DNA of 64,000 nucleotides from Minisyncoccota bacterium. GTDB taxonomy: Bacteria > Patescibacteriota > Minisyncoccia > Phycocordibacterales > SBAW01. The stretch is from positions 57,261 to 121,260 of the forward strand of contig DASZSF010000004.1 of assembly GCA_035548815.1 (NCBI GenBank), in the 5' to 3' direction. The notes below the pieces were generated by a model. The model had not been told where the DNA came from. It did not search any database and saw only the letters and a list, made by a program, of their open reading frames with translations. The translations under genes and the position numbers were made by a program. Of the stretch, positions 1-64,000 are shown piece after piece. How positions within the stretch are numbered: position 1 is the stretch's first letter; every line of letters starts with the position of its first letter.

Positions 1-3000
1 TTGCGGCGCTTGAAACGGTCTGGCCGTTGATGAGCCCCGACGTTATGGTGCCCGCGCCGACGCTCAAATTGCCGTTAAAGACGTTGGTTGAGCCGAGCGT
101 CAAACGCGTCGCCGCTGACGAATCTTTGAGAATATTTCCGTTTATCTGCAGCTTGTCGTCGACGGTGAGCGTGTCGCTCGAGATGTTGTAAATGGCGTTT
201 TGCAGGCCAAGCGACGCCTGTATGGTCGTGTCTCCTTCCGCGTCGACGCGGAAGCGCTCGATGCCGTTCACCCCGATGCCCAAGAGCGTGTTGTCGGTCG
301 AGCCACTCGACGGGTTGATGTAGAGGCTGCCCTGCGCGAGGCCCGCGCCCGAAGGCGCCGCCGTCAGCGCCAGCGTGCCTGCGATGGTCGAGGTTGCGGT
401 GCCCGATACCGTCAGCGAATTCGTCAGGCTGACTGGGAAGTTGTTGAATTCGAACTGCTTGGAGACCGAGTTCCACTTGAGCGTCGCGTTGGGGCTGGCG
501 ATGCCACGCGAAAACGCGAGCGTCGCGTCTTCGGTGTCGTTCGTCGCGTTGTCGGAGTTGATGACGAAGGTCGACGACGCCGTGCCGCCCGCGACGACAT
601 TGGTAACGTTGAGCGTCTCCGCATAGACATTCGCAAAGCGCTGCGTCGGCGAGCCGAGGTTGTAGGTCGCGTCGGCGTTGGGGACAAGGTCCGATGCGGC
701 CTCGCCGTTAAACACGATGTTGTTCGACGCGTTGGCACCGAGCGTCGTATTGCCAAGGACGCTCAGGTGGCCCGCCAGCACGTTGGTGCCCGTCGTATTG
801 GTGGAGTTGAAGGTGCCGACGATCTGCACATCGCCTTCCGCGTCGATGCGGGCGCGCTCTGCCCCGTTGACGGCGAGCCCCACAAGCACGTTGTTGGTGC
901 CGGCGCTGGCCGGGTTGATGTACACCGAGCCCTGTCCGATGCTGGCGCCCGACGGCAGCGACAGCACCTGCAACTGGCCGCCCGTTATCGACGACACTGT
1001 CGCACCGTTGACAGTGAGCGCACCGCCCACATACATGCCCCCGGTCGTCGTCGCACCACCCGCGACGGTTAGGCCGCCGGTCTCTGTGCCGGTGCCGATG
1101 GTCGTCGACGCTAGAAAGAGGTTCCCGCCCGTAAATTGGTTGTTGTCGGCGAGCAATGTTGACGATGCCGCGGTGATGGTGATGGAGCCGCCCGCATTCA
1201 ACAGCGAGCCGTTGATAGTGCCGAGCGGGCCGGCAAGGATGTCCGCGCCGATGCTCGAGGTCGCGACGACCTGGCCTGACGCGTTGATCGAGAGCAGCGC
1301 GTTGGCGAGCGCTGGAAGCACGAGCGCGCCGACGCTGACGTTGTTCGCGAAGTACGCGTTGCCCGTCGTTGTCGAGTTGCCGCTCACCGTGAGGCCGCCC
1401 TGTGCCGACCCGTTGCCAATGGTCGTCGATGCGTATGCTGTCAGGCCAGCGTCGAACTGGACAAGCGTCGAGGTCGCGTTGCCAGGCTGCTGGAACGGGT
1501 ATGACGCGGCCACGGTCGTAAACAACGAGCTACTGCTGACCTTCTGGTTGAAGAGGTTCCAGTCGCTTGATGCGAGGTAGCCGTCCGTCGAGCCGTTTGC
1601 CTGCGAGATCGAAAGCGTGTTCCCGGAGAACGAAAGCGGGCCCAAGACGGTGGTGTTTGCCACGGAGCCGTCCGCGTTGGTCGAGAGCAAGGCGCCCGCG
1701 AGGCCCGTGATTGCAAATGAGGTTGAGGTTGCAGTTGTGAGGGCCGTGTTACCGCTAAAGATGTTGGTGCCCGAGAAGGTGTTGTTGTCGGCGAGCAATG
1801 TTGACGAGGCGGTGGAGATGTTAATGGAACCGCCCGCGGGTACGTCGAACCCGTTGATGGTTGCCAAGGTTCCCGTGAGAAGGTTGGTGCCTATAGAGGT
1901 CGTTGCTATGACCGAACCGTCTGCGTTGGTCGCAAGCAGCGCGTTGGCGAGCCCCGTGATGGCGAATGCGCTGGAGGTGGCGTTGGTCGTCTCAAACGAG
2001 GACAGGCTGACAGTGCCACTTATAGTGAGGTCGCCTGCGACATCCAGGGAGTTGGTTTTTATATATTTTGCGATGATCGAGTCCGCATTGGTCGTTCCAT
2101 GTTCCGTTACATCGTTAAGGTTATTGATGACTTGCGAAATGACGACATTTTGAAGCGGGCTTTCGTGGCCAGGATTCTGCAAGAACGCGATCTGCATTTG
2201 AAGCGCCATCTGCAGTGCACTGAGTCGTTCTTCGAGCTGTGCTGATGTTATACCGCTCACGACCGTCGTATGTTCTACCGTGCGTTCAATGACAGGATAC
2301 GTAATGTTCTGAACAACAGTGTTTGTGGTTCCACTCGTGCGAGGCGCAGTTGCAACAGTCGGAGTTGAAGTTGCTGTCTGGTGCACTGATACAGGTTTTG
2401 CTACAGGTTGCACTGCAACAGGGGTGTTTTGTTTAGGAGCAAACAAGATAGCAAAGACATTTGAGAGGAATTTTGTCGCCCCCGCAAAGGCATGCCCTGA
2501 TGGGGTTGGGAGTATCACGCCAGGAGCCTCAACGCCAAAGAATGGGACTTCTGTCTTTGCGACCGAAGCGACCTGATTTTCTTTCAAGGGGTGAAGGGTC
2601 GAGGCAAACACAAGCGCACCCACCAAGAAGAGCGAGCCGGCAAGTGCCGCAACCGAACTTCCGGCTGCAAGTGGACGTGCGTAATAATAAACTTTTTCAA
2701 AAAGACTGCCGTTTTGTTTTTTGTACGAAGCAACTTCAAGACGGCGTTCTTTTGCCAACTCTTCTGCGCGTTGGCGCTTTGCAGCGATACGGGATTCTTC
2801 AAAACGCGCAATCGATTCTGGAGTTACATACCACTGGCCATCAATTTGTTCGCCTTCAAGCTTTCCTTCCCGACACAATTTCGAAACATAATCTGCTGCG
2901 CACGAAAGTCTTTCCGCAGCCTGGCGAGTAGGAATAAGCTCAACTTTGCGATTTGTAGATACATCTGAAGCAGATGCGGCTTCACCAAACGACAAAACTG

Positions 3001-3298
3001 CTGCCAGGGCTTTTTGCAAGAAATTTGCATTCGCGGCACGGAAATTTTCGTTTTCCAAACGGCGTTGTTGTGCGAGCACTTCTGAGCGGCGTGCTTTTGC
3101 ACGTACCCTATTTTCTTCGAACACACTAATAGAAGCCGGGTCCACGTACCATACACCCTCCACCTGTTTGCCGATCAATTTTCCTTCGCGACAAAGTTTA
3201 GAAATGTAGTCCGGGGCACACTTCAAAAGCAGGGCTGCCTTGCGTGCCGGCAACATCAATTCACTCGTGTTTGAAATTATTTTTTTGGTGGATGACAT
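1..3298 (-). CDS. Giant cell-surface repeat protein (partial; C-terminus lies beyond window start): two tandem N-terminal HTH_17/excisionase-like modules, one signal-anchor TM helix, then >850 aa of Thr/Ser/Asn/Gly-rich beta-helix-like repeats
   Basis: Manual minus-strand translation from ATG at 3296-3298: MSSTKKIISNTSELMLPARKAALLLKCAPDYISKLCREGKLIGKQVEGVWYVDPASISVFEEN... second copy ...TRQAAERLSCAADYVSKLCREGKLEGEQIDGQWYVTPESIARFEES...; TM YYYARPLAAGSSVAALAGSLFLVGALVFAST; repeats e.g. LTVSGNSTTTGNAYFANNVSVGALVLPALANALLSINASGQVVATSSIG / GIERFRVDAEGDTTIQASLGL. Frame stays open to position 1. It is not in the ORF track (no in-window stop; the track seems to omit edge-truncated ORFs). The + strand track ORFs at 200-2576 are antisense artefacts of this gene. 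Confidence 0.7.
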   Translation of the reverse strand, partial: MSSTKKIISNTSELMLPARKAALLLKCAPDYISKLCREGKLIGKQVEGVWYVDPASISVFEENRVRAKARRSEVLAQQRRLENENFRAANANFLQKALAAVLSFGEAASASDVSTNRKVELIPTRQAAERLSCAADYVSKLCREGKLEGEQIDGQWYVTPESIARFEESRIAAKRQRAEELAKERRLEVASYKKQNGSLFEKVYYYARPLAAGSSVAALAGSLFLVGALVFASTLHPLKENQVASVAKTEVPFFGVEAPGVILPTPSGHAFAGATKFLSNVFAILFAPKQNTPVAVQPVAKPVSVHQTATSTPTVATAPRTSGTTNTVVQNITYPVIERTVEHTTVVSGITSAQLEERLSALQMALQMQIAFLQNPGHESPLQNVVISQVINNLNDVTEHGTTNADSIIAKYIKTNSLDVAGDLTISGTVSLSSFETTNATSSAFAITGLANALLATNADGSVIATTSIGTNLLTGTLATINGFDVPAGGSINISTASSTLLADNNTFSGTNIFSGNTALTTATSTSFAITGLAGALLSTNADGSVANTTVLGPLSFSGNTLSISQANGSTDGYLASSDWNLFNQKVSSSSLFTTVAASYPFQQPGNATSTLVQFDAGLTAYASTTIGNGSAQGGLTVSGNSTTTGNAYFANNVSVGALVLPALANALLSINASGQVVATSSIGADILAGPLGTINGSLLNAGGSITITAASSTLLADNNQFTGGNLFLASTTIGTGTETGGLTVAGGATTTGGMYVGGALTVNGATVSSITGGQLQVLSLPSGASIGQGSVYINPASAGTNNVLVGLAVNGAERARIDAEGDVQIVGTFNSTNTTGTNVLAGHLSVLGNTTLGANASNNIVFNGEAASDLVPNADATYNLGSPTQRFANVYAETLNVTNVVAGGTASSTFVINSDNATNDTEDATLAFSRGIASPNATLKWNSVSKQFEFNNFPVSLTNSLTVSGTATSTIAGTLALTAAPSGAGLAQGSLYINPSSGSTDNTLLGIGVNGIERFRVDAEGDTTIQASLGLQNAIYNISSDTLTVDDKLQINGNILKDSSAATRLTLGSTNVFNGNLSVGAGTITSGLINGQTVSSAA

Positions 3299-3477
3299 TG
3301 GCCCGATAAAACTTTTGTTTTTCCAGAGATTTCGGAGATACGCACTTACAAATTAAGTATACGGACGAGTTGCAAAAAACTTCAGAAAAAACTCATCGAA
3401 AACTGTGGATAGAAATTAAAAATATTTTTTACAAAATAAAAAACTACGCGCAATAAAATAGCTCAAAAATAGCCTTA

Positions 3478-3498
3478 TAGACCATCGTATATGGTCTA
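3478..3498. promoter_or_regulatory. 8-bp inverted repeat TAGACCAT-cgtat-ATGGTCTA inside the AT-rich upstream region of the giant surface-protein gene; candidate regulator binding site
   Basis: Perfect palindrome read directly in sequence; lies in the ~450 bp, ~25% GC intergenic region 3299-3751. Confidence 0.35.
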
Positions 3499-3685
3499 CG
3501 TAATAAAAATAGACATATCTCAGCTAGTTCCATACTGATTCTGTAAACCTGAGCTTTTTTATGATTAAAAATTTTATAAAACCAAAATTAAATTGATAAA
3601 TTTATTCTAAAACGATTTATCTCGGCTAATTTATATCTATATTTGGCAATATTTCTCGGATAAAAGATATTTATCGCCTATATAA

Positions 3686-3716
3686 AAATTAAAAAGATCC
3701 GATATTTCGCGGACCC
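3686..3716 (-). terminator. Putative intrinsic terminator of gene 3752-4465 (6-bp stem GGUCCG/CGGAUC, 8-nt loop, U-rich tail)
   Basis: Minus-strand RNA gguccgcgaaauaucggauc followed by uuuuuaauuuuu. Confidence 0.4.
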
Positions 3717-3751
3717 TCTGCCATCTCAGATGTATCTAAAACTAATTTATG

Positions 3752-4465
3752 CTATTTTTGACAACTTTTGAAAATGAAGCAGAGTGTTGCTTCTTGTATG
3801 TAGGATATGCTTGCTGGCTTCCCATTTTCCACCGTTACAAGCGAATTTATCTCTAATGAGCCGAAGAAAGATACAGCAAGGATAAGTGCTGCGAAGGAGA
3901 CAAGGGATACTGTTAACATACTCTTTTTCGCTATACTGATCTTCTTTTTTGGAGTTATAGTCACAGGCGGTATATTCTCTTGAATTCGCGGAGCTGCCGC
4001 TGGCTGCACACGCGCTGCAAAAACTGGCGTTGGGCGTTTTGCTATCTCGGGAAACAGAGGGCGGTTATCTGCGATATAGGTAAGTGTCTGATGACGTACG
4101 GGGGTTGGAAGAGGAGCAGCTACTGGAGCAATGGATTTCTCTTCAAGCACCTCTATGGTACTGATCTCAACTGCTGGTACCACTTCTTCTTTCTTTTCTT
4201 CCTTAGCCTCTTCACTAACTACTGCAATAGAAATGGCTTCAGGCTGAGGCTCAGACGCGATCTCAGGAGCAATATAGGCTGTCTTCTCTTTGTTTAGATA
4301 ATCAACAAAGGACTGTTCATCTACATACCACGCACGTCCCACTTTCGTGCCAATCACCTTTCCACCACGAATAAGCTGACCGATGTAGTCAGCATGGTAG
4401 CGGTTCTCTTTAGCTATCCGCTTAGACGATATGTATCGCTTCCCCGAGATTTCTAATTCATCCAT
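3752..4465 (-). CDS. Membrane-anchored protein with N-terminal HTH_17/excisionase-like module (paralogous to the modules on the giant protein), acidic/Pro-rich linker, single C-terminal TM helix and short external tail
   Basis: ORF track 237 aa; N-term ISSKRIAKENRYHADYIGQLIRGGKVIGTKVGRAWYVDEQSFVDYL matches the motif DY[IV]SKLCREGKL.G.Q..G.WYV of the neighbour; TM MLTVSLVSFAALILAVSFFGSL. Confidence 0.6.
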   Translation of the reverse strand: MDELEISGKRYISSKRIAKENRYHADYIGQLIRGGKVIGTKVGRAWYVDEQSFVDYLNKEKTAYIAPEIASEPQPEAISIAVVSEEAKEEKKEEVVPAVEISTIEVLEEKSIAPVAAPLPTPVRHQTLTYIADNRPLFPEIAKRPTPVFAARVQPAAAPRIQENIPPVTITPKKKISIAKKSMLTVSLVSFAALILAVSFFGSLEINSLVTVENGKPASISYIQEATLCFIFKSCQK

Positions 4466-4485
4466 ATAAGGTAAGTATATCTCGG

Positions 4486-4512
4486 CAACAAAATACCCGC
4501 CATTTAGCGGGT
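4486..4512 (-). terminator. Intrinsic terminator downstream of gatB (stem ACCCGC/GCGGGU, U-rich tail)
   Basis: Minus-strand RNA acccgcuaaauggcggguauuuuguug directly after the gatB stop. Confidence 0.5.
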
Positions 4513-4534
4513 GTGCAGAAATATGGTCTGTCGC

Positions 4535-5896
4535 TTATGAAAGAGCTTTTTTGAACTCTTCTGCCAGCGCTCCTGGGTTAGCTGAGCCCTTGCTCTCACG
4601 CATAGCCATGCCAACCAAGAACTGGAGAGTAGCTGCCTTCCCTGCCTTATATTCAGCAACAGGTCCCGGATGAGCAGCGACAATCTTAGCCACAAGTTGA
4701 GGAATCATCGATGCGCTTGCGGTCTCAACAAGTTCACCAGAAAGAATAGATGCTTTTGCCTGAGGCGACGCAAGTTTGCCCTGAGCAAAGCCGCGAACCA
4801 CTTCTACTAAAAGAGTTTCTTTTGGCAACCATATTGGATCTTTTTTACGCTGACCTGCGATATCGTTGAGTATAAAGTTTGCAGCAATCTTCACGAGTTC
4901 AGGTTCTTTGAGTTCTGCTTCCATATGTGAAAAGAACGCGGAGAGTTCTGCATCCCCCACTAACTGCTCGATGTCCTGCGGCTGCAAAAATCCTAGACTC
5001 GAAAGACGAGCTCGCTTATTCCACGGAAGCTCGGGCAATGATGCCTCAAGTGTATCGTGAGAAAATTCTGCGATCTCAGAAAGTTTTAATTTTGGGAGAT
5101 CAGGGTCTGGGAAATATCGATAGTCGTGAGCGCGCTCTTTCTTGCGCTGCGAGAATGTCGCACCGGTCTCTTCATTCCACCCACGAGTCTCTTGTACAAG
5201 CGCACCCCCCTTCTCTAAAACCTCGATGTGCCGAGCAACCTCAAATGCAATAGCGCGCTCAACGCTTCGGAAGGAGTTCAAGTTCTTTACCTCGACTTTG
5301 GTACCGAGGCTCTTGTCACGGCTAACAGAGATATTCGCCTCCACGCGCATCTCGCCCTTTTCCATGTTAGCTTCGCTGGCACCTAAATAGCGCAGCAACA
5401 GCTGCAGTTCGCGTGCAAATGCGCCAGCATCTTCTGCTGAATGGATGACCGGCTCGGTCACAAGTTCCATCAAAGGCACTCCTGCGCGATTGTAATCAAC
5501 CAAACTCGTCTCCCCCACATGCTGTGAGCGAGCTGTGTCTTCTTCCAAGTGCACGCGCGTTATGTTGATATTGCGCAACATTCCTCCGCTTACAAGTGGA
5601 TATGCATACTGGCTTAGCTGGTACCCTTTTGGAATGTCGGGGTAGAAATAGCTTTTACGATCAAACTCCGTGTAGTCTGCAAGTTCTGCGCCAAGTGATT
5701 TTCCGACACGGAGCACGTGCCGTACGGCTTCTTTGTTTATCACTGGCAAACTCCCCGGGTGCGCCATGCACACTGGGCAAATATTGATGTTGGGGCGCTT
5801 TTCGTCGGCATTATTTGCGCATGCGCAAAACATCTTGGTGCGTGTCTTGAGCTCCGCATGGATTTCCAAGCCTATGGTGGGCCGATATTCGGTCAT
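4535..5896 (-). CDS. gatB: Asp-tRNA(Asn)/Glu-tRNA(Gln) amidotransferase subunit B
   Basis: 453 aa; N-term EYRPTIGLEIHAELKT...FCAC...ICPVCMAHPGSLPV and C-terminal GatB/YqeY-like region are typical GatB. Confidence 0.95.
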   Translation of the reverse strand: MTEYRPTIGLEIHAELKTRTKMFCACANNADEKRPNINICPVCMAHPGSLPVINKEAVRHVLRVGKSLGAELADYTEFDRKSYFYPDIPKGYQLSQYAYPLVSGGMLRNINITRVHLEEDTARSQHVGETSLVDYNRAGVPLMELVTEPVIHSAEDAGAFARELQLLLRYLGASEANMEKGEMRVEANISVSRDKSLGTKVEVKNLNSFRSVERAIAFEVARHIEVLEKGGALVQETRGWNEETGATFSQRKKERAHDYRYFPDPDLPKLKLSEIAEFSHDTLEASLPELPWNKRARLSSLGFLQPQDIEQLVGDAELSAFFSHMEAELKEPELVKIAANFILNDIAGQRKKDPIWLPKETLLVEVVRGFAQGKLASPQAKASILSGELVETASASMIPQLVAKIVAAHPGPVAEYKAGKAATLQFLVGMAMRESKGSANPGALAEEFKKALS

Positions 5897-5900
5897 TCCC

Positions 5901-6875
5901 CTATACTACACGCAAGCGTGCAATAAGTGTATCCCGGAGGTTTTTTACCAACTCGTCATCAAGTATGGAAACAAAGACTGTCTCCTTCCCTTCCCTGGCG
6001 AATGCGTTCTCTACCTCACGGAGATGTTCCACGGTACAAGCATCTGATTTCGTCAAAACGAGCATCTCAGGTTTTTCTGAAAGTACTCCATCTTCAAACT
6101 GAGCGAGCTCTGAACGGATGCGGCGGTAGTCCGCCACAGGGTCTTCTGATTCGAGCGATACGCAATGTACCAGCAATTGGGTACGCGAGATATGGCGCAA
6201 AAATTGGAACCCGAGACCTTTTCCGTGCGACGCCCCCTCGATTACCCCAGGAATATCGGCAATAACATATCCATATAGTGCGCCGAGATTTGGATCGAGC
6301 GTGGTAAATACATACGCACCAACTTTTGCCGAAGCGCCGGTAAGGGCATTTAAAAGAGATGACTTTCCGGCATTTGGAAGCCCGACAAGCCCTGCGTTTG
6401 CAATAAGTCTAAGTTCAATGTGCAGCCGAGCCGCTTCTCCCCGCGCACCTGGCGTGCTTTCTTTAGGGCTTTGGTTCACCGACGATTTAAATGCAGCATT
6501 GCCGGCACCTCCCCGCCCGCCCTTAAGCACGAGCATCTGCTGTCCGTCTTCCGTGAGTTCAAACTCCTCCCCTGTATTTTCGTTGCGAATACGCGAACCT
6601 ATCGGCAAATCGAGCACAAAATCTGCACCTGCATGACCTGCTCTATGGCGGTTTGCACCCTCTTTACCGTCTTCTGCCTGGAATTTCTTTTCGCCGCGGT
6701 ATCGTGCAAGGAGGTTAATGTCGCGCACGCCGCGAATATAAAAATCTCCGCCGTCGCCTCCATTGCCACCAGCAGGTCCGGAAAATTCTTGCGCTTTCAA
6801 ATGCAGCCATCGTACGACACCATCGCCTCCGTTGCCTGCGCGCGCATCTATATCCAGTTCATCAACAAACGCCAT
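5901..6875 (-). CDS. obg: GTPase Obg/CgtA
   Basis: 324 aa; Obg fold N-term (glycine-rich GGDGG repeats) and G domain GLVGLPNAGKSSLLNALT, DIPGVIEGA. Confidence 0.95.
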   Translation of the reverse strand: MAFVDELDIDARAGNGGDGVVRWLHLKAQEFSGPAGGNGGDGGDFYIRGVRDINLLARYRGEKKFQAEDGKEGANRHRAGHAGADFVLDLPIGSRIRNENTGEEFELTEDGQQMLVLKGGRGGAGNAAFKSSVNQSPKESTPGARGEAARLHIELRLIANAGLVGLPNAGKSSLLNALTGASAKVGAYVFTTLDPNLGALYGYVIADIPGVIEGASHGKGLGFQFLRHISRTQLLVHCVSLESEDPVADYRRIRSELAQFEDGVLSEKPEMLVLTKSDACTVEHLREVENAFAREGKETVFVSILDDELVKNLRDTLIARLRVV

Positions 6876-6883
6876 AGGAACAC

Positions 6884-7234
6884 TTAGCCCTGCGGCTTCT
6901 TAAAGGCTGCGTGGAGGATCATGGAAACGACCGAAAGCAGCGCTGATGCTTCAAGTGCTGGAATAAAGCCTGCGACGCTAAAGCCCTGCACGAATTCTGC
7001 GAGGAGCCAGAACAGTAGCGCGTTTAAAATAAACGAAAAGAGGCCGAGCGTCAGTATCGTTATAGGAAAGGTAAACAATGTGAGCAACGGGCGCACGGTT
7101 ACGCCAATAATGCCCCACAAAAGCGCTACCCAGACAGCCGTACCAAAACTTGCGATAGCAATGCCCGGCACATAGCGGGCAATAAGCAGCAGTGCCCCTG
7201 CAGTGATCAATATTTTTGCAATGAGTCTAAGCAT
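6884..7234 (-). CDS. Small 4-TM membrane protein, DUF360 / phage holin family 4-like
   Basis: 116 aa, four hydrophobic helices; pattern ...RPLLTLFTFPITILTLGLFSFILNALLFWLLAEF... resembles the Phage_holin_4_2 family. Confidence 0.55.
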   Translation of the reverse strand: MLRLIAKILITAGALLLIARYVPGIAIASFGTAVWVALLWGIIGVTVRPLLTLFTFPITILTLGLFSFILNALLFWLLAEFVQGFSVAGFIPALEASALLSVVSMILHAAFKKPQG

Positions 7235-7251
7235 AGCGCAATCGTACTATG

Positions 7252-8010
7252 TCACAGGTGGTTGAGCAACGATGCGTAGGCGTCGGGTGAAAAAAGTCCA
7301 GTTATCCAGCCGGCAAAAATATCCATATATCCAAACAACATATAAGCGCCGAACGCGACAAGGATGCCGCCTGCAACTTTGGACAGCAGTTCAACTGCAC
7401 CCTGCATGCGTGCAAAATATGCGCCTGCTTGTGTCAGCAGGAATGCGGTCACTAGAAACGGAATACCGAGGCCGAGCGAAAATACTGCGAGTAGTAGTGC
7501 GCCTTGAGCTGCCGTTGCGCTGGCCGACGCGTAGAGCAGTATCGTCCCAAGAATAGGTCCAATGCAGGGCGTCCATCCAAGCGCAAACAAAACTCCCATC
7601 AAAAAGGAGCTCTCGGGACGACCGACAACAATAAAATGAGGTGTCTTGATACGGCGATCCGACATGAGCACTGGTATGCGGACCAACCCTAGCATTGTTA
7701 AACCAAAGAATATGATCACCGCCCCAGCCACGCGGGTTATGATGCTGCGCCACGGTCCAACCAACGCACCAATGCTTGCGGCAAAGAGTCCTAACACAAT
7801 AAATATAAGGGATAACCCGAGCACGAAACACGACGCGTTCACAAGCACACGACGGCGCGCTTCCTTTGAACCAGTTTTTTTGATCTCTCGCTCGGGGACG
7901 CCAGCAATAAATGCTAGGTACCCGGGCACAATAGGCAGCGTACACGGAGCTAAGAACATCAAGACGCCAGCAATGAATGCGGCGGGAATGAATGAAAGCG
8001 CGTCGGGCAT
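7252..8010 (-). CDS. ccdA: Cytochrome c-type biogenesis / thiol-disulfide transporter CcdA (DsbD-family) membrane protein
   Basis: 252 aa polytopic; conserved Cys motifs LAPCTLP and WTPCIGP. Confidence 0.85.
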   Translation of the reverse strand: MPDALSFIPAAFIAGVLMFLAPCTLPIVPGYLAFIAGVPEREIKKTGSKEARRRVLVNASCFVLGLSLIFIVLGLFAASIGALVGPWRSIITRVAGAVIIFFGLTMLGLVRIPVLMSDRRIKTPHFIVVGRPESSFLMGVLFALGWTPCIGPILGTILLYASASATAAQGALLLAVFSLGLGIPFLVTAFLLTQAGAYFARMQGAVELLSKVAGGILVAFGAYMLFGYMDIFAGWITGLFSPDAYASLLNHL

Positions 8011-8447
8011 TACCCTATTGTATCTAATATAGACTTCAAAAACTCGCGATCGCGTGGGTGTGTGAGGAGAGTGACAGCTTCAGCTGGTGCAACATAGCGG
8101 GCTTCTGTTATCTCGCCGTCTGGGTCACGTGGATGGAGCACATGCTGGCTTGTTTCAAATAAAAAGAAGGTCTTTTTTTGCATCCCCCAGTCGGTATTCT
8201 CGCCTTTCCCGTCCGCACTTATGGAATATCGTTCATACGAGCCGAGAGCTTTCACATAGGCAAGGTCAGTAATGCCTGTCTCTTCCTGGATTTCTCGGAT
8301 AGCCGCGTCGCGTGCGCTTTCACCTTCTTCAACATGACCTTTAGGAAGCGACCACGAATTACCGTGCTGACACACAAGCACAATACGGCCATCAGGCCCC
8401 TTGACTACCCCGCCCGCGCTTTCGCGTATAGTATCTTCGCGTGCCAT
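8010..8447 (-). CDS. NUDIX hydrolase
   Basis: 145 aa; Nudix box GHVEEGESARDAAIREIQEETGI. Confidence 0.85.
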   Translation of the reverse strand: MAREDTIRESAGGVVKGPDGRIVLVCQHGNSWSLPKGHVEEGESARDAAIREIQEETGITDLAYVKALGSYERYSISADGKGENTDWGMQKKTFFLFETSQHVLHPRDPDGEITEARYVAPAEAVTLLTHPRDREFLKSILDTIG

Positions 8448-8449
8448 TT

Positions 8450-10978
8450 TTACTCAGCTATTCGCCAGCCCTGCGCAAGCAGTGGTTCCGCTTTTTTGAA
8501 CTTCATCTCGCGTGTCTCTGTGCCATTGGTGATGGTGACTTTGTCGTTGCGGCCAAGCTCTTTACCAGACTCTGCGAAAGCCGAAACAAAGCCGGCCTCG
8601 CCGCGCGAAGACGCGGTCGAGAGGCTTTGTGCAGGCTCCCCACTGGATGAAGGCATCACACTTAGCGTAGGTTGCGACTGTTTTTGGAGTCCTTCGAGCG
8701 TTTCAAACACACGCGCAGCAAGCGTGTATTCAAGCTCTTTGAAAAGCCGTGTGCCCTCTTTGCGATATTCCGTAAGCGGGTCGCGCTGGCCATAGGCACG
8801 GAGGTTCACACTGCCACGCAGATATTCCATCGACTCCAAGTGCTCTACCCACAGCATATCTATGGTTTGAAGCACCACTGCACGCGCCGCATGCAAAAAG
8901 TCGTCTCGACCAAATTCCGCTTCTTTCTTTGTAATCACTTCGAGTGCTGCTTCACTTCCAGAAGCAAGTTCGCGCAATACATCTTCCACATCATCGAGCG
9001 CGCCAACGAGTATCTTTCTGCGGCGGTCGTATATAGTCGTGCGCTGGCGGTCGAGCACATTGTCGAATTCAAGCACATGCTTGCGGGCATCAAAGTTGAA
9101 TCCTTCGATTTTAGTTTGAGCACTCTCAAGCGCACGGCTGACAAGCGCGTTCGTTATTGGCTCATCTTCAGGAATGCCGAAGCGCCCCATCATTCCTTTA
9201 ATAGAATCCGGCGCAAAGATGCGCATAAGGCTGTCTTCAAGCGACACAAAGAATTGTGTCTCGCCCGGGTCGCCCTGGCGGCCGGAACGGCCGCGCAGCT
9301 GATTGTCGATGCGGCGCGCCTCATGGCGCTCTGTTCCAAGCACAAAGAGTCCACCCATGTTTTTAATCTCTTGTGCCTCTTCTGCGGTTGCTACTGCGCC
9401 ACCGAGCTTAATGTCAACGCCGCGGCCAGCCATGTTTGTTGCCACAGTCACCTTTCCTTTGTGGCCGGCAGAGGCAATGATTTCACCTTCACGCTCGTGG
9501 TTCTTCGCGTTGAGTATCTCGTGCGGGACGCCTTCAGCCTTGAGGTAGGCAGACAAGAGCTCGTTCTTTTCAATTGACACCGTACCTACAAGCACTGGCT
9601 GGCCCTTTGCATGCACTTCTTTAATCTTGCGCGCAACCGCCTTAAACTTCCCTTCTTCGCTCTGGAATATCAAGTCGTTGCGGTCCACTCGGACAACCGG
9701 CTTATTCGTGGGAACTTCAACGACTTCTAATCCGTACACTTTGTAAAATTCCTCAGCTGATGTCTTAGCGGTACCGGTCATGCCAGCCAGCTTTTCATAC
9801 AAACGGAAGTAATTTTGGTATGTTATGGACGCAAATGTGCGTGATTCCTTCTGCACAACAACGTGCTCTTTTGCTTCAATAGCCTGATGCAGACCTTCCG
9901 ACCATCGGCGCCCTGGCTGCATGCGGCCAGTGAATTCATCGACAATTATGACTTCGCCGTTTCTTACAACGTATTGTTTGTCACGCTCAAAAAGCGCCCG
10001 TGCACGAACGGCCGTCTCTAAATGGTGAACATATTTAATGCCTTTTTCGGTGTATATATTTTCTACACCTAGTAGTTTTTCAGCATGTTCGATGCCGGCA
10101 TCAGTAAGCTGTATCGCCTTTTGCTTTTCGTCGACTGTGTAGTCGGTCTGCGGTGTAAGCTTTCCAGCAATATCAGCAAATTGCCGGTACAAATCTTCCG
10201 ACTCTTGAGCAGGCGCAGAGATAATGAGCGGCGTGCGCGACTCGTCAATTAAGATGGAGTCTATTTCGTCGACGACCGCGAAGTAGTACCCTCGCTGTCG
10301 AAGCTCATTCGAGCTGTAGGTAATATTGTCGCGCAAATAATCAAAGCCGAATTCGCTGTTCGTGCCATAGGTAATATCTGCTTCATAGGCTTGAGGCCGT
10401 GTGCACGGACGCAAAAATTCGTGGAATACATGGAAGCTCGCCTCTTCGTCGCGGATAGCATCATTTTCTTTATGCGTTTCGTCATAGATAAACGATTCGT
10501 TCAAATTGATGACGCCGACGCGCAGGCCAAGCGCCGCATATACTTGACCCATCCACACTGCGTCGCGGCGAGCCAGATAGTCGTTGACAGTCACCACATG
10601 CACGCCTTTGCCGGGCAATGCATTCAAATACGTCGGCAGTGTTGCAACGAGCGTTTTGCCTTCACCTGTTCGCATTTCAGCAATGCCGCGTTTATGCATG
10701 ATGATCCCGCCCACAAGTTGCACATCAAAATGGCGCAGCCCAAGCGTGCGTCGTGCACTTTCGCGCACTGCGGCAAACGCTTCAGGCAATAACGCATCGA
10801 GCGTCTCCCCTTCCTGCAGCCTGTTCCGAAACTCTGCCGTTTTGCCGCGGAGCGAATCATCAGAAAGCGCCTGGAATTCAGGCTCAAGCGCATTTATAGC
10901 GGCTATGGCTTTAGCGTTGTCAGATAGGGCCTTATTGGCACCTCCGCCAAAGAGACCTTTCAGTGAAATCATTGCCAC
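8450..10978 (-). CDS. secA: Preprotein translocase ATPase SecA
   Basis: 842 aa; DEAD motor motifs (MRTGEGKTLVATLP, VVTVNDYLARRD) and the typical SecA C-terminal region. Confidence 0.97.
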   Translation of the reverse strand: MAMISLKGLFGGGANKALSDNAKAIAAINALEPEFQALSDDSLRGKTAEFRNRLQEGETLDALLPEAFAAVRESARRTLGLRHFDVQLVGGIIMHKRGIAEMRTGEGKTLVATLPTYLNALPGKGVHVVTVNDYLARRDAVWMGQVYAALGLRVGVINLNESFIYDETHKENDAIRDEEASFHVFHEFLRPCTRPQAYEADITYGTNSEFGFDYLRDNITYSSNELRQRGYYFAVVDEIDSILIDESRTPLIISAPAQESEDLYRQFADIAGKLTPQTDYTVDEKQKAIQLTDAGIEHAEKLLGVENIYTEKGIKYVHHLETAVRARALFERDKQYVVRNGEVIIVDEFTGRMQPGRRWSEGLHQAIEAKEHVVVQKESRTFASITYQNYFRLYEKLAGMTGTAKTSAEEFYKVYGLEVVEVPTNKPVVRVDRNDLIFQSEEGKFKAVARKIKEVHAKGQPVLVGTVSIEKNELLSAYLKAEGVPHEILNAKNHEREGEIIASAGHKGKVTVATNMAGRGVDIKLGGAVATAEEAQEIKNMGGLFVLGTERHEARRIDNQLRGRSGRQGDPGETQFFVSLEDSLMRIFAPDSIKGMMGRFGIPEDEPITNALVSRALESAQTKIEGFNFDARKHVLEFDNVLDRQRTTIYDRRRKILVGALDDVEDVLRELASGSEAALEVITKKEAEFGRDDFLHAARAVVLQTIDMLWVEHLESMEYLRGSVNLRAYGQRDPLTEYRKEGTRLFKELEYTLAARVFETLEGLQKQSQPTLSVMPSSSGEPAQSLSTASSRGEAGFVSAFAESGKELGRNDKVTITNGTETREMKFKKAEPLLAQGWRIAE

Positions 10979-10994
10979 AATTTACCATAAAACA

Positions 10995-11022
10995 TAAGAA
11001 AAATCCCCCGCCAGCGGCGGGA
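10995..11022 (-). terminator. Terminator-like hairpin (CCCGCC/GGCGGG) plus U-tract about 17 nt upstream of the secA start codon; possible attenuator
   Basis: Minus-strand RNA ucccgccgcuggcggggg auuuuucuu; a second hairpin ccggcacacugccgg lies at 11045-11059. Confidence 0.45.
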
Positions 11023-11073
11023 GACTTTTCTTTCGAGAGGATATCCGGCAGTGTGCCGGAGCCTAAGAGACGC

Positions 11074-11118
11074 TTAGCGGCGCTTCTTCTTTGCTGCTTT
11101 CTTTTTCTTTGCTGCCAT
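11074..11118 (-). other. Candidate 14-codon Lys/Arg-rich leader micro-ORF (MAAKKKKAAKKKRR*) upstream of secA
   Basis: ATG GCA GCA AAG AAA AAG AAA GCA GCA AAG AAG AAG CGC CGC TAA read on minus strand; it is followed by two hairpins, then secA. Confidence 0.25.
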
Positions 11119-11176
11119 AATTTTGGCGACTCTCGTCGCAAATTGTTTTGGACATCGATCGACCTTGCTTCATGAG

Positions 11177-11188
11177 AGTCCGCGGACT
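11177..11188. promoter_or_regulatory. Perfect 12-bp palindrome AGTCCGCGGACT in the murB-secA intergenic region; candidate operator
   Basis: Read directly from sequence. Confidence 0.3.
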
Positions 11189-11292
11189 ACACATGGAGCA
11201 ATCTCGATGCTCTATACATAAGTATCGACTACATACTCTATAGATACAATGAAAATTATTTTTTATCTGTGGATATCTTTTTCGAAAAATTT

Positions 11293-12303
11293 TTACAAAA
11301 TTTTTACTTCCGGTTCTATTTTTATTTTTAATTCGCTAAAAACTTTTTCTTGAACATGCGATGCGAGTTCTTGGACATCATGCGAAGATGTTCCGCGTTT
11401 CGCCGCGATGACAAGCACTTGGTTTTCGAACAAACGCGCACCCCCCACCTCTGTTCCTTTAAGATGCAGCGCATGATCGAGCAGCCACGCAAGCGGCACT
11501 TTCACGCCTTCAGTTTCAGGCATATCAAACAAAGGCATATCAGGATATGTCTGTTTTAGCGCTTCTGCTTCTGCTTTTGGCATAATAGGGTTTTTAAAAA
11601 AGGAGCCCGCCGTTCCTTCTACTGAAAGATCAGGGAATTTAGCCGCGCGGATCTCAAGCACCGCAGCTCGGATAGAAGAAAGATCCATGCTCATATCGGC
11701 AAAGCGCGCTTTCAGGTCTTTGTACGAGATGTTGGGCGCGGGCTGTGTTTGAAGCACAAGCGTGGCATGGAGCACAATGTAGCGGCCATCTTCTTCCTTA
11801 AAGATGCTCCCGCGATAGCCAAGCGCACATTCCTCACGCGACAACGTTTTGATTTCGCGTGTGTTTGTATCAAACACTTCAATGGATTCAAGCACTTGCG
11901 AAAATGCAGCGCCATATGCGCCGATATTTTGTACGCACGCTCCTCCCACAGTGCCTGGAATTCCAGATAAGTTTTCTATTCCCCAGGCATCTTCTGCAAC
12001 TGCGCGTGCAACAAGCGCATCCCACGACTCGCCCGCACCGGCCGTTATAACGACGCGAGTTCCTTCGCGAACAACCTCAACACCCATACATTCTAGCTTG
12101 ATAACAAGACCATCAAACCCTTCGTCTGGTACCAGTACGTTCGAGCCACCTCCTAAAATAAACACGGGCGTATGTTGGTCCCGAGCAAAGTCGAGAGACT
12201 GGCGGATATCATCTAACGTCTTTGCAACACAGAAGAATCGCGCCGGCCCTCCTATGCGGAATGTCGTAATAGGGGCGAGCGCGATTGATTCCTGTATCTC
12301 CAT
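11293..12303 (-). CDS. murB: UDP-N-acetylenolpyruvoylglucosamine reductase
   Basis: 336 aa; FAD-binding N-term FRIGGPARFF...ILGGGSNVL and MurB C-terminal domain. Confidence 0.93.
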   Translation of the reverse strand: MEIQESIALAPITTFRIGGPARFFCVAKTLDDIRQSLDFARDQHTPVFILGGGSNVLVPDEGFDGLVIKLECMGVEVVREGTRVVITAGAGESWDALVARAVAEDAWGIENLSGIPGTVGGACVQNIGAYGAAFSQVLESIEVFDTNTREIKTLSREECALGYRGSIFKEEDGRYIVLHATLVLQTQPAPNISYKDLKARFADMSMDLSSIRAAVLEIRAAKFPDLSVEGTAGSFFKNPIMPKAEAEALKQTYPDMPLFDMPETEGVKVPLAWLLDHALHLKGTEVGGARLFENQVLVIAAKRGTSSHDVQELASHVQEKVFSELKIKIEPEVKIL

Positions 12304-12316
12304 GCTTCCTCTATTT

Positions 12317-14626
12317 CTAGGGCTTCAGAGTACCGTTTTGAATTTGAGTTATGACGCTCTGGATCTGTGATGCGAGCGATGGATTTAGTTGTGCCGCGCG
12401 GTTAAGTTCGGCAATAGCGTTTGTTTTATCACTTGCGGTGAAATACGCAGCGGCGAGGCCAAGATGCGCTTGCGCATCGTTCGGAGCCGCTTCAACGCGT
12501 AACTTCCAAATACCGACAACGCGATCGTACTGTTTAGTGTTTACATAGACTTGAAGGAGACGTGCATCATTTACGAGCACGGTGCCAAATCCATCTTTGA
12601 GCAATGCGTCGGCAGCGCTTCCCTGGCCGGCATAGTAGAGACCAGCGGCATACAGAATCCGAGCATCAGAATATGCTGGCTCCATGTCGAATGCCTGCTT
12701 GAGTATCGGAATCGCCTGATCTTTCTGGCCAGCGTTCAGATACGTAACGCCAATTTCAAACAGCACCTGCTGTTTTTGAGGCGAATGCGAATGAGCCTGG
12801 GCGAGTATTTCAAGCGCCTGAGGATACTGGCCGAAGCTATCAAGGAATGCCCCGTCGAAAAGTTCAAGGCGCGCATCATTTTTGCGCTGCTGCATGACGG
12901 CATCTACTGCATTTTGCGCTGCAACAAGCGTGTCTTGTTTGACCGATGGGTCAACGCTGGTTGATGCGGCAATGGTTGAGGCGTACTGCAAAAATTGCTC
13001 TGCCACTTCCTGGCGGCCCATGTCAGTGCCAGGCCATGTGTTATTTCCAAACGCCGTTTTAAAGTCGGCCAGACGTGTCTTGCCATCTTTTGCCTGTGCA
13101 ACAAGAGTCCCGTCGCTGTTTGGGACAGCAACTTGCGGTGTCAGCGCAGTGAGGATATTCTCTGCCCGAGCCATGCCCGGCACGTTCGCAGCCCAAACAA
13201 GGAGGATGGCTAGAACGCCGACAATAGGCGCTGCAATAGCAATTCCCTGGTCGCTTACAGGGCGAGCAAGCCCCGCAAAGCGCGGCGGTTTTTGCGCAAA
13301 GAGCGAGTGAGCGAATGCTAATATAAGAAAGAAGTACACGGAGCTCATGAGGTCATCGAACACAAACAGGTTGTTGAATCCGTACGCAGCAAGCGCGCCC
13401 ATGAGTATTGCTTGCTCAGGCTCTGCCAGTGAAGATCGCATAATGCTCCATGCAGCGAGCAAGAAGAATGAAATGTAGAGCAAGAACGCAGGAAGACCAC
13501 CGGCAATGAGCCAGTCGAGGAACTGGTTGTGCGCGCGGTCGAACCACTGCTCCTGGTTGTACATTTCCGGAGAGTAATATTTGTTGAAGACGAAGTTAAA
13601 GTTTTCCTGACCCCATCCTACGATAGCTGTTTTCGGGCTTTCAAATGACCCTTTGATAGCCATAGGCCATATATAGAAGAGGCGCGCTTTCGTTGTTGTG
13701 TCTTCAAGTGAAATAGAGCTGATGCGGCCGATGGTCGAGGGAGCGTTTTGGAGTAGTGATGTGCTGCGCAATGCAACGAAGCCAATCACAAGCGCCGCAA
13801 TGATACCAAGACCTATCCACGACGCACGGCGCATGCTGTGCCACTGCTGGCCACGCGCTTTCCAAATTATATAGAGAGCGGCAACAATGAGACCGCCTAT
13901 AAGCCCAAGGAACGAACCGCGCGTTTCGGTAAAGTAGAGAGTCGCGACCTCAAGCACGAGCGCAATACCGTACAGTACTTGTGCAGCTGTCGATTGACGC
14001 TGGCGAAACAACATGAAAAGCGTCAGGAAGACGTTCCAGAGCATGAACACAGCCAAGTAGGTCGCATTGCCGAAGGTGCCGTCAACACGGCTGCCGCTTT
14101 GTGAACTTATCGGGAACAGGTTCGCGAATTGGAGCATTGAATACACACCCATAAGCGCGCCTGACGTTATAGAAATTTGGAACAATCTGTTCCACCAATT
14201 TTCTGCTGTTACAACCGTCCCAACAATGTAGAAATAGACAAGGAAGTGCAGGATCGTCATATACCCTTCCATGCGTTCGAAGTTGCTCCAGAAGCTCTTC
14301 GCTGGGTCAACGCTCAAAACCGTTGCGAGCGCCATCCATCCAACGAACGCCAGTACTGCCCACGAAAGCATCGATGCGCGCGGTCGGTATTTTGGTTCGC
14401 GGAGCGCGAGCAACACATATGCACCAAGCATCAACTCCACCACGATCCGGAACATAAAGTTCTTGCCCGTGATGAATGGGAAGTACATGCCTGCAAACGG
14501 AATGTAGAGGTTGGCATGCGCCGTGTTTTGATACCCTGCCCCGCCGTCGGCGATAATAAATGGAACAAAGAAAATCAGCGCGGAACCCACAAGGAGCGCC
14601 CAGCGCAAAAAGCGTGTATACGACAT
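12317..14626 (-). CDS. O-antigen ligase/polymerase family (Wzy_C domain) polytopic membrane protein with C-terminal TPR repeats; candidate O-oligosaccharyltransferase
   Basis: About 770 aa; more than 10 TM helices with a large external loop, TPR-like C-terminus (ALEILAQA...GVTYLNAGQKDQAIPILKQAFDMEP...AELNRAAQLNP). Start taken at ATG 14626 (MSYTRFLRW) rather than the track's 14671, to avoid overlapping fcl. Confidence 0.8.
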   Translation of the reverse strand: MSYTRFLRWALLVGSALIFFVPFIIADGGAGYQNTAHANLYIPFAGMYFPFITGKNFMFRIVVELMLGAYVLLALREPKYRPRASMLSWAVLAFVGWMALATVLSVDPAKSFWSNFERMEGYMTILHFLVYFYIVGTVVTAENWWNRLFQISITSGALMGVYSMLQFANLFPISSQSGSRVDGTFGNATYLAVFMLWNVFLTLFMLFRQRQSTAAQVLYGIALVLEVATLYFTETRGSFLGLIGGLIVAALYIIWKARGQQWHSMRRASWIGLGIIAALVIGFVALRSTSLLQNAPSTIGRISSISLEDTTTKARLFYIWPMAIKGSFESPKTAIVGWGQENFNFVFNKYYSPEMYNQEQWFDRAHNQFLDWLIAGGLPAFLLYISFFLLAAWSIMRSSLAEPEQAILMGALAAYGFNNLFVFDDLMSSVYFFLILAFAHSLFAQKPPRFAGLARPVSDQGIAIAAPIVGVLAILLVWAANVPGMARAENILTALTPQVAVPNSDGTLVAQAKDGKTRLADFKTAFGNNTWPGTDMGRQEVAEQFLQYASTIAASTSVDPSVKQDTLVAAQNAVDAVMQQRKNDARLELFDGAFLDSFGQYPQALEILAQAHSHSPQKQQVLFEIGVTYLNAGQKDQAIPILKQAFDMEPAYSDARILYAAGLYYAGQGSAADALLKDGFGTVLVNDARLLQVYVNTKQYDRVVGIWKLRVEAAPNDAQAHLGLAAAYFTASDKTNAIAELNRAAQLNPSLASQIQSVITQIQNGTLKP

Positions 14627-14634
14627 ACGCGATA

Positions 14635-16570
<1,936 letters not shown>

Positions 16571-16654
16571 TGTTCTACCGCCCTTTCTGCCTGCCCGTCA
16601 ACTCATGCAACTAAAGCGACAGCATGCGGGTTACAAGATACAATACACTAATCC

Positions 16655-17473
16655 ATGCAGACGACCGTCATCCGACCTAAAAAAGTGCTGTCGCTTCGCG
16701 ACGTTGCCGAATTGTGGCAGTACCGCGAACTGCTCTACTTCTTTACCTGGCGGGACCTGAAGGTACGCTATAAGCAGACGACTGTGGGCGTCCTGTGGGC
16801 GATATTCCAGCCGTTCATAGCAATGGTCGTCTTTAGCGTATTTTTCGGCGCACTGGCAGGCATGCCGTCCGACGGCGTCCCGTATCCTATCTTCGTATAC
16901 GTCGGGCTCTTATTTTGGCAGTTCTTCTCCGCGTCCCTGACCGACACGAGCAACAGCCTTCTCACGAACCAGTCCATAATTACGAAAGTATATTTTCCCC
17001 GTCTCATACTGCCCTTGTCGGCCGTGTTGACCCAGTTAGTGGACTTCTGTATCGCGTCCATCATTTTGGTGGGGCTTATGTTCTACTACAACTACGTACC
17101 TAACCTGTCTGGACTTCTAATAGTGCCTCTCCTACTTCTCATCACGTTCCTCGCCGCATTGGGCGGCGGCCTCTTCCTGGCGTCCGTCAATGTCCGGTAC
17201 CGTGACGTGCGCTACGTGCTGCCGTATTTCATACAAATGCTGCTCTTCGTGACGCCGGTCATCTACCCAGCCAGCCTCGCGGGCGCGTATTCCTGGATAC
17301 TCGCGCTCAACCCTATGACCGGCGTCATCAAGGCGGCACGAGGTGCGCTCTTGGGCACCGAACCGGTCAATTGGACGCTGCTTGGCTTCTCAGCCGCGGC
17401 GGTGATAGTAGTATCCGTTATCGGTATCGTCAGTTTTAAAAAGACCGAGCGGCAGTTTGCTGACCTGCTTTAA
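16655..17473 (+). CDS. wzm: ABC-2 type polysaccharide exporter permease (Wzm/TagG-like)
   Basis: 272 aa, 6 TM; LRDVAELWQYRELLYFFTWRDLKVRYKQTTVGVLWAIFQP is the typical ABC-2 N-term. Confidence 0.85.
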   Translation: MQTTVIRPKKVLSLRDVAELWQYRELLYFFTWRDLKVRYKQTTVGVLWAIFQPFIAMVVFSVFFGALAGMPSDGVPYPIFVYVGLLFWQFFSASLTDTSNSLLTNQSIITKVYFPRLILPLSAVLTQLVDFCIASIILVGLMFYYNYVPNLSGLLIVPLLLLITFLAALGGGLFLASVNVRYRDVRYVLPYFIQMLLFVTPVIYPASLAGAYSWILALNPMTGVIKAARGALLGTEPVNWTLLGFSAAAVIVVSVIGIVSFKKTERQFADLL

Positions 17474-17476
17474 ACC

Positions 17477-19336
17477 ATGCTTTCTCTTTCCTCATGGGCG
17501 ACTGCCGGAGGTGTTCTAGCACTGCTGCAGGCAGTGCTATTGCCTGGACTTATTGTGGTACGCCTGCTGCGCATTGAGCTACCACTATCATTGCGCCTTG
17601 CGGCAATTCTGGCGCTTAGCCTCATGGCAAACTATACGACTATTTTCCTCTTGGCCTGGTTCGGGCTCTATACCGCACCAGCAGTTCTTTGGAGCATGGT
17701 GGCAGAATGCGCGGCCTTGCTCTTTCTATATCGTGATGTAGCCCGAACAGCGTTAACCGTTTCGCTTGAACAAGCACAGGATGCGGTCATAGGGTCATAC
17801 GAACAGCGTTGCGCGCCCGTGCGCGCATGGCTCGAAGACACACGCAGAGGCACGCCGGAAGGATTTTTGCTGCGGCTGACGCTCGTATTAGGGGCCGCCA
17901 CGGTAGCATATCTTTCCTACCTTTTGATTTCCAACGTGGGGACGCTATTCAATCTATGGGACCCTATCATTTCATGGAACCGGTGGGCCCTCGAATGGAG
18001 CGCCAACGGGCTCCCGCGCGACACATGGGAGTATCCACAGCTCATCCCCGCCGCGTGGTCGCTTGCATACGTGCTGGCCGGGAGCGGGGGAGAATATTTC
18101 GCCAAGGCGATAATGCCGCTCTTTCCGCTTCTGACTGTACTCGTGATGCTTGGAGGCGGCATACGCATGCGTTCGCCCAGCTATCTGCTTGGCGGCCCCA
18201 TGTTCGTGCTCCTCATGCGGGTGCTGTCGGGCAGCGCCATCATGGCGACCGAAGGATACGTCGACATGGCGGTCACGTTTTTTTCCTTCTGTGCCATCGC
18301 TACCTTGCTTTTTATACGCCCATCGACGCCGGACAGGCAGGCAGCACAGTTCCTCCTGCTGGGCGCGCTCTTTGCCATAGGCGCGGCGATGACCAAGCAG
18401 GCCGGATTGTATATCGTGGTCCTGTACCCCATTCTCTCGGCGCTCATACCCCTACGTGAACACGCGCCCCTGCGAGCGCAATGGCTACGGCAGTTTCTCA
18501 TATACGCACTAGCAGCACTCGCACTTCTAGGCCCTTTCTATATATATAAGGAGGTAGCGATACACACGCAAGGTGATATTTCAGTATTGCCGTCCATCCA
18601 CAATCAAATCTATGGCAGCGGCAAAAGCATGTTTGAAGTTGCTGGAGCAGGCCTCTGGTATTTGGTTACGAAGACCTACGGGCTTGCGGCTTTATACGCC
18701 GTTTTATGCCTGTTCGCATGGCGGGACAGACGCGTGCGCGCCCTGGCGCTTCTTGTCATCGTGCCGTATACGTTGTTCTGGAGCTTCGTGCTAAGCTACG
18801 ACAGCAGGAACATATCGCTGGTGGTGCCGCTTGTAGCGCTCGTAGCTGCAGTGGGCGTAGAACGGCTCATCGAGCGCAGGCGCGTCGCACAATGGCTCAT
18901 GTGCCTTCCTGCTCTGTGGGCCGCGGGAGCGGCGCTCGCGTGCATGCTGGCACTCACGCCTTTTGTGTCCCACAAGATTGCCTCCGCGTACGCGCACGAT
19001 TCGCGGCAGATATACGATACGGAGCTCAGCGTGCTGTTGAGCAACTACTTCGAACATCATCCCGAAGGCTCCATCTACACAAACTTTCCCATACTCTACT
19101 TTATGCCCGCGACAAAAGACCGCATCTGGAGCCCGTTTGGAGGCTATTCGACGAAAACATACGACTTTGACGCCTATGCGGCCAACGCAAACAACCCCGC
19201 CTTTACCTACCTGCTGAGCGCAGACTACACGCCGGCTGGAATCCGCGCTGACATCGAAGCAAAGATCCGCTCGGGCGTGTATGAAGAGGCGCTGCGCTCA
19301 GGGGGGTACTTGCTGGTCAAACGCGCCCGTAATTAG
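17477..19336 (+). CDS. Large polytopic membrane protein of unknown function, inserted between wzm and wzt; possible GT-C-fold glycosyltransferase using a polyprenyl-phosphate-sugar donor (inference from context)
   Basis: 619 aa, more than 10 predicted TM helices plus a C-terminal soluble region; no recognisable motif beyond its position next to the GT2+GtrA gene. Confidence 0.45.
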   Translation: MLSLSSWATAGGVLALLQAVLLPGLIVVRLLRIELPLSLRLAAILALSLMANYTTIFLLAWFGLYTAPAVLWSMVAECAALLFLYRDVARTALTVSLEQAQDAVIGSYEQRCAPVRAWLEDTRRGTPEGFLLRLTLVLGAATVAYLSYLLISNVGTLFNLWDPIISWNRWALEWSANGLPRDTWEYPQLIPAAWSLAYVLAGSGGEYFAKAIMPLFPLLTVLVMLGGGIRMRSPSYLLGGPMFVLLMRVLSGSAIMATEGYVDMAVTFFSFCAIATLLFIRPSTPDRQAAQFLLLGALFAIGAAMTKQAGLYIVVLYPILSALIPLREHAPLRAQWLRQFLIYALAALALLGPFYIYKEVAIHTQGDISVLPSIHNQIYGSGKSMFEVAGAGLWYLVTKTYGLAALYAVLCLFAWRDRRVRALALLVIVPYTLFWSFVLSYDSRNISLVVPLVALVAAVGVERLIERRRVAQWLMCLPALWAAGAALACMLALTPFVSHKIASAYAHDSRQIYDTELSVLLSNYFEHHPEGSIYTNFPILYFMPATKDRIWSPFGGYSTKTYDFDAYAANANNPAFTYLLSADYTPAGIRADIEAKIRSGVYEEALRSGGYLLVKRARN

Positions 19337-19338
19337 GT

Positions 19339-20370
19339 ATGAAAAAAGCCGTCATAATTCCTGCATACGAGCCGGGCGAACACTTCGCTCCGTTCATCCG
19401 CGAACTTGCCGAAGGGCCGTACGAACGCATCGTTATCGTGGACGACGGCAGCAGTGCGCCCGCGCAGCGGTTCTTTGACGAGGTGCGCGGCACGCCGCGC
19501 ACCGTGGTGCTTGCGCACGAGGTCAACCGCGGCAAGGGGGCGGCGCTCAAGACCGCCTTCGGCTACATCCGCGCATCAGAGCCCGACATAGAGCACGTGG
19601 TTACCGCGGATGCGGACGGACAGCACGCGCCTGAAGACATTCTGCGCACGGCGCAGAAACTGGAGACAGAGCCGGGTGCGCTGGTGCTCGGCACACGCAC
19701 GTTCGAAGGCGAGGTGCCGTGGCGAAGCCGGTTCGGCAACACGCTTACGCGCGGGCTTTTTAAGGCATTGTTCGGCATCGCGATTTCCGACACACAGACC
19801 GGCTTGCGGGCGCTCCCTGCTTCGGCGCTTTCTCACTTCATTGCCATCCCCTACAACCGCTACGAATTCGAGTCGGAAATGCTCTTGGTGGCATCACGCG
19901 CCACAATGCCGATACGCGAAGTCCCCATACGCACCATCTACGAGGACGGCAACGCATCTTCCCATTTCAACCCGCTCATAGACTCGTTCAAGATCTACTT
20001 CGTGCTACTGCGCTACACGCTCGCTTCGCTCGCGTCTGCGCTGATAGATTTTGTTGTCTTTTTGCTTATCTATCCGCTTGTTGCCAACGTGCTGGTTGCC
20101 ATATATACCGCACGGGCTGTTTCCCTCTTTGCCAACTACGGTCTTAATAGCAATGCCGTATTCCATGACAGAGCTTCCATATGGCGAACGTTCCCTAAAT
20201 ACCTGCTTTTGGTTATCATCTCTGGTTTTGTTGCGGCAGGGCTTATCATCGCAGGACATTTGTATATAGGACTCCCTATAGCGTTGGCAAAAATCCTAGC
20301 AGAATCTATGCTGTATGTGGTGAATTTCTTTGTGCAGAAAAAATTCATTTTTACTGCGCACAGATCATAG
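19339..20370 (+). CDS. GT2 glycosyltransferase fused to a C-terminal GtrA-like membrane domain (polyprenyl-phosphate sugar synthase, DPM1/ArnC/GtrB-like)
   Basis: 343 aa; VIIPAYEPGEHF...IVIVDDGSS...DADGQH GT2 core, followed by a 4-TM GtrA-like tail. Confidence 0.8.
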   Translation: MKKAVIIPAYEPGEHFAPFIRELAEGPYERIVIVDDGSSAPAQRFFDEVRGTPRTVVLAHEVNRGKGAALKTAFGYIRASEPDIEHVVTADADGQHAPEDILRTAQKLETEPGALVLGTRTFEGEVPWRSRFGNTLTRGLFKALFGIAISDTQTGLRALPASALSHFIAIPYNRYEFESEMLLVASRATMPIREVPIRTIYEDGNASSHFNPLIDSFKIYFVLLRYTLASLASALIDFVVFLLIYPLVANVLVAIYTARAVSLFANYGLNSNAVFHDRASIWRTFPKYLLLVIISGFVAAGLIIAGHLYIGLPIALAKILAESMLYVVNFFVQKKFIFTAHRS

Positions 20371-20374
20371 TTAT

Positions 20375-21646
20375 ATGGAAACACCCATCATCAGCATAAA
20401 AAAAATCGGCAAGCGCTACACGCTCACGCACCAGCAGGGCGGCTATGTCGCCTTGCGCGATGTCATCGCAAATATCGCCCGACGCCCGTTCGCGTTCCTC
20501 AAACACAAAGCGAAGAATGCGGTGGGCCTTGCGCATAGGGAAGAATTCTGGGCGCTGCGCGACGTCAATTTCGAAGTCCACAAAGGCGAGGTTATCGGCA
20601 TCATCGGCAGCAATGGCGCGGGCAAGTCGACACTGCTTAAGATACTGTCGCGCATTACCGCGCCTACCGAAGGTGAAATAGTGCTCCGCGGCAGGGTCGG
20701 AAGCCTGCTTGAAGTAGGGACCGGCTTCCACCCCGAACTTACGGGGCGGGAAAATATCTTTCTCAACGGCGCAATACTGGGCATGACACGCCAGGAAATC
20801 GCCCGAAAGTTCGACGAAATAGTCGCGTTCGCCGGCATTGAACAGTTCCTCGACACGCCGGTAAAGCGCTATTCGAGCGGCATGTACGTGCGGCTCGCCT
20901 TTTCTGTTGCCGCCCACATGGAGCCCGACATCCTCATTGTGGACGAGGTGCTTGCGGTGGGCGACGCGGAGTTCCAGAAAAAATGCCTGGGCAAGATGGA
21001 AGAAGTCACTCAAAAAGAAGGCCGCACGATAATTTTCGTGAGCCACAATCTGGAGGCCATTGCATCGCTATGCAACCGGTGCGTGCTGTTGCAAAAAGGC
21101 ACCGTGGCCCGCGTAGGCCCTTCACAGGAAGTAATCGACTATTATTTGAGCAATAGCCGGAGCCTCAATGCGACTACTGAATACGCCGCAAAAAAGAACA
21201 TCGCGGCGCAGATACGTACAGTGAGAGTATTGCACGGAGATTCCCCTTCTTCCCACATACCTATTCATGCGGGGGTCACAGTGGAAGTAGATTTCGAAGT
21301 CTATGAACCACTGCCCAAAGCGACTATCGCGCCGAGCATATTCCACAACGGGATAGAGCTTATCCACTCCTACGAAAGCGACAGCACGGGGAGGCTCACG
21401 AACTACGCGCCGGGACGCTACACCACAAAGATCACGATTCCGCCTTTCGTACTTAACGTCGGGCATTTCAGCGCCGCCGTTGCCATTGACCAGCCCGGGT
21501 TCGCAGTGATCGACAAAGTAAAAGAAATTGATTTTCAGATCACCGATGGAGAAAATCCAAAAACATCCATCATGAAGGACAACACCGCCGGTCCCGTGGG
21601 AGTATTGCTTGAGTATGAAACTACGCATACTGCCGCGCACGAATAA
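20375..21646 (+). CDS. wzt: Polysaccharide ABC exporter ATP-binding protein (Wzt/TagH-like) with ~190-aa C-terminal extension (putative carbohydrate-binding/chain-terminus-recognition domain)
   Basis: Walker A GSNGAGKST, signature YSSGM, Walker B ILIVDE; start taken at ATG 20375 (METPIISIKK); the track's 20330 start is an upstream alternative. Confidence 0.9.
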   Translation: METPIISIKKIGKRYTLTHQQGGYVALRDVIANIARRPFAFLKHKAKNAVGLAHREEFWALRDVNFEVHKGEVIGIIGSNGAGKSTLLKILSRITAPTEGEIVLRGRVGSLLEVGTGFHPELTGRENIFLNGAILGMTRQEIARKFDEIVAFAGIEQFLDTPVKRYSSGMYVRLAFSVAAHMEPDILIVDEVLAVGDAEFQKKCLGKMEEVTQKEGRTIIFVSHNLEAIASLCNRCVLLQKGTVARVGPSQEVIDYYLSNSRSLNATTEYAAKKNIAAQIRTVRVLHGDSPSSHIPIHAGVTVEVDFEVYEPLPKATIAPSIFHNGIELIHSYESDSTGRLTNYAPGRYTTKITIPPFVLNVGHFSAAVAIDQPGFAVIDKVKEIDFQITDGENPKTSIMKDNTAGPVGVLLEYETTHTAAHE

Positions 21647-21660
21647 CCTGTAGAGCCTGT

Positions 21661-22743
21661 ATGAGAAAAATATTTGTTCAGCAGTCAAGCCCCGTATTCG
21701 CGCACAATAAAATATTCGAAACGCTCGACCTCAACCGGCTCAACGCGGGCTGGATAGAGATGAAGAAACAGTTCGCGGAGCTCGGATACGACCTCATGAG
21801 CGCCGACGACCACAGCCTTTCTGACTGCGAGGGAATCATATTTTTCAACGCCGATAGCCTCGTCTTTCCTATGCCGCTCTCCAAGAGGCTTTCGCGCCGC
21901 CTGTACAAACTGCTTGGCAGAAACGTGGCGACTCCTTACCCTTCTCGCCCGCTCTACGACGAGGCGCTGGCCGCAGGGCTCCGCGAAAGAATGGTGCTCG
22001 TGCTGTGGGAGCCCAGGACCGTGCTGGCGTCTAACTTTGATCCGAAGATATGGAAGATGTTCGACCACATACTGACCTGGGATGACGATCTCATCGGAAC
22101 CCCGCCCTTTGAGCGGTTTGTTATTCCTATGGAAGGCAATGACGTGCGCGCGGAACCGATGCCGTTTGAAGAGAAAAAGCTGCTCGTGAATATTTCCATA
22201 AACAAATATTCTTCGTACAAGAACGAGCGGTACTCTGCCCGCCGAACAACAAGCGCGTACTTTGACAAACACTATCCCCGTGACTTCGACCTCTATGGGC
22301 TCCGGTGGAACAAGCCCGTGACCTTCCTGCAAAAACTATTTCCCTTCCTCGTACAGCACTACTCGACATACCGCGGCCATGCGGGCAACAAACTGGACAT
22401 ACTCGCCCGGTACAAATTCAACCTGTGCTACGAAAACACGTCCGATGCGAAAGGGTACGTGTGCGACAAAATATTTACCTCGTTCCATGCCCGTTCCGTG
22501 CCGGTCTACTGGGGCGCTTCCAACATAGAGGAATATATTGACCCTGACGCCTTCGTTGACAGGCGGGCGTTCGCATCCGACCGCGAACTAGCCGAATTCC
22601 TGGTGAGCGTGACGAAGGAGCGTTACCAACAGTACCTCGACGCGGCAGAGCGCTATATGCAGAGCGAAAAATATGCTACATTCCTTCCTAAGAATTTCGC
22701 ACGGGCATTTATACGGACCCTTAAGCTAGAACCCACACAATGA
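21661..22743 (+). CDS. GT10-family alpha-1,3(/4)-fucosyltransferase
   Basis: 360 aa; YKFNLCYENTSDAKGYVCDKIFTSFHARSVPVYWG matches the GT10 core (H. pylori FutA YKFSLCFENS...YVTEKI...IPIYWG). Confidence 0.85.
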   Translation: MRKIFVQQSSPVFAHNKIFETLDLNRLNAGWIEMKKQFAELGYDLMSADDHSLSDCEGIIFFNADSLVFPMPLSKRLSRRLYKLLGRNVATPYPSRPLYDEALAAGLRERMVLVLWEPRTVLASNFDPKIWKMFDHILTWDDDLIGTPPFERFVIPMEGNDVRAEPMPFEEKKLLVNISINKYSSYKNERYSARRTTSAYFDKHYPRDFDLYGLRWNKPVTFLQKLFPFLVQHYSTYRGHAGNKLDILARYKFNLCYENTSDAKGYVCDKIFTSFHARSVPVYWGASNIEEYIDPDAFVDRRAFASDRELAEFLVSVTKERYQQYLDAAERYMQSEKYATFLPKNFARAFIRTLKLEPTQ

Positions 22744-23591
22744 AACGCACGACGGCACCGAACAAAAAAACTCCCAAGACCTTGCGCAACCTCGTCATCG
22801 GGTCAGAAGGATTCCTCGGCAGCACGTTGTGCAGTTTTTTGGAAGGCAAAGGCGAGTCCGTAACGCGTTTTGACATCAAACGGTCCAAAAAAGAAGATGC
22901 TCGCACGGCGAACTTGCACCTGGAAAAATTCGACCGGGTATATTTTCTTGCGTGGGAGGTAGGAGGCTCCAAGTACCTCTACCGCCACGACACCCAGCTC
23001 CAGCAGCTCAACTGGAACATCGACCTGCTGCAAAATGTCATGAAGCAGTTGCAGAAGCACGAGACACCCTTCGTATTTGTCTCAAGCCAGCTCGCCGACG
23101 AGACCGACACCATTTACGGCGCGCTCAAAAAGGTCGGCGAACTGTGGACCGCGCAGATAGACGGTGCATGCGTCCGCTTGTGGAATATCTATGGGTCGCA
23201 GGAAACGCTCGACGAAAAAAGCCACGTCATAAGCGACTTCGTGCACCAGGCCGTGTATAAAAAGACCATTGCCATGATGACGACGGGCGAAGAGCGGCGG
23301 CAGTTCACGCATGTGCTCGACGTATGCGAAGCGCTGCACCTCATCTTGGAGCAGAAGCTCCATGGCGCTGTCTACGACCTGACTACGTTTGAATGGATAA
23401 CGATACGCGAAGTAGCCGACATCATTGCCTTCCATGCCAGCGCGCGCGTGGTGCCAGGCACAATGCGGGGTGTGGACCGGGCATACGCTACTATCAAAGG
23501 CCGCCCGCCCGGATGGGCGCCGCGCATACGACTCGAAGAGGGACTGAAAGGTCTGATAGAAAATATCAGACAAAAAAAGCGCATATCATGA
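22740..23591 (+). CDS. NAD-dependent epimerase/dehydratase family protein (short SDR)
   Basis: 283 aa; VIGSEGFLGSTL Rossmann; start overlaps the upstream stop (ATGA). Confidence 0.75.
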   Translation: MKRTTAPNKKTPKTLRNLVIGSEGFLGSTLCSFLEGKGESVTRFDIKRSKKEDARTANLHLEKFDRVYFLAWEVGGSKYLYRHDTQLQQLNWNIDLLQNVMKQLQKHETPFVFVSSQLADETDTIYGALKKVGELWTAQIDGACVRLWNIYGSQETLDEKSHVISDFVHQAVYKKTIAMMTTGEERRQFTHVLDVCEALHLILEQKLHGAVYDLTTFEWITIREVADIIAFHASARVVPGTMRGVDRAYATIKGRPPGWAPRIRLEEGLKGLIENIRQKKRIS

Positions 23592-25600
23592 CGCTACAAA
23601 GGCAGCGACGTATCCCAAACATACTTCTCATCGGCGCAGGCCGATTTGGAGAAATACATTTGCAAAAGTTACTAGCCCTTCAAAAAGAAGGCCTGCTCTC
23701 TTTGCTTGGCGTTGTGGTCGCTTCATCTGCTACCCGCGACAGGATACAAAAAACATACGGCGTGCAGGTGTGGACTGAACTGAGCGACGCAGTGCTCGCG
23801 CACACAGATGCGGTCGACATTGTGACTCCTCCGGAAACACATGCGGAACTTGCCCTGCGATGTCTGCAATATGCTGATGTATTGATCGAAAAACCGCTTG
23901 CAACGAACCTTGCGGATGCCCGAGCCATGGAAGCATGCGCGAAAAAATACAAACGTGTCCTTATGGTCGGATATATCTTCCGATTTGACCCGATGCTCAT
24001 AAAGCTCAAAAAATTACTCTCCCCTTTCCCGCGAGGGAACGTACACATACGCGGAGAATTTATCAACCCTCGCACGCACGATGACGGGCGGGACCCGGTG
24101 CTTGAAATGTCTCATCCCCTCGACAGTATTCGCTTCGTCAGCAGGCTTGGCGCTCCAACTCTCGTTACGCATGTCCCACATGCCCGCACCTCGACGCTTG
24201 AGATACAGTACGCGCCTACGATACATGCCACAGTGAACATGGGTTGGGAGGGCGAGGCCAAGCGGCGGACTCTCACCTACACGTTCGACACCAAAGAGAT
24301 CCATGCCGACTTTATGGGAAGAACAATTGAGATCAAAGATCGATTCAAAAATATCACAAAAAACATCCGGATTCCGCACACTGCTAATGATCCTCTAACA
24401 GAAGAGATCGTGCGGTTTCTTGACGTGATACGAGGTAAAAAAGTTTCCTATCCTACCGCCGCAGACGGTGTCGGTATACTCGAACTCAAGGAACAAGCAG
24501 TACCGACATCTTCAAACAAAAAACGTCCTCGCGTTGCCATCATTGGAGCCGGCATATTCGGCACGAACTGCGCTATTGAGCTGGCGAAATTCTGCGATGT
24601 CGTACTTATAGAAAGGAATGAGGACATCTTGCAGGAGGCCTCATTCGTCAACCAGTACCGCCACCATTGGGGATACCACTATCCGCGCAGCAGTGAGACG
24701 GTGCGCGATATTGCGGTTGCGCTTCCCACATTTGAGACCAGGTACGAAAAAGCTATCATACGCAACTTTCCTACATACTATGCGATTGCGAAATCAGGCT
24801 CTCGTGTAACTCCCCGAGAGTACCTTGATTTTTGTCGAGCACATGGGCTCGCATTCACGAAAGAATTCCCAGACCCTGAGTTCCTCAATAGAAACAAAGT
24901 ATCGCTTTCTTTAAAGACCCTTGAGCCGATATATAATTACGACATACTAGTAGACATAACCAAAAAGCTCTTAGGCCGGAATTCTATCGAGATACGACTC
25001 TCGACCGCAGTACAAGGCGGCCGGATCAAAAAAAATGGTGCTAAGGAACTCTCGTTAAAAAGCAGGAAGGGGGTCTATAAAGAACCTTTTGATTATGTGA
25101 TCAATGCAACCTATGCTCAATACAACCAGCTGGCTCACTGGTTCAACTTCCCGATCAAGCCAATACGTATCGATCTGGTGGAAGCCCTTATCGTACAGTT
25201 GCCGCTGCCCCGAATCTCGCTTGCAGTGATGGACGGTCCGTTTACCAATCTTGTACCAACCTCCACAGACGGCTTGTTTACTCTCGTACACATCCGCGAG
25301 TCGATATTGGAACGGTACGTACCCCGTACAGGGCTTCCTAATGTCAGCAGAAAGATACGGAAACGGAATGTGGCTCAAACTCTCAAAAAGAGCCGCGCGT
25401 GGTTTCCCATTCTGTCTCACGCTACCATACAGGAGGTCCGCTATACCCTACGGGCGGTCAACGCAGGACGCGAGAGGGACGATGGACGCCCGTCGGATGT
25501 TTCATACCATGGCTTTGGGATATGGTCGGTATTAGGAGGCAAAATAATCAACTCCGTTATTGCTGCACAGGAGATAGCGAACCAGATACGCAAGGATTGA
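23588..25600 (+). CDS. Two-domain oxidoreductase fusion: N-terminal Gfo/Idh/MocA NAD(P)-dependent oxidoreductase + C-terminal FAD-dependent oxidoreductase
   Basis: ILLIGAGRFGEIHLQKL...VDIVTPPETHAE...LIEKPLA (Gfo/Idh/MocA), then RVAIIGAGIFGTNCAIELAK... (FAD/NAD GxGxxG); start at ATG 23588 overlapping the upstream stop; the track's longer ORF begins inside the upstream gene. Confidence 0.7.
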   Translation: MTLQRQRRIPNILLIGAGRFGEIHLQKLLALQKEGLLSLLGVVVASSATRDRIQKTYGVQVWTELSDAVLAHTDAVDIVTPPETHAELALRCLQYADVLIEKPLATNLADARAMEACAKKYKRVLMVGYIFRFDPMLIKLKKLLSPFPRGNVHIRGEFINPRTHDDGRDPVLEMSHPLDSIRFVSRLGAPTLVTHVPHARTSTLEIQYAPTIHATVNMGWEGEAKRRTLTYTFDTKEIHADFMGRTIEIKDRFKNITKNIRIPHTANDPLTEEIVRFLDVIRGKKVSYPTAADGVGILELKEQAVPTSSNKKRPRVAIIGAGIFGTNCAIELAKFCDVVLIERNEDILQEASFVNQYRHHWGYHYPRSSETVRDIAVALPTFETRYEKAIIRNFPTYYAIAKSGSRVTPREYLDFCRAHGLAFTKEFPDPEFLNRNKVSLSLKTLEPIYNYDILVDITKKLLGRNSIEIRLSTAVQGGRIKKNGAKELSLKSRKGVYKEPFDYVINATYAQYNQLAHWFNFPIKPIRIDLVEALIVQLPLPRISLAVMDGPFTNLVPTSTDGLFTLVHIRESILERYVPRTGLPNVSRKIRKRNVAQTLKKSRAWFPILSHATIQEVRYTLRAVNAGRERDDGRPSDVSYHGFGIWSVLGGKIINSVIAAQEIANQIRKD

Positions 25601-25602
25601 AC

Positions 25603-26463
25603 ATGCAGAAATTTCAGCTCACTACTCCAATATTGCTCGTAGGGTTTACTCGTTTCGAAACGGCTCAAAATGTGTTCGATGAGATACGAAAGGCAAAACC
25701 TCGGCAATTTTTCCTGGCAGTAGACGGGCCGCGCGAGGGACGACTGGATGATATAGAACGTTGTAATAAAACTAAGCAAATCGCTGCACAGGTGGATTGG
25801 GAATGCGAGGTGCACACCCTCTTTCAGGAAAAGAACCTCGGTTGTGGCGTAGGCACGACGCGCGCGATTAATTGGATGTTCGAGCACGTAGAAGAAGGCA
25901 TCATTTTCGATGATGACTGCGTACCAGACCAGTCATTCTTCCGGTTTTGCCAAGAACTGCTGGAATACTACAAGGATGACCCCAGCGTGATGCACATTAG
26001 CGGCGACAACTTCCAAATGGGCAGGAAACGCGGCAATGCATCATATTATTTCTCGCGCTATACGCATAACTGGGGGTGGGCAACATGGAGGCGCGCGTGG
26101 AAGCACAATGATTTCGAAATGCTTCCTCCAGAATTACGCCGCCACATTTGGGACAAGCAGTGGCTCAAGTCAGTCGAGCGCATGGGGGGGTTGGCAATTT
26201 TGCCCAATGTAAACTTGATAACCAATATCGGTGATGGGCCGGGTGCCACGCACACAGAGGGTGACAGCCCCTTCCTTCGGCTTCCGGTCGCGCCTATGCC
26301 CTTTCCGCTGGTACACCCGGCACGCATCCAGAGGAACGCGCGCGCCGATTGGTACACCTACCGCACCATGTTCGGTGGCACGCTGTATGCATACCTGCTG
26401 CAGAAATTCCTGCGCACCATACCCGTGGGGGTGAAAACGAAAATTAAGAGTGTTGTAAGATAA
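25603..26463 (+). CDS. Putative nucleotide-diphospho-sugar glycosyltransferase (HlpA-like), function uncertain
   Basis: 286 aa; IIFDDDCVP (DxD-like), NWGWATWRRAW; start at ATG 25603. Confidence 0.4.
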   Translation: MQKFQLTTPILLVGFTRFETAQNVFDEIRKAKPRQFFLAVDGPREGRLDDIERCNKTKQIAAQVDWECEVHTLFQEKNLGCGVGTTRAINWMFEHVEEGIIFDDDCVPDQSFFRFCQELLEYYKDDPSVMHISGDNFQMGRKRGNASYYFSRYTHNWGWATWRRAWKHNDFEMLPPELRRHIWDKQWLKSVERMGGLAILPNVNLITNIGDGPGATHTEGDSPFLRLPVAPMPFPLVHPARIQRNARADWYTYRTMFGGTLYAYLLQKFLRTIPVGVKTKIKSVVR

Positions 26464-26467
26464 GGCA

Positions 26468-27391
26468 GTGCCAATCCAAAGCCCTATCACAGGTTCGGAC
26501 AATACGACGCTGGAACGCGAGATTCCTTCGCGCGAGATCATAGACGCGTACCAGAAAGAGCTCGGCATGGATGTTTCCCATTTTTTTGCGGGCATAGAAG
26601 CAGTGAGCGTCTATACATGCAGGGACACAGGCTACCGCTTTTACCACCCGCTTACCCTAGCGGGCGACGACGCGTTCTACCAGGAGGTCGAAAAGTTCCC
26701 CTGGTACTACATGGACTGGAAGTGGGAGCATGGCGTCGCGGACGGGTTGATACAAAAAGATGAGTCGGTGTTGGAGATTGGGTGCGCTCGGGGCAGCTTC
26801 CTTAAAAAACTGCGGGAGCGCGGCGTGCATGTTGAAGGGCTCGAGATGAACACCAAGGCGCTTGAGGAATGCCGCGCTGCCGGGCTTACTGTTCATCCCG
26901 ACTCTATAGAGGGGTTTTCTGCGAGTAAGAAGGGCATGTACGATGTCGTGTGCTCGTTCCAGGTGCTCGAGCATGTGCCGCATGTGCGCGAGTACCTTGA
27001 AGCATCGCTCGCGGTACTCAAGCCAGGCGGGCGCATGATAGTGAGCGTCCCCAACAACGATAGCCTCGTACTCTCTTCAGGCGGCCCTGATACCCTTAAC
27101 GCCCCGCCTCACCACATGGGGCTATGGGACCCCAATTCCCTTATCGCGCTCCAGAGATATTTCAATATGACTATTGAAGGTTTGTATCTGGAGCCTCTGC
27201 AGGAATACCACGCTGGATTCGCGAGCAAGATTGCCAGCGCCGCTATAGGAACAAAAGTAGCGGACAAGCTACCGCTCCCCCACGGCCTCGTAGCCAAGCT
27301 TGCCGGCCGCTTCGGCTACACCGCCGCCTCCGCCCTTGCCCCCCATATCGTTGGTCACAGTATGATTGCAGTATTTACAAAGAATGGATGA
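26468..27391 (+). CDS. Class I SAM-dependent methyltransferase
   Basis: 307 aa; VLEIGCARGSFLKKL motif I, FQVLEHVPH, LKPGGRMIVSVPN. Confidence 0.7.
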   Translation: MPIQSPITGSDNTTLEREIPSREIIDAYQKELGMDVSHFFAGIEAVSVYTCRDTGYRFYHPLTLAGDDAFYQEVEKFPWYYMDWKWEHGVADGLIQKDESVLEIGCARGSFLKKLRERGVHVEGLEMNTKALEECRAAGLTVHPDSIEGFSASKKGMYDVVCSFQVLEHVPHVREYLEASLAVLKPGGRMIVSVPNNDSLVLSSGGPDTLNAPPHHMGLWDPNSLIALQRYFNMTIEGLYLEPLQEYHAGFASKIASAAIGTKVADKLPLPHGLVAKLAGRFGYTAASALAPHIVGHSMIAVFTKNG

Positions 27392-29021
27392 CACGCGACA
27401 CATAAGTTTCGTCATACCCGCATACAACTGCGCAGATACGCTCGCAGAGGCTGTCGAGTCTATCTACAACGGCAATTTCGAAGACGGCGACGAGGTGATA
27501 GTGATCGATGACGCCTCGACCGACACTACACCAAAAGTCATTGAAGGACTGCGCATAGCTCACCCAGATCTTATGGTTCTCACTAATGAGCAAAACAAAG
27601 GCTGCCCCGCGACACGTAATGTTGGCATACATGCCGCACGCAACGGACTTATTTTTAACCTTGATGCCGACAATATACTCGCGCCCGGCAGCGTAGCAAA
27701 GCTTAAAACTGTTCTCACAGAAAAGAATGCCGACGTTGCTGCATTTAGCGAATACCATTACTTCAAAGGCAGTGATAAAAAAGTCACTCACAAATGGATC
27801 TACCCATACGACACGCTCACGCTCGCCGACCTTCTTGCAAGCCATATTAACCCCGGGCCCGGCGGCAACTTCCTCTATACCAAAGCAAGCTGGGAGAAGG
27901 TCGGCGGGTATTGGGAATATGGCAAAGGCTTGCACGAAGCATGGGGCTTTACTTTGAAACAGCTGGCTCACGGAGCGCGCATGGTCGTGCCTCCTCATTC
28001 GTACTATCTGCATCGCTATGGCGTCAATTCCTTATTTGACAGAGAATCGAAGGAACTGGAGAGAAGTTCACTCACGGCAACAAAGATGCTGGAGCCGTTC
28101 CTTGATCTTCTTGATACAGACGACGCTGCATACATACGAAGTGAAGAAGGATCACGAACATGGTTCGAGACCCTTCCCGTGCGACCCATACGCCTTGCAT
28201 CCCACACGCCAGGGAGGACTGGGTACAAAACGTCCCGCACATCCCGTATGCCGGGTTACACCATAGCGCGCAACATACTGCGGCGCGCAATGCCTCGCTC
28301 TCTTGTCCACTGGCTACGCGCACAGCGGCTGATGCGAGCGTACAGGAAGGACTTTTCGACGTTCAAGACACTCTCACAGGCACAGGGGCGCGGCGAGCCG
28401 CTGTGGGACGATCGCCGTCCGGAATTGTTCGACAATACCTCAACCACACCGTTTGACGCTCACTACATATATCACCCGGCCTGGGCTGCGCGTGTGCTGC
28501 ACAGGACCAACCCCTCCCTTCATATTGATATTTCTTCGACGCTGACTTTTTCCTCCATACTTTCCGCTTTTATACCCGTGCGGTTTTACGACTATCGCCC
28601 CGCGCCACTCAAGCTTTCCAATTTTGAATCACTACATGCGGACCTCACAGCACTGCCATTTCAAGACGGGAGCATTGCATCGCTTTCGTGCATGCACACC
28701 ATCGAACATATCGGGCTTGGCCGGTACGGCGACCCTCTGGACCCAAACGGAGACCGCACAGCAATAGCCGAGCTTATACGCGTACTCGCGCCAGGAGGCA
28801 ACCTTTTGTTTGTAACGCCCGTAGGAAAGCCGCGCGTACGCTTTAATGCTCATCGGATCTACTCATACCGGCAGATCATGGAATACTTTAACGGCCTGGA
28901 ACTAGTCGAATTTTCTCTCCTTCCGGACGACATCAGCCAGGGCATTGTAGAGAATGCGAGCCAGGCACAGAGCGACGCGCAAAACTACGGATGCGGTTGC
29001 TTTTGGTTTAGAAAGCGGTAA
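27384..29021 (+). CDS. Bifunctional GT2 glycosyltransferase (N-term) - SAM-dependent methyltransferase (C-term) fusion
   Basis: ISFVIPAYNCADTL...VIVIDDASTD (GT2); C-term ...LPFQDGSIASLSCMHTIEHIG...LAPGGNLLFVTP (Methyltransf_11-like); start at ATG 27384 overlapping the upstream gene by 8 nt. Confidence 0.75.
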   Translation: MDDTRHISFVIPAYNCADTLAEAVESIYNGNFEDGDEVIVIDDASTDTTPKVIEGLRIAHPDLMVLTNEQNKGCPATRNVGIHAARNGLIFNLDADNILAPGSVAKLKTVLTEKNADVAAFSEYHYFKGSDKKVTHKWIYPYDTLTLADLLASHINPGPGGNFLYTKASWEKVGGYWEYGKGLHEAWGFTLKQLAHGARMVVPPHSYYLHRYGVNSLFDRESKELERSSLTATKMLEPFLDLLDTDDAAYIRSEEGSRTWFETLPVRPIRLASHTPGRTGYKTSRTSRMPGYTIARNILRRAMPRSLVHWLRAQRLMRAYRKDFSTFKTLSQAQGRGEPLWDDRRPELFDNTSTTPFDAHYIYHPAWAARVLHRTNPSLHIDISSTLTFSSILSAFIPVRFYDYRPAPLKLSNFESLHADLTALPFQDGSIASLSCMHTIEHIGLGRYGDPLDPNGDRTAIAELIRVLAPGGNLLFVTPVGKPRVRFNAHRIYSYRQIMEYFNGLELVEFSLLPDDISQGIVENASQAQSDAQNYGCGCFWFRKR

Positions 29022-29033
29022 ACACCCACAAGA

Positions 29034-29831
29034 ATGATCACTACTAAACTACAAGGCGGGCTCGGGAACCAGCTGTTTCAGTACGCAGCTGGGCGCGCAT
29101 TAAGCGAGCGGCATAACACGGACCTTGTGCTCGACATCGAGTTTTACGGACGGCAGGAATTGCGGGCATATACGCTCGGCAAGTTCAGCATTTCTGCGCG
29201 CATAGCGTCACACAAAGAACCTGCGCGCGCCGACCGCCTTGTCGAAAAGGGATTCTCGTTCGATTCACGAGTGCCAGAGGCTGGCCCTGATACGTATCTG
29301 GAGGGCTACTGGCAAAGCGAGCGGTATTTCAAAGATATAGAATCTGTTATTCGCAGGGAGTTCGCGCTCAAAGATCCCGGCAACGGCGCGTTCAAGGAAG
29401 CGTTAGCCGAGTTGGGGCACGGGAATTCTGCCGTATCGCTTCACGTTCGCAGAACCGACTATCTCGCCCCCAAGCACCAGGGCATATACGCCCAGCTGAC
29501 TCCAGCATATTACCTGAACGCGCTGCAGATAATCGCAGAAAAAAATAAGGACCTCCGCGTCATCATATTTTCGGACGATGTGGCATGGGTGAAAGAAAAC
29601 CTGACCCTCCCTTTTCCAACACTCTACATGTCGGGGCGCGGATTTGTCGACTATGAGGAGCTTGTGCTCATGAGCGCATGCGCGCACCACATAACCGCGA
29701 ACAGCTCATTTTCCTGGTGGGGCGCATGGCTCAACCCACGCCGCGAAAAAATAGTGGTCACGCCAGAGCACTGGTTCGTGGACGGACGCGATGAGAGCGA
29801 CCTCATACCCCCATCATGGATACGACTCTAG
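29034..29831 (+). CDS. GT11-family alpha-1,2-fucosyltransferase
   Basis: 265 aa; GGLGNQLFQYAAG, SLHVRRTDY, ANSSFSWWGAWL, PEHWFV match H. pylori FutC motifs (GGLGNQMFQYAFA, FVHIRRGDY, ANSTYSWWAAYL, PKHWLF). Confidence 0.9.
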   Translation: MITTKLQGGLGNQLFQYAAGRALSERHNTDLVLDIEFYGRQELRAYTLGKFSISARIASHKEPARADRLVEKGFSFDSRVPEAGPDTYLEGYWQSERYFKDIESVIRREFALKDPGNGAFKEALAELGHGNSAVSLHVRRTDYLAPKHQGIYAQLTPAYYLNALQIIAEKNKDLRVIIFSDDVAWVKENLTLPFPTLYMSGRGFVDYEELVLMSACAHHITANSSFSWWGAWLNPRREKIVVTPEHWFVDGRDESDLIPPSWIRL

Positions 29832-30835
29832 CCCCCCCTCGCGTGACCGTACTTATGCCCGTGTACAATGGTGCGCGGTATCTGCGTGATGCCATGGACA
29901 GCATTCTAGCCCAGACCTATGCGGACTTCGAATTCCTGATAGTGGACGACGGCTCGACCGACGAAAGCGTGGAAATAATACGATCCTATACTGATCCTCG
30001 GATCCGACTGGAGCGAAACGGAATGAATCGAGGCCTGGTATACAGCTTGAACCGAGGCATCAGCCTGGCCCGGGGCGGATATGTGGCTCGCATGGACTGC
30101 GACGACATAAGCCTTCCGCAGAGGCTGGCCGAACAGGTGGCATATTTGGACAAACACCGGGACATCGCGGTATGCGGCACGTGGGTCAAGACGCTCGGAG
30201 AGAGAGCTGCTGCCTACGAATATTTCTTGGACCCGGAGGATATCAAAGCTTCGCTCCTATTCACTACGTCCCTCGCCCACCCTACTGTCATGCTCAGAAA
30301 GTCTTTGCTCAAGGAAGCGGGGCTCGAATACGACCCGGCGCATGCTCATGCGGAAGACTACGGGCTATGGGTATCTTTGGTCCATGCCGGATACAAGCTC
30401 GCGAACCTTCCTCTCGTGTCTCTTCTCTACAGGCGGCATGTGGCAAGCGTAAGCGCCGCTCATAGCAAAGCGCAAAAAGAAACAGCGTCCGGCATACGAA
30501 ATGCGCAGCTCGCTTGGCTCGGGATCGATGCGAGCGCGGAACATATGGAAATCCATAACGGCATCAAAGGCGGAGAAAACTTCGTGCGGGATGCGGAAGC
30601 ATGGCTTACTACGATTCTAAATGCCAACAAAACATCGCGCGTATACAGCCAGCTTTCGCTTGGGCGCGTGGTATACCGGCGCTGGCGGACCATCTGCGGA
30701 GCGAATGCGGGCAGCGGGCTTATGACATGGCGCATGTTCATACGCTCTCCTCTTTCTCATCTTGCAGGCAGGCGTGAACGATACCTCGACAGCGCGAAGT
30801 TTTTTATTAAAGGGCTGCTAGCGCGGCCAGGATAG
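29816..30835 (+). CDS. GT2 family glycosyltransferase
   Basis: 339 aa; VTVLMPVYNGARYL...FLIVDDGSTD...DCDD. Confidence 0.85.
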   Translation: MDTTLAPPRVTVLMPVYNGARYLRDAMDSILAQTYADFEFLIVDDGSTDESVEIIRSYTDPRIRLERNGMNRGLVYSLNRGISLARGGYVARMDCDDISLPQRLAEQVAYLDKHRDIAVCGTWVKTLGERAAAYEYFLDPEDIKASLLFTTSLAHPTVMLRKSLLKEAGLEYDPAHAHAEDYGLWVSLVHAGYKLANLPLVSLLYRRHVASVSAAHSKAQKETASGIRNAQLAWLGIDASAEHMEIHNGIKGGENFVRDAEAWLTTILNANKTSRVYSQLSLGRVVYRRWRTICGANAGSGLMTWRMFIRSPLSHLAGRRERYLDSAKFFIKGLLARPG

Positions 30836-31913
30836 TCTTGGCCCGCGCGTCCCAGGTAGAAGCCTCGGCTTTCGAGCGCGCCGCGTGCGCGAGCGCCTCG
30901 GCATGCGCGCGCTCTTTACGCACACGCTCGATAGCATGCGCGAGCGCTCTCGCGTCGTCGGGCACGAACGCGGTTGCGCAGTCCTGCAGCACCTCGCGCA
31001 TGACGGGCAGATCAGAATAGATGATCGGCTTCCCGCTCGCCATATATTCGTATGCCTTCATGGGGAAGCCGTAGTCGCGGAAATGCGGCTGGTCGGGGTA
31101 CGGAATCGCGAGCGCATCCACAGCCTGCTCGTAGGCAGGAACATGCTCTGTGGGCACGAGAGGCACAAATATGCACCGGTCTTCCACGCCCTCTTTCTCT
31201 GCATACGCGCGATACTCCTCTATCTCCCCCGCCCGCCCGCCTACGAACACCATCTTCATCGTTCGATCATCGCTATGGCGCAGGGCTTTGATCATGACTT
31301 CGAGCCCTTTGCTCATGCCAAGGGTCTTGTAGAGGCCCACGTACCCGACCAAAAAGCCCTCCGGAAGCCCCAATTCCTGCCGCAGTGCAGTTGTATTTTT
31401 TGACGCACTATAGGGGGCAAGGTCCACCCCTCCGTAGGCTACGACGACGCGTCCAGCATCGACGCCGGTTGCGGCGACAAGCTGGTTCTTGAGATGGCGC
31501 GTCGTCGCAACCAAGCAGTCGCTTCCCTCTGCCACCGCCCTGTCGCGCCAGTCGCCAAAAAGCATATGCCAATCCGACGCGATGCGGAACGACGCGCCCA
31601 GCACCCGCCGCCAAAACATAAGGAGCACGAGGAGGTTGGGGTCGTTCGCAAAGTACACCGTGTCCTTGCCCGCCCCGTATGTGCGTATGAGGCCGGGCAG
31701 CTTAAAGAAGTACTGTAGTCGCACGCCACGCCGCACGCGCAGATGTACGTTTTCGTGAGGAATACCGGCAAGCGCGTTTTCCGCAGCCTCCGCCACCACA
31801 AGCGTAAAGGCGCCCGGCAGCAAACGAGCGAACGCGTCCGCCATTTTCTCGACAAAAAAATGGTCAGCGGTGGAAGCCGGATATGTCTTTGCCGTCACAT
31901 AGACGAGCTTCAT
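30807..31913 (-). CDS. GT4 family glycosyltransferase
   Basis: 368 aa; C-terminal Glycos_transf_1 region ...FPMKAYEYMASGKPII... Confidence 0.85.
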   Translation of the reverse strand: MKLVYVTAKTYPASTADHFFVEKMADAFARLLPGAFTLVVAEAAENALAGIPHENVHLRVRRGVRLQYFFKLPGLIRTYGAGKDTVYFANDPNLLVLLMFWRRVLGASFRIASDWHMLFGDWRDRAVAEGSDCLVATTRHLKNQLVAATGVDAGRVVVAYGGVDLAPYSASKNTTALRQELGLPEGFLVGYVGLYKTLGMSKGLEVMIKALRHSDDRTMKMVFVGGRAGEIEEYRAYAEKEGVEDRCIFVPLVPTEHVPAYEQAVDALAIPYPDQPHFRDYGFPMKAYEYMASGKPIIYSDLPVMREVLQDCATAFVPDDARALAHAIERVRKERAHAEALAHAARSKAEASTWDARAKTILAALAAL

Positions 31914-32093
31914 GGTTGGACTATAATAGCACGGTGATTGAAAAATTTAAAAAGCTTGTGCATGCCCCACGTCTCCTGTGCAACAGATTTGGATATTGCG
32001 TGCGCCGGTATCGGATGCCGCAATCGAGCGTATCCTCAAATAGGACAGTACTGTGACCGTATTCACGAATATTCATTTCCTTAGGAAAGGAAT

Positions 32094-32939
32094 TTATCGT
32101 TCAGGCCGAGCAACATACGTATCATATCGCCCAATGAACGAAGCGAAGTTTTCGCGCGTGCATTCTTCCCCTCCTAATGTAAAAAGACTGTACTTATGCT
32201 GTTGGAGCCAAACAAGAATATCATCACGCGTATGCGGGTACACCACAAGATTCTTTGGCTCTATTTCCAAAAACAAAACGGGGCGGACGTTCTCTAAGAA
32301 TTCCGTAGCGCCTTCAAGTATCCACAACTCCGACCCTTCGGTGTCGAGCTTCATCACATCAACACGTGGCTTGCCGGCACGCTTCCACCACAGGTCAAAC
32401 GTGATCATTTGGACATCGACGGGAATAGGTTCGCCTGCCCTGCCGGTATCGAAAAATCCGTCGCCTGAAGAATCCGGCGAGAAATGGGTTATGAATTGAA
32501 CCATCCCTTCTTTATTGCCAAGCGCCTGCGGAGAGAGCGTGATTCTGTGCGACAATGCATTCTTCTGTATCGTCATAGCAAAATACCGATGTTGTTGAGG
32601 TCCTGGTTCGAACGCATATATGCACGTGCCTGGTGCATGTGAAGCGACATACAAGCTTATGAGGCCAATATTCGCCCCGACATCAAGAAAGACAGCGCCT
32701 GACGGAGGAAGTTCGGAGGTAATGGCCTTGCACATTTTCTCTTCAAAAATCCGGGACGGCCGGATTTTTTTGATAAGGATATCGCCCGCCCCGTACCACA
32801 AATCATACCCGCAATACGGAATATGACAGAGCGCGGAACCGCCGTTCATAATCCTGTCTTTAACAATAGCCTGGTAGTGCCGCAGAAAGTTCCACACACG
32901 CTTCGGAGTCATCTTTTTTACTGATGATTTTAACGTCAT
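32094..32939 (-). CDS. FkbM-family methyltransferase
   Basis: 281 aa; FLDVGANIG...YAFEP...MKLDTEGSE are Methyltransf_21 hallmarks. Confidence 0.85.
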   Translation of the reverse strand: MTLKSSVKKMTPKRVWNFLRHYQAIVKDRIMNGGSALCHIPYCGYDLWYGAGDILIKKIRPSRIFEEKMCKAITSELPPSGAVFLDVGANIGLISLYVASHAPGTCIYAFEPGPQQHRYFAMTIQKNALSHRITLSPQALGNKEGMVQFITHFSPDSSGDGFFDTGRAGEPIPVDVQMITFDLWWKRAGKPRVDVMKLDTEGSELWILEGATEFLENVRPVLFLEIEPKNLVVYPHTRDDILVWLQQHKYSLFTLGGEECTRENFASFIGRYDTYVARPER

Positions 32940-33580
32940 ACGCGGGCGACTGTCGCGGTCACTATATAGCCTAGCGCATAATCGCTCCTTTGGTAACGCT
33001 TGGATGAGGCCCTACTTAATGCAGCAAAAGACATATCGAGCAGCCGGACGACGTGACGGCTGATCGTGTAATTGAAGTACCGCAATGGAATCGGCAGCAG
33101 ACGATCTATCATAAGGAGCCGAGCAGCAAATACACCGCTTCCCAGTGCCTCTACTTTTATCTCTGTGCAGCCGACAAGCGTAAGTTCTCGTTCAAGCGCC
33201 GTAGCGCTGAATCTATGGAAATCCTGGGGCGAGGGGTGATACGGGAATAGAAACGGGACGAGAATGGTAAGAGTCCCTCCAGGACGAACCACCCTACACG
33301 CCTCCTTCAAAAAAGCATGGTACCCAAATATGTGTTCGAGCACATTCATCAAAAGCGCGTGGTCATACGAAGCATCATTCAAAGGCAAAGGAAGCTCAAG
33401 GTCATGAAGAAGGTCTGGGCACGCTTGTTTGCTCACGTTAACAGTATAGAAGGTGTGGTCTCCCCCCAAAAGCCTCTGATAATGCGAACCTCTCTCCCCA
33501 CCCAAATCAAGCACCGACCCATTTAGCACTTGTTCCGAAAGAATTCGCTCTTCCTCAATCCTAAGCAGTGAAGGAATCAT
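32936..33580 (-). CDS. Class I SAM-dependent methyltransferase
   Basis: 214 aa; VLDLGGERGSHY, LLMNVLEHI, VRPGGTLTILVP. Confidence 0.7.
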   Translation of the reverse strand: MIPSLLRIEEERILSEQVLNGSVLDLGGERGSHYQRLLGGDHTFYTVNVSKQACPDLLHDLELPLPLNDASYDHALLMNVLEHIFGYHAFLKEACRVVRPGGTLTILVPFLFPYHPSPQDFHRFSATALERELTLVGCTEIKVEALGSGVFAARLLMIDRLLPIPLRYFNYTISRHVVRLLDMSFAALSRASSKRYQRSDYALGYIVTATVARV

Positions 33581-34644
33581 AAGTGTTTAGGGGTTGGCTT
33601 GTAACGGTTGAAAAACACCGCCATGCGCCTTGCCACATGTTCCGCATCACATTGTTCAACTGCATATGCCCGGGCCTGGGCGCCCAGACGCGCACGCAAC
33701 TCATCATCCTCGAGAAGGCGCCTGATTGCTGAACGCAATTCGGGCACGCTCTTTTGAGCTACCAGTATACCTGTTTCCCCGCTGCGTATGTATGACTCCA
33801 TGGCAAACGTCTTGCTCGCGATAACCGCCTTTCCCATTGCCATCGCCTCCACAAGCGTTGAAATACCCATGGAGTCATTAGTCCCTCCGGCAGTGTTCAA
33901 AGGCAGTACCACTATCTTTGAGGCAGCATACTCATCCAACAATTCCTCTTCGGAAAGCCGACGGACTTCGACATTGGAAGGCAGCGCGCGGGGAAAACGT
34001 TTCACTCTGTGAGATCTTGTGACCAAAAGGCGTACCGGCAAGCCTTCTAGGGCGGCAAACAATGTGGGATAGTCCCGTCCCGGATCCAACCCCACGCTTA
34101 GAATTTGATTTTTTTCTTGAACATCTCGAGGCCTAAAATACTCCGTATCAGTTCCGTACGGTATATACTCTATCTTTCCCCGCAACATCGGAAATCGCAG
34201 TTCCAGGCGGTTTTTTTCTTCTTCACTTATCGTCACTATCCCGGAACTATGTCGAATGATAAACGAAAGGAGTTTCTGCCGCCACGTTGCGAGATCACCT
34301 AAAAACCCGGTGAGGCTATAGTCGTACAGCACCCACTTTGGCTTTGTAACGCCAAATAGTATCCATAATAACTGGGATGAAAACGAATTCACATGAAAGA
34401 CTACATCATTCGAGAAAAAAGCAGGGAACAGCGGCAGGTGAGAAAGGTACACGCGTAATATATGGTGCCTCAGCCACGAAGCGACGGCGCGCGGCATGTA
34501 GTGTTCCAGCTCTACGTACGCTGTGTTTATTCCATACTTCCGAAGGCGGAGGAGACCATAAAATTGATTGTCACTTAATTCCCCTCGGGCAACACGCTCA
34601 AGTTTGTCACCCCTATATGCTGAATACAAGTAAAGCAGTTTCAT
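33577..34644 (-). CDS. GT4 family glycosyltransferase
   Basis: 355 aa; Glycos_transf_1-like C-terminal half (...GISTLVEAMAMGKAVIAS...). Confidence 0.8.
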   Translation of the reverse strand: MKLLYLYSAYRGDKLERVARGELSDNQFYGLLRLRKYGINTAYVELEHYMPRAVASWLRHHILRVYLSHLPLFPAFFSNDVVFHVNSFSSQLLWILFGVTKPKWVLYDYSLTGFLGDLATWRQKLLSFIIRHSSGIVTISEEEKNRLELRFPMLRGKIEYIPYGTDTEYFRPRDVQEKNQILSVGLDPGRDYPTLFAALEGLPVRLLVTRSHRVKRFPRALPSNVEVRRLSEEELLDEYAASKIVVLPLNTAGGTNDSMGISTLVEAMAMGKAVIASKTFAMESYIRSGETGILVAQKSVPELRSAIRRLLEDDELRARLGAQARAYAVEQCDAEHVARRMAVFFNRYKPTPKHL

Positions 34645-35684
34645 GCCAGAGTAGGATTCATCTCGCGCACAAAGCGTCTCGCCAGATTATTGAGCGAATG
34701 ATATGACGCGAACACACGTTCCTGTTTGATATTTTTTGTCCTCGTATCCGCATCCATTTCCAGAGCATGTGAAAGTTTTTTTGCAATTTCTGCAGGCCCA
34801 TACGATTGAATAACGAGCGGCTGCTCAAGGTAACCGGCCGCGTCCTTATTGGCGGTGACAACTATGCACTCGCATGCTGCTGCTTCCAGTATCGTCTTGT
34901 CGAACATTCCTTGAGGACTCACATTTACAAATATTTCATGCGCGTTATAGATCTCCGGCGCTTTGTCGTTTGCGATGCCTGAAAAAAACGATACATATTC
35001 GACTAGCCCTAATTCCTGCACGCGAGCATACAGCTTTTTTTCGTACTCTGCGTCAGCAGGAAGCACACTACCATAGATCGATGCAGTAAACTCAACTTTC
35101 TCTTTTTTCAAAATGTCGAAAGCCTCGATAAGCAGGTGAATATTTTTTGAAGGTGAAATTCTGCCGAGTGAAAGAATGGAGCGAGCCTTTCGCTCTATAG
35201 CGGGCATACGAATAAATTTTTCGAGCGGAACGCCCACAGGCATACACACCGCATTGCTAAACTTTGCTGTATAGGAACTATTCGAAGTGTAAAAAACTTT
35301 TTTGCAAAACCATGCAGCGATATCTGTAAGGAGTGAGCCGGCATAATGGTTCCGCCAGAGGTATACGCGCTTGCCTAAAAGCTTCCACAGCCATCCGCCC
35401 AAGAGCACATATTCCTGATTCATATGCACGAACACTGCATCATATTCATTTCGTTTCTGCCATATGCGCGCAAAAAACTTCCATGCATACGAAAGCCGCG
35501 ATGGCTTGGACTCTTTACCAAGCGATACGACTTCTATATTTTGCGGGAATGTATTTCTTCCTTTTTTGAGACATAGCACAGTCGCCTGTTCTGCATGCGC
35601 AGCAATAGTCTCGACCCACGAATGGTATACGCTCAGCGTCGGGTCATCTAAATCTATAGCTTGTGTAATGATGAGAAGTTTCAT
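34641..35684 (-). CDS. GT4 family glycosyltransferase
   Basis: 347 aa; ...SLGRISPSKNIHLLIEAF...EIFVNVS...LEAAACECIVV... Confidence 0.8.
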   Translation of the reverse strand: MKLLIITQAIDLDDPTLSVYHSWVETIAAHAEQATVLCLKKGRNTFPQNIEVVSLGKESKPSRLSYAWKFFARIWQKRNEYDAVFVHMNQEYVLLGGWLWKLLGKRVYLWRNHYAGSLLTDIAAWFCKKVFYTSNSSYTAKFSNAVCMPVGVPLEKFIRMPAIERKARSILSLGRISPSKNIHLLIEAFDILKKEKVEFTASIYGSVLPADAEYEKKLYARVQELGLVEYVSFFSGIANDKAPEIYNAHEIFVNVSPQGMFDKTILEAAACECIVVTANKDAAGYLEQPLVIQSYGPAEIAKKLSHALEMDADTRTKNIKQERVFASYHSLNNLARRFVREMNPTLA

Positions 35685-35688
35685 GTTT

Positions 35689-36573
35689 TTAGAGCGTATC
35701 TCGCCATTGGCGTTTCCATTCTTCGCGTGTTGGCATCGTAAGTTTCAACTCCCCTTTCGTACCTTCTGCAAACACGTCTTTCAAGGCATGAGCAAGCTCT
35801 ATATGTGGCACCACTACCGCTCCCGCCTGGCGTGCAATGCCGACGTCGGGGGCCACAACAGGCACGCCTGCAGCCAAGGCTTCAATAATACTTGCCCCAA
35901 AACTTTCCTGCCATGATGTGCAAAGTACTGCGTCAGCCTTTTCAAGATATGGGAGCGGGTCGACCCAGCCTGGGAACTCTACATGTACTCCCACCGCCCC
36001 TCGTTCAAGCTCTTCTTTCATGCGACCATCGCCGAGCATGATTAACCGCACATCAGGTATAGTACGAGCTACCTCTTTAAAAATACTAAGCGCGGCACGT
36101 GGATTCTTTTCATGCTCAAAGCGCCCGATCCAAAGCACAGTTTTGCCTTCGTGCGAAATCCGATGCACAGATCTGAATTTTTCTAGTTCGACGAATATTG
36201 GAAGCACGTGGACATCAGGGACACCCAAAAGTTCGGCTTGTGTCTTTAGTTTGTTCGATACGACCCGCACAGAATCTGCGCGACGAAGTACGTATCCCGC
36301 GATCATCCGTTTGATAAACGACTGATTGGCGAGATCTGCATGGAGTTGCGCAGAGAATCGCACCTTCGCCTTGCGTGCGGCACGCAAGGCTGCAAGTCCG
36401 CGCCAAAACGGGTCTTGCACTGTGACAACGTCAAATCTCCGCGCGTCGGGAATGCGCGCCGCTCCTTTGCCCCAATACACGACCTGCAACTCATCAACAG
36501 CTTCTCGCTGCAATTCAAAACGTGCGTTGCCCGGACCAAAACGTTTATCGCCGGTTATCGTGAGTACTTTCAT
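35689..36573 (-). CDS. GT4 family glycosyltransferase (short)
   Basis: 294 aa; ...WIGRFEHEKNP...FPGWV...SWQESFGASIIEALAAGVPVV... Confidence 0.8.
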   Translation of the reverse strand: MKVLTITGDKRFGPGNARFELQREAVDELQVVYWGKGAARIPDARRFDVVTVQDPFWRGLAALRAARKAKVRFSAQLHADLANQSFIKRMIAGYVLRRADSVRVVSNKLKTQAELLGVPDVHVLPIFVELEKFRSVHRISHEGKTVLWIGRFEHEKNPRAALSIFKEVARTIPDVRLIMLGDGRMKEELERGAVGVHVEFPGWVDPLPYLEKADAVLCTSWQESFGASIIEALAAGVPVVAPDVGIARQAGAVVVPHIELAHALKDVFAEGTKGELKLTMPTREEWKRQWRDTL

Positions 36574-37646
36574 AAAGCTGTAAGAAGTGCGGAGACGCTG
36601 TCAAGCGTGCGGTCTATAGAAAAATATTTCGATTTCTCCCGTGCTGCGGCGCGGCGCATACGCCACGCGTCCTTGTCAGCATAGACGCTCTCAAGGGCGG
36701 CGAGGAACCCCGCTTCGTCATTAGGCGCAAGGAGGATGCCTTCTTTTCCGTTCTCAATCAATTCCGGAATACTTCCAATATTCGTGGCGATAATCGAGGC
36801 TCCCACGGTCATCGCTTCGGCGATCTGAAAAGAAAAACTCTCGAACGAGGAATTGAGCACGAAGGCGTCTGTGGCCTCGCACCAGCCAAGCACCTCTGCG
36901 CGAGGGATTTCTCCTGTAAATGTTACGCGCTCGCGCACGCCCTCCGTCTGTGCCAATGCTTCAAGCGACGCCCGTTCCGGGCCGTCCCCCACGATGACTA
37001 AGTGCCATGCTGGCATACGCGTCAGCACGCGCATCAAAAGGCCGAACCCTTTCCAGGGCACGAGACGTCCAATCGACACCATACAGGGATGTGCTATAGG
37101 TCCCCTAGGTCTTCGGGATTCTTCCTCTCCTATGCCGTTATAGATGACAACAAGGCGTTCCGACAAAACACCCCAGGTCAGGACCACCGTCCGAAAATAG
37201 ATGCTCGGCACGATAACGCGATCGGCGCGTCTTACGACAAAGCGTTGTACGCGGCGCACCGCCTCGGTGCGGAGTCTGTATCGCCGTGTTTGAAACACAT
37301 CTATGGTGTCGGTGATACCCCATCGCTGGCGCGCCTGTTCCCATGCATAGTCTCCGGGCACGCGAACAACGAATCTCTTTCGTAGCAGGAACGCTGCAAG
37401 TGCAGCAGGAAGGCCGACTGATACAGTATCTTGCGCAAATAGGGCGTCCGCCGGGCGCGCAAGCCAGCACAGCCACAGGAAGTACACCGTATGCCGCAGG
37501 AACCTGGGCAAATGCCGCACAGCGCCAAACGGGAGTACATCTACTCTAATCCCTCGTGAAGGCAGATGTTCTTCAAACAGCTTTGCATATGTCGCCGGCC
37601 CTCCGACATCGGGGGGATAGAGGCCTGTAGCTAAGAGAATTCGCAT
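36570..37646 (-). CDS. GT4 family glycosyltransferase
   Basis: 358 aa; ...SIGRLVPWKGF...VGDGP...NSSFESFSFQIAEAMTVGASIIATN... Confidence 0.85.
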   Translation of the reverse strand: MRILLATGLYPPDVGGPATYAKLFEEHLPSRGIRVDVLPFGAVRHLPRFLRHTVYFLWLCWLARPADALFAQDTVSVGLPAALAAFLLRKRFVVRVPGDYAWEQARQRWGITDTIDVFQTRRYRLRTEAVRRVQRFVVRRADRVIVPSIYFRTVVLTWGVLSERLVVIYNGIGEEESRRPRGPIAHPCMVSIGRLVPWKGFGLLMRVLTRMPAWHLVIVGDGPERASLEALAQTEGVRERVTFTGEIPRAEVLGWCEATDAFVLNSSFESFSFQIAEAMTVGASIIATNIGSIPELIENGKEGILLAPNDEAGFLAALESVYADKDAWRMRRAAAREKSKYFSIDRTLDSVSALLTAL

Positions 37647-37664
37647 GAATAAATCGTATCGCCT

Positions 37665-38777
37665 TTAAGACAGAGCGGCAAAGGCCTCCTCGTTCATACG
37701 GCGCGCCACAATATCCCAATCATACTGGGCGGCGAGCGCTTTCGCCCGTGCAGCAATTGCAGCGCGTTCATCTGCATGTAGAAGCGCGCGAGTAACTGCC
37801 GCCGCAATGTTTTTTGGATTATCAACTTCTGCAACATACCCCGTCTCGCCATCTTTCAGAAAATCCGGAATGCCCCCAACGTGTGTACCGATAATCGGAA
37901 GTCCTGCAGCCATCGCTTCGATAAATGCATTTCCCATTCCCTCTGATCGGCTCGGACGAATAAAAATGTCAGCCCGCTCCAGAAATTGAGGCAGTTCTCT
38001 GTGGTCGATATGTCCTACAAATTCTACGCGGCTAGCAACCCCTGCCGTTTGCGCAAGCTCTTTGAGCATTACTTCATCAGGCCCAGTTCCTGCAACTTTG
38101 AAACGCACTGTTTCTGGCAGCAATGCTAGCGCGCGAATTACATCATCGACTGCATTTTTATGTACGAGGCGGGAGGCAGTCACAAGTACAATTCCTTCAT
38201 GCTCCACGCGCGATACCGAAAAATGCGCGAGATCTACACCATTTGGAATGATATGAACAGGCCCTTGATAGCCAGCATGTTTTGCCCAGGTTCCCAAAAA
38301 ATTTGAAATGGCGGTGATTGAACGGGCGCGCATGAAACCATACGACAAAAGTGGCGCGAAGAATTTAATGTACCAGCGCTCAAAGACATGTTCGAACGGG
38401 TCCCCTTCTTGGAGGGTCAGAATATATGGAACATGCACGCCAAAAAGTATTCGAAGTAGCGCAATGGGAAACGTCATGTACGACATCATCGCCCACATCC
38501 CATCAAAATGTTGTACACTGAGCGTCCGCGCTCGAAGTACTGCACGTGGAATAAATAGAACCTTCGAAAGATACGATGCGCCGCTCCCAACACGGTACAC
38601 GTGCACGCGGCCGACTATTTCTTCCATCGGTTCGTCCTGGCTCCACCGCATGGTGACCATATGGAACTCGATGTTGGGCAGGCGGTCAGTGATCTCTTTT
38701 ATTGCCACTTCAGCACCGCCAACATGCGGGTAGTAGGCCAAGGAAAATATCAGTATTTTCTTCTTTTGTTCGGGCAT
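37665..38777 (-). CDS. GT4 family glycosyltransferase
   Basis: 370 aa; ...TASRLVHKNAVD...VAGTGPD...PSRSEGMGNAFIEAMAAGLPIIGTHVGGIPD... Confidence 0.85.
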   Translation of the reverse strand: MPEQKKKILIFSLAYYPHVGGAEVAIKEITDRLPNIEFHMVTMRWSQDEPMEEIVGRVHVYRVGSGASYLSKVLFIPRAVLRARTLSVQHFDGMWAMMSYMTFPIALLRILFGVHVPYILTLQEGDPFEHVFERWYIKFFAPLLSYGFMRARSITAISNFLGTWAKHAGYQGPVHIIPNGVDLAHFSVSRVEHEGIVLVTASRLVHKNAVDDVIRALALLPETVRFKVAGTGPDEVMLKELAQTAGVASRVEFVGHIDHRELPQFLERADIFIRPSRSEGMGNAFIEAMAAGLPIIGTHVGGIPDFLKDGETGYVAEVDNPKNIAAAVTRALLHADERAAIAARAKALAAQYDWDIVARRMNEEAFAALS

Positions 38778-38799
38778 AGAAAAAGGCCTGTGTGTAGCC

Positions 38800-40176
38800 T
38801 TATTCTACTTCAAACTCCTGATCTTCCCCACTAGTTTCTGCTTTTCTGTCCATATGCCTAAAAGGCCACCCTAGGCGCTCGCGGGGCACGATATATGATG
38901 CAGCGCCAAGTCCTATCAGCACGATTCCAAGAACCCCTAGCCCCCATGCCCACAGAGGCCACGGCGCGTGCGAAGCTCCTACTGCCGCTACTAAACTTGT
39001 ATCGGGTGATGGCTTTTTTGGTTGCGCCGACTGCGGCGATGCCGAAGCAGAGCCGGCCTCGTCGCGCTTTGCGCGGTCGAGAGGCTGCTGCGCAGGCTTT
39101 ACCAGCGTTTGTGTTGGTGATTGTGATTCTGATTGAGGCACGGCGGTCGCAACTACAGCATTGTTTGGATAGCGCAACACAACATCTTCCCCCACACTCA
39201 TATGCATCACGGACGGCGCAAACTGGATGCGCGCATTGCCGACAAGAATTGTGTCTTGTGGAATAGAAAAACTATTAGCACCGGATGTGATGCTCCATAA
39301 ACCAATATTGAGTTCGTACGGCGACTGATTTGAAAGAACGACCGAGCCATCAGATTCCGCAAGCACGCCGATGCGCGCAGGAGCTGCCTCCACACTCGTT
39401 CGCACAATGCCCGCGCTGTCTCCAGGCACCGATGCCGTGAGCATTACAACGTACGTGCCTGGGTACGCATACACATGAAATACTGTCTGCCCTTCTTGGA
39501 TAGCTCCGTCGCCAAAATTCCACAAAAAGCGAACACCCTTCCCCTTAGCACCACTTGAATCAGACGCCGATGCGCTAAAGAACGAACCGGCACCCGCCGT
39601 AGCAACTGGCTCTGTTTGTATTTCTACATGTAGTGTTTCGGCCGCGCCGCCAACGTTTGAAATGGTCGTTGTTTGCGCTTGCTGGGTTCCGGTTTGAGTT
39701 TGCGCGGGAGACGAATCTGCATCGTCGTTACTTAGAGATCCGCCCGCGACGCTCGAACCAATAGTTATAGTTTGTGTAAGCGTCGCAATAACAGAAGCAA
39801 GAGCATCAGCCCACAAGGCACACGACGCGCTCACGGTGTCGGGTTTAGGCGCCACTTTTGCCACAAGTGTAAACGTGCCAGCAGTAGAATCTTTGTAAAA
39901 GATGGAGCGGTTCGAAGTATTTTTGCTCATCGTGACTGCCACGACAGAGTTCCAATTTGTCGCACTTGAAGAAAACTGCCCCGTGGAAGAAGTACTCGAC
40001 AAAAGCACGCATGTCGTCGCGCTCGCAGGAGCATTTGCCGCAACAGTTATAGCGCCCGACACAGTGCCAGGCGCTACTGTTTGCGCATCTGTCGAAAAAA
40101 AGAACGAGTCATCGGCGCTCGCACACAGCGGCAGCATCAGCGCACACACAATATAGGCGGCCTTAGCGGTTCGCAT
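38800..40176 (-). CDS. Type I membrane / surface protein with signal peptide, PKD domain and C-terminal TM anchor
   Basis: 458 aa; SP MRTAKAAYIVCALMLPLCASA; PKD motif FLWNFGDGAIQEGQTVFHVYAYPGTYVVMLTASV; TM WPLWAWGLGVLGIVLIGLGAASYIV. Confidence 0.7.
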   Translation of the reverse strand: MRTAKAAYIVCALMLPLCASADDSFFFSTDAQTVAPGTVSGAITVAANAPASATTCVLLSSTSSTGQFSSSATNWNSVVAVTMSKNTSNRSIFYKDSTAGTFTLVAKVAPKPDTVSASCALWADALASVIATLTQTITIGSSVAGGSLSNDDADSSPAQTQTGTQQAQTTTISNVGGAAETLHVEIQTEPVATAGAGSFFSASASDSSGAKGKGVRFLWNFGDGAIQEGQTVFHVYAYPGTYVVMLTASVPGDSAGIVRTSVEAAPARIGVLAESDGSVVLSNQSPYELNIGLWSITSGANSFSIPQDTILVGNARIQFAPSVMHMSVGEDVVLRYPNNAVVATAVPQSESQSPTQTLVKPAQQPLDRAKRDEAGSASASPQSAQPKKPSPDTSLVAAVGASHAPWPLWAWGLGVLGIVLIGLGAASYIVPRERLGWPFRHMDRKAETSGEDQEFEVE

Positions 40177-42061
40177 GGCCTGATTCGTCGACCCGCAACA
40201 TGTTGCGGAGCGTCTCTTCAGGCAGTCCAGGCTGGCGAGGTTTGTCCTCCCCGGCTATTTTGCCAAGCGCTTCTTTTAGCGTTGATTGTGATGGTGTATC
40301 TCTCTTCCTCTCTTTTTCCTGGCGTTCCTGTCTGTCTTCCTGTTTTGGTTCTGTCTCTTTTTCTACTGAGGTAGATTCTTTTTTGGATGTGGCCTGCATC
40401 AACGCCTCTTTCAAACTCATGGCGCCTTCGAGCTGGGGCTTCTGTGGGGTTTGTGTTGAAGATCGTGGAGTGTGGCTAGAGGGAGTTTGCACAGAAGCGC
40501 GCGATGCATGCGTTGACTGAACCTGCGCAGAGCCTCTCGATCCCGCTTCCGCGGGACGAGGCCGGCTCTGCTGCGGCCTTGGGCTACCCGCATGCTGTAG
40601 CGCAATCACAGGCTTCGGGGAGGCCGAAGCAGAACCCGGTTGCGAGGCCCCAGCCGAGTCAGAGGGTTGCTGCGCAGGCCTTAAGCTATTGCTTTGCGCA
40701 GGCTTTACCGGTATTGGTGTTGTTGAAGCTGACGAAACAGCAGGAACTGTCTTCTTTTGCACCATCGAATCAGGCTCGCTCCAATCTTTGAGAAATTGCT
40801 CTACATCTGTGCGTCGTTTACTAAACTGCTGCTGCGAACTTTTTATCACCTGCTCGACAAACCGCTCGGGCGGCAGGTCAAACGGCGAAAGCGTCGTTGC
40901 AGAAAAGGGCGGCGACCCGACGCCATCTATCATGAGCGTCAGGTACACCTGCGCGAAGCCGAGATTCACCAAGTCTGCTTGCGTAAATTGCGGCTGGAAT
41001 ATTGTTTCAAGCACTTCAGCATCGAACGGCCCGACGCGGAATGCAACAGTCGTACCCACGTTGCCAAACACTGCATTGCGGACCTCTTCTTCCATCTGCT
41101 CAATGTATTGGTGCGCGATGATGAGGTTCAATTTGTATTTGCGGGCTTCAGACAAAATGTCCGAAAAGCTTTCGTTTGCGAAGTTTTGGAATTCGTCAAC
41201 GTAAAAGTAAAATGACGGGAGTTCAGCAAGTGTCTTTGCATGTACGTCGGCGCGCGACATTGCCGCCAAATATATTTTGGTCACAAGCATCGAGCCCAAT
41301 AGGTTGGCATTTACTTCACCCACGCGGCCCTTGGAAAGGTTCATGATGATGATCTTTTTGTCGTCCATCATCTGGCGCAAGTCGAATGACGATTTCGGCT
41401 GACCCACAATATTGCGAATGAGAGGGTTTGATGTGAACTGGCCGATCTTGTTTTGAATTGCCGGTGTTGCTTCTTGTGTATAGCGGTCGGTATAATTTGC
41501 AAATTCTTCTGCCCAAAATGCTTTTACAATCGGGTCGCTGATATTGTCGACAACCTTTTTGCGAAAGTTTTTGTTGACCAGCATTCGGTTGACGTCCAAA
41601 AGCGTCGAGCCCGGATATTCCAAAAGTGCCAACAGCGTGTTGGAAAGAATGTATTCCATGCGGGCGCTCCACGAGTCAGGTCCCCAGATTTTTTTGAATG
41701 CAGAAATGAGGCCTGACACCACCAAGTGGCGCTTGTCGTAGCCCACGTCTTCCATCACATTGAACGCCACGGGGTTTTCCATGTCGAACGGCGCGAAGTA
41801 CAGCACATCTTTAATGCGATGCTCGGGCACGTATTCCAAAATGCGGTCGGCGGTCGAACCGTGCGGGTCGATGAATGCCACGCCTTCGCCATTGCGCACA
41901 TCTTGAATGGCCATATTTTCGAGCAGGGTAGATTTACCCATGCCTGTCTTACCGATGATGTACATGTGGCGCTCGCGGTCGCGACGTTTAATACCAAACG
42001 GCACTGCTTTGCCGCGGGAATTAGTTTGCGCGAAATATGTTATCTTGTCGCGATCTTGCAT
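40163..42061 (-). CDS. VirD4/TraG/TraD-like (T4SS coupling-protein family) P-loop ATPase, cytoplasmic, with ~200-aa low-complexity Ser/Pro/Gln/charged C-terminal tail
   Basis: 632 aa; Walker A YIIGKTGMGKSTLLEN, Walker B-like FYFYVDEFQNF, ...LIIAHQYIEQM...; no N-terminal TM helices. Confidence 0.7.
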   Translation of the reverse strand: MQDRDKITYFAQTNSRGKAVPFGIKRRDRERHMYIIGKTGMGKSTLLENMAIQDVRNGEGVAFIDPHGSTADRILEYVPEHRIKDVLYFAPFDMENPVAFNVMEDVGYDKRHLVVSGLISAFKKIWGPDSWSARMEYILSNTLLALLEYPGSTLLDVNRMLVNKNFRKKVVDNISDPIVKAFWAEEFANYTDRYTQEATPAIQNKIGQFTSNPLIRNIVGQPKSSFDLRQMMDDKKIIIMNLSKGRVGEVNANLLGSMLVTKIYLAAMSRADVHAKTLAELPSFYFYVDEFQNFANESFSDILSEARKYKLNLIIAHQYIEQMEEEVRNAVFGNVGTTVAFRVGPFDAEVLETIFQPQFTQADLVNLGFAQVYLTLMIDGVGSPPFSATTLSPFDLPPERFVEQVIKSSQQQFSKRRTDVEQFLKDWSEPDSMVQKKTVPAVSSASTTPIPVKPAQSNSLRPAQQPSDSAGASQPGSASASPKPVIALQHAGSPRPQQSRPRPAEAGSRGSAQVQSTHASRASVQTPSSHTPRSSTQTPQKPQLEGAMSLKEALMQATSKKESTSVEKETEPKQEDRQERQEKERKRDTPSQSTLKEALGKIAGEDKPRQPGLPEETLRNMLRVDESGHANR

Positions 42062-42111
42062 CCTTGGTCTTAGTATACCAGGACCACATGAAGAGCAGAT
42101 AAGAAAAAGCT

Positions 42112-42363
42112 CTACTCTGCGTGAAATTCAGGCTCGCTCATTCTCACATCATCCATAGGACGCGTGTTTTCTTGGAATGGGTGATGCTCCGTAGAAGATT
42201 TTCGAGGTGTACGCAGCATTTCTCCGCGCTGCAAAAATCCCACAACAGCAACTGCGGCACCAATAAGCACGAGCAGTCCAGTGCGCCACGGACTCGGGAA
42301 ACCAGTATACGGGATAATCATGGTGAGAATGCCGAGCACTATCAGAGTCATTTCGCGTGACAT
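42112..42363 (-). CDS. Small 2-TM membrane protein, hypothetical
   Basis: 83 aa; two hydrophobic segments. Confidence 0.4.
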   Translation of the reverse strand: MSREMTLIVLGILTMIIPYTGFPSPWRTGLLVLIGAAVAVVGFLQRGEMLRTPRKSSTEHHPFQENTRPMDDVRMSEPEFHAE

Positions 42364-42367
42364 ACGG

Positions 42368-43033
42368 CTATTCTACCACGACGACGAACTCGCCGCGCTG
42401 CTTATTTTTGTCACTCTGGAGTACTGCCAAAACCTCTGACGGCGTCCCGACAATATGCTCTTCGAACATCTTCGTGAGTTCTCTAAACAGACCAATGCGG
42501 CGCACTGGTCCGAGCGAGCGTTGAAGCGAGTCGAGGGCTTTGATAATACGGTGCGGTGATTCGTAAAATACGCTCGCACGATCATTCTTTGCAATCTCTT
42601 TAAAAAGAGATTCTCTTCCCTTCTTTGTTGGCAAGAATCCGTAGAACGTAAAGGTTGGTGCGCGAAGCCCTGCGACAGAAAGCGCTGCTGCTAGTGCTGA
42701 TGCGCCGGGTATTACTTCTATAGCATGTCCTGCATCGCGTGCATGAGAAACAATTTCCAAACCCGGGTCAGATACTCCAGGAGTGCCGGCATCAGATACA
42801 AGCGCTACATGCTTGCCAGACTCAAGCAGAGACATCACGCGCGCATGGGTTGCAGTGGGCGTATGAATATCAAAATGCGCTAAAAGTTTTTTGGTGACGC
42901 GCGTATCTTCGCATGCAACGACGTCCGCTTCTTTAAGAATGCGAAGTGCACGCAAGGTAATATCCTCGAGATTGCCTATAGGGGTCGCGACGACCGAAAG
43001 CTTCCCGCCCTGAGTCCTATCGAAGGGTGCCAT
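42368..43033 (-). CDS. rsmI: 16S rRNA (cytidine1402-2'-O)-methyltransferase
   Basis: 221 aa; LSVVATPIGNLEDITLRALRIL...VACEDTR...SDAGTPGVSDPG tetrapyrrole-methylase fold. Confidence 0.9.
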   Translation of the reverse strand: MAPFDRTQGGKLSVVATPIGNLEDITLRALRILKEADVVACEDTRVTKKLLAHFDIHTPTATHARVMSLLESGKHVALVSDAGTPGVSDPGLEIVSHARDAGHAIEVIPGASALAAALSVAGLRAPTFTFYGFLPTKKGRESLFKEIAKNDRASVFYESPHRIIKALDSLQRSLGPVRRIGLFRELTKMFEEHIVGTPSEVLAVLQSDKNKQRGEFVVVVE

Positions 43034-43195
43034 ATAAGAGGTATACCAGAGGCCCGGAAGTTATGCACGAGCCCCTATTGCGCAATTTTTTATATATGAA
43101 ATGCTCAGGGTGTAAGCTCTGTATTAGTTCGCGTTGTGTAAAAGCGTACCTCACCGCGGCCAGCATCCCGCTGGAAGCAAACGTGGAGCACAGCC

Positions 43196-43777
43196 ATGAA
43201 GAAGGCACTCTTGTGCGCCGCCCTGTTGGGTGGTGCCATCGCCGTCGTCAGCAGCGGTCCGGCCTATGCGCTGGATTCGACGAAGAAGATCGCGCCGCCG
43301 CTCAACTGGGGCTCGATGGGCTCCCAGTGCTACGGCATCAACCTGAGCCGCGTCGGCACCGAGATCGTCTTCCCGTCGGCCGGCGTCTCGCTGCTGGTCA
43401 ACAAGGACGTCGAGTCCATCCAGGCCGTCAACTTCGAGGGCGCCGGCGGTGCGATCGACAAGACGATGGGCATCCGCGTCGGCGACATCGGCACCTACAT
43501 CAGCAAGGCCCCGCGGGCCAAGCAGCCGACCAAGCAGGCCGCGAACTTCGAGGCGAAGGACGTGCTGCTGCAGTCGGCCGCGATCAACGAGCCGGTCACC
43601 AAGGATCACTACGTCGGCCCGATGATCACGGCGCGTTTCGACGGCCTGAAGACGCTGGACTCGATCATCGTCGACACGACCTACGACTACGGCCTGTCGC
43701 TGGCCGTCCATCATCGCCCGGCGCCGATCGGCACCGATCAGCGCGGGCGCGACGGCGAGTACATCGCCGCCACGTGA
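43196..43777 (+). CDS. Secreted hypothetical protein encoded in a high-GC (about 65%, GC3-biased) segment; probable horizontally acquired gene
   Basis: 193 aa; Sec signal MKKALLCAALLGGAIAVVSSGPAYA; codons almost uniformly end in G/C, unlike neighbouring genes; GGAG located 8 nt upstream of ATG. Confidence 0.5.
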   Translation: MKKALLCAALLGGAIAVVSSGPAYALDSTKKIAPPLNWGSMGSQCYGINLSRVGTEIVFPSAGVSLLVNKDVESIQAVNFEGAGGAIDKTMGIRVGDIGTYISKAPRAKQPTKQAANFEAKDVLLQSAAINEPVTKDHYVGPMITARFDGLKTLDSIIVDTTYDYGLSLAVHHRPAPIGTDQRGRDGEYIAAT

Positions 43778-43790
43778 CGCAACACGGAGC

Positions 43791-43850
43791 GGGGGGCCTC
43801 GGCCCCCCAATTCCTCCACCTCAAGAACCCCTTGAGGTGTTCTTGTTTTT
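43791..43850 (+). terminator. Tandem GC-rich hairpins plus T-tract after gene 43196-43777
   Basis: ggggggcc-tc-ggcccccc then cctcaag-aaccc-cttgagg tgttcttg ttttt. Confidence 0.5.
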
Positions 43851-43931
43851 AATGAAGCGCTCAATTGACTTTTTGATAAAAAATTAGCATTGTATTTGTG
43901 GATATAGAACACAAATCGGGACACCTCGCAC

Positions 43932-44810
43932 ATGGACTCACTCGTTCGACCCAACCCGCTCATGGTGCGTCATGAGCTCGGCAACAAAAGCGGCAATATC
44001 CGCTTCACTGCCAGCATCTTCGGTAGCAAAGACGAAAACTTGTCACTGGCGGGCCTCTACGGCCCCCAAGACGTTCTGAAACGCCGCGGTTTCTGCGACG
44101 CTCTCAAATACGAGCTCACGGGACTGGGTGCGCGCCGCGTTTTCGCCCCCACACCCGTGGACCCCGAGGGCAAGTTCAAGGCCATCCTCATCCCTCCCCA
44201 TGAGCTCACGACGAAGATTCCACTGGGCCATGGACTCAACCTGTGGCGCAACAGGGCGAAGCCCGCCGATGGGACTCTCCTCCAACAAGTAGGCGACACT
44301 GGTATCATCAGCGCTGGTGGCTGCCCGACCATAGTTGCAACATACCGCGACAAGTGCATCTTCGCCCACGCAGGGCGAGACTGCCTTATCGACCGGAAGT
44401 GGATCGACTCGCGCTTCACGCAGCGCGGCCGGCAACACGGAAGCGTCGTCGACTCAATCATCCAGACGCTCAAGACCTCGGAGCCCTTCGAAGCCGACGA
44501 CGTGGAGGTGTGGGTGTTCTGGGCCATCAAGCCCGAGAACTTCTACGACAATCTCGACGACCCGAAGTGGGGCAAGCGGAACCGGGAGACCTTCAACTAC
44601 GTTCAGGGCCGCTTCGGCAAGGCGGCCTACGAACAGGATGGCAGACTCATCGGATACGACCTGCCGGTCATGATTGGGGCGCTCTTCGCCCAGCATGGCG
44701 TGCTCAACATCTACGATGACCACGCCTACCTGCCGGACGAGTTTCCAACGACCCGCACCAAGGGTCAGGAACGCATGCGTTATCTGTCGGCCTTCGTCCG
44801 TCAGCTCTAA
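43932..44810 (+). CDS. Hypothetical protein (no signal peptide), GC3-rich, second gene of the compositional island
   Basis: 292 aa ORF; no recognisable motifs; followed by a hairpin ccgcttc...ggagcgg plus T-tract at 44822-44860. Confidence 0.45.
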   Translation: MDSLVRPNPLMVRHELGNKSGNIRFTASIFGSKDENLSLAGLYGPQDVLKRRGFCDALKYELTGLGARRVFAPTPVDPEGKFKAILIPPHELTTKIPLGHGLNLWRNRAKPADGTLLQQVGDTGIISAGGCPTIVATYRDKCIFAHAGRDCLIDRKWIDSRFTQRGRQHGSVVDSIIQTLKTSEPFEADDVEVWVFWAIKPENFYDNLDDPKWGKRNRETFNYVQGRFGKAAYEQDGRLIGYDLPVMIGALFAQHGVLNIYDDHAYLPDEFPTTRTKGQERMRYLSAFVRQL

Positions 44811-44860
44811 CAGCGGCCGCTTCACCCCACCCAGGGCAGGAGCGGTTTTTCTTTTGCGGT

Positions 44861-46291
44861 GTGGATGCTAGCATGTCGTATATGAAAGCCCATTTTATAG
44901 GCATCTCCGGCAAAGGCATGAGTGCTGTCGCATTGCTCTTGCGCGAAAAAGGCTGGGAGGTCAGCGGCTCCGACGAAGGGTTTTATCCGCCCGTGAGCAC
45001 CTACTTGGAAGATGCCGGAATATTCTTTGCGCACGAGTATAAAAAAGAAAATATTCCTACCGATGCTGACGTCATCATCATTGGCAAAAACGCAAAGCTG
45101 GTTCCTGAAACGAACGAAGAAGTTCGTGCTGCCTACGAAAGCGGCGTGCGTGTTGCATCATTCCCCGACATGCTCGAAGAGCTCACGCAGAGCAAAGAAA
45201 CCATCGTCGTTGTAGGGAGCTACGGTAAATCGACAACAACCGCACTCCTTTCGTGGTGCCTCAAATCCACTGGCAAAGACCCGAACTATTTTATTGGCGA
45301 GATCACGCGTGGATTCGCACAACACGCAAGCTTAGGTTCAAGCGACGTGTTCGTACTTGAGGGCGACGAATACCCATCCTCCAACATAGACCCGACGCCG
45401 AAATTTTTGCATTACAACCCCAAAAACGTTTTGCTCACGTCTGCGACGCATGACCATGTGAATGTTTACCCCACTCATGCAGATTATCTGAAGCCGTTTG
45501 AACAACTCCTCTCATCACTCCCGGAAGATGGCTTGCTCGTCGCAAACGGTGACGAAGAACATGCGCGAAGACTTGCAGAGGCATATGGGAAGAACATCAT
45601 TTTCTACGGTATGAGCGACACAAACGAATGGTATCCGGCGAATATTACGTTCGGCGAAACCACAATGTTTGATCTAATGCGCAACAAAGAGAAAGTAGTG
45701 GCGTTTTCAACAAAGCTTTTGGGCTCACATAATATCGAAAATATCGTCGGTGCGGCGGCCATGCTGTTGAGCAAAGAACTTCTTACGCCAGAAGAATGTG
45801 CAGCGGGCGTTGCAAGTTTCCAGGGCGTCAAACGCCGCCTTGAATTGCTCACGCAAAATTCTACCGTGCCAGTGCTTGAAGGTTTTGGCTCAAGTTACGA
45901 AAAAGCGCGCAGTGCTATTGAAGCAACACGGCTCCATTTTGCTGGTCGCCGCCTTATTGTCGTGTTCGAACCGCACACGTTTAGTTGGCGGAATCGCGGC
46001 GCAATAGAATGGTACGACAGTGTCTTTACCGGCGCCGACCGTGTCTACATCTACGAACCGGCATCCCAAGGAAGCCACAGCCACGAACAACTTTCACAAA
46101 ACAATATAGTCGAGCGTGTAAGCGCTGCTGGTATCACAACTGTAGCTATCACGAGCCCGGCAGAAACTCTTACACTTCTGGAAAAAGAATTGAAAGAGGA
46201 CGATATCGTTTTGCTTCTCACATCAGGGAGTTTCGATGGCCTTATTGAAGGCATCCCTGCATTAGCCGAACAAAAGTTCCCCACTGCATGA
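44861..46291 (+). CDS. Mur ligase family protein (MurC / Mpl-like UDP-N-acetylmuramate-L-alanine or murein-peptide ligase)
   Basis: 476 aa; N-term HFIGISGKGMSAVALLLREKGWEVSGSD, P-loop VVGSYGKSTTTALL, Mur ligase C-terminal region. Confidence 0.85.
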   Translation: MDASMSYMKAHFIGISGKGMSAVALLLREKGWEVSGSDEGFYPPVSTYLEDAGIFFAHEYKKENIPTDADVIIIGKNAKLVPETNEEVRAAYESGVRVASFPDMLEELTQSKETIVVVGSYGKSTTTALLSWCLKSTGKDPNYFIGEITRGFAQHASLGSSDVFVLEGDEYPSSNIDPTPKFLHYNPKNVLLTSATHDHVNVYPTHADYLKPFEQLLSSLPEDGLLVANGDEEHARRLAEAYGKNIIFYGMSDTNEWYPANITFGETTMFDLMRNKEKVVAFSTKLLGSHNIENIVGAAAMLLSKELLTPEECAAGVASFQGVKRRLELLTQNSTVPVLEGFGSSYEKARSAIEATRLHFAGRRLIVVFEPHTFSWRNRGAIEWYDSVFTGADRVYIYEPASQGSHSHEQLSQNNIVERVSAAGITTVAITSPAETLTLLEKELKEDDIVLLLTSGSFDGLIEGIPALAEQKFPTA

Positions 46292-46980
46292 AGACCATTC
46301 CCCTGCCTGCCAAAGATTTTGATATCTATATCGCACGGTCTGACACACAGTGGATTCTTCGCGAAGGCGAGCCGCTTGCCGAAGTGTACGAACAAGGCTA
46401 CTTGCCATATTCGGGCGCTCAGGATAGCAAAGATATTTTCTACTCTGGCCGCAGTGCCCGGGTTATACTGGCTGACTTTGAATTGAGCAGCGAGAACCGC
46501 CGCATCGCGAAAAAATTTGATGGCGCTTTCACCAGAGAAGTTATTCCATTTGCAGAATTCAAGCCCGACGATTATTTTTGGACTCTCTCGCTCACCTATT
46601 TTGCACAAAAACACGGAGCCAATGCGATGCCCCGCGCCCGCATCGAAGCGCTGTTTGACGCAGGCATCCTTACATCGGTCATTGTGTACAGCAATGCCGA
46701 AAAAATAGTCGCGTACGTACTTGAAGCAGAAGACGGCAACATGGGCCACTATTGGTATTCGTTCTACGACATCACTCTCGCTAAACAATCACTCGGAATG
46801 TGGCTTATGCTCGACTGCGTTCGCGCGGCCAAAGAACGTGGCCTTGCATACTACTACCTCGGCACGGTGTATGGAGAAAAAGCGCTCTACAAAACTAACT
46901 TCCAGCCGCTTGAATGGTGGGACGGGACTGGCTGGAATATTGACCAGAAGCTCTTACGCGAACGCGGACGCTCTGAATAG
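46288..46980 (+). CDS. Aminoacyl-tRNA--protein transferase-like protein (ATE_C / Bpt-like GNAT fold), divergent; translationally coupled to the Mur ligase
   Basis: 230 aa; C-terminal YYYLGTVYGEKALYKTNFQPLEWWDGTGW resembles the ATE_C consensus (YxYLGYxI...YKxxFxPxE...W); start overlaps the upstream stop (ATGA). Confidence 0.45.
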   Translation: MKTIPLPAKDFDIYIARSDTQWILREGEPLAEVYEQGYLPYSGAQDSKDIFYSGRSARVILADFELSSENRRIAKKFDGAFTREVIPFAEFKPDDYFWTLSLTYFAQKHGANAMPRARIEALFDAGILTSVIVYSNAEKIVAYVLEAEDGNMGHYWYSFYDITLAKQSLGMWLMLDCVRAAKERGLAYYYLGTVYGEKALYKTNFQPLEWWDGTGWNIDQKLLRERGRSE

Positions 46981-47011
46981 CGTCCGCGTTATTCGCACAT
47001 ATTTTTTCTAA

Positions 47012-47611
47012 CTAGTGGGTCGTTGTCGGCGGCAAGAGCACCTGATTTATCACATACACAATACCGTTGTTTGTGCGGTATGCGCGGACAATTGCCGAGC
47101 TGTTTACGCGTGCGCTGACATCGTTCACATTCTTGGTGAAGTTGAGCATGTCCTTCGACAAAGCCTGCACAGTTCCTGCCACTTGCGCGTTCACGTCAAT
47201 CATTTTGCCAGAGACAATGTGGTACTGAACGAGGCGCTTCAATTGCGCAACGCTCAAATTGTTGATGGTGCCTGCTGGAAGGAGGCCAAAGCTTGCGTCT
47301 GTTGGGACAAAGATCGTGTATGGACCTTTGCCGGTGAGCGAGGCCGAAACACCCGTACTTACAAGCAGGCTCGCAAAACGAGATTCACCCCCAAGAGATG
47401 CAACGACACTCCCGACGTTAGAAGTGCTGCGATCTTCAGCAGTCACAGTACCGGTAGAACCAAGTGCGTCTGTTGATGATGCCGACGGTGCACCATAGTC
47501 GACAGCCTGCATGCCCGACGGAGACCTTGACGAGTAATACCACCACGCACCAAACACGAGCACCAAGACTACGACAGCGCCCCACACCCACATTCGAGTG
47601 TTGTTGTCCAT
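47012..47611 (-). CDS. Fasciclin (FAS1) domain protein with N-terminal TM anchor
   Basis: 199 aa; TM MWVWGAVVVLVLVFGAWWYY; FAS1 motifs YTIFVPTDASF...IVRAYRTNNGIVYVINQVLLP. Confidence 0.85.
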   Translation of the reverse strand: MDNNTRMWVWGAVVVLVLVFGAWWYYSSRSPSGMQAVDYGAPSASSTDALGSTGTVTAEDRSTSNVGSVVASLGGESRFASLLVSTGVSASLTGKGPYTIFVPTDASFGLLPAGTINNLSVAQLKRLVQYHIVSGKMIDVNAQVAGTVQALSKDMLNFTKNVNDVSARVNSSAIVRAYRTNNGIVYVINQVLLPPTTTH

Positions 47612-47795
47612 ACAAATACTTTATTACTAACGTTTATAAACTATTGTTGAGGTTGACCTCAGCCGTAACCATAATACCCTGTGTGTGAATTCTTTATGAA
47701 GATTTATTCATCTTCTGACACTCTATATTGACTTTATATAAATTTGGTGTAGAAATAATTCGAACACGTTCGTTCAAACCACAGGGAGAAATGAT

Positions 47796-48797
47796 ATGTG
47801 CACCATCGCGCGCATCTTCGTCTATGCCATCTTCGGGCTGTTCATGCCCCTGCTTGCTGCTGAGGCTGTCGAAACGGACCCGCCCTTGACGGCGCGGAAC
47901 GCAGTGGAAGCGGCCAACATCATTATGGAGCACCACATGCCGGCCCTGCCCGAGCGGTGCCGTCCGGTGCTGGTCCGTGTCCTCGACAATGCCGCCTCGC
48001 GCAAGAACGTCCACCAGGAGTGGCTCGACGTCTACAACCAAGGCTGCATCGGCGGCCGTGCCGAACTTGCCGACATCAATGGCGTGCAGATCGCCAAGTC
48101 CGCACTTTACAAGGAGTGGTGGAGCACGCCGGCCTGGCAGTACGACAAAGTGCAAACGAAAGTCTGGGCCAAAATGATCGGCGAGGTACGCTACATCAAC
48201 CTGAAAAACTTCTACGAGAGCGATCTGCGCGTCACGCTTCGAGCGCTTGCCACCGAGAAACCTCTGCCAAGCGGCGGCTACATCGTCGACATGCGAGGCA
48301 GCGGCGGCGGATACATCTGGGCCGCGCACACCCTAGGCATGCTGTTCGCTAAGAACACCGCCGAACCGGTGATGTTCAGGACGACGCGACAGGGCACGGA
48401 CTCCATGGTAGTGGAAAAGCCCGGTGAGCTGTCGGACAAACCGCTCGTCGTGCTTGTCGACCAGGACTCTGCCTCTACGGCGGAGATGGCGGTCTGCATG
48501 CTGACCCAGAACAAGGCGGCGCGCGGGGTGCTCATGGGCAAGAAGACCCACGGCAAAGGTAACGGCGCATGGAACCTGCAGATCCCGGGGAAACTCAGGA
48601 TCACCTACACGAGGTACACGTTCTCCTGTCCCGGCAAGGATGGGAAAGAGGTCCTCGTGGACGGCAAGGGTATCGAACCCGACATCCGGTTGCCAGATGC
48701 CGACCTCAAGGTGACCTCCTTCACCGAGAACGACAAGGCCATCACGGCCGCGCTTCAACAGCTGGCTGTCATCAAACAGCTCGCCGCAACACGCTGA
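47796..48797 (+). CDS. S41-family C-terminal processing peptidase with signal peptide; GC3-rich
   Basis: 333 aa; YIVDMRGSGGGYIWAAHTLGMLF, PLVVLVDQDSASTAEMAV, GKKTHGKGN, VDGKGIEPDIRLP; AGGGAGA SD-like sequence 6 nt upstream. Confidence 0.8.
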   Translation: MCTIARIFVYAIFGLFMPLLAAEAVETDPPLTARNAVEAANIIMEHHMPALPERCRPVLVRVLDNAASRKNVHQEWLDVYNQGCIGGRAELADINGVQIAKSALYKEWWSTPAWQYDKVQTKVWAKMIGEVRYINLKNFYESDLRVTLRALATEKPLPSGGYIVDMRGSGGGYIWAAHTLGMLFAKNTAEPVMFRTTRQGTDSMVVEKPGELSDKPLVVLVDQDSASTAEMAVCMLTQNKAARGVLMGKKTHGKGNGAWNLQIPGKLRITYTRYTFSCPGKDGKEVLVDGKGIEPDIRLPDADLKVTSFTENDKAITAALQQLAVIKQLAATR

Positions 48798-48869
48798 AGC
48801 TCCCGTTCAACGACTTCGTCAACGCGCCATCACACGGCGCGTTTTCTTTTTGGGAAAAATTATATTGAG

Positions 48870-48952
48870 TGGGCATGGGGAGACTCGAACTCCCAATCCT
48901 TACGGAACACGCTTCTGAGACGTGCGCGTATACCAAATTCCGCCACATGCCC
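48870..48952 (-). tRNA. tRNA-Leu (anticodon CAG), type II long-variable-arm tRNA, CCA not encoded
   Basis: GGGCATGTGGCGGAATTTGGTATACGCGCACGTCTCAGAAGCGTGTTCCGTAAGGATTGGGAGTTCGAGTCTCCCCATGCCCA folds as a cloverleaf with 7-bp acceptor, 3-bp D stem, anticodon loop CUCAGAA. Confidence 0.9.
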
Positions 48953-49176
48953 GAACAGCAAACTAGACTATTGTTATACCTTATTCCTTAGCTCCCTCAA
49001 ACTTCTGAACTGTGCCGCAGCGGCGGCATTTTATTTCGATAGTGCCCAGCCGAATATTGCCCTTGGCTAAGAGTTTTCCACACGCGCACCGGTAGTCTTG
49101 TATAGTAAGCATGTCTGCACTCTAGTCCTATAGGGCTGAGGCGACGATGGGCTTTTAATAAGTAAAAAATAAAGCG

Positions 49177-49845
49177 GTGAAAATTCTCATAGTAGAGGAT
49201 GAGCAGAACATTGCTCACTTTTTGAAAGAATCGCTCGAGGCAGAATACTTTGCGGTCGACCTTGCAGAGGATGGAGAATACGGGAGCCACTTAGCCCAGA
49301 TAAACGAATACGACCTCATCATTCTTGATGACAACGTACCAAAAAAGGATGGCATTGAAGTTATCCGAGAAATACGCGAAGGCGGTGTTGCGGCCCCGGT
49401 CATCGTCATGTCGCACAAAGATGACAGCGCTCACACTATACGCCTGCTCAACGCTGGCGCAGACGACTGCCTGCCAAAACCCTTTGTATTGGGCGAGCTT
49501 TTGGCTCGCGCACGGGCGCTACTGCGTCGACCCAAGACGCTCGAAAAACCTGTCTACAGCATAGGCGACCTCACGGTTAACACCCGTGCCTGCACGGTGA
49601 CACGTGGCGAAAAGCAGGTCTACTTAACGCGCAAAGAATTTATGCTCCTTCACTACCTCATGCAAAACGAAGGCGTGGTGCTTTCGCGCGGGATGATACT
49701 CGAGCATGTGTGGGACATGAACACCAATATTTTCTCCAATACTATCGAGTCGCACATGCTTTCGCTTCGCAAAAAGATAGGTGACTATGGAAATCAGCGC
49801 CTCATCCATACCATCCCTGGTCGCGGCTACCGCATAAGCACATAG
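49177..49845 (+). CDS. OmpR-family two-component response regulator (orphan; no kinase gene adjacent)
   Basis: 222 aa; GTG start MKILIVEDE...DLIILDDNVPKKDG (receiver) and winged-helix C-term ...LTRKEFMLLHYLMQNEGVVLSR... Confidence 0.9.
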   Translation: MKILIVEDEQNIAHFLKESLEAEYFAVDLAEDGEYGSHLAQINEYDLIILDDNVPKKDGIEVIREIREGGVAAPVIVMSHKDDSAHTIRLLNAGADDCLPKPFVLGELLARARALLRRPKTLEKPVYSIGDLTVNTRACTVTRGEKQVYLTRKEFMLLHYLMQNEGVVLSRGMILEHVWDMNTNIFSNTIESHMLSLRKKIGDYGNQRLIHTIPGRGYRIST

Positions 49846-49906
49846 CAAAAAACCTCCTAAAACCCTAATAAAATTTCGATAAAATCTATCTAAAAATTCG
49901 CACCTT

Positions 49907-49982
49907 TGGTGCGCGCGCTAGGGATCGAACCTAGGACCTTTCGAGTATCAGTCGAATGCTCTACCAACTGAGCTACGCGCGC
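49907..49982 (-). tRNA. tRNA-Ile (anticodon GAU), CCA encoded; sits in the 16S-downstream spacer
   Basis: GCGCGCGTAGCTCAGTTGGTAGAGCATTCGACTGATACTCGAAAGGTCCTAGGTTCGATCCCTAGCGCGCGCACCA. Confidence 0.92.
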
Positions 49983-50040
49983 GTGTAGGCACTATACCAA
50001 AAGCTCCCTCAGCAGTAAATGCTTTGGGATTTTTTGATTT

Positions 50041-50067
50041 TAGAGAAACACATCTTTCTTTTGTTCC
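50041..50067. repeat. Downstream arm of the 16S rRNA processing stem (27-nt inverted repeat partner of 51693-51719)
   Basis: catctttcttttgttccgttctacagt is the reverse complement (26/27) of actgtagaacggaacaagagaaagatg at 51693-51719; the two flank the 16S gene. Confidence 0.7.
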
Positions 50068-50194
50068 GTTCTACAGTCCCCTGACGTAAGGGGAGACCGA
50101 GTACAGTATAGGATCAGTACTATCATCCAATTCCCTTGCGAGAATTATCGCCTTTTCAGTTGTGACCTCGTACGAGGGGCACAACGTCTTTCAT

Positions 50195-51653
50195 TTGAAT
50201 TGTTCCACGAGCAGCTTCCGCTACCCGTGCCTTGTTACGACTTACTCCCTATCACCGAGCTTGCCGTGGGCCGCGCGAGGCGGACTTCGGGCACTCCCGG
50301 CTCTCTTGAGTTGACGGGCGGTGAGTACAAGACTTGAGAACGTATTCACCGCGGTATAGCTGACCCGCGATTACTAGCGATTCCGGCTTCATGAGGTCGA
50401 GTTGCAGACCTCAATCCGAACTGGGCACTCGTTTAAAGGATTGGCTCAGGGTTACCCCGTCGCGACCCGTTGTCGAGTGCATTGTATCATGCGTGCAGCC
50501 CAGGATATCAGAGGGACATGCTGATCTGGCGTCATCCGCACCTTCCTCCCCCGTGAGGGGGCAGTCTCGCCTGACATATAAAACAGGCAACGCGGGTTGC
50601 GTTCGTTACCCCACTGAAGGGAACAACTCAAGCCACGAACTGACGACGACCATGCATCACCTGCCCAGCCGTCTTGCGAGGTCCAAAGTTTCCTAAGGAT
50701 TACGTCTGGGTTTCAAACCCTGGTGAGGTTCTTCGTTTGCCATCGAATTGAGCCGCATGATCCACCGCTTGTGCAAGTCCCCGTCTATTCCTTTGAGTTT
50801 TAATCTTGCGATCGTACTACCCAGGCGCCTAACTTAACGCGTTAGCTACGTCTCGGAGAGGGTCGATACTCCCCAAAACTAGTTAGGATCGTTTAGGGCG
50901 TGGACTACCGGGGTATCTAATCCCGTTCGATTCCCACGCTTTCGTGTTTCAGCGTCAGATGTGCGCCAGTATGCTGCCTTCGCATTTGGTGTTCCCCATA
51001 ATATCAACGGATTTCACCCCTACACTATGAGTTCCGCATACCTCTCGCACCCTCGAGTCGTGCCGTTTCCACCGCGTTTTCTAGGTTAAGCCTAAAAGCT
51101 TTCACGAAGGACTAACACGACCGCCTACACACCCTTTACGCCCAGTGATTCCGGATAACGCTTGGGGCCTCTGTATTACCGCTCCTGCTGGCACAGAGTT
51201 AGGAGCCCCTTATTCATGGGGTAACGTCAATTACTTCCTCCCCCATAAAAGGTCTTTACGTCCCGAAGGACTTCATCAACCACGCGACGTCGCTCCATCA
51301 GGCTTTCGCCCATTGTGGAAAGTTCTTGACTGCAGCCATCCGTAGATGTATAGCCCGTGTCTCAGTGCTATCGGTGAAGGTCAGCCTCTCAGCTCTTCTA
51401 AGCGTCATAGGCTTGGTAGGCCATTACCCTACCAACTACCTGATGCTGCGCAGGCCGCTCAAAAAGCGGATTACTCCTTTAAAGTCGCCTTACTATCGGG
51501 AATTACCTAACCTTTCGGCTAGCTATGCCCGACTTTTCGGTGCGTACCTGCGTTATACTACCTCGTCTGCCGGTTGCCTTGCGGCCCCCTTGACTTGCAT
51601 GCCTAATCCACGTCGCCAGCGTTCATCCTGAGCTAGGATCAAACTCTGAATAT
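50195..51653 (-). rRNA. rrs: 16S ribosomal RNA gene (about 1.45 kb), 3' end uncertain; atypical 3' tail lacking canonical anti-SD
   Basis: Minus strand reads AGAGTTTGATCCTAGCTCAGGATGAACGCTGGCG at the 5' end (about 51645), GTGCCAGCAGGAGCGGTAATAC (515 region, 2 mismatches), GGATTAGATACCCCGGTAGTCC (806 region), AAGTCGTAACAAGG (1492 region), then helix 45 CACGGGTAGC-GGAA-GCTGCTCGTG followed by GAACAATTCAAAT instead of GATCACCTCCTTA. Confidence 0.9.
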
Positions 51654-51692
51654 AAGAGACAATGCCACAAATAAATGTGTCATGTTCTTGTT

Positions 51693-51719
51693 ACTGTAGA
51701 ACGGAACAAGAGAAAGATG
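51693..51719. repeat. Upstream arm of the 16S rRNA processing stem
   Basis: See partner 50041-50067. Confidence 0.7.
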
Positions 51720-51900
51720 CCCAACATTCTTATGTTGAGAATTAAACAGTCACTTGTTCCTGTCCATGCCTTCTACCGGAAAAAGTTAGAAGGACTTTTG
51801 TTTCTTGCGTCTCTAAGCGACCGCTCCTATGTGGCCACCTAGAAACTGATCAATGTTTCAATTTCGATTATTGATGCTTCTTCTCTACTGCCCTGCTGCG

Positions 51901-51955
51901 CTACTAAAGAAGTTTTTATTCTGTTTTCAAATGACAAACCCGCCATAGGCGGGGC
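51901..51955 (-). promoter_or_regulatory. rRNA leader boxB-like hairpin (CCCGCC-aua-GGCGGG, 51937-51955) followed by boxA-like CTTCTTTAGTAG (51901-51912); putative antitermination site
   Basis: Order hairpin then boxA-like, downstream of the predicted rRNA promoter, as in rrn leaders; the boxA match to GCTCTTTAACAA is only partial. Confidence 0.3.
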
Positions 51956-52001
51956 TTCAACCGGACTGGTTAAATACCACCTTAGCAAGTCATACCGAGC
52001 C

Positions 52002-52029
52002 ATTATAGCCGTTTAAAGCCCCTCGTCAA
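52002..52029 (-). promoter_or_regulatory. Near-consensus sigma70-type promoter for the 16S rRNA unit (-35 TTGACG, 16-nt spacer, -10 TATAAT)
   Basis: Minus strand reads gagcTTGACGaggggctttaaacggcTATAATggc; located about 350 nt upstream of the 16S 5' end. Confidence 0.6.
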
Positions 52030-52050
52030 GCTCGTGTTTAGCCTTATTTA

Positions 52051-52084
52051 CAAAGGAAAAGGCCCCGCTCGAAAGAGCGGGGCC
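52051..52084 (-). terminator. Intrinsic terminator of gene 52105-52887 (10-bp GC stem GGCCCCGCUC/GAGCGGGGCC plus U-tract); insulates the rRNA promoter
   Basis: Minus-strand RNA ggccccgcucuuucgagcggggcc uuuuccuuug immediately after the stop at 52105. Confidence 0.7.
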
Positions 52085-52104
52085 TGACCGTAAATCGCTA
52101 CGGT

Positions 52105-52887
52105 TCAGATCTTGCCGGCAACCAGAAACGCCGACACGCAGTCCTTGGGGACCGCTTCAGCTGGACCCCAGGTCTGAATCTGGCGCGAGCCTTGATGGAA
52201 GTCAAATTCGAGGTACTTCGGGCGCTTCCCACCCGGGTCACGGTTACTCAATGCCCTCTGCACATTGATGGTGATAGGCGCGTGCGGGCAGTGAATGCTC
52301 GTGATTCCTTCTGACAGAAGATGCTCGATGAGACCCGGCGTCTTGACGAGAGGACGCATGATGCCAGCGGGCGGGCGGGTATACCCGCAAGCCTCCGCAA
52401 ATTCAGAGAGTGCCGCGGGAATGACGAAAGAATACTTGTCGTCGACGACCGCGGCATGCGGCACGAGGACGACCTTGTACTCCTTGCCAGACACGAGCCT
52501 GTGACACTCTTCGTAACTATCCAGCCCCGCGCTCTGGAACAGGAGCCGGGCAAACTCGCCACCAGGCCCATCAATATTCCAGCCGCGCAGGCTGCGCATC
52601 TCCTCTGCCACGAGGAAAGTGTCGCCGATCACGGTGAGCTCCACCCATCCGCGCTCGTTGATGGTGAAGATGCGCTTGGGATCATGGACCGTCACCTCGC
52701 CAGAGAGGAAACGGAGGGCCGCATCCAACCCGCCGAGCTTGTTGACGATTGCTTCCATAGTCCCCATATCAAGCTTTGGATACTTTGCCATGGCAATGCC
52801 TTTCCGGCTGATAGCCGGTTTCCGTCCGTACCTGATAGATACGAACATATGCAATGAGCTATCCTGAAGTCCGCGACGCGGGTTCAT
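52105..52887 (-). CDS. Hypothetical protein, moderately GC-rich; consensus-like promoter directly upstream
   Basis: 260 aa ORF with no recognised motifs; upstream minus-strand cTTGACTttttgtaattttttagTATAAAaatgtcagctaATG. Confidence 0.5.
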   Translation of the reverse strand: MNPRRGLQDSSLHMFVSIRYGRKPAISRKGIAMAKYPKLDMGTMEAIVNKLGGLDAALRFLSGEVTVHDPKRIFTINERGWVELTVIGDTFLVAEEMRSLRGWNIDGPGGEFARLLFQSAGLDSYEECHRLVSGKEYKVVLVPHAAVVDDKYSFVIPAALSEFAEACGYTRPPAGIMRPLVKTPGLIEHLLSEGITSIHCPHAPITINVQRALSNRDPGGKRPKYLEFDFHQGSRQIQTWGPAEAVPKDCVSAFLVAGKI

Positions 52888-52922
52888 TAGCTGACATTTT
52901 TATACTAAAAAATTACAAAAAG

Positions 52923-53486
52923 TCAAGAGTTACCATGACGCCCTTTTAGGGCCTTTTCGACCTCTAAAAACAAGGCTTCTGGAGTGCTGTCGTTATGGAA
53001 GACATGGTCGGCTTTTGCAATTGCTGCGCCCAAGTTATTCATATTTGGATCTGTTTGGGACATCTCAAATTCTTGTTCCGCCTTGAATTGTTCAAATGAA
53101 ACGTTGTCTTTAGTGCTGCCTCTTTTTTGTATGCGCTCGTAGCGAGTTTCTAAGTTTGCATCAACTGCAAATTCAACGCCTCCTATAGACTGGATAAATT
53201 CAACTTCACCGCGCGTGTGCTGAGGTTCGATGATGACGTTCTTGCCAGCATCGATACTTGCCTTCGCCATTTCATACACTGCCTCCATAAGTTTGGTTGG
53301 TCCCTTTGCTCGAAACTCATTGGCAATGTCTCGGCGAGTGATTCGGTCTGGTTCAAGTCCGCGCTTTTTTGCTTCGTTCACTAAAAATGTGTCCGACACA
53401 GCAAAATGCTCAAACCCTTTTGTTTTGAGATACTCAACAACCGTTCCCTTCCCTGCCCCTAAGGTTCCGGTGATGCCGATGATCAT
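52923..53486 (-). CDS. P-loop nucleoside/nucleotide kinase-like protein (dephospho-CoA kinase / dNMP kinase-like)
   Basis: 187 aa; Walker A IIGITGTLGAGKGTV. Confidence 0.55.
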   Translation of the reverse strand: MIIGITGTLGAGKGTVVEYLKTKGFEHFAVSDTFLVNEAKKRGLEPDRITRRDIANEFRAKGPTKLMEAVYEMAKASIDAGKNVIIEPQHTRGEVEFIQSIGGVEFAVDANLETRYERIQKRGSTKDNVSFEQFKAEQEFEMSQTDPNMNNLGAAIAKADHVFHNDSTPEALFLEVEKALKGRHGNS

Positions 53487-53488
53487 GA

Positions 53489-54394
53489 TTATTTAGAACT
53501 CTTGCGAGACCAGCGTTCCCAGACGACGAGAAGAGGAGATGCGAGGAAGATAGACGAGTAGGTGCCGGCTATCATACCGATGATGAGTGTGAGGGAGAAG
53601 TCTTTTGTCGATGCTGGACCAACAAAGTAGAGCGCCGCGAGCATGATAACAACTGTGAGCGACGTGTTGATTGAGCGAGCAAGAGTTTGCGTGATAGAGC
53701 GGCCGACGACTTCGTCGAATGCTTCATGACGATTGCGGCTTGCATTCAAAGCAAGGTTCTCGCGGATGCGGTCGAATACGACAATAGTGTCGTTGATAGA
53801 AATACCGAGGATTGTAAGGAGGCCGACGATGAACAATGCATCAACTTCTGCACCGTTGTAGAAGCCTAAGAATGCAAAGAGACCAACTGGCACCAGCACG
53901 TCGTGCAAGAGCGTCACAATTGCCACAACGCCGTACTTCCACGATGCAACCGGCTTTGAAACATGGCGGAACGCGAATGCGATAAAGAGAATGATACAGA
54001 CGACAACGAGCACGATAGCGATAAGGCCTTTATGCAGAAGTTCTGCACCGAGGATTGGGCCAACGGATGTGTACTGGTCTTCGTGTATCTGACCCAAGCC
54101 TCCAAGCACTGCTTCGAGCTGATTTTTTTCTTGCGTTGAAAGGTCGCGCTGGCGCAAGATGTAGCCCGTGTCGCCTGTCGGCTGAACGCGAACTTCGCCC
54201 AAGTTCAACTGCTTCGTGAGCTGCTGGATCTGTTCAACCGGCGGGCGGCCGTTCGGGTACGAAACCTGCAAGAGCGATCCGCCTGCGAGGTCAATGCCCG
54301 GATTCAATCCCCACGTCGCAATAGCGACGATCGAAAGGATCGAAAGAAGAGCCGGAAGAATGAAGAAATATTTGAGATTTTTTGCGACTTGCAT
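53489..54394 (-). CDS. secF: Protein translocase subunit SecF
   Basis: 301 aa; 6 TM, GIDLAGGSLLQV..., ...DTIVVFDRIREN... are typical SecF motifs. Confidence 0.93.
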   Translation of the reverse strand: MQVAKNLKYFFILPALLSILSIVAIATWGLNPGIDLAGGSLLQVSYPNGRPPVEQIQQLTKQLNLGEVRVQPTGDTGYILRQRDLSTQEKNQLEAVLGGLGQIHEDQYTSVGPILGAELLHKGLIAIVLVVVCIILFIAFAFRHVSKPVASWKYGVVAIVTLLHDVLVPVGLFAFLGFYNGAEVDALFIVGLLTILGISINDTIVVFDRIRENLALNASRNRHEAFDEVVGRSITQTLARSINTSLTVVIMLAALYFVGPASTKDFSLTLIIGMIAGTYSSIFLASPLLVVWERWSRKSSK

Positions 54395-54397
54395 AAA

Positions 54398-55720
54398 TTA
54401 GTTCGTTATTCCTGAGCGAAGCAAAAAGCGGCCAACTGCTGTCTTAGTGGTGATGCCAAGCGCCAGCAAGAATGTGCGTGAAATCACGATTGCTGAGAGC
54501 ATCGAGATGATGACACCCAGGCCAAATACGAGCGCAAATCCTTTGATGAGCGAGGTGCCGAACCAGAAGAGAATGACTGCGGCGATAATGTGCGCGATGT
54601 TCGAGTCGCGGATAGCGTTCCACGCGCGAGAGAAGCCTGCGCCAATTGCTTCCTGGGCATTCTTCCCGTCGCGAAGTTCTTCTTTCATGCGCTCTGCAAT
54701 GAGCACGTTTGCATCCACTGCCAAGCCAACGGACAGGATGAAGCCCGCGATACCTGCAGCAGTCAGCACGACCGGAATGAGCTTGAAAAGCGCGAGCATC
54801 AAGATGCAGTAAATAAGGAGCGAGACAACTGCAACGATGCCCGGCACGCGATACCAAACAATCATAAACACCGCGAGGATAAGGAAGCCGAGGAGTCCTG
54901 CATATACACCTGCATGGACGGCCTGTTCGCCCAGCGTTGCACCGATAGTTTCAGTGCTTGCCAACGTAATCGGCACTGGAAGTGCGCCGAGGTTCAAGTT
55001 GGTTGCCAAGTCTTTTGCTTGCTGCGCGCTGAAGCTACCAGAGATAATTGCGCTGCCGTTATCAATCTTTTCCTGAATAACTGGAAGTGAGAGGAGCTTG
55101 CCATCGAGGAAGATCCCGAGATTGCGGCCGACGTTCTTAGAGGTTATATCCGCAAAGCGCTGCGAACCTTCGCTGTTAAACGTAACTTGTACGACAGGGG
55201 TCTGGAGGCTGTTTGATCCATTGCCAAACTGCAATGCTGCAGAGGTAATATATTTGCCGGTAAGCCCTGTGTCTTCGAACGAATTTGGGTTAACTGTGCC
55301 GTCTGCATTTGTTGCAGATACGTCGCTGCCCGACTTGAGCAATCTAAAGTCCAACGTCGGGGTCTGACCGATCATTGCAATAGCCTGGTTCACATCCGTG
55401 ACGCCCGGCAATTCAACAACAAGGCGGTATGCGCCGTTGCCCAAGGCACCCGACTGTTCTGTCTGCACGACAGGCTCGCCGACGCCAAAGGCGTTGACGC
55501 GGCGTTCGATAACTGCCTGGAGCGCATTCATTGAGTCGGCTACTTCGCCGCTTGGGACACTGCTTGTGTCGGCGTTGTAGACCAGGTGCGTGCCGCCCGA
55601 AAGGTCGAGCCCTAACTTAAACGCGAAGCGCCCGTCAGGGGTGTTCGTTTTCCATACAAAAAAAGCAACTGCTGCCGCGGCAATGAGCACCAGCACGGCG
55701 GTATAACGCAATTTAAACAT
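54398..55720 (-). CDS. secD: Protein translocase subunit SecD
   Basis: 440 aa; LGLDLSGGTHLVY..., C-terminal 6-TM SecD_SecF domain ...ANVLIAERMKEEL... Confidence 0.93.
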   Translation of the reverse strand: MFKLRYTAVLVLIAAAAVAFFVWKTNTPDGRFAFKLGLDLSGGTHLVYNADTSSVPSGEVADSMNALQAVIERRVNAFGVGEPVVQTEQSGALGNGAYRLVVELPGVTDVNQAIAMIGQTPTLDFRLLKSGSDVSATNADGTVNPNSFEDTGLTGKYITSAALQFGNGSNSLQTPVVQVTFNSEGSQRFADITSKNVGRNLGIFLDGKLLSLPVIQEKIDNGSAIISGSFSAQQAKDLATNLNLGALPVPITLASTETIGATLGEQAVHAGVYAGLLGFLILAVFMIVWYRVPGIVAVVSLLIYCILMLALFKLIPVVLTAAGIAGFILSVGLAVDANVLIAERMKEELRDGKNAQEAIGAGFSRAWNAIRDSNIAHIIAAVILFWFGTSLIKGFALVFGLGVIISMLSAIVISRTFLLALGITTKTAVGRFLLRSGITN

Positions 55721-55857
55721 GTCGTGAGAATACCAGGAAAGCTCTGCATTTCAAAGCCCTTGACTGGTCAAAAAATAGTTGTCGCAAAACCTATCCACAG
55801 GCTCTCTTAGGCGAGCTGGCTCATACTGAAGCCAGACCACAACCCGGGAGTCCGGTC

Positions 55858-56694
55858 ATGAACATCGACACGCTGGATACCAAAGGGTTTGTCGCCTTTC
55901 CGTATCCCCGAATGCTCCAAGAAGCCGTGCTGCGGAGTCTGGCGTCGTGGAGGCTCTTCTGCGAACTTCCGCTCGAGGCCAAACATCTGCTTTCCGGCGG
56001 CGACCGAATCAACGACTTCGGCTATATGCGGCGCAAGGATACAAGCCCGCATGCCGACGACAAAGAGATCTTCCATGCACTTCGTGCGAACTACCCGCTG
56101 CTGCTTCCCAAAGCAAGGCACGTGGGCGACCTGCGAGCGGTCGGCTTCATCCGGAGCATTGACTTTCTCATCACGCACATCGCTCCAACAGTACGCGCAT
56201 TTGCGCACGCTGTGGAGCAGCGCTACGCCTTGCCAGGGTTTACTGACGAGGTGATGGGAAGTTCTGACTTCTGGACGTTCCGATTCCTGCGGTATCCGAA
56301 GAACAGCCCGACGCTCGCTCATGCGCATGCCGATCGGGGCGGATTCACATTCCACCTCTGCGAGACAGAGGGCGGAGGCGAATATCTGGGATTCGACAAG
56401 ACGTGGCGTCAATGGCCCGTGAGCAGAAAGCGGACCATCATTTTTGGTAGCATGGGCCTTCAGTATCGCTCGGAGAACAAGATCAAAGCTCTGTGGCACA
56501 GGGTCAGTTCTGAACCCACAGCTATACCCGAGCGGTTCGCCATGGTAGTGTTCGTCGACTTCCAGTCGTCACATCGGTTTCATACCGAAAAATACCCGCA
56601 CGTGCAGCAGTTCACCCCGGGATTCAACTACAACATAGCCTTCCCGGATTTGGCACAGTACTTTATCGAACGTGCACACCCGGTCCCAGGCTGA
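55858..56694 (+). CDS. Putative 2OG-Fe(II) oxygenase-superfamily protein (isopenicillin-N-synthase-like), uncertain
   Basis: 278 aa; possible HxD...H metal triad (LAHAHADRGGFTFH ... H); GC-rich; single + strand gene between secDF and folD. Confidence 0.4.
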   Translation: MNIDTLDTKGFVAFPYPRMLQEAVLRSLASWRLFCELPLEAKHLLSGGDRINDFGYMRRKDTSPHADDKEIFHALRANYPLLLPKARHVGDLRAVGFIRSIDFLITHIAPTVRAFAHAVEQRYALPGFTDEVMGSSDFWTFRFLRYPKNSPTLAHAHADRGGFTFHLCETEGGGEYLGFDKTWRQWPVSRKRTIIFGSMGLQYRSENKIKALWHRVSSEPTAIPERFAMVVFVDFQSSHRFHTEKYPHVQQFTPGFNYNIAFPDLAQYFIERAHPVPG

Positions 56695-56714
56695 CAACCT
56701 CGGGACTTTTCTTT

Positions 56715-57503
56715 TTATTGATGCTTCGCGAGAGCGAAAAGATTTTTGAAAATCATGGCGACAGCGATGGGGCCAATGCCGCCGGGAACGGGCGTAAAGA
56801 CTGACGCAACTTCCGCGCATGCTGGGTCGGCGTCGCCAGCTAAGCGACCAGCATCTTCTGATGTACCCGCATCTATCAATACGACTTTTTCTTTGAGCAT
56901 GTCTGGCTTTACGAGCCCCGGCTCCCCTGCTCCAAGCACGACGATGTCCGCATCTTTCAATTCATCTAGACTTCCTTCGTCTTTGGTGATGACGGTGACA
57001 TGCGCCCATAAATCGCGGAGCAATTCTGCAACAGGCGCCCCGACAAGTTTGCCCGCACCCACCACAACTGCTTTTTTGCCCGATGCAGATACACCCATGC
57101 GGACCAGCACTTCCGACACCGCACCAGCCACAGGTGCCAGCACAGCAGTTTGAACACCCGCTATAGCGTCGACGTCTTTGTGAGCTGGCAGAGCAGCAAG
57201 TATGTCAGCCGCGTTGATGTTTGAAGGAAGCGGCATTTGAATGATGATGCCGGCGCACTGCTCGTCTAAGCGCTCGAGTGCGGCGAGTGCATCTTCAGTT
57301 GTGCAATTGTCCGGCAGAAGTTCGCGAACCACTTCAACAGAAAGCTTTTGCGCAACACGCTCCTTGATTCGTACAAATGATGCCGACGCAGCATCCTCTG
57401 CACCCATAAGCACGCCGAGTTTCAAATCAGACGGCAATGTGCCGCGCTCTTTTATAAGCGCATCAACAATGCTTGCCGCAATTGCTTTTCCATCAACTAT
57501 CAT
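56715..57503 (-). CDS. folD: Bifunctional methylenetetrahydrofolate dehydrogenase/cyclohydrolase
   Basis: 262 aa; ...KDVD...VVVGAGKLVGAPVAELL..., PVPGGIGPIAVAM are FolD hallmarks. Confidence 0.93.
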   Translation of the reverse strand: MIVDGKAIAASIVDALIKERGTLPSDLKLGVLMGAEDAASASFVRIKERVAQKLSVEVVRELLPDNCTTEDALAALERLDEQCAGIIIQMPLPSNINAADILAALPAHKDVDAIAGVQTAVLAPVAGAVSEVLVRMGVSASGKKAVVVGAGKLVGAPVAELLRDLWAHVTVITKDEGSLDELKDADIVVLGAGEPGLVKPDMLKEKVVLIDAGTSEDAGRLAGDADPACAEVASVFTPVPGGIGPIAVAMIFKNLFALAKHQ

Positions 57504-57506
57504 CGT

Positions 57507-58583
57507 CTAGTTCTTGTGCCGGCGGAGAGGTTCAGGAACAAATTCTTCGTATTCACCATTGGTGTAATAGAACGCATCGAATGACGGTGCGGAGTATTGG
57601 AAACCATATTCGCGCGTGAGTTTTGAGCCATCCACTGCTATCGGGTAGGAGTAACTCTTCCAGCCACCTTTCGAAGTTGGCACACGACCCCGAGTCCCGT
57701 GCCACATGCAGAAAAATACAAACCGTATGAGCTGCGGGTGGACATACAAAATGCGCTTTCCTACTGCGCGCGCCATATCGGGCGCACGAACAACATCACC
57801 CGGCGGGCAAAGATTGAACGCGTTGTACGATTTTTTGAGCGGCGAAAACGCAAGGAGTTCGACAATGCGCACGACGTCATCTTCGTGAATGAATTGGCGG
57901 AGCCATGTATGCGTTGCTGGCACAAAGCGTGTCATAAGCGATACAACGCGGTGCACGAACGACTCTTTGAGTTGACCCGAAAGGGCGGCCTGAAGGCCGA
58001 ATCGTATACGCATGTAGCGACCACGCGGCCCCGTGATTGCCGCAGGGCGTACGATAGCGACTTCTATATCCCGACCGCGCTCTTTTGCTGTTGCATATTT
58101 TTCTTCCAAATGTGATTCGGTAATGCGCTTTTCTTCCGCATACAAATAGTCGCTGACGCGGAATCCCTCTTCTTCTTTGTATCGATGGTCGACGCTGTTG
58201 TCTTTGCGCGCACCATAAGACGCAACGGTTGAAAAATGTACAAGTCGCTTTACGAACGAGTGCTCGAAGCAGAAATCAAAGACACGGTCCGAGCCGTCGA
58301 TATTCCATTTCCATTGCGTCTCTTTTTTTCCGTACATCTCGCGGATCTGCCACGCTGCATGTATGACAACATCTGGCTGGTATGGCAGGACTTGCGTCTC
58401 CCACTCCGCGTCGGATAGATTTTTATGAATGTAGTGAAGCTTTTTCTCGTCCTTGATGAGGTCCGGCAGCGGCTCTTTGTCTATACCAATGATGGTTTTG
58501 ACATCATCACGCATAGCAAAACGTCGGACGAGCATTTGCCCGACGTATCCGCCCGCTCCCGTTATAAGGACTGTGTGTTGCAT
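57507..58583 (-). CDS. NAD-dependent epimerase/dehydratase family protein
   Basis: 358 aa; VLITGAGGYVGQML Rossmann, YxxxK region. Confidence 0.75.
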   Translation of the reverse strand: MQHTVLITGAGGYVGQMLVRRFAMRDDVKTIIGIDKEPLPDLIKDEKKLHYIHKNLSDAEWETQVLPYQPDVVIHAAWQIREMYGKKETQWKWNIDGSDRVFDFCFEHSFVKRLVHFSTVASYGARKDNSVDHRYKEEEGFRVSDYLYAEEKRITESHLEEKYATAKERGRDIEVAIVRPAAITGPRGRYMRIRFGLQAALSGQLKESFVHRVVSLMTRFVPATHTWLRQFIHEDDVVRIVELLAFSPLKKSYNAFNLCPPGDVVRAPDMARAVGKRILYVHPQLIRFVFFCMWHGTRGRVPTSKGGWKSYSYPIAVDGSKLTREYGFQYSAPSFDAFYYTNGEYEEFVPEPLRRHKN

Positions 58584-58592
58584 AGATGTACT

Positions 58593-59966
58593 CTACCAAG
58601 AACTGACGCGGAACAACATTCGTTTCACTGTCTTAAGCGCAATAACAATGTCGAGCGCGAACGACCTATGCTTGATGTAATAAAAATCATACGCCAAACG
58701 GACACGTGTTTCTTCGACCGACTGGGGACTCAACTTCCCTTGCTCATACTGTTGATTTATCTGAGCCCAGCCGCTAATGCCAGGCTTCACCGCATAGCGC
58801 ACATTGTAATAGGGAATCTCTTCTGCCAAACGCTCGCCCAACCCAAGGATGTCGTTGCGCGGTCCAATAAGCGACAATTCGCCTTTCAATATATTTAAAA
58901 ATTGCGGAAATTCGTCGAGCGATATTGTGCGAAGAATGCCGCCCACGCGTGTCACTTTATTCACACGCTCCTCTCCTACCCAGTCCTTCGATGCCGAATT
59001 ATTAAAACTCATGCTTCTAAATTTGTATGCGCGCATACGCCTTCCACCTTCACCTAAACGTTCTTGCGCAATAAATAATTCTCCAGGTCCTTCGAGCTTC
59101 ATTGCAAGAAAAATGAATGGTGTGAGTACGATAGTGATAAGACCCATCATAAGGCCTCCCACGATGTCGATGAGTCGTTTAGTGATTGAATAGAAGTTCG
59201 TTTGAGATCGCGTAATATTTTTCAGAAACCAGTCATAGCGAAGAAGCGAGAGTGGCACCCGGTCAAACACTTCTTCGTATACTTTGTAAAAATCTGCGTA
59301 CTGAAAACGATCGCTGGCAATGGTGAGTTCATAGACTGCCGGCAGGAGCGGGCGGGTTGTTTCGTGTTCCGCGTCAACGACAACCAGCGTTACATCTGCG
59401 TCTTTAAGTTCTTGTGCAAAGATGCCGAACTGTTCGACCATTAGCGCTGCAGGATTTTGAACCACAACAAATTCTAAGTGGTATCGCGGGTTGTTATTCA
59501 CTTCACGAACGAGCTCGTCAACTTCCGGGCCCGAACCGATAACCGCTGCACGCTCCCGGCTTACCGGTTTTGACAGTTTAGGAAACAACCACAACCGCCA
59601 CAAAAATATGAAGAACAGCGAAAGACCGAGATAGATAGCCAAACTCGTTTTAGGAGCGATACCAATCTGCGGAATTAAAAAGAAGAGCAGTGCCGCAAGC
59701 GCAATGTTAAACGCTTGCGTACGGAAGATAACGCGTGGGACTTCGCTGCGAAACAACACTGCGTGCTTGCTGTAGAGGCCTGCCATATAAAACACGAGCA
59801 ACCACAGTGCGAACAAGAATCCAAATGCTCCGATATATGCCTCCACTATCTCTTCAGTCGGCAAACCGCGATAGCGCAGGAAAAGTGTCAGCAACAGCGA
59901 AATACAAAAGACCGCTAGGTCCCCCAAAAAAAGCAGTCCGAGGGCATATCTCCTACTAAATGTCAT
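58593..59966 (-). CDS. Polyprenyl-phosphate sugar-1-phosphate transferase (WbaP/WsaP-like initiating glycosyltransferase, Bac_transf family)
   Basis: 457 aa; 4-5 N-terminal TMs, C-terminal ...KRLIDIVGGLMMGLITIV...GPGELFIAQERLGEGGRRMRAYKFRSM...DEFPQFLNILKGELSLIGPR... Confidence 0.9.
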   Translation of the reverse strand: MTFSRRYALGLLFLGDLAVFCISLLLTLFLRYRGLPTEEIVEAYIGAFGFLFALWLLVFYMAGLYSKHAVLFRSEVPRVIFRTQAFNIALAALLFFLIPQIGIAPKTSLAIYLGLSLFFIFLWRLWLFPKLSKPVSRERAAVIGSGPEVDELVREVNNNPRYHLEFVVVQNPAALMVEQFGIFAQELKDADVTLVVVDAEHETTRPLLPAVYELTIASDRFQYADFYKVYEEVFDRVPLSLLRYDWFLKNITRSQTNFYSITKRLIDIVGGLMMGLITIVLTPFIFLAMKLEGPGELFIAQERLGEGGRRMRAYKFRSMSFNNSASKDWVGEERVNKVTRVGGILRTISLDEFPQFLNILKGELSLIGPRNDILGLGERLAEEIPYYNVRYAVKPGISGWAQINQQYEQGKLSPQSVEETRVRLAYDFYYIKHRSFALDIVIALKTVKRMLFRVSSW

Positions 59967-60033
59967 CGTGGTACGTTATATCATATAACCTTATATAATC
60001 TAGGTTAGTTTCAATACGGACAGACACATTTGT

Positions 60034-61002
60034 ATGAAAATCCTCTATGGAGTAACGAAATCGAGATGGGGCGGCGCCCAGCGCTATGTGTATGACCTGG
60101 CGACTGCTGCCAAAACGGCAGGGTTTGAGGTGGTCGTGGCATGCGGCGGGAACGGGGCCTTGGTTACAAAACTCACAGAGGCTGGCATACGAACTATTTC
60201 TCTCTCTATATATAATGAGGCATCGCTTAGCGCCATCCTTAAGACGAAACAAGAATTTGAAAAAGTATTTGAGCAGGAGAAACCAGACGTCGTGCATTTG
60301 AACAGCTCTCTTGTAGGTATTGGAGGTGCGCTTGCGGCTCGCAGCGCACACATCCCAAAGATTATCTTCACCGACCACGGCTGGGCATTCAAAGAAGCTC
60401 GCTCGTTTGTGCAAAAAATTGCAATTTGGCTCGTATCGTGGATGACGGTTCTGTATGTAGACCGGGTTATCGCCGTTTCTGATGCGGAGCTGGCGCTCAC
60501 GCAACACATGCCGTTTGCATCTAAAAAAACCCTACGAATCTACAACGGTATCGATTTGAACATGCAGTTTGGGACAGGCAACATCATCCGCAGCGCCTTC
60601 CCTGCTGGAGTCCATATTACGGGCACTGTAGGAGAGCTCACAAAAAATAAAAACCAAATAGCGCTCATTGAAGAAGCGCGCCACAAACCCGATATGTATG
60701 TCGCGATAGTCGGCGAAGGTGAATTACGACCGATGCTTGAAGCGAAAATTAAAGAGTATGGATTAGAACAGCGTGTAAAACTGTTTGGATTCCAGCCTGT
60801 CGCTGATGAAATGAAAGGGTTCGACACCTTTGCGCTTCCTTCTATTAAAGAAGCGCTCGCGTATGTTATTTTGGAAGCCCGCGCTGCCGGCCTCCCCATT
60901 GTCGCAAACCGCGTAGGTGGCATACCCGAAGCGATGGAGACTCCTCTTTCCGAATTTTCAAAAGAGAACATGGTCGAACAGACACTCGCCCTGTATCGCT
61001 AA
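60034..61002 (+). CDS. GT4 family glycosyltransferase
   Basis: 322 aa; ...VVHLNSSL...IFTDHGWAF..., ...[33 protein letters not shown]... Confidence 0.85.
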
Positions 61003-61511
61003 TTCTTTACGTAGTATTGATACGAAAAGGTGGTGTCTGTAGGACCCGACCAGGTGCCGCCGTTCGTGCAACCGGAAGTTCCATCCGCTTCCTGCACCGC
61101 GCCAAGCAAGTAGTGCGCCCCGTCGCTCCAGTAGGCATAAAATTGCGCGCCGCCGCAGCCGCCGCCTGCGACGTATCCGTTTGTGCCCGGATCGTATGAG
61201 ATGCTCGGCATTTCTCCGTCCGAGACCAGCACGTAAAGCGGGTTGCACCCGGTGTTCGTGTAGTTCGGATCTGAGGGGTTTGTCCAGCAGGTCCGATCGC
61301 TTCCCGCGCCGCCCGAGGGATAGCTGCCGTGGTTCGTGGCGTAGAGCTCAAGCGCCGTCTGCAGTTGATGCAAATCGCTTACGCGCCTGGCATCGCGCGC
61401 CTTGACGCGGGCCGAGGTGAGCGACACAAGAACGACGGAGGCCAGGATGCCGATGATAGAGATAACCACCAAAAGCTCTATCAACGTGAACCCCTTCGGC
61501 CTTTTTGGCAT
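60999..61511 (-). CDS. Type IV pilin-like protein (prepilin-type N-terminal cleavage/methylation domain), copy 1
   Basis: Leader MPKRPKG | [28 protein letters not shown]; start taken at the internal Met about 61511 (the track's ORF extends to 61577); Ser/Thr/Gly-rich C-terminal half with 4 Cys. Confidence 0.8.
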
Positions 61512-61564
61512 TGTATTGTGCACATGCACGGTCATGGCATCGGTACTATAAAGCATACCACTCG

Positions 61565-62044
61565 TTATTCGCTGCACGTAATAAGCTTGGACGCATATGT
61601 CTGCAAATTGAGCGTCGTCTCTCCATCGCTACAATCACCATCCGTCCATACGCACCAATAAAACGGGGTCGGATGGCCGGTGACGTTTAGGTTCCGTACA
61701 GATACCCGGATGATGTGCCCGTACGGCACAGGCTGCGTCCAGTTCTCCCAATCGTACACCCATCCCAAACATGGTGGCGTCGGCCATACGGAAAGATATT
61801 TTTCGAGGCCGTTTGGCATGCCGTTATCAATGATGTCGGGAGCATATGTGCCGTTCGTATCGCTCGCGGCCATTTCCGCCGCATTTTGAATTTGGGTGAG
61901 CTGTCCCACCATGAGCGCATAGCGCGCTTTTGACCGCGCACTGCCAAGCGAGACGAGTACAACGGATGCTAAAACACCGATTATCGAAATAACGACGAGA
62001 AGCTCAATGAGAGTAAAACCCCTCGGGTGCCCGCCCTGTTGCAT
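61565..62044 (-). CDS. Type IV pilin-like protein, copy 2 (tandem paralog)
   Basis: Leader MQQGGHPRG | [28 protein letters not shown]; start taken about 62044; N-terminal 30 aa nearly identical to copy 1. Confidence 0.8.
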
Positions 62045-62060
62045 ATGAAAAAGTATACCA

Positions 62061-63218
62061 TTAACGGTCGTAGCCGCCGGAGAATTCGCGGTCAAGCATG
62101 GCGCGGTGCGTGGCGCGCGCGTACCGGCGCATGCCCGACAGCATGCCGAGCGCCAAAAATTCGGCCAAAATGTGCGTGCCGCCGTAACTCATAAATGGAA
62201 TGGTCGTTCCGGTCACGGGCAAAATTCCCATATTGATGCCCGCATGCAGGGTAAAGTGCGCCGCTAAGTAGCAAAAGACGCCGAGCGCAAACAGCGTTTC
62301 AAAGTTCGAGGCGCCGCGCATTGCGGTTTGAATGATGCGCCAAAACAGCGTCGCATAAAGGGCGAAAACAATAAGAAGCCCGACGAATCCCCACTCTTCA
62401 GCGAATGCTGCAAAAATGAAGTCGGTTTGATATTCAGGCAAGAAGCGTAATTTGCTTTGTGTACCGTATCCAATTCCCTTTCCAAGCAACTCTCCCGACC
62501 CCACTGCGATCATAGACTGGTAGGCGTTGTAGCCTGAGCCGCGAATGTCGTGCGCTGGGTTAACGAAGTTGATGATGCGCTTTTTTTGATAGTCGTGGAA
62601 TCCAAAAAACCACAGCGCGCCAAAAAGCGTAAGTCCGAGCAACACGACTGTTGCGACATGGCGTTTGGAAATGCCGGAAAAGAAGACCATACCGAACCAG
62701 ATAAGAAAAATTATGATGGCACCGCCAAAGTCCGGCTGGAGTGCCACAAGCACGAACACGACGAAGGCATACGCACCTGAAACGATGATGTGGCGGATGT
62801 TATGGATCTCAATATGGCGGCGGGAGAAATACTTTGCAAGCAAAATAATAAGTGCGAGCTTTACGAATTCGACTGGCTCGATGCCAAGCCCTCCAAACGA
62901 AAGCCAACTGCGGGCGCCCTTCACTGCTTCGCCGAGCCCCAACAAGAACAACAGCGGGATGATGAGCACACCGAATATGCTGGCCGCGACGCCGCTTCTA
63001 CGCAAAAAACGCCAATCAATGAATGACGCTCCAAAAAATACAACGACCCCGACTCCTATCCAGACAACCTGACGCTCGAATAAGGGGTCCTGGCCCGTGA
63101 ACGAGTCCATAGTCAAAAGCCCAAGCGCCGAGAGTGCGAGCGCAGAGCAAAAGCCTATCCAATCAATAGAAGTAATTTTTTTCCGCCAGCCGGCGGAGAT
63201 GAAAGTAATGGGAGACAT
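62061..63218 (-). CDS. ftsW: SEDS-family peptidoglycan glycosyltransferase (FtsW/RodA)
   Basis: 385 aa, 10 TM; ...QPDFGGAIIIF..., ...GSGYNAYQSMIAVGSG..., ...IPFMSYGGT... are FtsW/RodA motifs. Confidence 0.9.
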   Translation of the reverse strand: MSPITFISAGWRKKITSIDWIGFCSALALSALGLLTMDSFTGQDPLFERQVVWIGVGVVVFFGASFIDWRFLRRSGVAASIFGVLIIPLLFLLGLGEAVKGARSWLSFGGLGIEPVEFVKLALIILLAKYFSRRHIEIHNIRHIIVSGAYAFVVFVLVALQPDFGGAIIIFLIWFGMVFFSGISKRHVATVVLLGLTLFGALWFFGFHDYQKKRIINFVNPAHDIRGSGYNAYQSMIAVGSGELLGKGIGYGTQSKLRFLPEYQTDFIFAAFAEEWGFVGLLIVFALYATLFWRIIQTAMRGASNFETLFALGVFCYLAAHFTLHAGINMGILPVTGTTIPFMSYGGTHILAEFLALGMLSGMRRYARATHRAMLDREFSGGYDR

Positions 63219-63254
63219 ATGAAGAGTATCTAGCGGAGCGGACGAGCGGAACGA

Positions 63255-64000
63255 CTAAAACGAAGGCAGCACGGTGACTTCAGCACGAACTACTCCCGGG
63301 ACACCGCCCTGCCAGGTAAGCACAACATCTTGCGTGGATTTGTGTGCAAGGACCGGAACAAGACTCTTCGATGCAGCAAGTGCAGCGCCATCTGCATCGA
63401 ACAACACTCCCACAACGGTGATATTTTTTGCGTCAGTAGTTGTGTTGTTGTTGAGTGTGAGCGAAAGCCGCGAACCGTCGCTCGTCAATTGCTGGTTGCT
63501 CAACTCAATACGCGGGATGGAGCCGGCAGTAATTAAATTCCACGCCGGAAGCCCCGCAAACGTAATGAGTGTCCGCGCCACAACGCGCGAGCCCGTATTG
63601 ATGTTTGGCACAATGATGGGAACAACAGGAACCGGTGGAATATCTGCGACACCAGAGCGCTCAACTATTAAATGATTGTCTGCGTCAAACAGCTGGAATG
63701 AATATGCGACGTTATGTGCGCCTGAACCGACGTTCGGGTTTTGCACATACGCTGCTGAAGTGTACACATTAGCCGGGCCGTTCGTCGTTGAACTGCCGAC
63801 TAAAAATGAACGAGACCATGCGATAGTCGGCTGCTTTGATTGTTGTTCGCACAAAAGCGAGCACGAGCCGCCGCAGTCGACGCCCTGTTCGTCGCCATTT
63901 TCTCTGCCGTCAAAACATGTTGGCGCTGCGGAAAAAAGAGATGAGTAGAGCGCGTATGCGAGTATGAGAAGTAAAACGATTACAACTCCCGAATAGGTAT
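63255..64000 (-). CDS. Membrane-anchored hypothetical protein with Cys-rich juxtamembrane segment (partial; N-terminus at or beyond the window end)
   Basis: Track ORF 63255-63854 continues upstream in frame without a stop to the window edge: ...VVIVLLLILAYALYSSLFSAAPTCFDGRENGDEQGVDCGGSCSLLCEQQSKQPTIAWS... Confidence 0.5.
   Translation of the reverse strand, partial: TYSGVVIVLLLILAYALYSSLFSAAPTCFDGRENGDEQGVDCGGSCSLLCEQQSKQPTIAWSRSFLVGSSTTNGPANVYTSAAYVQNPNVGSGAHNVAYSFQLFDADNHLIVERSGVADIPPVPVVPIIVPNINTGSRVVARTLITFAGLPAWNLITAGSIPRIELSNQQLTSDGSRLSLTLNNNTTTDAKNITVVGVLFDADGAALAASKSLVPVLAHKSTQDVVLTWQGGVPGVVRAEVTVLPSF

Follow-up and report, generated by a model that had tools for sequence, protein, structure and literature searches.

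The two fucosyltransferase homologues encoded in the window, i.e. the entire stretch of 64,000 nucleotides that was analysed, probably act in one ABC-transporter-dependent surface-glycan locus of approximately 12.3-38.8 kb (Table 1), and the likely product is a fucose-containing, methylated glycan that is not demonstrably a Lewis or H antigen. As its description as ultra-small in the first-pass annotation had anticipated, the organism belongs to the Paceibacterota, within the CPR. The same annotation had matched two genes to the fucosyltransferases of Helicobacter pylori, FutA-type GT10 and FutC-type GT11, by short sequence strings. Both open reading frames were confirmed, the first carrying YKFNLCYENT, YVCDKI and VPVYWG, and the second GGLGNQLFQYAAG, HVRRTDY, ANSSFSWWGAWL and PEHWFV. 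Profile searches, which had been named beforehand as a possible refutation, left both genes in families GT10 and GT11. Both exact proteins were already present in NCBI, from a Candidatus Paceibacterota MAG, under the names 'glycosyltransferase family 10' and 'alpha-1,2-fucosyltransferase'.

Table 1 Features of the glycan locus and of the distant candidate initiating enzyme, in window coordinates
Feature	Position	Strand	Length	Family evidence
Wzy_C (O-antigen-ligase / O-oligosaccharyltransferase type) + TPR protein	12317..14671	-	784 aa	PF04932, 60.3 bits + TPR families
fcl, GDP-L-fucose synthase	14635..15600	-		similarity to solved GDP-L-fucose synthases
gmd, GDP-mannose 4,6-dehydratase	15566..16570	-		TIGR01472 + PF16363
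wzm, ABC-2 permease, first gene of + strand operon	16655..17473	+		PF01061
Polytopic membrane protein	17477..19336	+	619 aa	only a weak DUF2142 match
GT2 + GtrA-domain polyprenyl-phosphate glycosyltransferase	19339..20370	+		PF00535 + PF04138
wzt, ABC ATPase with ~150-aa C-terminal extension	20375..21646	+	423 aa	PF00005
GT10-like glycosyltransferase, Asp-variant clade	21661..22743	+	360 aa	PF00852, 52.7 bits
Short SDR, candidate nucleotide-sugar 4-reductase or epimerase	22740..23591	+	283 aa	PF01370
GFO/IDH/MocA + FAD-oxidoreductase fusion, putative sugar oxidoreductase	23588..25600	+	670 aa	PF01408 + PF01266
Conserved protein, first gene of recurrent three-gene module	25603..26463	+	286 aa	
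Class I SAM methyltransferase	26468..27391	+	307 aa	PF13489, PF08241
GT2 + DUF268-type methyltransferase fusion	27366..29021	+	551 aa	PF00535 + PF03269 + PF08241
GT11 fucosyltransferase homologue	29034..29831	+	265 aa	PF01531, 96.6 bits
GT2, partner of GT11 gene	29816..30835	+	339 aa	PF00535, 119 bits
GT4 genes of convergent block (30807..38777)	30807-31913, 33577-34644, 34641-35684, 35689-36573, 36570-37646, 37665-38777	-		Pfam
FkbM methyltransferase, convergent block	32094-32939	-		Pfam; weak RfbT match
Class I methyltransferase, convergent block	32936-33580	-		Pfam
Bac_transf (WbaP/PglC-type) phosphoglycosyl transferase, candidate initiating enzyme	58593..59966	-		PF02397, 169 bits

Twelve plus-strand genes, from wzm to the GT2 gene that overlaps the GT11 stop (16655-30835), are spaced by only -26 to +14 bp. 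The genes for GDP-fucose synthesis lie in the same cluster, approximately 5 kb upstream of the GT10-like gene and 12.5 kb upstream of the GT11 gene, these being the distances behind the 'next to' of the first-pass annotation. Gmd scored 520.8 bits against TIGR01472 (NCBIfam equivalog cutoff 415) and 462.8 bits against PF16363. Fcl matched the solved synthases 8DU0 (3e-65) and E. coli 1BWS (8e-60) over its full length; its score against NF047922 was 288 bits, under the equivalog cutoff of 500. A gene for GDP-mannose pyrophosphorylase was not found in the window. The Bac_transf gene, lying 20 kb from the cluster, may be linked to it.

The best NCBIfam matches of Wzt are teichoic-acid and galactan export ATPases. 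Its C-terminal 163 residues showed a sub-threshold match to Wzt_C (E=1.8e-4, 21.9 bits; cutoff 30.4), and weak Wzt_C matches are also on record for its orthologues; a PDB sequence match was not obtained for this region. The extension is a putative carbohydrate-binding module; a module of this kind at the Wzt C terminus belongs to ABC-transporter pathways with recognition of a terminal cap, such as those of E. coli O8/O9a and the Geobacillus S-layer glycan. Because its gene adjoins that of the GT2-GtrA enzyme, the 619-aa membrane protein is a possible GT-C-type extracytoplasmic glycosyltransferase and partner of that enzyme. The oxidoreductase fusion has UDP-GlcNAc 3-dehydrogenase as best NCBIfam match (98 bits, below cutoff), and the 286-aa conserved protein yielded no significant match in Pfam, NCBIfam or PDB. 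Four proteins of the cluster carry methyltransferase domains, including the FkbM/RfbT-like enzyme and the GT2-methyltransferase fusion. The architecture of this fusion is analogous to that of Geobacillus WsaE (PMC2943079), which makes it a candidate elongating or capping enzyme.

Much of this organization recurs in other CPR loci, from groundwater, lake and sediment MAGs. The wzm-wzt-GT10 arrangement was found again in about 20 of them, with wzm orthologues (62-73% identical) upstream of GT10, and in 21 loci wzt lies upstream of the GT10-like gene in the same orientation; the two adjoin directly in the window and in L004, L008, L016, L024 and L086. Within 10 kb, fcl is present in 32 and gmd in 20 of 83 loci. 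Locus L004 shares the order wzm, membrane protein (an orthologue of the 619-aa protein at the same position), GT2-GtrA, wzt, GT10, SDR, GT11 and GT2; the GT2-GtrA arrangement is also seen in L085. L009 has an orthologue of the oxidoreductase fusion. Beside the two following genes of the module, orthologues of the 286-aa protein occur in L009 and L013, and L084 and L086 have them by position. In L086 the same Wzy_C + TPR protein is encoded beside wzm, wzt and GT10.

The assignment of the second transferase as FutC-type GT11 stood up. The protein matches PF01531 Glyco_transf_11 with E=2.1e-27 (cutoff 23.9 bits) and shares 29% identity with H. pylori FutC (WP_080473865.1, retrieved by exact look-up) over residues 3-265 (BLASTP, E=5e-40), with four motifs in register. 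HxRRxD is the donor-binding motif of GT11, the first Arg being critical in WbsJ (PMC4202792). In the window protein the motif reads H137-V-R139-R140-T-D142; H137 and R139 are invariant among 46 homologues, while R140 and D142 show a conservation of 90% or more. The AF2 model (pLDDT 95.2) has FUT8, NodZ, POFUT1/2 and AtFUT1 as nearest solved folds in Foldseek, i.e. the fold of the alpha2/alpha6/O-fucosyltransferase superfamily. A phmmer search of a PDB copy at E<=1 matched zero chains, so that sequence comparison reveals no GT11 relative there. The adjacent GT11-GT2 pair recurs in nine other loci. Since GT11 also contains the alpha1,3-fucosyltransferase HhFT2, and characterised members vary in acceptor (PMC4202792), family membership fixes neither linkage nor acceptor.

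For the GT10-like protein the FutA-type assignment was upheld as regards family and donor-binding C-terminal domain, but not for the N-terminal domain. Its sole Pfam match is PF00852 Glyco_transf_10 (E=5.2e-14; cutoff 23.9 bits). Residues 240-327 resemble residues 221-306 of the H. pylori alpha1,3-fucosyltransferase 2NZW (phmmer, E=1.4e-12), and 2NZW scores 95 bits (E=4e-26) against a profile of the protein's own family. The AF2 model (pLDDT 96.4) displays a GT-B fold, with the GT10 structures 2NZX, FUT9 and FT13 as best Foldseek matches. By phmmer, the donor-site residues Y266 and K270 are the counterparts of Hp Y246 and K250; furthermore, R194 corresponds to Hp R195 by hhalign and E258-N259 to Hp E239-N240. 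Residues E117, R194, E258 and N259 are invariant across 41 homologues, and E117 is kept in 112 of 113 aligned ones. In the model E117 comes after strand 4 of the N-terminal domain, which is where the catalytic-base Glu of that domain (Hp Glu95 / FUT9 Glu137) would be expected. Residues 1-237 are without any Pfam match, PF18025 FucT_N and PF17039 included, and in hhalign comparisons with PF18025-containing proteins only residues 147-355 could be aligned, residues 1-146 showing no detectable similarity. This N-terminal feature separates subfamilies and not the GT10 family as such; the modelled fold remains GT-B. From its sequence the protein is a putative GDP-6-deoxyhexose transferase, with L-fucose probably as donor sugar.

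One position deserves separate discussion. D269, in YVCDKI, replaces E249 of the H. pylori enzyme, so that the carboxylate is retained. Hp Glu249 and FUT9 Glu255, part of a T-E-K triad, stabilise the oxocarbenium-like transition state. All characterised GT10 enzymes have Glu at this position, and the activity or the donor of the GT10-like protein may therefore differ. The sequence C-D-K or A-D-R instead of [TS]-E-K was found in 23 of 116 homologues, which form one exclusive monophyletic clade in a neighbour-joining tree. Hp Glu249 mutants were reported to be virtually inactive (PMC4202792), which could mean that the GT10-like protein, having lost the key Glu, is catalytically dead or non-enzymatic and that fucosylation is performed by GT11 only. 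However, the Asp persists in a clade whose members have drifted apart to ~50% identity, the other family-invariant residues (E117, Y191, R194, E258, N259, P281, Y283 and G285) are kept as well, and the gene, intact and embedded in the operon, gives a GT-B model of very high confidence. Loss of function is thus considered extremely improbable, and an active transferase, most probably of L-fucose, is the preferred interpretation.

The start of the SDR gene overlaps the GT10-like stop codon by 4 bp. The SDR carries the motifs GSEGFLG and YGALK, and an orthologue (59-72% identical) lies immediately 3' of every Asp-variant GT10 examined, i.e. in 6 of 6 such loci having flanking DNA. Of 43 Glu-variant loci in which the downstream ORF has the same direction, only two have an SDR there, and it is of another type. 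This clade with its constant neighbour is a modest twist on an otherwise ordinary finding.

As the SDR always follows the Asp-variant gene directly, a non-fucose donor is possible. It may be speculated that the two translationally coupled genes form a cassette, in which the SDR makes a different GDP-6-deoxyhexose, e.g. of D-rhamnose or 6-deoxy-D-talose, from GDP-4-keto-6-deoxy-D-mannose, the product of Gmd, or from GDP-fucose, for transfer by the GT10-like enzyme, the Fcl-derived GDP-L-fucose then being used by GT11 only. Apart from the exclusive Asp clade and the skewed occurrence of the SDR, this proposal is favoured by the presence of the SDR family in a Rhizobiales gmd/wzm/wzt cluster that is without GT10, and by the precedent of Rhizobium tropici, in which pathways for GDP-Fuc and GDP-6dTal occur in one Wzm/Wzt cluster (PMC12595478). 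However, the association of Asp and SDR comes from a single clade and may therefore represent one evolutionary event, and the replacement of Glu by Asp is conservative. Donors other than GDP-Fuc are not known for GT10 enzymes. Moreover, none of the characterised proteins is closely related to the SDR (best PDB match, E=1.8e-7), which showed no specific similarity to solved Rmd, and in two loci with a Gln-variant GT10 (SQR) an Fcl-like gene comes next, not an SDR of this type. A non-fucose cassette is accordingly regarded as unlikely, and L-fucose is retained as the probable donor for both transferases.

The first-pass annotation had further seen in GT10, GT11 and the GDP-fucose genes the enzymes needed for Lewis x/y- or H-antigen-like terminal structures, and had raised the possibility that the organism uses these to mimic a host or to recognise a host or partner. 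GT10 and GT11 are indeed the families used by H. pylori for its Lewis antigens, GT11 resembles HpFutC motif-for-motif and the GDP-Fuc pathway is present. Cultivated CPR bacteria, moreover, are episymbionts that recognise their partners through glycans (bioRxiv 10.1101/2024.11.25.624915). Against this, the similarity of the GT10-like protein to Hp-type enzymes is limited to the donor domain, its acceptor-binding N-terminal domain being unrelated to theirs in sequence, and GT11 spans other linkages and acceptors. Pfam scans of the ~25 cluster proteins detected zero LacNAc-forming enzymes of GT25 or GT7 type, the transferases found being GT2, GT4, GT10, GT11 and methyltransferases; GT2 enzymes could in principle take over the formation of LacNAc. 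Phase-variation repeats are likewise absent. No homopolymer in the GT10-like gene reaches 7 bases, the only one of that length in the GT11 gene is an A7, poly-C is found in neither, and the heptad repeats of H. pylori fut genes are absent, the GT10-like protein stopping right after the catalytic domain. The genomic context is that of polymer export and methylation, and the environmental origin of the related MAGs brings no Lewis-bearing host into view. The partners of CPR bacteria are prokaryotes, which are not known to bear Lewis antigens. Lewis- or H-type mimicry is considered very unlikely; recognition of a partner via the glycan is possible.

The exported, methylated fucose-containing glycan that we favour could be formed as follows. 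Gmd and Fcl would provide GDP-L-fucose. At the cytoplasmic face a lipid-linked glycan would be lengthened by the GT2, GT4, GT11 and GT10-like enzymes. GT11 presumably works together with the conserved GT2 encoded beside it, and the GT10-like gene directly follows wzt. Both GT11 and the GT10-like enzyme would add a 6-deoxyhexose, most probably L-fucose. The SAM methyltransferases, including the one joined to a GT2, are predicted to O-methylate sugars, probably as a non-reducing-end cap. The finished chain would be exported by Wzm/Wzt with its Wzt_C-like C-terminal module. Attachment of a side residue on the outer side of the membrane may be the task of the GT2-GtrA enzyme together with the 619-aa membrane protein. 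Finally, the Wzy_C/TPR protein could act as ligase, the acceptor of the glycan at the surface being a protein, such as a pilin or an S-layer protein, or else a lipid.

H. pylori FucT/FutA (2NZW/2NZX/2NZY) and human FUT9 have PF00852 and the GT-B fold in common with the GT10-like protein, and the former also shares its donor-site residues. Even by profile-profile comparison, however, only residues ~147-355 of the GT10-like protein can be aligned with H. pylori FucT; unlike the latter, the GT10-like protein matches no Pfam model of a GT10 N-terminal domain and has Asp for E249. The gene lacks the heptad repeats, the C-terminal amphipathic tail and the poly-C of H. pylori fut, and lies in a wzm/wzt operon, whereas H. 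pylori fut stands alone. GT11 has the FutC motifs GGLGNQxFQYA, HxRRxD, NSxxSWWxAxL and PxHW in register, but is shorter (265 aa vs 300 aa). Like WbsJ, WbwK and WbiQ in their E. coli O-antigen clusters, it is encoded with gmd and fcl in a surface-polysaccharide cluster; it differs from these and from FutC by the conserved GT2 gene overlapping its 3' end.

At the level of the whole locus, the slg clusters of Geobacillus stearothermophilus NRS 2004/3a and Paenibacillus alvei likewise combine Wzm/Wzt, a WbaP-type initiator and a Wzy_C + TPR O-oligosaccharyltransferase, and resemble the pathway proposed here in their 6-deoxyhexose chemistry, O-methyl cap and GT/methyltransferase fusion, theirs making a 2-O-methyl cap (PMC2943079). 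They use dTDP-L-rhamnose and have no GT10 or GT11, in contrast to GDP-L-fucose in the window, and an S-layer gene was not identified beside the window cluster. The O-polysaccharide operon of R. tropici CIAT 899 (gmd, fcl, tld, wzm, wzt and Wrt glycosyltransferases) is ABC-transporter-dependent as well, and its hydrophobic polysaccharide contains Gmd-derived L-Fuc and a second 6-deoxyhexose formed by an extra SDR (PMC12595478). Its fucosyltransferase WrtF has a GT-A fold and belongs neither to GT10 nor to GT11, and the system is that of a Gram-negative LPS. By analogy, the window is best read as encoding a glycan comparable to those made by the S-layer glycan clusters of Gram-positive bacteria or the O-antigen clusters of rhizobia.

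As judged from its predicted genes, the locus is a surface-glycan operon of the Wzm/Wzt kind that is conserved in CPR bacteria and encodes GT10-like and GT11 homologues of fucosyltransferases. Twelve plus-strand genes run from wzm to a GT2 gene with intergenic gaps of -26 to +14 bp. Divergent from wzm lie gmd, fcl and then a gene for a 784-aa Wzy_C + TPR protein, while six GT4 genes, an FkbM-type methyltransferase gene (weak RfbT match) and one more methyltransferase gene converge with the far end of the operon. The GDP-fucose synthesis genes noted in the first-pass annotation were recovered: gmd scores above the NCBIfam equivalog cutoff and fcl gives a full-length match to solved GDP-L-fucose synthases (E=3e-65 to 8e-60). 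No ManC homologue was found in the window. The C-terminal extension of Wzt (~150 aa) matches Wzt_C below the threshold (E=1.8e-4, 21.9 bits vs 30.4), and this domain matched none of the PDB sequences. A Bac_transf phosphoglycosyl transferase is encoded 20 kb beyond the cluster. The GC content of the glycan cluster (0.53) is in line with that of the window.

Features of the window and of related loci (L numbers: loci in other genomes carrying relatives of the GT10-like protein)
Feature	Sequence	Position	Strand
GC step	window	1-2000, 2001-4000	
fcl	window	14635-15600	-
gmd	window	15566-16570	-
Operon gene 1, wzm	window	start 16655	+
Operon gene 2, 619-aa polytopic membrane protein	window		+
Operon gene 3, GT2-GtrA	window		+
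Operon gene 4, wzt	window		+
Operon gene 5, GT10-like (360 aa)	window	21661-22743	+
Operon gene 6, short SDR (283 aa)	window	22740-23591	+
Operon gene 7, GFO/IDH/MocA-FAD oxidoreductase fusion (670 aa)	window	23588-25600	+
Operon gene 8, 286-aa protein, no family	window	25603-26463	+
Operon gene 9, methyltransferase	window		+
Operon gene 10, GT2-DUF268 methyltransferase fusion	window		+
Operon gene 11, GT11 (265 aa)	window	29034-29831	+
Operon gene 12, GT2	window	end 30835	+
G7 run	window	26184	
C7 run	window	29832-29838	
PKD-domain protein	window	38800-40176	
TrwB/TraG-like type IV coupling ATPase	window	40163-42061	
tRNA-Leu	window	48869-48952	
tRNA-Ile	window	49907-49982	
16S rRNA	window	50193-51654	-
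Second small glycan locus	window	57507-61002	
SDR of second locus	window	57507-58583	
Bac_transf of second locus	window	58593-59966	
GT4 of second locus, divergent	window	60034-61002	
FtsW/RodA	window	62061-63218	
Asp-variant GT10 + short SDR	window	21661-23591	
Asp-variant GT10 + short SDR	L004	10001-11882	
Asp-variant GT10 + short SDR	L084	3143-5079	
Asp-variant GT10 + short SDR	L085	6074-8026	
Asp-variant GT10 + short SDR	L086	10001-11931	
Asp-variant GT10 + short SDR	L089	1611-3545	
Three-gene module	window	25603-29021	
Three-gene module	L009	13947-~17400	
Three-gene module	L013	11824-~15200	
Three-gene module	L084	6991-10427	
Three-gene module	L086	13574-16963	

Both fucosyltransferase reading frames named in the first-pass annotation are present with the peptide strings quoted for them, and both family assignments hold. 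They are also already public, as the NCBI proteins bear exactly these family names; no NCBIfam model matches either protein. The GT11 protein matches PF01531 Glyco_transf_11 (E=2.1e-27, 96.6 bits). BLASTP aligned its residues 3-265 at 29% identity (E=5e-40) with WP_080473865.1, annotated as 'alpha-1,2-fucosyltransferase [Helicobacter pylori]' and taken by exact-sequence identity as the reference for the H. pylori enzyme FutC. Since the alignment puts GGLGNQxFQYA, H-x-R-R-x-D, NSxxSWWxAxL and PxHW all in register, the earlier description of a motif-for-motif likeness to FutC was a fair one. Across 46 homologues the HxRRxD motif shows no variation at H137 and R139 and at least 90% conservation at R140 and D142. 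No PDB chain was matched by phmmer at E<=1, so that sequence comparison reveals no GT11 relative there. The closest solved folds of the structural model (pLDDT 95.2, a confidence equal to that of the GT10-like model) are FUT8, NodZ, POFUT1/2 and AtFUT1, all GDP-fucose-dependent members of the alpha2/alpha6/O-FucT superfamily. The first Arg of HxRRxD is critical in WbsJ, and GT11 enzymes vary in acceptor and include the alpha1,3-fucosyltransferase HhFT2 (PMC4202792); neither linkage nor acceptor therefore follows from membership of the family.

The sole Pfam match of the GT10-like protein is PF00852 Glyco_transf_10 (E=5.2e-14, 52.7 bits, gathering score 23.9). Searched by phmmer against PDB, its residues 240-327 align to residues 221-306 of the H. 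pylori alpha1,3-fucosyltransferase 2NZW (E=1.4e-12), followed by Arabidopsis FUT11, mango FT13 and human FUT9. The AlphaFold2 model (pLDDT 96.4, pTM 0.92), built from an alignment of 44 homologues, gave HpFucT, FUT9 and mango FT13 as best Foldseek PDB matches, with generic GT-B enzymes after these. The likeness to known GT10 enzymes is limited to the C-terminal, donor-binding half: the family profile aligns to PDB over the motif region only, and hhalign against proteins with PF18025 + PF00852 (the Hp-type N-domain) aligned only residues 147-355 (probability 99%, E=8e-18). Residues 1-146, the domain with which GT-B enzymes bind their acceptor, matched neither a Pfam model of GT10 N-termini nor any Hp-type profile. 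The GT10-like proteins form a GT10 subfamily with a previously unrecognised acceptor domain, which could yield fucosyltransferases with new specificities. Literature searches for fucosyltransferases in CPR/Patescibacteria gave no relevant paper, and a Parachlamydia search likewise gave nothing.

R194 (R195 in H. pylori FucT numbering, Hp) and E258-N259 (Hp E239-N240) are invariant among the GT10-like homologues, and Y266 and K270 are equivalent to Hp Y246 and K250. E117, just past strand 4 of the N-domain in the model and kept in 112 of 113 aligned homologues, is a putative equivalent of Glu95 (Hp) or Glu137 (FUT9), the catalytic base. A MAFFT pairing of Hp 'TGEND' with 'TWDDD' of the GT10-like protein was discarded as unreliable. 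The single departure among the donor-site residues is an Asp (D269, 'YVCDKI') in place of Hp Glu249, a residue to which stabilisation of the oxocarbenium-like transition state is attributed; enzymes mutated there are reported as 'virtually inactive' (PMC4202792). The triad at Hp T248-E249-K250 was surveyed in 116 GT10-like homologues of at least 300 aa, and reads TEK in 78, SEK in nine, LEK in three, TER in one, ADR in 15, CDK in eight and SQR in two. In a neighbour-joining tree the 23 Asp variants (CDK/ADR) form one exclusive clade, with Glu-variant CPR proteins as sister group. Loss of function by the Glu to Asp change was set aside as the main interpretation: the Asp is fixed in this 23-member clade, whose members have diverged to ~50% identity yet keep all other invariant residues.

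In every Asp-variant locus with flanking DNA, the GT10 gene is directly followed by the same short SDR gene, which in the window overlaps the GT10 stop by 4 bp. These SDRs (273-288 aa, 59-72% identical) share GSEGFLG and YGALK motifs, and no solved or named protein is closely related to them. Of the 43 Glu-variant loci whose downstream ORF is co-directional, only two have an SDR at all, and theirs is of a different type. The consistent pairing allows the reading that SDR and Asp-variant enzyme make and transfer a second Gmd-derived 6-deoxyhexose, for which Tld, serving 6-deoxy-talose in R. tropici, would be a precedent by analogy. This is rather unlikely: the association comes from a single clade, and Glu to Asp is a conservative change. 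The SQR loci, considered as independent support for a link between variant residue and SDR, were dropped because their downstream gene is Fcl-like and not the short SDR. The short SDR family (599 matches) is not exclusive to GT10 loci and occurs also in a Rhizobiales manC-fcl-gmd-wzm-wzt cluster without GT10. Quite improbable is the fuller proposal that the CPR-specific Asp clade, translationally coupled to the SDR, would jointly with it make and transfer a non-L-fucose GDP-6-deoxyhexose, giving a methylated Wzm/Wzt-exported glycan that mediates episymbiont-partner recognition; if true, GT10 would gain its first donor specificity other than fucose.

A scan of one genome per species gave 591 relatives of the GT10-like protein. 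The full-length ones are mostly from CPR (Paceibacterota, Zambryskii-, Taylor-, Vogel-, Nomura-, Falkowbacteria and others), sampled from groundwater, Lac Pavin, Lake Baikal and sediments. The window likewise comes from an ultra-small CPR bacterium, as had been assumed, since NCBI records both proteins from a Candidatus Paceibacterota MAG. Relatives from Chlamydiota, Dependentiae, Verrucomicrobiota, Omnitrophota and one Woesearchaeote match mainly over residues ~108-355. By tblastn, 21 loci have wzt upstream of the GT10-like gene and in the same direction, the two being directly adjacent in the window, L004, L008, L016, L024 and L086; within 10 kb of the GT10-like gene fcl is found in 32 and gmd in 20 of 83 loci, and nine other loci have the GT11-GT2 pair of the window. 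The gene order of L004 (GT10 59% identical) is almost exactly that of the window. The set gmd/fcl, wzm, wzt and GT10-like (+ GT11-GT2, methyltransferases) is thus a glycan module that recurs in CPR genomes, its genes not having come together by chance.

Relatives matching over ~108-355 only (L034-L083) are common in environmental members of the four bacterial phyla, many of which are symbionts, and their gene usually lies away from wzm/wzt and gmd/fcl; the apparent enrichment of these lineages may be an artefact of sampling by the search pattern. A further three-gene module recurs among the loci, consisting of a ~290-aa protein without family, a ~305-aa class I methyltransferase and a ~545-aa GT2-DUF268 methyltransferase fusion. 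Its first protein, in the window the 286-aa protein, was assigned by none of Pfam, NCBIfam and PDB; the module may serve in capping or elongation. In the oxidoreductase fusion inside the operon, a NAD-binding oxidoreductase of the GFO/IDH/MocA type is combined with a DAO-type FAD oxidoreductase, which is unusual for sugar modification; the fusion is also found in L009 (52% identical).

From GT10, GT11 and GDP-fucose together, the first-pass annotation had proposed Lewis x/y- or H-antigen-type mimicry. This reading is not supported and was an over-reach, as the GT10-like protein has an acceptor domain with no sequence relationship to LacNAc-acting enzymes. Among the ~25 cluster proteins there is no GT25/GT7-type LacNAc-forming family, a negative limited by the GT2 enzymes of unassigned specificity, which could conceivably form LacNAc. 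Poly-C tracts and heptad repeats make the fut genes of H. pylori phase-variable, and the GT10-like and GT11 genes have neither. The neighbouring genes imply polymer export and heavy methylation, the chemistry of bacterial O-antigen-like or S-layer glycans. Furthermore, the GT10-like relatives derive from aquatic and subsurface metagenomes, and the partners of CPR cells are other prokaryotes. As there is no evidence for Lewis-antigen mimicry, the locus should not bear that label. In cultivated Saccharibacteria partner recognition is glycan-based, with symbiont pilus lectins binding the rhamnose-rich wall polysaccharide of the host (bioRxiv 10.1101/2024.11.25.624915). By analogy a recognition role for the CPR surface glycan is conceivable, the precedent itself not being evidence for it.

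Several other features of the window were recorded. The C7 run at the 5' end of the GT2 gene, which overlaps the GT11 stop codon, is the sole C run of seven or more bases in the cluster and too short for a phase-variation tract; a G7 run lies further upstream. Genes for a PKD-domain protein and a coupling ATPase adjoin the glycan cluster, and an FtsW/RodA gene adjoins the second small glycan locus, which may supply the initiating step of the main cluster. The 16S rRNA gene is followed by tRNA-Ile and then tRNA-Leu, and since Rfam shows no 23S rRNA in the window the rRNA genes appear unlinked. GC content steps sharply from 0.63 to 0.43 over the first 4 kb (~0.52 elsewhere), where the ORFs have no Pfam matches.

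The locus most likely encodes an ABC-transporter-dependent surface-glycan pathway. Its family memberships, operon structure and synteny are directly observed; for donors, acceptors, cap, ligation target and biological role we infer the following scheme. Gmd and Fcl would provide GDP-L-fucose, and cytoplasmic GT2, GT4, GT11 and GT10-like enzymes would lengthen a lipid-linked chain, with 6-deoxyhexose residues, most probably L-fucose, added during extension. The methyltransferases would O-methylate sugars, probably creating the non-reducing-end cap read by the C-terminal module of Wzt, and Wzm/Wzt would export the chain. Outside the membrane an extra residue might be added, possibly via the GT2-GtrA and membrane-protein pair, before the Wzy_C/TPR protein would move the glycan to its acceptor. 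Knowledge of CPR/Patescibacteria surface chemistry is scarce, although their episymbiotic lifestyle relies on cell-cell contact, and the locus offers a concrete and conserved set of genes, open to experimental test, for a putative methylated glycan with fucose on the surface of Paceibacterota and related lineages. Two described architectures are closest to it. In Geobacillus stearothermophilus and Paenibacillus alvei the clusters for S-layer glycans harbour Wzm/Wzt, a WbaP-type initiator and a Wzy_C(+TPR) O-oligosaccharyltransferase, and a GT/methyltransferase fusion, WsaE, makes the 2-O-methyl cap (PMC2943079). The other is the O-polysaccharide operon of Rhizobium tropici, with gmd, fcl, tld and wzm/wzt (PMC12595478).

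What the first reader, a model, noticed from the sequence alone, without database searches (positions are those of the whole stretch)
26468..33580. Four methyltransferases including a GT2-MTase fusion: candidate chain-terminating/capping module
The cluster holds four methyltransferases:
- SAM-MTase at 26468-27391
- GT2-MTase fusion at 27384-29021
- FkbM-family MTase at 32094-32939
- SAM-MTase at 32936-33580
In ABC-transporter-dependent glycan pathways the non-reducing-end methyl (or phospho-methyl) cap sets chain length and is required for Wzt recognition (E. coli O8/O9a WbdD, Geobacillus WsaE). A GT fused to an MTase is exactly the WsaE logic, although here the domain order is reversed. FkbM-type enzymes O-methylate deoxyhexoses such as fucose or rhamnose in other systems.
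Basis: inference. Interest (0 to 1): 0.55.

Follow-up and report, generated by a model that had tools for sequence, protein, structure and literature searches.

The report
Methyltransferase-rich capped surface-glycan locus (CPR bacterium)
Four real sugar-methylating enzyme genes, one fused to a glycosyltransferase, sit in a surface-glycan export locus of a tiny uncultured (Paceibacterota) bacterium whose exporter has a cap-reading domain, so a methyl cap is likely, but four enzymes are more than one cap needs.

Summary
All four ORFs are SAM-methyltransferase genes at the stated coordinates, above Pfam cut-offs. The GT2–MTase fusion is one 545-aa ORF, recovered identically from two assemblies, with about 44 full-length homologues.

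For it:
- Protein names place the window in Candidatus Paceibacterota (CPR), and the locus is ABC-transporter-dependent (Wzm/Wzt).
- Wzt carries a C-terminal carbohydrate-binding domain. Its profile aligns to Aquifex Wzt, whose CBD binds a 3-O-methyl sugar cap. 33 of 41 close homologues hit Pfam Wzt_C.
- No kinase or Kdo-type terminator is present.
- In 5 of 6 loci sampled through Wzt homologues, an MTase gene (FkbM ×4, DUF268 ×1) directly follows wzt, the position of wbdD and wsaE.

Against it:
- No MTase resembles WbdD by sequence, and no coiled-coil ruler was found.
- Relatives carry up to 8 MTase domains, often fused to GTs. This points to extensive O-methylation, not one four-enzyme capping module.

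The fused MTase belongs to uncharacterised DUF268. It has no solved relative. It lies next to GT11 fucosyltransferase homologues in many bacterial and archaeal loci.

Best reading: an add-and-methylate terminator plus further decorating MTases. Interest is moderate.

The parts
12317..14671 (-). 784-aa Wzy_C (O-antigen-ligase-like) domain fused to TPR repeats; candidate extracytoplasmic glycan transferase (WsaB+WsaA-like)
   Evidence: Pfam Wzy_C E=2.4e-16 plus several TPR families. Homologues flank wzm-wzt in many Patescibacteria loci. WsaB/WsaA roles are described in PMC2943079.
14635..16570 (-). Fcl-like epimerase/reductase (14635-15600) and GDP-mannose 4,6-dehydratase Gmd (15566-16570): GDP-L-fucose supply
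   Evidence: Pfam GDP_Man_Dehyd E=1e-138 and Epimerase E=4.5e-54.
16655..17473 (+). Wzm, ABC-2 permease
   Evidence: Pfam ABC2_membrane E=2.7e-17.
17477..20370 (+). 619-aa polytopic membrane protein (weak DUF2142 hit) and GT2-GtrA fusion, inserted between wzm and wzt; probably an extracytoplasmic side-branch glycosylation pair (inferred)
   Evidence: Pfam hits. The same insertion is present in locus L088.
20375..21646 (+). Wzt, 423 aa: nucleotide-binding domain plus C-terminal carbohydrate-binding domain (about residues 265-420, window about 21167-21634)
   Evidence: ABC_tran E=1e-23. 33 of 41 full-length homologues hit Pfam Wzt_C. The profile aligns to Aquifex Wzt 8dku_A residues 31-357, E=3.4e-90. 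The AF2 model aligns over 413 columns with 8dku_A, E=1.2e-38. The C-terminal region is all-beta with pLDDT about 80-94.
21661..22743 (+). GT10-family (alpha-1,3/4-fucosyltransferase family) glycosyltransferase
   Evidence: Pfam Glyco_transf_10 E=5.2e-14.
22740..26463 (+). Short-chain epimerase/reductase (22740-23591), Gfo/Idh/MocA+DAO fused oxidoreductase (about 23591-25600) and an unassigned 286-aa protein (25603-26463)
   Evidence: Pfam hits. The 286-aa protein has no significant Pfam, NCBIfam or PDB hit, but it is conserved upstream of MT1 homologues.
26468..27391 (+). MT1: class I SAM methyltransferase (Methyltransf_23) with an about 90-aa N-terminal extension, translationally coupled to the fusion gene
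   Evidence: Pfam E=2.6e-20. 8-nt overlap with the next gene. Full-length homologues (37-56% identity) lie directly upstream of the GT2(-DUF268) gene in L003, L033, L052, L075, L082, L083 and L084.
27384..29021 (+). GT2-DUF268 fusion, 545 aa: GT-A glycosyltransferase (residues about 1-260), basic helices (290-333), DUF268-type SAM-MTase domain (about 355-545)
   Evidence: Pfam. AF2 pLDDT 90.6. Foldseek top hits for the GT part are GT2 enzymes RmlT, TarS and WrtF. About 44 full-length homologues.
29034..29831 (+). GT11-family (alpha-1,2-fucosyltransferase family) glycosyltransferase
   Evidence: Pfam Glyco_transf_11 E=2.1e-27. N-terminal GGLGNQLFQYA motif. A GT11 homologue lies within 10 kb of the DUF268 MTase in 52 of 80 loci, within 1.5 kb on the same strand in 38, and within 100 bp in 21.
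29816..30835 (+). GT2 glycosyltransferase that commonly follows GT11 in related loci
   Evidence: Pfam E=1.9e-34. Homologues at 35% identity or more in 37 of 80 loci.
30807..31913 (-). GT4 glycosyltransferase, last gene of the minus-strand operon
   Evidence: Pfam Glycos_transf_1 E=1.8e-18.
32094..32939 (-). FkbM-family methyltransferase
   Evidence: Pfam Methyltransf_21 E=1.4e-17. TIGR01444 90.5 bits. Weak V_cholerae_RfbT hit, E=0.0059. FkbM genes directly follow wzt in L085, L086, L087 and L088.
32936..33580 (-). MT4: small class I SAM methyltransferase (Methyltransf_11)
   Evidence: Pfam E=3.5e-9. 4-nt overlap with the FkbM ORF start.
33577..38777 (-). Five consecutive GT4 glycosyltransferase genes
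   Evidence: Pfam hits.
58593..59966 (-). Bac_transf polyprenyl-phosphate sugar-1-phosphate transferase; candidate initiating enzyme (inferred, about 20 kb from the locus)
   Evidence: Pfam Bac_transf E=1e-49.

Best explanation
The four genes encode glycan O-methyltransferases. They belong to a fucose-based, ABC-transporter-dependent surface-glycan pathway of a Paceibacterota (CPR) bacterium.

**Proposed pathway**
1. The glycan is built on a polyprenyl carrier at the cytoplasmic face by the GT4, GT2, GT10 and GT11 enzymes, using GDP-fucose from Gmd/Fcl (inferred).
2. Growth stops when a terminal sugar is added and O-methylated. This blocks the acceptor hydroxyl and creates the epitope read by the CBD of Wzt.
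3. Wzm/Wzt then export the chain.
4. The Wzy_C-TPR protein transfers it to its acceptor outside the membrane (inferred).

**Candidate terminator**
The most likely terminator is the add-and-methylate unit formed by the GT2-DUF268 fusion, together with its coupled partner MT1 and the adjacent GT11. The FkbM enzyme is the alternative capper.

**The other MTases**
The remaining MTases add further methyl groups, either to the same terminal sugar or to internal residues. Each probably works with a neighbouring GT.

**Shown versus inferred**
- Shown: gene identities, the Wzt CBD, the fusion, and the synteny.
- Inferred: the substrate sugars, which MTase makes the cap, and chain-length control.
For: - **MTase identities:**
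- **Host:** source names on the identical proteins P0001 and P0121.
- **Wzt CBD:**
  - 33 of 41 homologues hit Wzt_C.
  - The profile aligns to Aquifex Wzt through its CBD, E=3.4e-90.
  - The Wzt model aligns to 8dku_A over 413 columns.
- **What the CBD implies:**
  - The Aquifex CBD binds a 3-O-methyl-Man/Rha cap and not the unmethylated sugar (PMC9445017).
  - All terminated systems have a Wzt CBM (PMC11231755).
- **No other terminator:** no kinase or Kdo genes among the cluster ORFs.
- **MTase directly after wzt:**
  - 5 of 6 loci sampled via Wzt homologues.
  - About 8 of the DUF268 loci, with 18 within about 1.2 kb.
  - This matches the wzm-wzt-wsaE arrangement (PMC2943079).
- **Rosetta-stone fusions tying these MTases to glycosyltransfer:**
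  - GT2-DUF268.
  - GT2-DUF268-GT2 followed by wzm-wzt.
  - The same GT2 orthogroup fused to FkbM: P0048, P0069, P0114.
  - GT2-FkbM-DUF268, DUF268-GT9 and DUF268-Fringe-like.
  - GT10-Methyltransf_24.
- **DUF268-GT11 adjacency** across phyla and in methanogens.
- **Translational coupling** of MT1 to the fusion gene.
Against: - No glycan structure exists for any of these organisms. Terminal and internal methylation cannot be told apart from sequence.
- No MTase is detectably related to WbdD beyond the generic fold.
- No coiled-coil ruler was found.
- In this window the gene after wzt is GT10, not an MTase. FkbM and MT4 lie in a separate convergent GT4 operon.
- The CBD pocket residues that hold the methyl group in Aquifex are not conserved here. 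Thr346, Ala348 and His350 align to Ala, Ala and Asp. CBD specificity is therefore unknown.
- Terminal methylation need not gate export. V. cholerae O1 makes its O-PS with or without the RfbT methyl group, as serotypes Ogawa and Inaba (PMC9929944).
- Four to eight MTases per locus exceed what a cap requires.
Confidence: 0.55

Rival explanations
1. Decoration only. The MTases O-methylate internal residues of the repeat unit, giving a hydrophobic, heavily methylated fucose-rich glycan. None of them is the chain terminator. The Wzt CBD reads some other terminal feature, or the polymer itself.
For: - There are four MTases here and up to eight MTase domains in relatives.
- MTases are paired or fused with several different GT families.
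- FkbM and MT4 are embedded among GT4 genes, away from wzt.
- No coiled-coil ruler was found.
- RfbT-type terminal methylation is dispensable for O-PS production in V. cholerae.
Against: - A CBD-bearing Wzt predicts a dedicated terminal signal.
- No alternative terminator is encoded: no kinase, no Kdo or other unique-sugar transferase pathway.
- The conserved wzt-MTase adjacency, 5 of 6 loci, is the classic terminator position.
Confidence: 0.25
2. All four MTases form one dedicated capping module that makes a multiply O-methylated terminal sugar. An example from my own knowledge is the 2,3,4-tri-O-methyl-fucose cap of Rhizobium etli CE3. This cap would set chain length.
For: - Single polypeptides combine GT2, FkbM and DUF268 (P0343, P0327).
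- Tandem FkbM genes follow wzt in L088. This shows that several MTases can act at one site.
- The GDP-fucose pathway and two fucosyltransferase-family GTs are present.
Against: - The four genes are split between two convergent operons.
- MTase number and type vary widely between close relatives, while Wzt stays 55-63% identical.
- There is no evidence on methylation positions.
Confidence: 0.12
3. Nucleotide-sugar-level methylation. At least MT1 methylates an NDP/GDP-sugar intermediate (C- or O-methylation of a 4-keto-6-deoxy sugar) before transfer, as TcaB9 does. It would not act on the polymer end.
For: - MT1's PDB sequence matches include the sugar 3-C-methyltransferase TcaB9, E=5.6e-7.
- Gmd supplies a 4-keto-6-deoxy intermediate, and extra oxidoreductases are encoded upstream.
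Against: - The matches cover only the generic SAM-binding core, residues 93-201.
- UbiG-type O-MTases score better.
- At 307 aa MT1 is about 110 residues shorter than the 416-residue TcaB9 chain. From my knowledge of TcaB9, it lacks that enzyme's C-terminal domain and the cysteines of the N-terminal zinc ribbon.
- MT1 is translationally coupled to a GT-MTase gene.
Confidence: 0.06
4. The MTases are unrelated to the glycan. They would be small-molecule, protein or nucleic-acid methyltransferases that merely sit in the locus.
For: MT1 and MT4 give only generic class I MTase hits, such as UbiG, MetW and MenG, all far below the equivalog cut-offs.
Against: - One MTase is covalently fused to a GT.
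- Three of the four overlap their neighbouring glycan genes.
- Homologues keep the same neighbours across phyla.
Confidence: 0.02

Closest known systems
Geobacillus stearothermophilus NRS 2004/3a S-layer glycan system (Wzm/Wzt, WsaE methyl-rhamnosyltransferase, WsaB, WsaA)
   Same: - It is an ABC-transporter-dependent glycan in a bacterium without LPS.
- One polypeptide combines MTase and GT activities.
- The MTase gene lies next to wzm-wzt in relatives.
- A Wzy_C-type transferase and a TPR protein are present, fused here into one 784-aa protein.
- Wzt is predicted to recognise the methylated chain end (PMC2943079).
   Different: - The domain order is reversed (GT then MTase), and there is one GT2 domain instead of two rhamnosyltransferase domains. 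An 849-aa relative has GT2-MTase-GT2.
- The MTase domain is DUF268-type.
- The sugar supply is GDP-fucose, not dTDP-rhamnose; no rml genes were found among the ORFs scanned.
- Sequence homology to WsaE could not be tested.
E. coli O8/O9a (K. pneumoniae O5/O3) WbdD terminator with the CBM-bearing Wzt
   Same: - A CBD-bearing Wzt.
- Methyl-type cap logic.
- A terminator gene positioned after wzt in relatives.
   Different: - No sequence match to WbdD structures.
- No kinase domain.
- No coiled-coil ruler.
- Four MTases instead of one.
Aquifex aeolicus WzmWzt and its 3-O-methyl-mannose/rhamnose-capped O antigen
   Same: - It is the closest solved Wzt: 33% identity over NBD plus CBD, Foldseek E=1.2e-38, profile E=3.4e-90.
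- A simple O-methyl cap is read by the CBD.
   Different: - The methyl-pocket residues are not conserved.
- The sugar chemistry here is fucose-based.
- The host is a CPR bacterium rather than a Gram-negative with LPS.
Vibrio cholerae O1 RfbT/WbeT (Ogawa terminal methylation)
   Same: - A stand-alone MTase methylates the terminal sugar of an O-PS.
- The FkbM-type ORF here gives a weak RfbT-family hit, E=0.0059.
   Different: - The hit is below the Pfam cut-off.
- V. cholerae makes its O-PS with or without the methyl group (Ogawa and Inaba serotypes).
- The sugar there is perosamine.
Pfam DUF268 (PF03269), Caenorhabditis proteins of unknown function
   Same: The C-terminal domain scores 55 bits against a cut-off of 25, and all 32 aligned relatives are hits. 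In C. elegans, DUF268 genes lie in clusters of putative glycosylation genes (PMC7614267).
   Different: No member has a demonstrated activity. The bacterial and archaeal proteins are cytoplasmic, and they are fused to or adjacent to GT2 and GT11 genes.

Membership tests
WbdD-type chain terminator (E. coli O8/O9a) | MTase (with or without kinase) catalytic domain homologous to WbdD | tested here: not met
   phmmer of all four proteins against all PDB sequences, which include WbdD structures, returned no WbdD chain at E<=0.01-0.1. No kinase domain appears in any cluster ORF.
WbdD-type chain terminator (E. coli O8/O9a) | Extended coiled-coil molecular ruler in the terminator protein | tested here: not met
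   The AF2 model of the fusion has only a 29-residue helix (305-333) between its domains. A crude heptad screen of all 26 cluster proteins found no coiled coil of 35 aa or more, apart from GT4 C-terminal helices. The screen is crude, and MT1, FkbM and MT4 were not modelled.
WbdD-type chain terminator (E. coli O8/O9a) | Partner Wzt carries a C-terminal carbohydrate-binding module | tested here: met
WbdD-type chain terminator (E. coli O8/O9a) | Methyl or methyl-phosphate on the non-reducing terminal sugar, required for export and setting chain length | not testable with these tools
   This needs the glycan structure and genetics.
WsaE-type multifunctional methyl-glycosyltransferase (G. stearothermophilus) | MTase and GT domains in one polypeptide within a wzm/wzt locus | tested here: met
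   GT2 (residues 14-178) plus DUF268 MTase in one 545-aa ORF. The order is reversed relative to WsaE.
WsaE-type multifunctional methyl-glycosyltransferase (G. stearothermophilus) | Sequence homology to WsaE domains | not testable with these tools
   The WsaE sequence is not in the PDB and was not retrievable with the available tools.
WsaE-type multifunctional methyl-glycosyltransferase (G. stearothermophilus) | Rhamnan substrate (dTDP-L-rhamnose pathway in the locus) | tested here: not met
   No rmlABCD-type genes were found among the ORFs scanned. Gmd/Fcl and GT10/GT11 point to fucose instead.
Pfam DUF268 (PF03269) | Score above the Pfam gathering cut-off | tested here: met
   55.0 bits against a cut-off of 25 for residues 295-545. 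32 of 32 aligned relatives hit.
FkbM methyltransferase family (PF05050 / TIGR01444) | Score above the curated cut-offs, and the DVGANxG motif | tested here: met
   64.8 bits against 22.7, and 90.5 bits against 37.7. Motif FLDVGANIG.
Wzt_C carbohydrate-binding domain (PF14524) | C-terminal beta-sandwich domain homologous to Wzt CBDs | tested here: met
   The window protein itself gives no Pfam hit at E<=0.01. However, 33 of 41 homologues at 55-63% identity do. The family profile aligns to the Aquifex CBD up to residue 357. The AF2 model is all-beta over residues 265-420 and aligns with full-length 8dku_A.
GT11 alpha-1,2-fucosyltransferase family | Pfam Glyco_transf_11 above cut-off | tested here: met
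   96.6 bits against a cut-off of 23.9. Donor and acceptor were not tested.

The most novel reading that the evidence does not exclude
DUF268 is a previously unrecognised family of glycan (probably fucose) O-methyltransferases shared by bacteria, archaea and nematodes. In ABC-transporter pathways it would work with a GT11 or GT2 partner as an add-and-methylate terminator that lacks a coiled-coil ruler. Its methyl-sugar product would be the epitope read by the Wzt CBD. CPR bacteria would use this to build a heavily methylated, fucose-rich coat on their surface proteins or wall.
Probability: 0.3. Interest if true: 0.75.

Novelty: new variant of a known kind. Interest (0 to 1): 0.52.

Why it matters
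**Surface chemistry of CPR bacteria.** CPR/Patescibacteria are largely uncultured, and my searches of the paper library found nothing on their surface glycan chemistry. Their surface presumably mediates attachment to host cells. This locus, and the many related ones found here, predict a conserved, heavily O-methylated, fucose-containing glycan. It would be exported by a cap-gated ABC transporter and attached outside by a Wzy_C-TPR enzyme.

**A function for DUF268.** The analysis gives a concrete, testable function to an uncharacterised domain family. DUF268 has 1,456 cluster representatives at E<=1e-10. It recurs next to GT11 fucosyltransferase homologues from Geobacter to methanogens, and it takes its name from Caenorhabditis proteins.

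**Breadth of the terminator repertoire.** If the fused enzyme is a terminator, known chain terminators extend beyond the coiled-coil WbdD/WbbB paradigm. Chain length would then have to be controlled some other way.

Tried and rejected
- **Sequence link to WbdD.** phmmer of the four MTases against the PDB gave only generic class I MTases: UbiG, TcaB9, CgnL and others. Membership was rejected.
- **CBD alone against the PDB.** No hit even at E<=10. The family profile and the structure model were needed instead.
- **Profile of the DUF268 domain against the PDB.** The best hit was E=0.12, to generic MTases. No solved relative exists.
- **Coiled-coil ruler.** Negative by a crude heptad screen and in the AF2 model of the fusion.
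- **GT-A(no Pfam)-MT1 fusion in L082.** I had guessed that the unassigned 286-aa ORF upstream of MT1 is a GT-A fold glycosyltransferase. The 595-aa L082 protein carries an MT1 homologue at residues 294-594, but its N-terminal half is not similar to the window's 286-aa ORF. That ORF stays unassigned.
- **Literature.**
  - No characterised DUF268 member was found.
  - No paper on CPR ABC-transporter glycans was found.
  - Nothing was retrievable on the Rhizobium etli methyl-fucose cap or on NoeI/FkbM. Those parallels rest on my own knowledge.
- **CBD specificity from Aquifex pocket residues.** The pocket is not conserved, so no inference is possible.
- **Longest ORF of the fusion.** The exact-protein look-up with the 551-aa TTG start failed. 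The ATG start at 27384 is the one on record.

Full report
**1.
ORF listing and Pfam/NCBIfam scans confirm four SAM-methyltransferase genes at the stated coordinates.

| Gene | Coordinates | Length | Best family hit |
|---|---|---|---|
| MT1 | 26468-27391 (+) | 307 aa | Methyltransf_23, E=2.6e-20 |
| GT2-MTase fusion | 27384-29021 (+) | 545 aa | Glycos_transf_2, E=2.8e-28, plus C-terminal DUF268/Methyltransf_11 |
| FkbM | 32094-32939 (-) | 281 aa | Methyltransf_21, E=1.4e-17; TIGR01444, 90.5 bits |
| MT4 | 32936-33580 (-) | 214 aa | Methyltransf_11, E=3.5e-9 |

- SAM-binding motifs are visible in MT1, FkbM and MT4.
- The ATG of the fusion gene overlaps the MT1 stop codon (ATGGATGA).
- The fusion is genuine.
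  - The same 545-aa product is called on two independent assemblies.
  - About 44 homologues share the architecture.
  - AlphaFold2 gives mean pLDDT 90.6. The model has a GT-A domain (about 1-260), basic helices (290-333) and a Rossmann-type MTase domain (about 355-545).

**2. Host and locus.**
- The identical proteins P0001 and P0121 are named by NCBI as coming from a Candidatus Paceibacterota MAG. Almost all close homologues are from Patescibacteria/CPR.
- The window also carries a 16S rRNA gene, SecA, MurB and MurC-like genes.
- The locus runs from about 12.3 to 38.8 kb.

| Strand | Genes, in order |
|---|---|
| Minus (12.3-16.6 kb) | Wzy_C+TPR protein (784 aa), Fcl-like, Gmd |
| Plus (16.7-30.8 kb) | Wzm, 619-aa membrane protein, GT2-GtrA, Wzt, GT10, epimerase, Gfo/DAO oxidoreductase, unassigned 286-aa protein, MT1, GT2-DUF268, GT11, GT2 |
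| Minus (30.8-38.8 kb, listed left to right) | GT4, FkbM, MT4, five GT4 |

- The five GT4 genes are preceded in the direction of transcription by a PKD protein and a TrwB-like ATPase.
- A Bac_transf initiating transferase lies at 58.6-60.0 kb.

**3. The transporter reads a cap.**
- Wzt most plausibly starts at 20375 (423 aa).
- Its C-terminal 150 residues give no Pfam hit on their own. However, 33 of 41 full-length homologues at 55-63% identity hit Wzt_C.
- The family profile aligns with Aquifex aeolicus Wzt (8dku_A) from residue 31 to 357, well into its CBD, at E=3.4e-90.
- The AF2 model is all-beta over residues 265-420. Foldseek aligns it over 413 columns with full-length Aquifex Wzt at E=1.2e-38.
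- The Aquifex CBD binds 3-O-methyl-mannose but not mannose, and the Aquifex O antigen is capped by 3-O-methyl Man/Rha (PMC9445017).
- A review of Klebsiella systems states that every terminated O-PS system has a Wzt CBM, and that only terminated chains are exported (PMC11231755).
- The cluster has no kinase and no Kdo or other unique-sugar pathway. Methylation is therefore the evident cap chemistry.
- The residues that hold the methyl group in Aquifex (Thr346, Ala348, His350) align to Ala, Ala and Asp here. Ligand specificity cannot be inferred.

**4. Position and partners of the MTases in relatives.**
- I sampled six loci through Wzt homologues only (56-58% identity). In five, an MTase gene begins at, or within 20 bp of, the wzt stop.
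  - FkbM follows in L085, L086, L087 and L088.
  - DUF268 follows in a JGI contig.
- This is the position of wbdD in E. coli and of wsaE in Geobacillus, where wzm, wzt and wsaE overlap (PMC2943079).
- I then examined 80 genome loci retrieved through the DUF268 domain. They span Patescibacteria, Geobacteraceae, Acidobacteria, Bacteroidota, Planctomycetota and two methanogens.

| Feature, relative to the DUF268 MTase gene | Loci (of 80) |
|---|---|
| Wzt homologue within 10 kb | 36 |
| ...of which long-form ORFs (390 aa or more) | 33 |
| GT11 homologue within 10 kb | 52 |
| GT11 within 1.5 kb, same strand | 38 |
| GT11 within 100 bp | 21 |

- The MTase ORF abuts wzt in about 8 loci and lies within about 1.2 kb in 18.
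- MT1 homologues sit directly upstream of the GT2(-DUF268) gene in L003, L033, L052, L075, L082, L083 and L084.

**5. Fusions.**
- The N-terminal GT2 orthogroup occurs in four forms:
  - alone;
  - fused to DUF268;
  - fused to FkbM (P0048, P0069, P0114);
  - as GT2-DUF268-GT2 (849 aa), immediately followed by wzm-wzt.
- DUF268 also occurs in GT2-FkbM-DUF268, MT23-x-DUF268, TPR-DUF268-MT11, DUF268-GT9 and DUF268-Fringe-like proteins.
- L088 encodes a GT10-Methyltransf_24 fusion and eight MTase domains in all.
- These fusions show that the MTases act in glycan assembly, and that several can act together.
- They also show that MTase number and type are very plastic between relatives whose Wzt is similar.

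**6. What DUF268 is.**
- The domain scores 55 bits against a Pfam cut-off of 25.
- It has no solved relative by profile search; the best hit is E=0.12.
- It has 1,456 cluster representatives at E<=1e-10 among 1.84 billion proteins.
- I found no characterised member. In C. elegans, DUF268 genes lie in clusters of putative glycosylation genes (PMC7614267).
- Its motif I is unusual: an invariant H-x-D-I-S-S in place of the glycine-rich loop.

**7. Comparison with known terminators.**
- No MTase matches WbdD in the PDB.
- There is no kinase domain.
- No coiled-coil ruler is seen in the AF2 model of the fusion or in a crude heptad screen of all cluster proteins.
- These proteins are therefore not members of the WbdD family.
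- The logic resembles WsaE: MTase plus GT in one chain, a Wzt CBD, a Wzy_C-type transferase and TPR. The domain order, GT family, MTase family and sugar all differ. Homology to WsaE could not be tested.
- V. cholerae RfbT (weak hit, E=0.0059) is a reminder that a terminal methyl group need not control export.

**8. Verdict.**
- The four genes are glycan methyltransferases in a CBD-gated ABC-transporter pathway.
- I consider it more likely than not (about 0.55-0.6) that at least one of them makes the terminal cap.
- The GT2-DUF268 fusion, with MT1 and GT11, is the best candidate for an add-and-methylate terminator. FkbM is the alternative.
- That all four form one capping and chain-length module is unlikely (about 0.1). 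The others probably add extra methyl groups.
- This is a new variant of a known kind of system. It is of moderate interest, mainly for the uncharacterised DUF268 family and for CPR surface biology.

Noticed in passing
window 12317-14671 (-): A 784-aa protein fuses a Wzy_C (O-antigen-ligase/O-OTase-like) domain to TPR repeats, next to MurB. Homologues of 730-830 aa flank wzm-wzt in many Patescibacteria loci (L021, L036, L042, L043, L045, L085, L086, L088, L089). It resembles Geobacillus WsaB plus WsaA in one chain. The acceptor in a CPR cell is unknown.
   Followed up: partly
window 17477-20370 (+); L088 4425-7309: wzm and wzt are separated by a 619-aa polytopic membrane protein (only a weak DUF2142 hit) and a GT2-GtrA fusion. 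The same insertion occurs in a Taylorbacteria locus. This looks like a polyprenyl-phosphate-sugar synthase/flippase plus GT-C-like pair for extracytoplasmic glycosylation.
   Followed up: partly
window 38800-42061 (-): A TrwB/VirD4-like coupling-protein ATPase (632 aa) and a PKD-domain protein head the minus-strand GT4/MTase operon. TrwB homologues (56-70% identity) also sit at the edge of the glycan locus in L013, L021, L033 and L045. The reason for this association is unexplained.
   Followed up: no
window about 23591-25600 (+); L052 231-2285: One ORF combines a Gfo/Idh/MocA NAD-oxidoreductase with an FAD-dependent (DAO) oxidoreductase. A Saccharibacteria locus has a homologue at 41% identity over the full length. 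Its role in sugar modification is unknown.
   Followed up: no
window 25603-26463 (+): A conserved 286-aa protein lies upstream of MT1. It has no significant Pfam, NCBIfam or PDB match, only a Glyco_tranf_2_3 hint at E=0.12. Homologues at 35-54% identity occur in several related loci.
   Followed up: partly
L047 (Methanoculleus chikugoensis) 2006-7632; L053 (Methanoregulaceae): Methanogenic archaea carry a DUF268 MTase 59-60% identical to the window domain. It lies next to a GT11 homologue, with Gmd/Fcl in L047 and a Wzt homologue in L053. This suggests cross-domain transfer of the MTase-GT11 module.
   Followed up: no
L088 9275-13323 and 16378-17061: A Taylorbacteria locus has three tandem FkbM genes after wzt, a GT10-Methyltransf_24 fusion, and eight MTase domains in total. 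This is an extreme case of MTase enrichment.
   Followed up: no
window 1-2000: The first 2 kb have markedly higher G+C (0.63, against about 0.52 elsewhere), with overlapping ORFs on the plus strand. There is no Rfam match there.
   Followed up: no
window 48870-51654 (-) and 58593-59966 (-): A complete 16S rRNA gene lies at 50193-51654, with two tRNAs nearby. A Bac_transf phosphoglycosyl transferase and an adjacent epimerase lie about 20 kb from the glycan locus.
   Followed up: partly

Follow-up and report, generated by a model that had tools for sequence, protein, structure and literature searches.

A parcubacterial 16S rRNA gene without an anti-Shine–Dalgarno sequence, and candidate −10 boxes at the start codons of its neighbours

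The window (the whole 64-kb stretch of DNA that was analysed) carries a 16S rRNA gene on its minus strand, and the features discussed below are collected in Table 1. At 1462 nt the gene is short, as in CPR bacteria. There is no 23S gene after the tRNA-Ile that follows it; the next gene encodes an OmpR-type response regulator and lies on the plus strand. Fifty-two window genes were called with a home-made, codon-usage-scored ORF picker, and the gene starts used throughout rest on the same caller. Pfam domains beginning within residues 1–10 back a number of these starts, among them those of gatB, obg, secA, folD, and the response regulator, and 44 of the 52 longest ORFs start with ATG. Among the thirty-four window ORFs scanned with Pfam we found Obg and no Era, ribosomal protein, or initiation factor, a result that at a scope of 64 kb is uninformative for the genome.

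Table 1. Positions in the window of the rRNA features and of the candidate −10 boxes at start codons.
Feature	Positions	Strand	Evidence or remark
16S rRNA gene	50193..51654	minus	Rfam RF00177, 1349.9 bits, model 1-1533 (full length)
530-loop region	51176..51209	minus	CC525-526 -> GA, pseudoknot partners GG505-506 -> UC; Rfam alignment
Conserved stretch before helix 45, AAGTCGTAACAAGG	50243..50230	minus	sequence read-out
Helix 45, CACGGGTAGC-GGAA-GCTGCTCGTG (also written CACGGGUAGC-GGAA-GCUGCUCGUG)	50229..50206	minus	10/10 pairs intact, GGAA loop kept
3' tail, GAACAAUUCAAAU (= GAACAATTCAAAT)	50205..50193	minus	Rfam alignment, motif scan
Small palindrome UUCAAAUGAA, tail positions 7-10 and trailer complement	50190..50199	minus	putative precursor hairpin, from covariation
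Conserved spacer hairpin GUUGUG-CCCCUCGUACGAGGU-CACAAC, directly following the tail	50159..50185	minus	predicted in MFE and centroid folds
tRNA-Ile(GAT), 210 nt 3' of 16S	49907..49982	minus	ARAGORN, Rfam
-10 box TAGTAT, -12..-7 of gatB	5903..5908	minus	GatB_N domain from residue 7
-10 box TACGAT, -12..-7 of holin-like gene 6884..7234	7241..7246	minus	
-10 box TACAAT, -12..-7 of DsbD-like gene 7252..8010	8017..8022	minus	
Extended -10 box TGgTAAATT, -12..-7 of secA (ATG at 10972)	10979..10984	minus	SecA_DEAD from residue 7
-10 box TATAGT, -12..-7 of gene 30807..31913	31920..31925	minus	
-10 box TACGAT, -12..-7 of gene 36570..37646	37653..37658	minus	
-10 box TAAAGT, -12..-7 of fasciclin-domain gene	47618..47623	minus	L122 orthologue: TATATT at -12
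Extended -10 box TGgTATTCT, -12..-7 of secD	55727..55732	minus	L123 orthologue: TGGTATCCT 1 base further upstream
Extended -10 box TGgTAGAGT, -12..-7 of epimerase gene 57507..58583	58590..58595	minus	
-10 box TAACGT, -12..-7 of sugar-transferase gene 58593..59966	59973..59978	minus	

After a normal helix 45, the window reads GGAACAAUUCAAAU where bacteria have GGAUCACCUCCUUu. Aligned with the Rfam model (GGAUcACCUCCUUu), this stretch matches only at G, A, C, A, U, C, and the last U. AUUCA (50200..50196, minus strand) sits at the CCUCC positions and GAACA at the position of GAUCA, so the tail contains neither an anti-Shine–Dalgarno sequence (anti-SD) nor GAUCA. A preliminary description of this DNA had reported the canonical layout with a co-varying helix 45 but no CCUCC, and both points hold on the minus strand. 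It had also reported no anti-SD-type sequence between helix 45 and tRNA-Ile, and our motif scan agrees: CCTCC, GATCA, and GGAGG are all missing from that interval, while GATCACCTCC and CACCTCCTT are absent from both strands of the entire 64 kb. The window's ribosomes have no CCUCC for pairing with mRNA. Nor is this an anti-SD that is present but unused, as in the sequestered type of Bacteroidia, since in the Rfam alignment the anti-SD is absent from the window's 16S altogether. A search of the spacer and the rest of the window for a displaced anti-SD came back empty; CUCC at 50095 (in UCUCCCC) and CCUC at 50177 fall inside predicted hairpin stems, and neither motif is conserved in relatives.

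The 515 region (51194..51176, minus strand) reads GTGCCAGCAGGAGCGGTAA, which confirms the two mismatches to the universal primer site that had been pointed out there. In the Rfam alignment these mismatches are one half of a double compensatory change in the 530-loop pseudoknot. Among the matches listed in the lineage scan described below, the same UC/GA pair occurs at thirteen other loci (fourteen with the window), and UG/CA and GA/UC occur in further listed loci, with GG/CC in most anti-SD-keeping lineages. Helix 45 likewise co-varies with the UAUCCGUAGG/CCUGCGGAUG of anti-SD-keeping lineages and is fully compensated across the listed CPR loci. Judged by its full-length Rfam match and by the compensation in helix 45 and in the 530 pseudoknot, the 16S is otherwise intact and functional.

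We scanned a GTDB set of one genome per species, using the gene's unusual 1390-region signature GTACTCACCGCCCGTCAA as query. This returned at least 120 loci, almost all from CPR/Patescibacteria. Among the matches listed, 109 loci could be classified by their tails, so that the set, window included, comprises 110 sequences. A CCUCC-like tail is missing from 74/110, namely from the window itself plus 73 of those 109 listed loci (e.g. GGAAUAAUUCAAUUUGAAA, GGAACAUAUCCAAUUUGGAAC, GGAUUAACUCAAAUUGAGAU). Another 21/110 listed sequences, mostly Peribacteria and Peregrinibacteria, have a weakened tail such as GGAACAUCUCCUUACCAGGGAG. The remaining fifteen (15/110), from Magasanik-, Uhr-, and Berkelbacteria and others, are canonical or near-canonical; twelve of these read GGAUCACCUCCUU, and three from Peribacteria/Peregrinibacteria keep CCUCC behind GGAAUA, GGAACG, or GGAUCA. 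The closest 16S genes among the matches listed come from a Candidatus Adlerbacteria genome (L055, 90.7 per cent identity), a member of Paceibacterota (L022, 90.2 per cent), and a third locus (L012, 87.7 per cent), and the first two both carry an altered tail. These best listed matches, along with the shared CPR signature, place the window's 16S in Parcubacteria/Paceibacterota.

A lineage-specific 27-mer was then used as query in metagenomes and identified five contigs with 88–93 per cent 16S identity, each with the order 16S, tRNA-Ile, response regulator, tRNA-Leu found in the window. In all five (5/5) the tail reads GGAACAATTCAA[A/T][T/C]GAAA or the contig is cut inside the tail. The consensus for the lineage is GGAAYAAUUCAA, and the core of the tail varies between sister lineages (UUCA, UCCA, CUCA, UUAA). 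Recurring as it does in 73 listed species-level genomes and five metagenome contigs, the altered tail is far beyond what chance would produce, and on these alignments the loss of the anti-SD is a trait of the whole lineage (Parcubacteria). The earlier suggestion that such loss is rare in bacteria is true in general, according to Amin et al. (2018; PMC6107228), but it does not describe Parcubacteria, where loss is the usual state: Tsurumaki, Saito, Tomita, and Kanai (2022, RNA 28:1041; PMC9297842) report CCTCCT in only 48 per cent of them.

The positions that once held the anti-SD do not appear to drift freely. Across the 110 listed CPR tails, positions 7–10 beyond helix 45, which read CUCC in a canonical tail and UUCA in the window, are complementary to trailer bases 2–7 nt downstream. 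Arm and trailer change together, as CUCC/GGAG, UUCC/GGAA, GCCU/AGGC, CUCU/AGAG, UCCC/GGGG, UUCA/UGAA, CUCA/UGAG, and UCCA/UGGA. With the arm fixed at positions 7–10, its complement occurs in the next bases of 62/110 listed sequences; swapping trailers between different arms gave a mean of 22.3 ± 4.0 and a maximum of 37 in 1000 trials. Best-stem scores were also above all 200 swap and shuffle controls. The structural register of the pairing was set by our own script, and covariation was assessed with these scripted swap and shuffle nulls. Because loop lengths differ, the 3' arms are out of register in the ungapped MAFFT alignment of the tails, which was left unused for pair counting. In the window itself the pairing is weak (three to four A/U-rich pairs, unpaired in the centroid fold), and for this reason we treat it as a precursor pairing supported by covariation across lineages. 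Immediately downstream lies a second hairpin, stronger than the tail–trailer element, which co-varies in relatives (GUUUGUGUAUCUCGUACGAGUACACAAAC, GUUAUGUCUCGCUUUGCGGGGCAUAAC).

This covariation suggests that the former anti-SD positions are still constrained, as a 5' arm that would pair with the start of the 3' trailer. The pairing most likely acts in pre-16S rRNA, in 3'-end maturation or in masking of the tail. Era, which reads GAUCACCUCC beside helix 45, is lost in most CPR (PMC10582724), and in Flavobacterium johnsoniae removal of the anti-SD slows 16S processing independently of translation (PMC13000453). Together these reports suggest a role of the tail in biogenesis that can outlive its pairing with mRNA. 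A different possibility is that the 3' end of the mature 16S remains longer and paired with itself, occupying or closing the platform site of the SD helix. The co-varying pairing, the conserved hairpin that follows at once, and the absence from most CPR of Era, whose role in 30S assembly lies at the 3' end of the 16S (PMC10582724), would all suit such a structure, and the window's sequence does not fix the mature end. However, the pairing has little thermodynamic stability in the window, and wherever a lineage has kept CCUCC such a pairing would leave its anti-SD permanently masked. We consider a longer mature end unlikely, and prefer to see the pairing as a feature of the precursor.

The preliminary description had noted that most starts it examined have no SD. 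We compared duplex energies with ACCUCCUUA over positions −20 to −2 of the fifty-two window genes, which average −2.24 kcal/mol against −1.95 and −2.74 kcal/mol in controls. As a positive control, the same script applied to 50 kb of E. coli K-12 gave −4.84 against −2.0 kcal/mol in its control. Counts of GGAG, GAGG, or AGGA at −18 to −5 behave in the same way, with 4/52 for the window genes and 5/52 for their control region; the corresponding numbers are 17/39 and 4/39 in E. coli, and 2/23 and 2/23 in close relatives (L121–L125). By both measures there is no SD enrichment upstream of the fifty-two window genes, and SD-like motifs are at background in window and relatives alike. The SD-like motifs that had been singled out at murB and at the S41 peptidase gene are indeed there, and sites of this kind occur at chance frequency. 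The broader claim that initiation is SD-independent genome-wide holds for the scope covered here, which is the 64-kb window and about 44 kb of relatives.

We also considered whether the new tail might be a remodelled anti-SD, with mRNAs carrying a matching SD (e.g. UUGAAUU/UGAAU) as a natural 'orthogonal' pair. The tail is conserved in the lineage as GGAAYAAUUCAA, and conservation of this sort could reflect pairing with mRNA. Yet the mean duplex energy with AACAAUUCAAAU over −20 to −2 is −1.09 kcal/mol, compared with −1.33, −1.41, and −1.43 kcal/mol in controls and shuffles, and complementarity to the real tail, whether taken as AACAAUUCAAAU or as a longer stretch, is not enriched among the fifty-two window genes. 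An unbiased search for k-mers enriched upstream of these genes likewise returned no tail-complementary word. Moreover, the core of the tail differs among sister lineages, and the partner with which it changes is the rRNA trailer. In no organism did Amin et al. (2018; PMC6107228) find a variant anti-SD together with an SD to match it. A remodelled pair is thus very improbable, and the upstream regions support SD-independent initiation for the fifty-two window genes, with neither a classical nor a remodelled SD.

It is just as improbable that a canonical anti-SD lies elsewhere, either in a second rrs with a CCUCC tail or in a mature 3' end drawn from another part of the spacer. The sequence seen amounts to 64 kb of the genome, and the spacer does contain the CUCC and CCUC mentioned above, but both are in predicted stems and lack conservation in relatives. 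A second rrs copy, for which the preliminary description had advised a search, appears in no relative, and a canonical copy was found neither in the five related contigs nor in the 73 listed genomes with the altered tail. Since the window genes show no SD enrichment, a canonical second copy would also have nothing left to read. Finally, the view that the gene is misassembled, chimeric, or decaying has only the unusual sequence itself in its favour, and the full-length, high-scoring Rfam match, the compensation seen in both helix 45 and the 530 pseudoknot, and the identical or near-identical tails in independent assemblies reduce its probability almost to nothing.

What the upstream regions do contain is a −10-like element at a fixed position. 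TANNNT starting exactly at −12 was found in 10/52 window genes, compared with a background of 0.77 per position (binomial P = 4.5e-9). The same peak at −12 is present in 6/23 genes of close relatives and in 0/39 genes of E. coli. Words enriched at −20 to −3 either resemble a −10 box (ATAC, TAGA, AGTA, TGGTA, GTATA, TAGTA) or contain stop codons of the upstream gene. Pooled over genes, the base frequencies point to T at −12, to A at −11, and to T at −7. Several boxes are of the extended type (TGn), such as those of secA and secD. In orthologues of secD, of the genes for an AAA-type kinase and a fasciclin-domain protein, and of an RsmI-like gene, the −10 box is kept at −12 or −13. Codon 2 of the window genes is A-rich. 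Because the hexamer ends 6 nt before the ATG, transcription would begin at the start codon or right beside it. The position of the box is a signature of leaderless mRNAs, and leaderless transcription itself follows from it as a prediction from promoter position. In the literature library searched, no relevant work on leaderless initiation in Parcubacteria or CPR turned up.

Half of the window genes (26/52) have a same-strand gene upstream that they overlap or follow at a distance of no more than 15 nt, and this close spacing would suit termination–reinitiation coupling. Twelve genes (12/52) fit neither class, having no −10 box at the start and no close upstream gene.

The explanation that we favour, and to which we give a high probability, is that this is a functional parcubacterial (Paceibacterota, CPR) 16S rRNA without an anti-SD, that the loss is lineage-wide, and that genes start through leaderless or coupled messages. 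Many first genes of transcription units would give leaderless mRNAs that are started directly on AUG, judging by the position of their promoters, and about half of the genes could be reached by termination–reinitiation coupling, judging by gene spacing. The former anti-SD positions would have become the 5' arm of a short trailer pairing that shifts by compensatory substitutions across CPR, as the covariation indicates, and the loss of Era reported in the literature (PMC10582724) may have freed the tail sequence to drift. Transcript starts and the mature 16S 3' end are both deduced from DNA alone.

Genes beside rRNA loci in CPR whose tails retain CCUCC or CUCC hint that the disuse of SD may be older and wider than the loss of the anti-SD, if whole genomes agree. 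In this small sample (77 genes, with crude gene calls) SD motifs are found in 2/77 genes against 8/77 in the control region, where the E. coli figures are 17/39 and 4/39, and TANNNT lies at −14 to −11 in 21/77 genes against a background of about 7. We therefore raise, as a tentative and rather less probable extension of our favoured explanation, the idea that SD-independent, largely leaderless initiation preceded the loss of the anti-SD and extends beyond it across CPR, with the tail kept mainly for tail–trailer pairing in pre-16S rRNA. If so, CCUCC would be free to be rewritten (UUCA, UCCA, CUCA, and so on) provided that the trailer changes along with it.

Pairing of the SD with the anti-SD is the textbook route by which bacteria choose start codons, and lineages that gave it up reveal what else can choose starts. 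Gene finders that rely on models of ribosome-binding sites will mis-call starts in such genomes, and 16S annotation pipelines that seek CCUCC will misplace the 3' end. Primers of the 515F type would miss such genomes because of the compensated change in the 530 loop. If the proposed role of the tail is correct, these bacteria would offer evidence from nature for a biogenesis function of the conserved 3' tail that is separable from mRNA binding.

Anti-SD loss has already been published for Parcubacteria, if little explored, and the window is one more case of a known group. The available part of the Tsurumaki et al. study (PMC9297842) describes the same trait in the same lineage, where the 3' end of the 16S lacks CCTCCT and an SD helix is presumed not to form, and reports that absence of the motif overlaps with lineages that lack uL1. 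With the trait clade-wide and already in print, the novelty of the present case is low. In that available part the coverage is of the missing motif and its overlap with uL1; what replaces the motif, SD usage, promoter boxes, and tail–trailer covariation are added here. These sequence-level additions (no replacement motif for mRNA pairing, promoters on start codons, a compensated 530 pseudoknot, and a tail evolving with its own trailer) are modest.

Outside CPR, the accessible text of Amin et al. (2018; PMC6107228) counts 128 taxa without an anti-SD, among them Bacteroidetes, Mycoplasma, Carsonella, and others. As in the window, some Flavobacteriia, Mycoplasma, Carsonella, and Hodgkinia (Lim 2012; PMC6107228) have no CCUCCU, no upstream SD, and no new SD, and small genomes are a further shared feature. 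They differ from the window in phylum, and CPR is not among the groups named in that text; in CPR, unlike in these groups as described there, the loss runs through a large free-standing radiation, and a leaderless promoter signature clearly accompanies it. The same text does mention −10-like words (TACACT, TAGACT, TATACT) in place of the SD. Mycobacterium, Deinococcus, and other bacteria rich in leaderless messages resemble the window in their ATG-dominated starts and in a −10 hexamer placed a short, constant distance before the ATG, but they keep a canonical anti-SD and use the SD for part of their genes, whereas the window has no anti-SD. The 'SD-blind' ribosomes of Bacteroidia (PMC13000453) share with the window an initiation that is largely SD-independent, and the second role of their anti-SD region in 16S maturation fits the processing role proposed here for the window's tail. 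In Bacteroidia, however, CCUCC is kept, sequestered by bS21, bS18, and bS6, and is used for rpsU, in contrast to the window, where there is no CCUCC. The CPR that keep CCUCC and show no SD enrichment (2/77) may be a closer parallel to Bacteroidia than the window is.

Sixteen-S loci from species-level CPR genomes (the group that includes Parcubacteria/Paceibacterota) whose tails keep CCUCC or CUCC include L013, L017, L019, L027, L029, L032, L034, L036, L043, L078, L102, and L103, together with Peribacteria loci (e.g. L001, L010, and L038). Among the matches listed, these lineages show no Shine-Dalgarno (SD) enrichment (2/77 genes), and twenty-one of the seventy-seven genes have a TANNNT promoter box just upstream of the ATG, which we read as a leaderless-mRNA signature. 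Leaderless, SD-independent initiation may be general in CPR groups that retain CCUCC or CUCC.

The two mismatches to the universal 515F primer site in the window 16S gene are the change of CC525-526 to GA, and its counterpart is the change of GG505-506 to UC. Because GA525-526 is matched by UC505-506, both pairs of the 530-loop pseudoknot are kept. The variants UG/CA and GA/UC are also present in further CPR loci among the matches listed.

Directly after the tail, compensatory changes preserve a spacer hairpin across the window and four contigs of close relatives (L121, L122, L123, and L125), with stem versions GUUGUG...CACAAC, GUUUGUG...CACAAAC, and GUUAUG...CAUAAC. It is followed by a conserved UGAAWMGGCG, and the hairpin may be a processing site. 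The 16S gene is unlinked to a 23S gene (49845-50193); instead it is followed by tRNA-Ile, a terminator-like hairpin, a convergent response-regulator gene, and tRNA-Leu. Gene order around the 16S is identical in L121-L125.

Features of the window, with coordinates and strand
Feature	Position	Strand	Remarks
ORF	2-3352	-	at least 1117 codons; continues past left window edge
Terminator-like hairpin and T-run	about 49912..49890	-	GCGCACC-AAA-GGTGCG-AATTTTT; overlaps tRNA-Ile 3' end
Spacer hairpin	50159-50185	-	directly 3' of 16S tail; compensatory changes among relatives
530-loop region with 515F mismatches	51176-51209	-	CC525-526 to GA, GG505-506 to UC

At the left end of the window, the distal part of the long ORF is unusually GC-rich (62.6 per cent in 1-2000 vs about 52 per cent overall). 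Its N-terminus resembles that of the adjoining gene at 3752-4465 (...YISKLCREGKL... and ...YIGQLIRGGKV...). A Pfam scan of the shorter ORFs on both strands of this region found no match.

Loci L003, L006, L007, L026, L033, L041, L058, and others have a helix 45 and tail identical to those of Nomurabacteria/Paceibacterota. The public records label many MAGs of this type 'uncultured Candidatus Saccharibacteria'; a few more are entered under Gammaproteobacteria, Planctomycetia, or Spiroplasmataceae. Their deposited names look unreliable.

Five other CPR loci (L002, L008, L068, L075, and L111) lack the normal 16S end within 330 nt of the shared 1390-region signature and continue downstream of it into unrelated DNA. 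CPR rRNA genes are known to carry insertions (introns), and the unrelated DNA fits insertions of this type.
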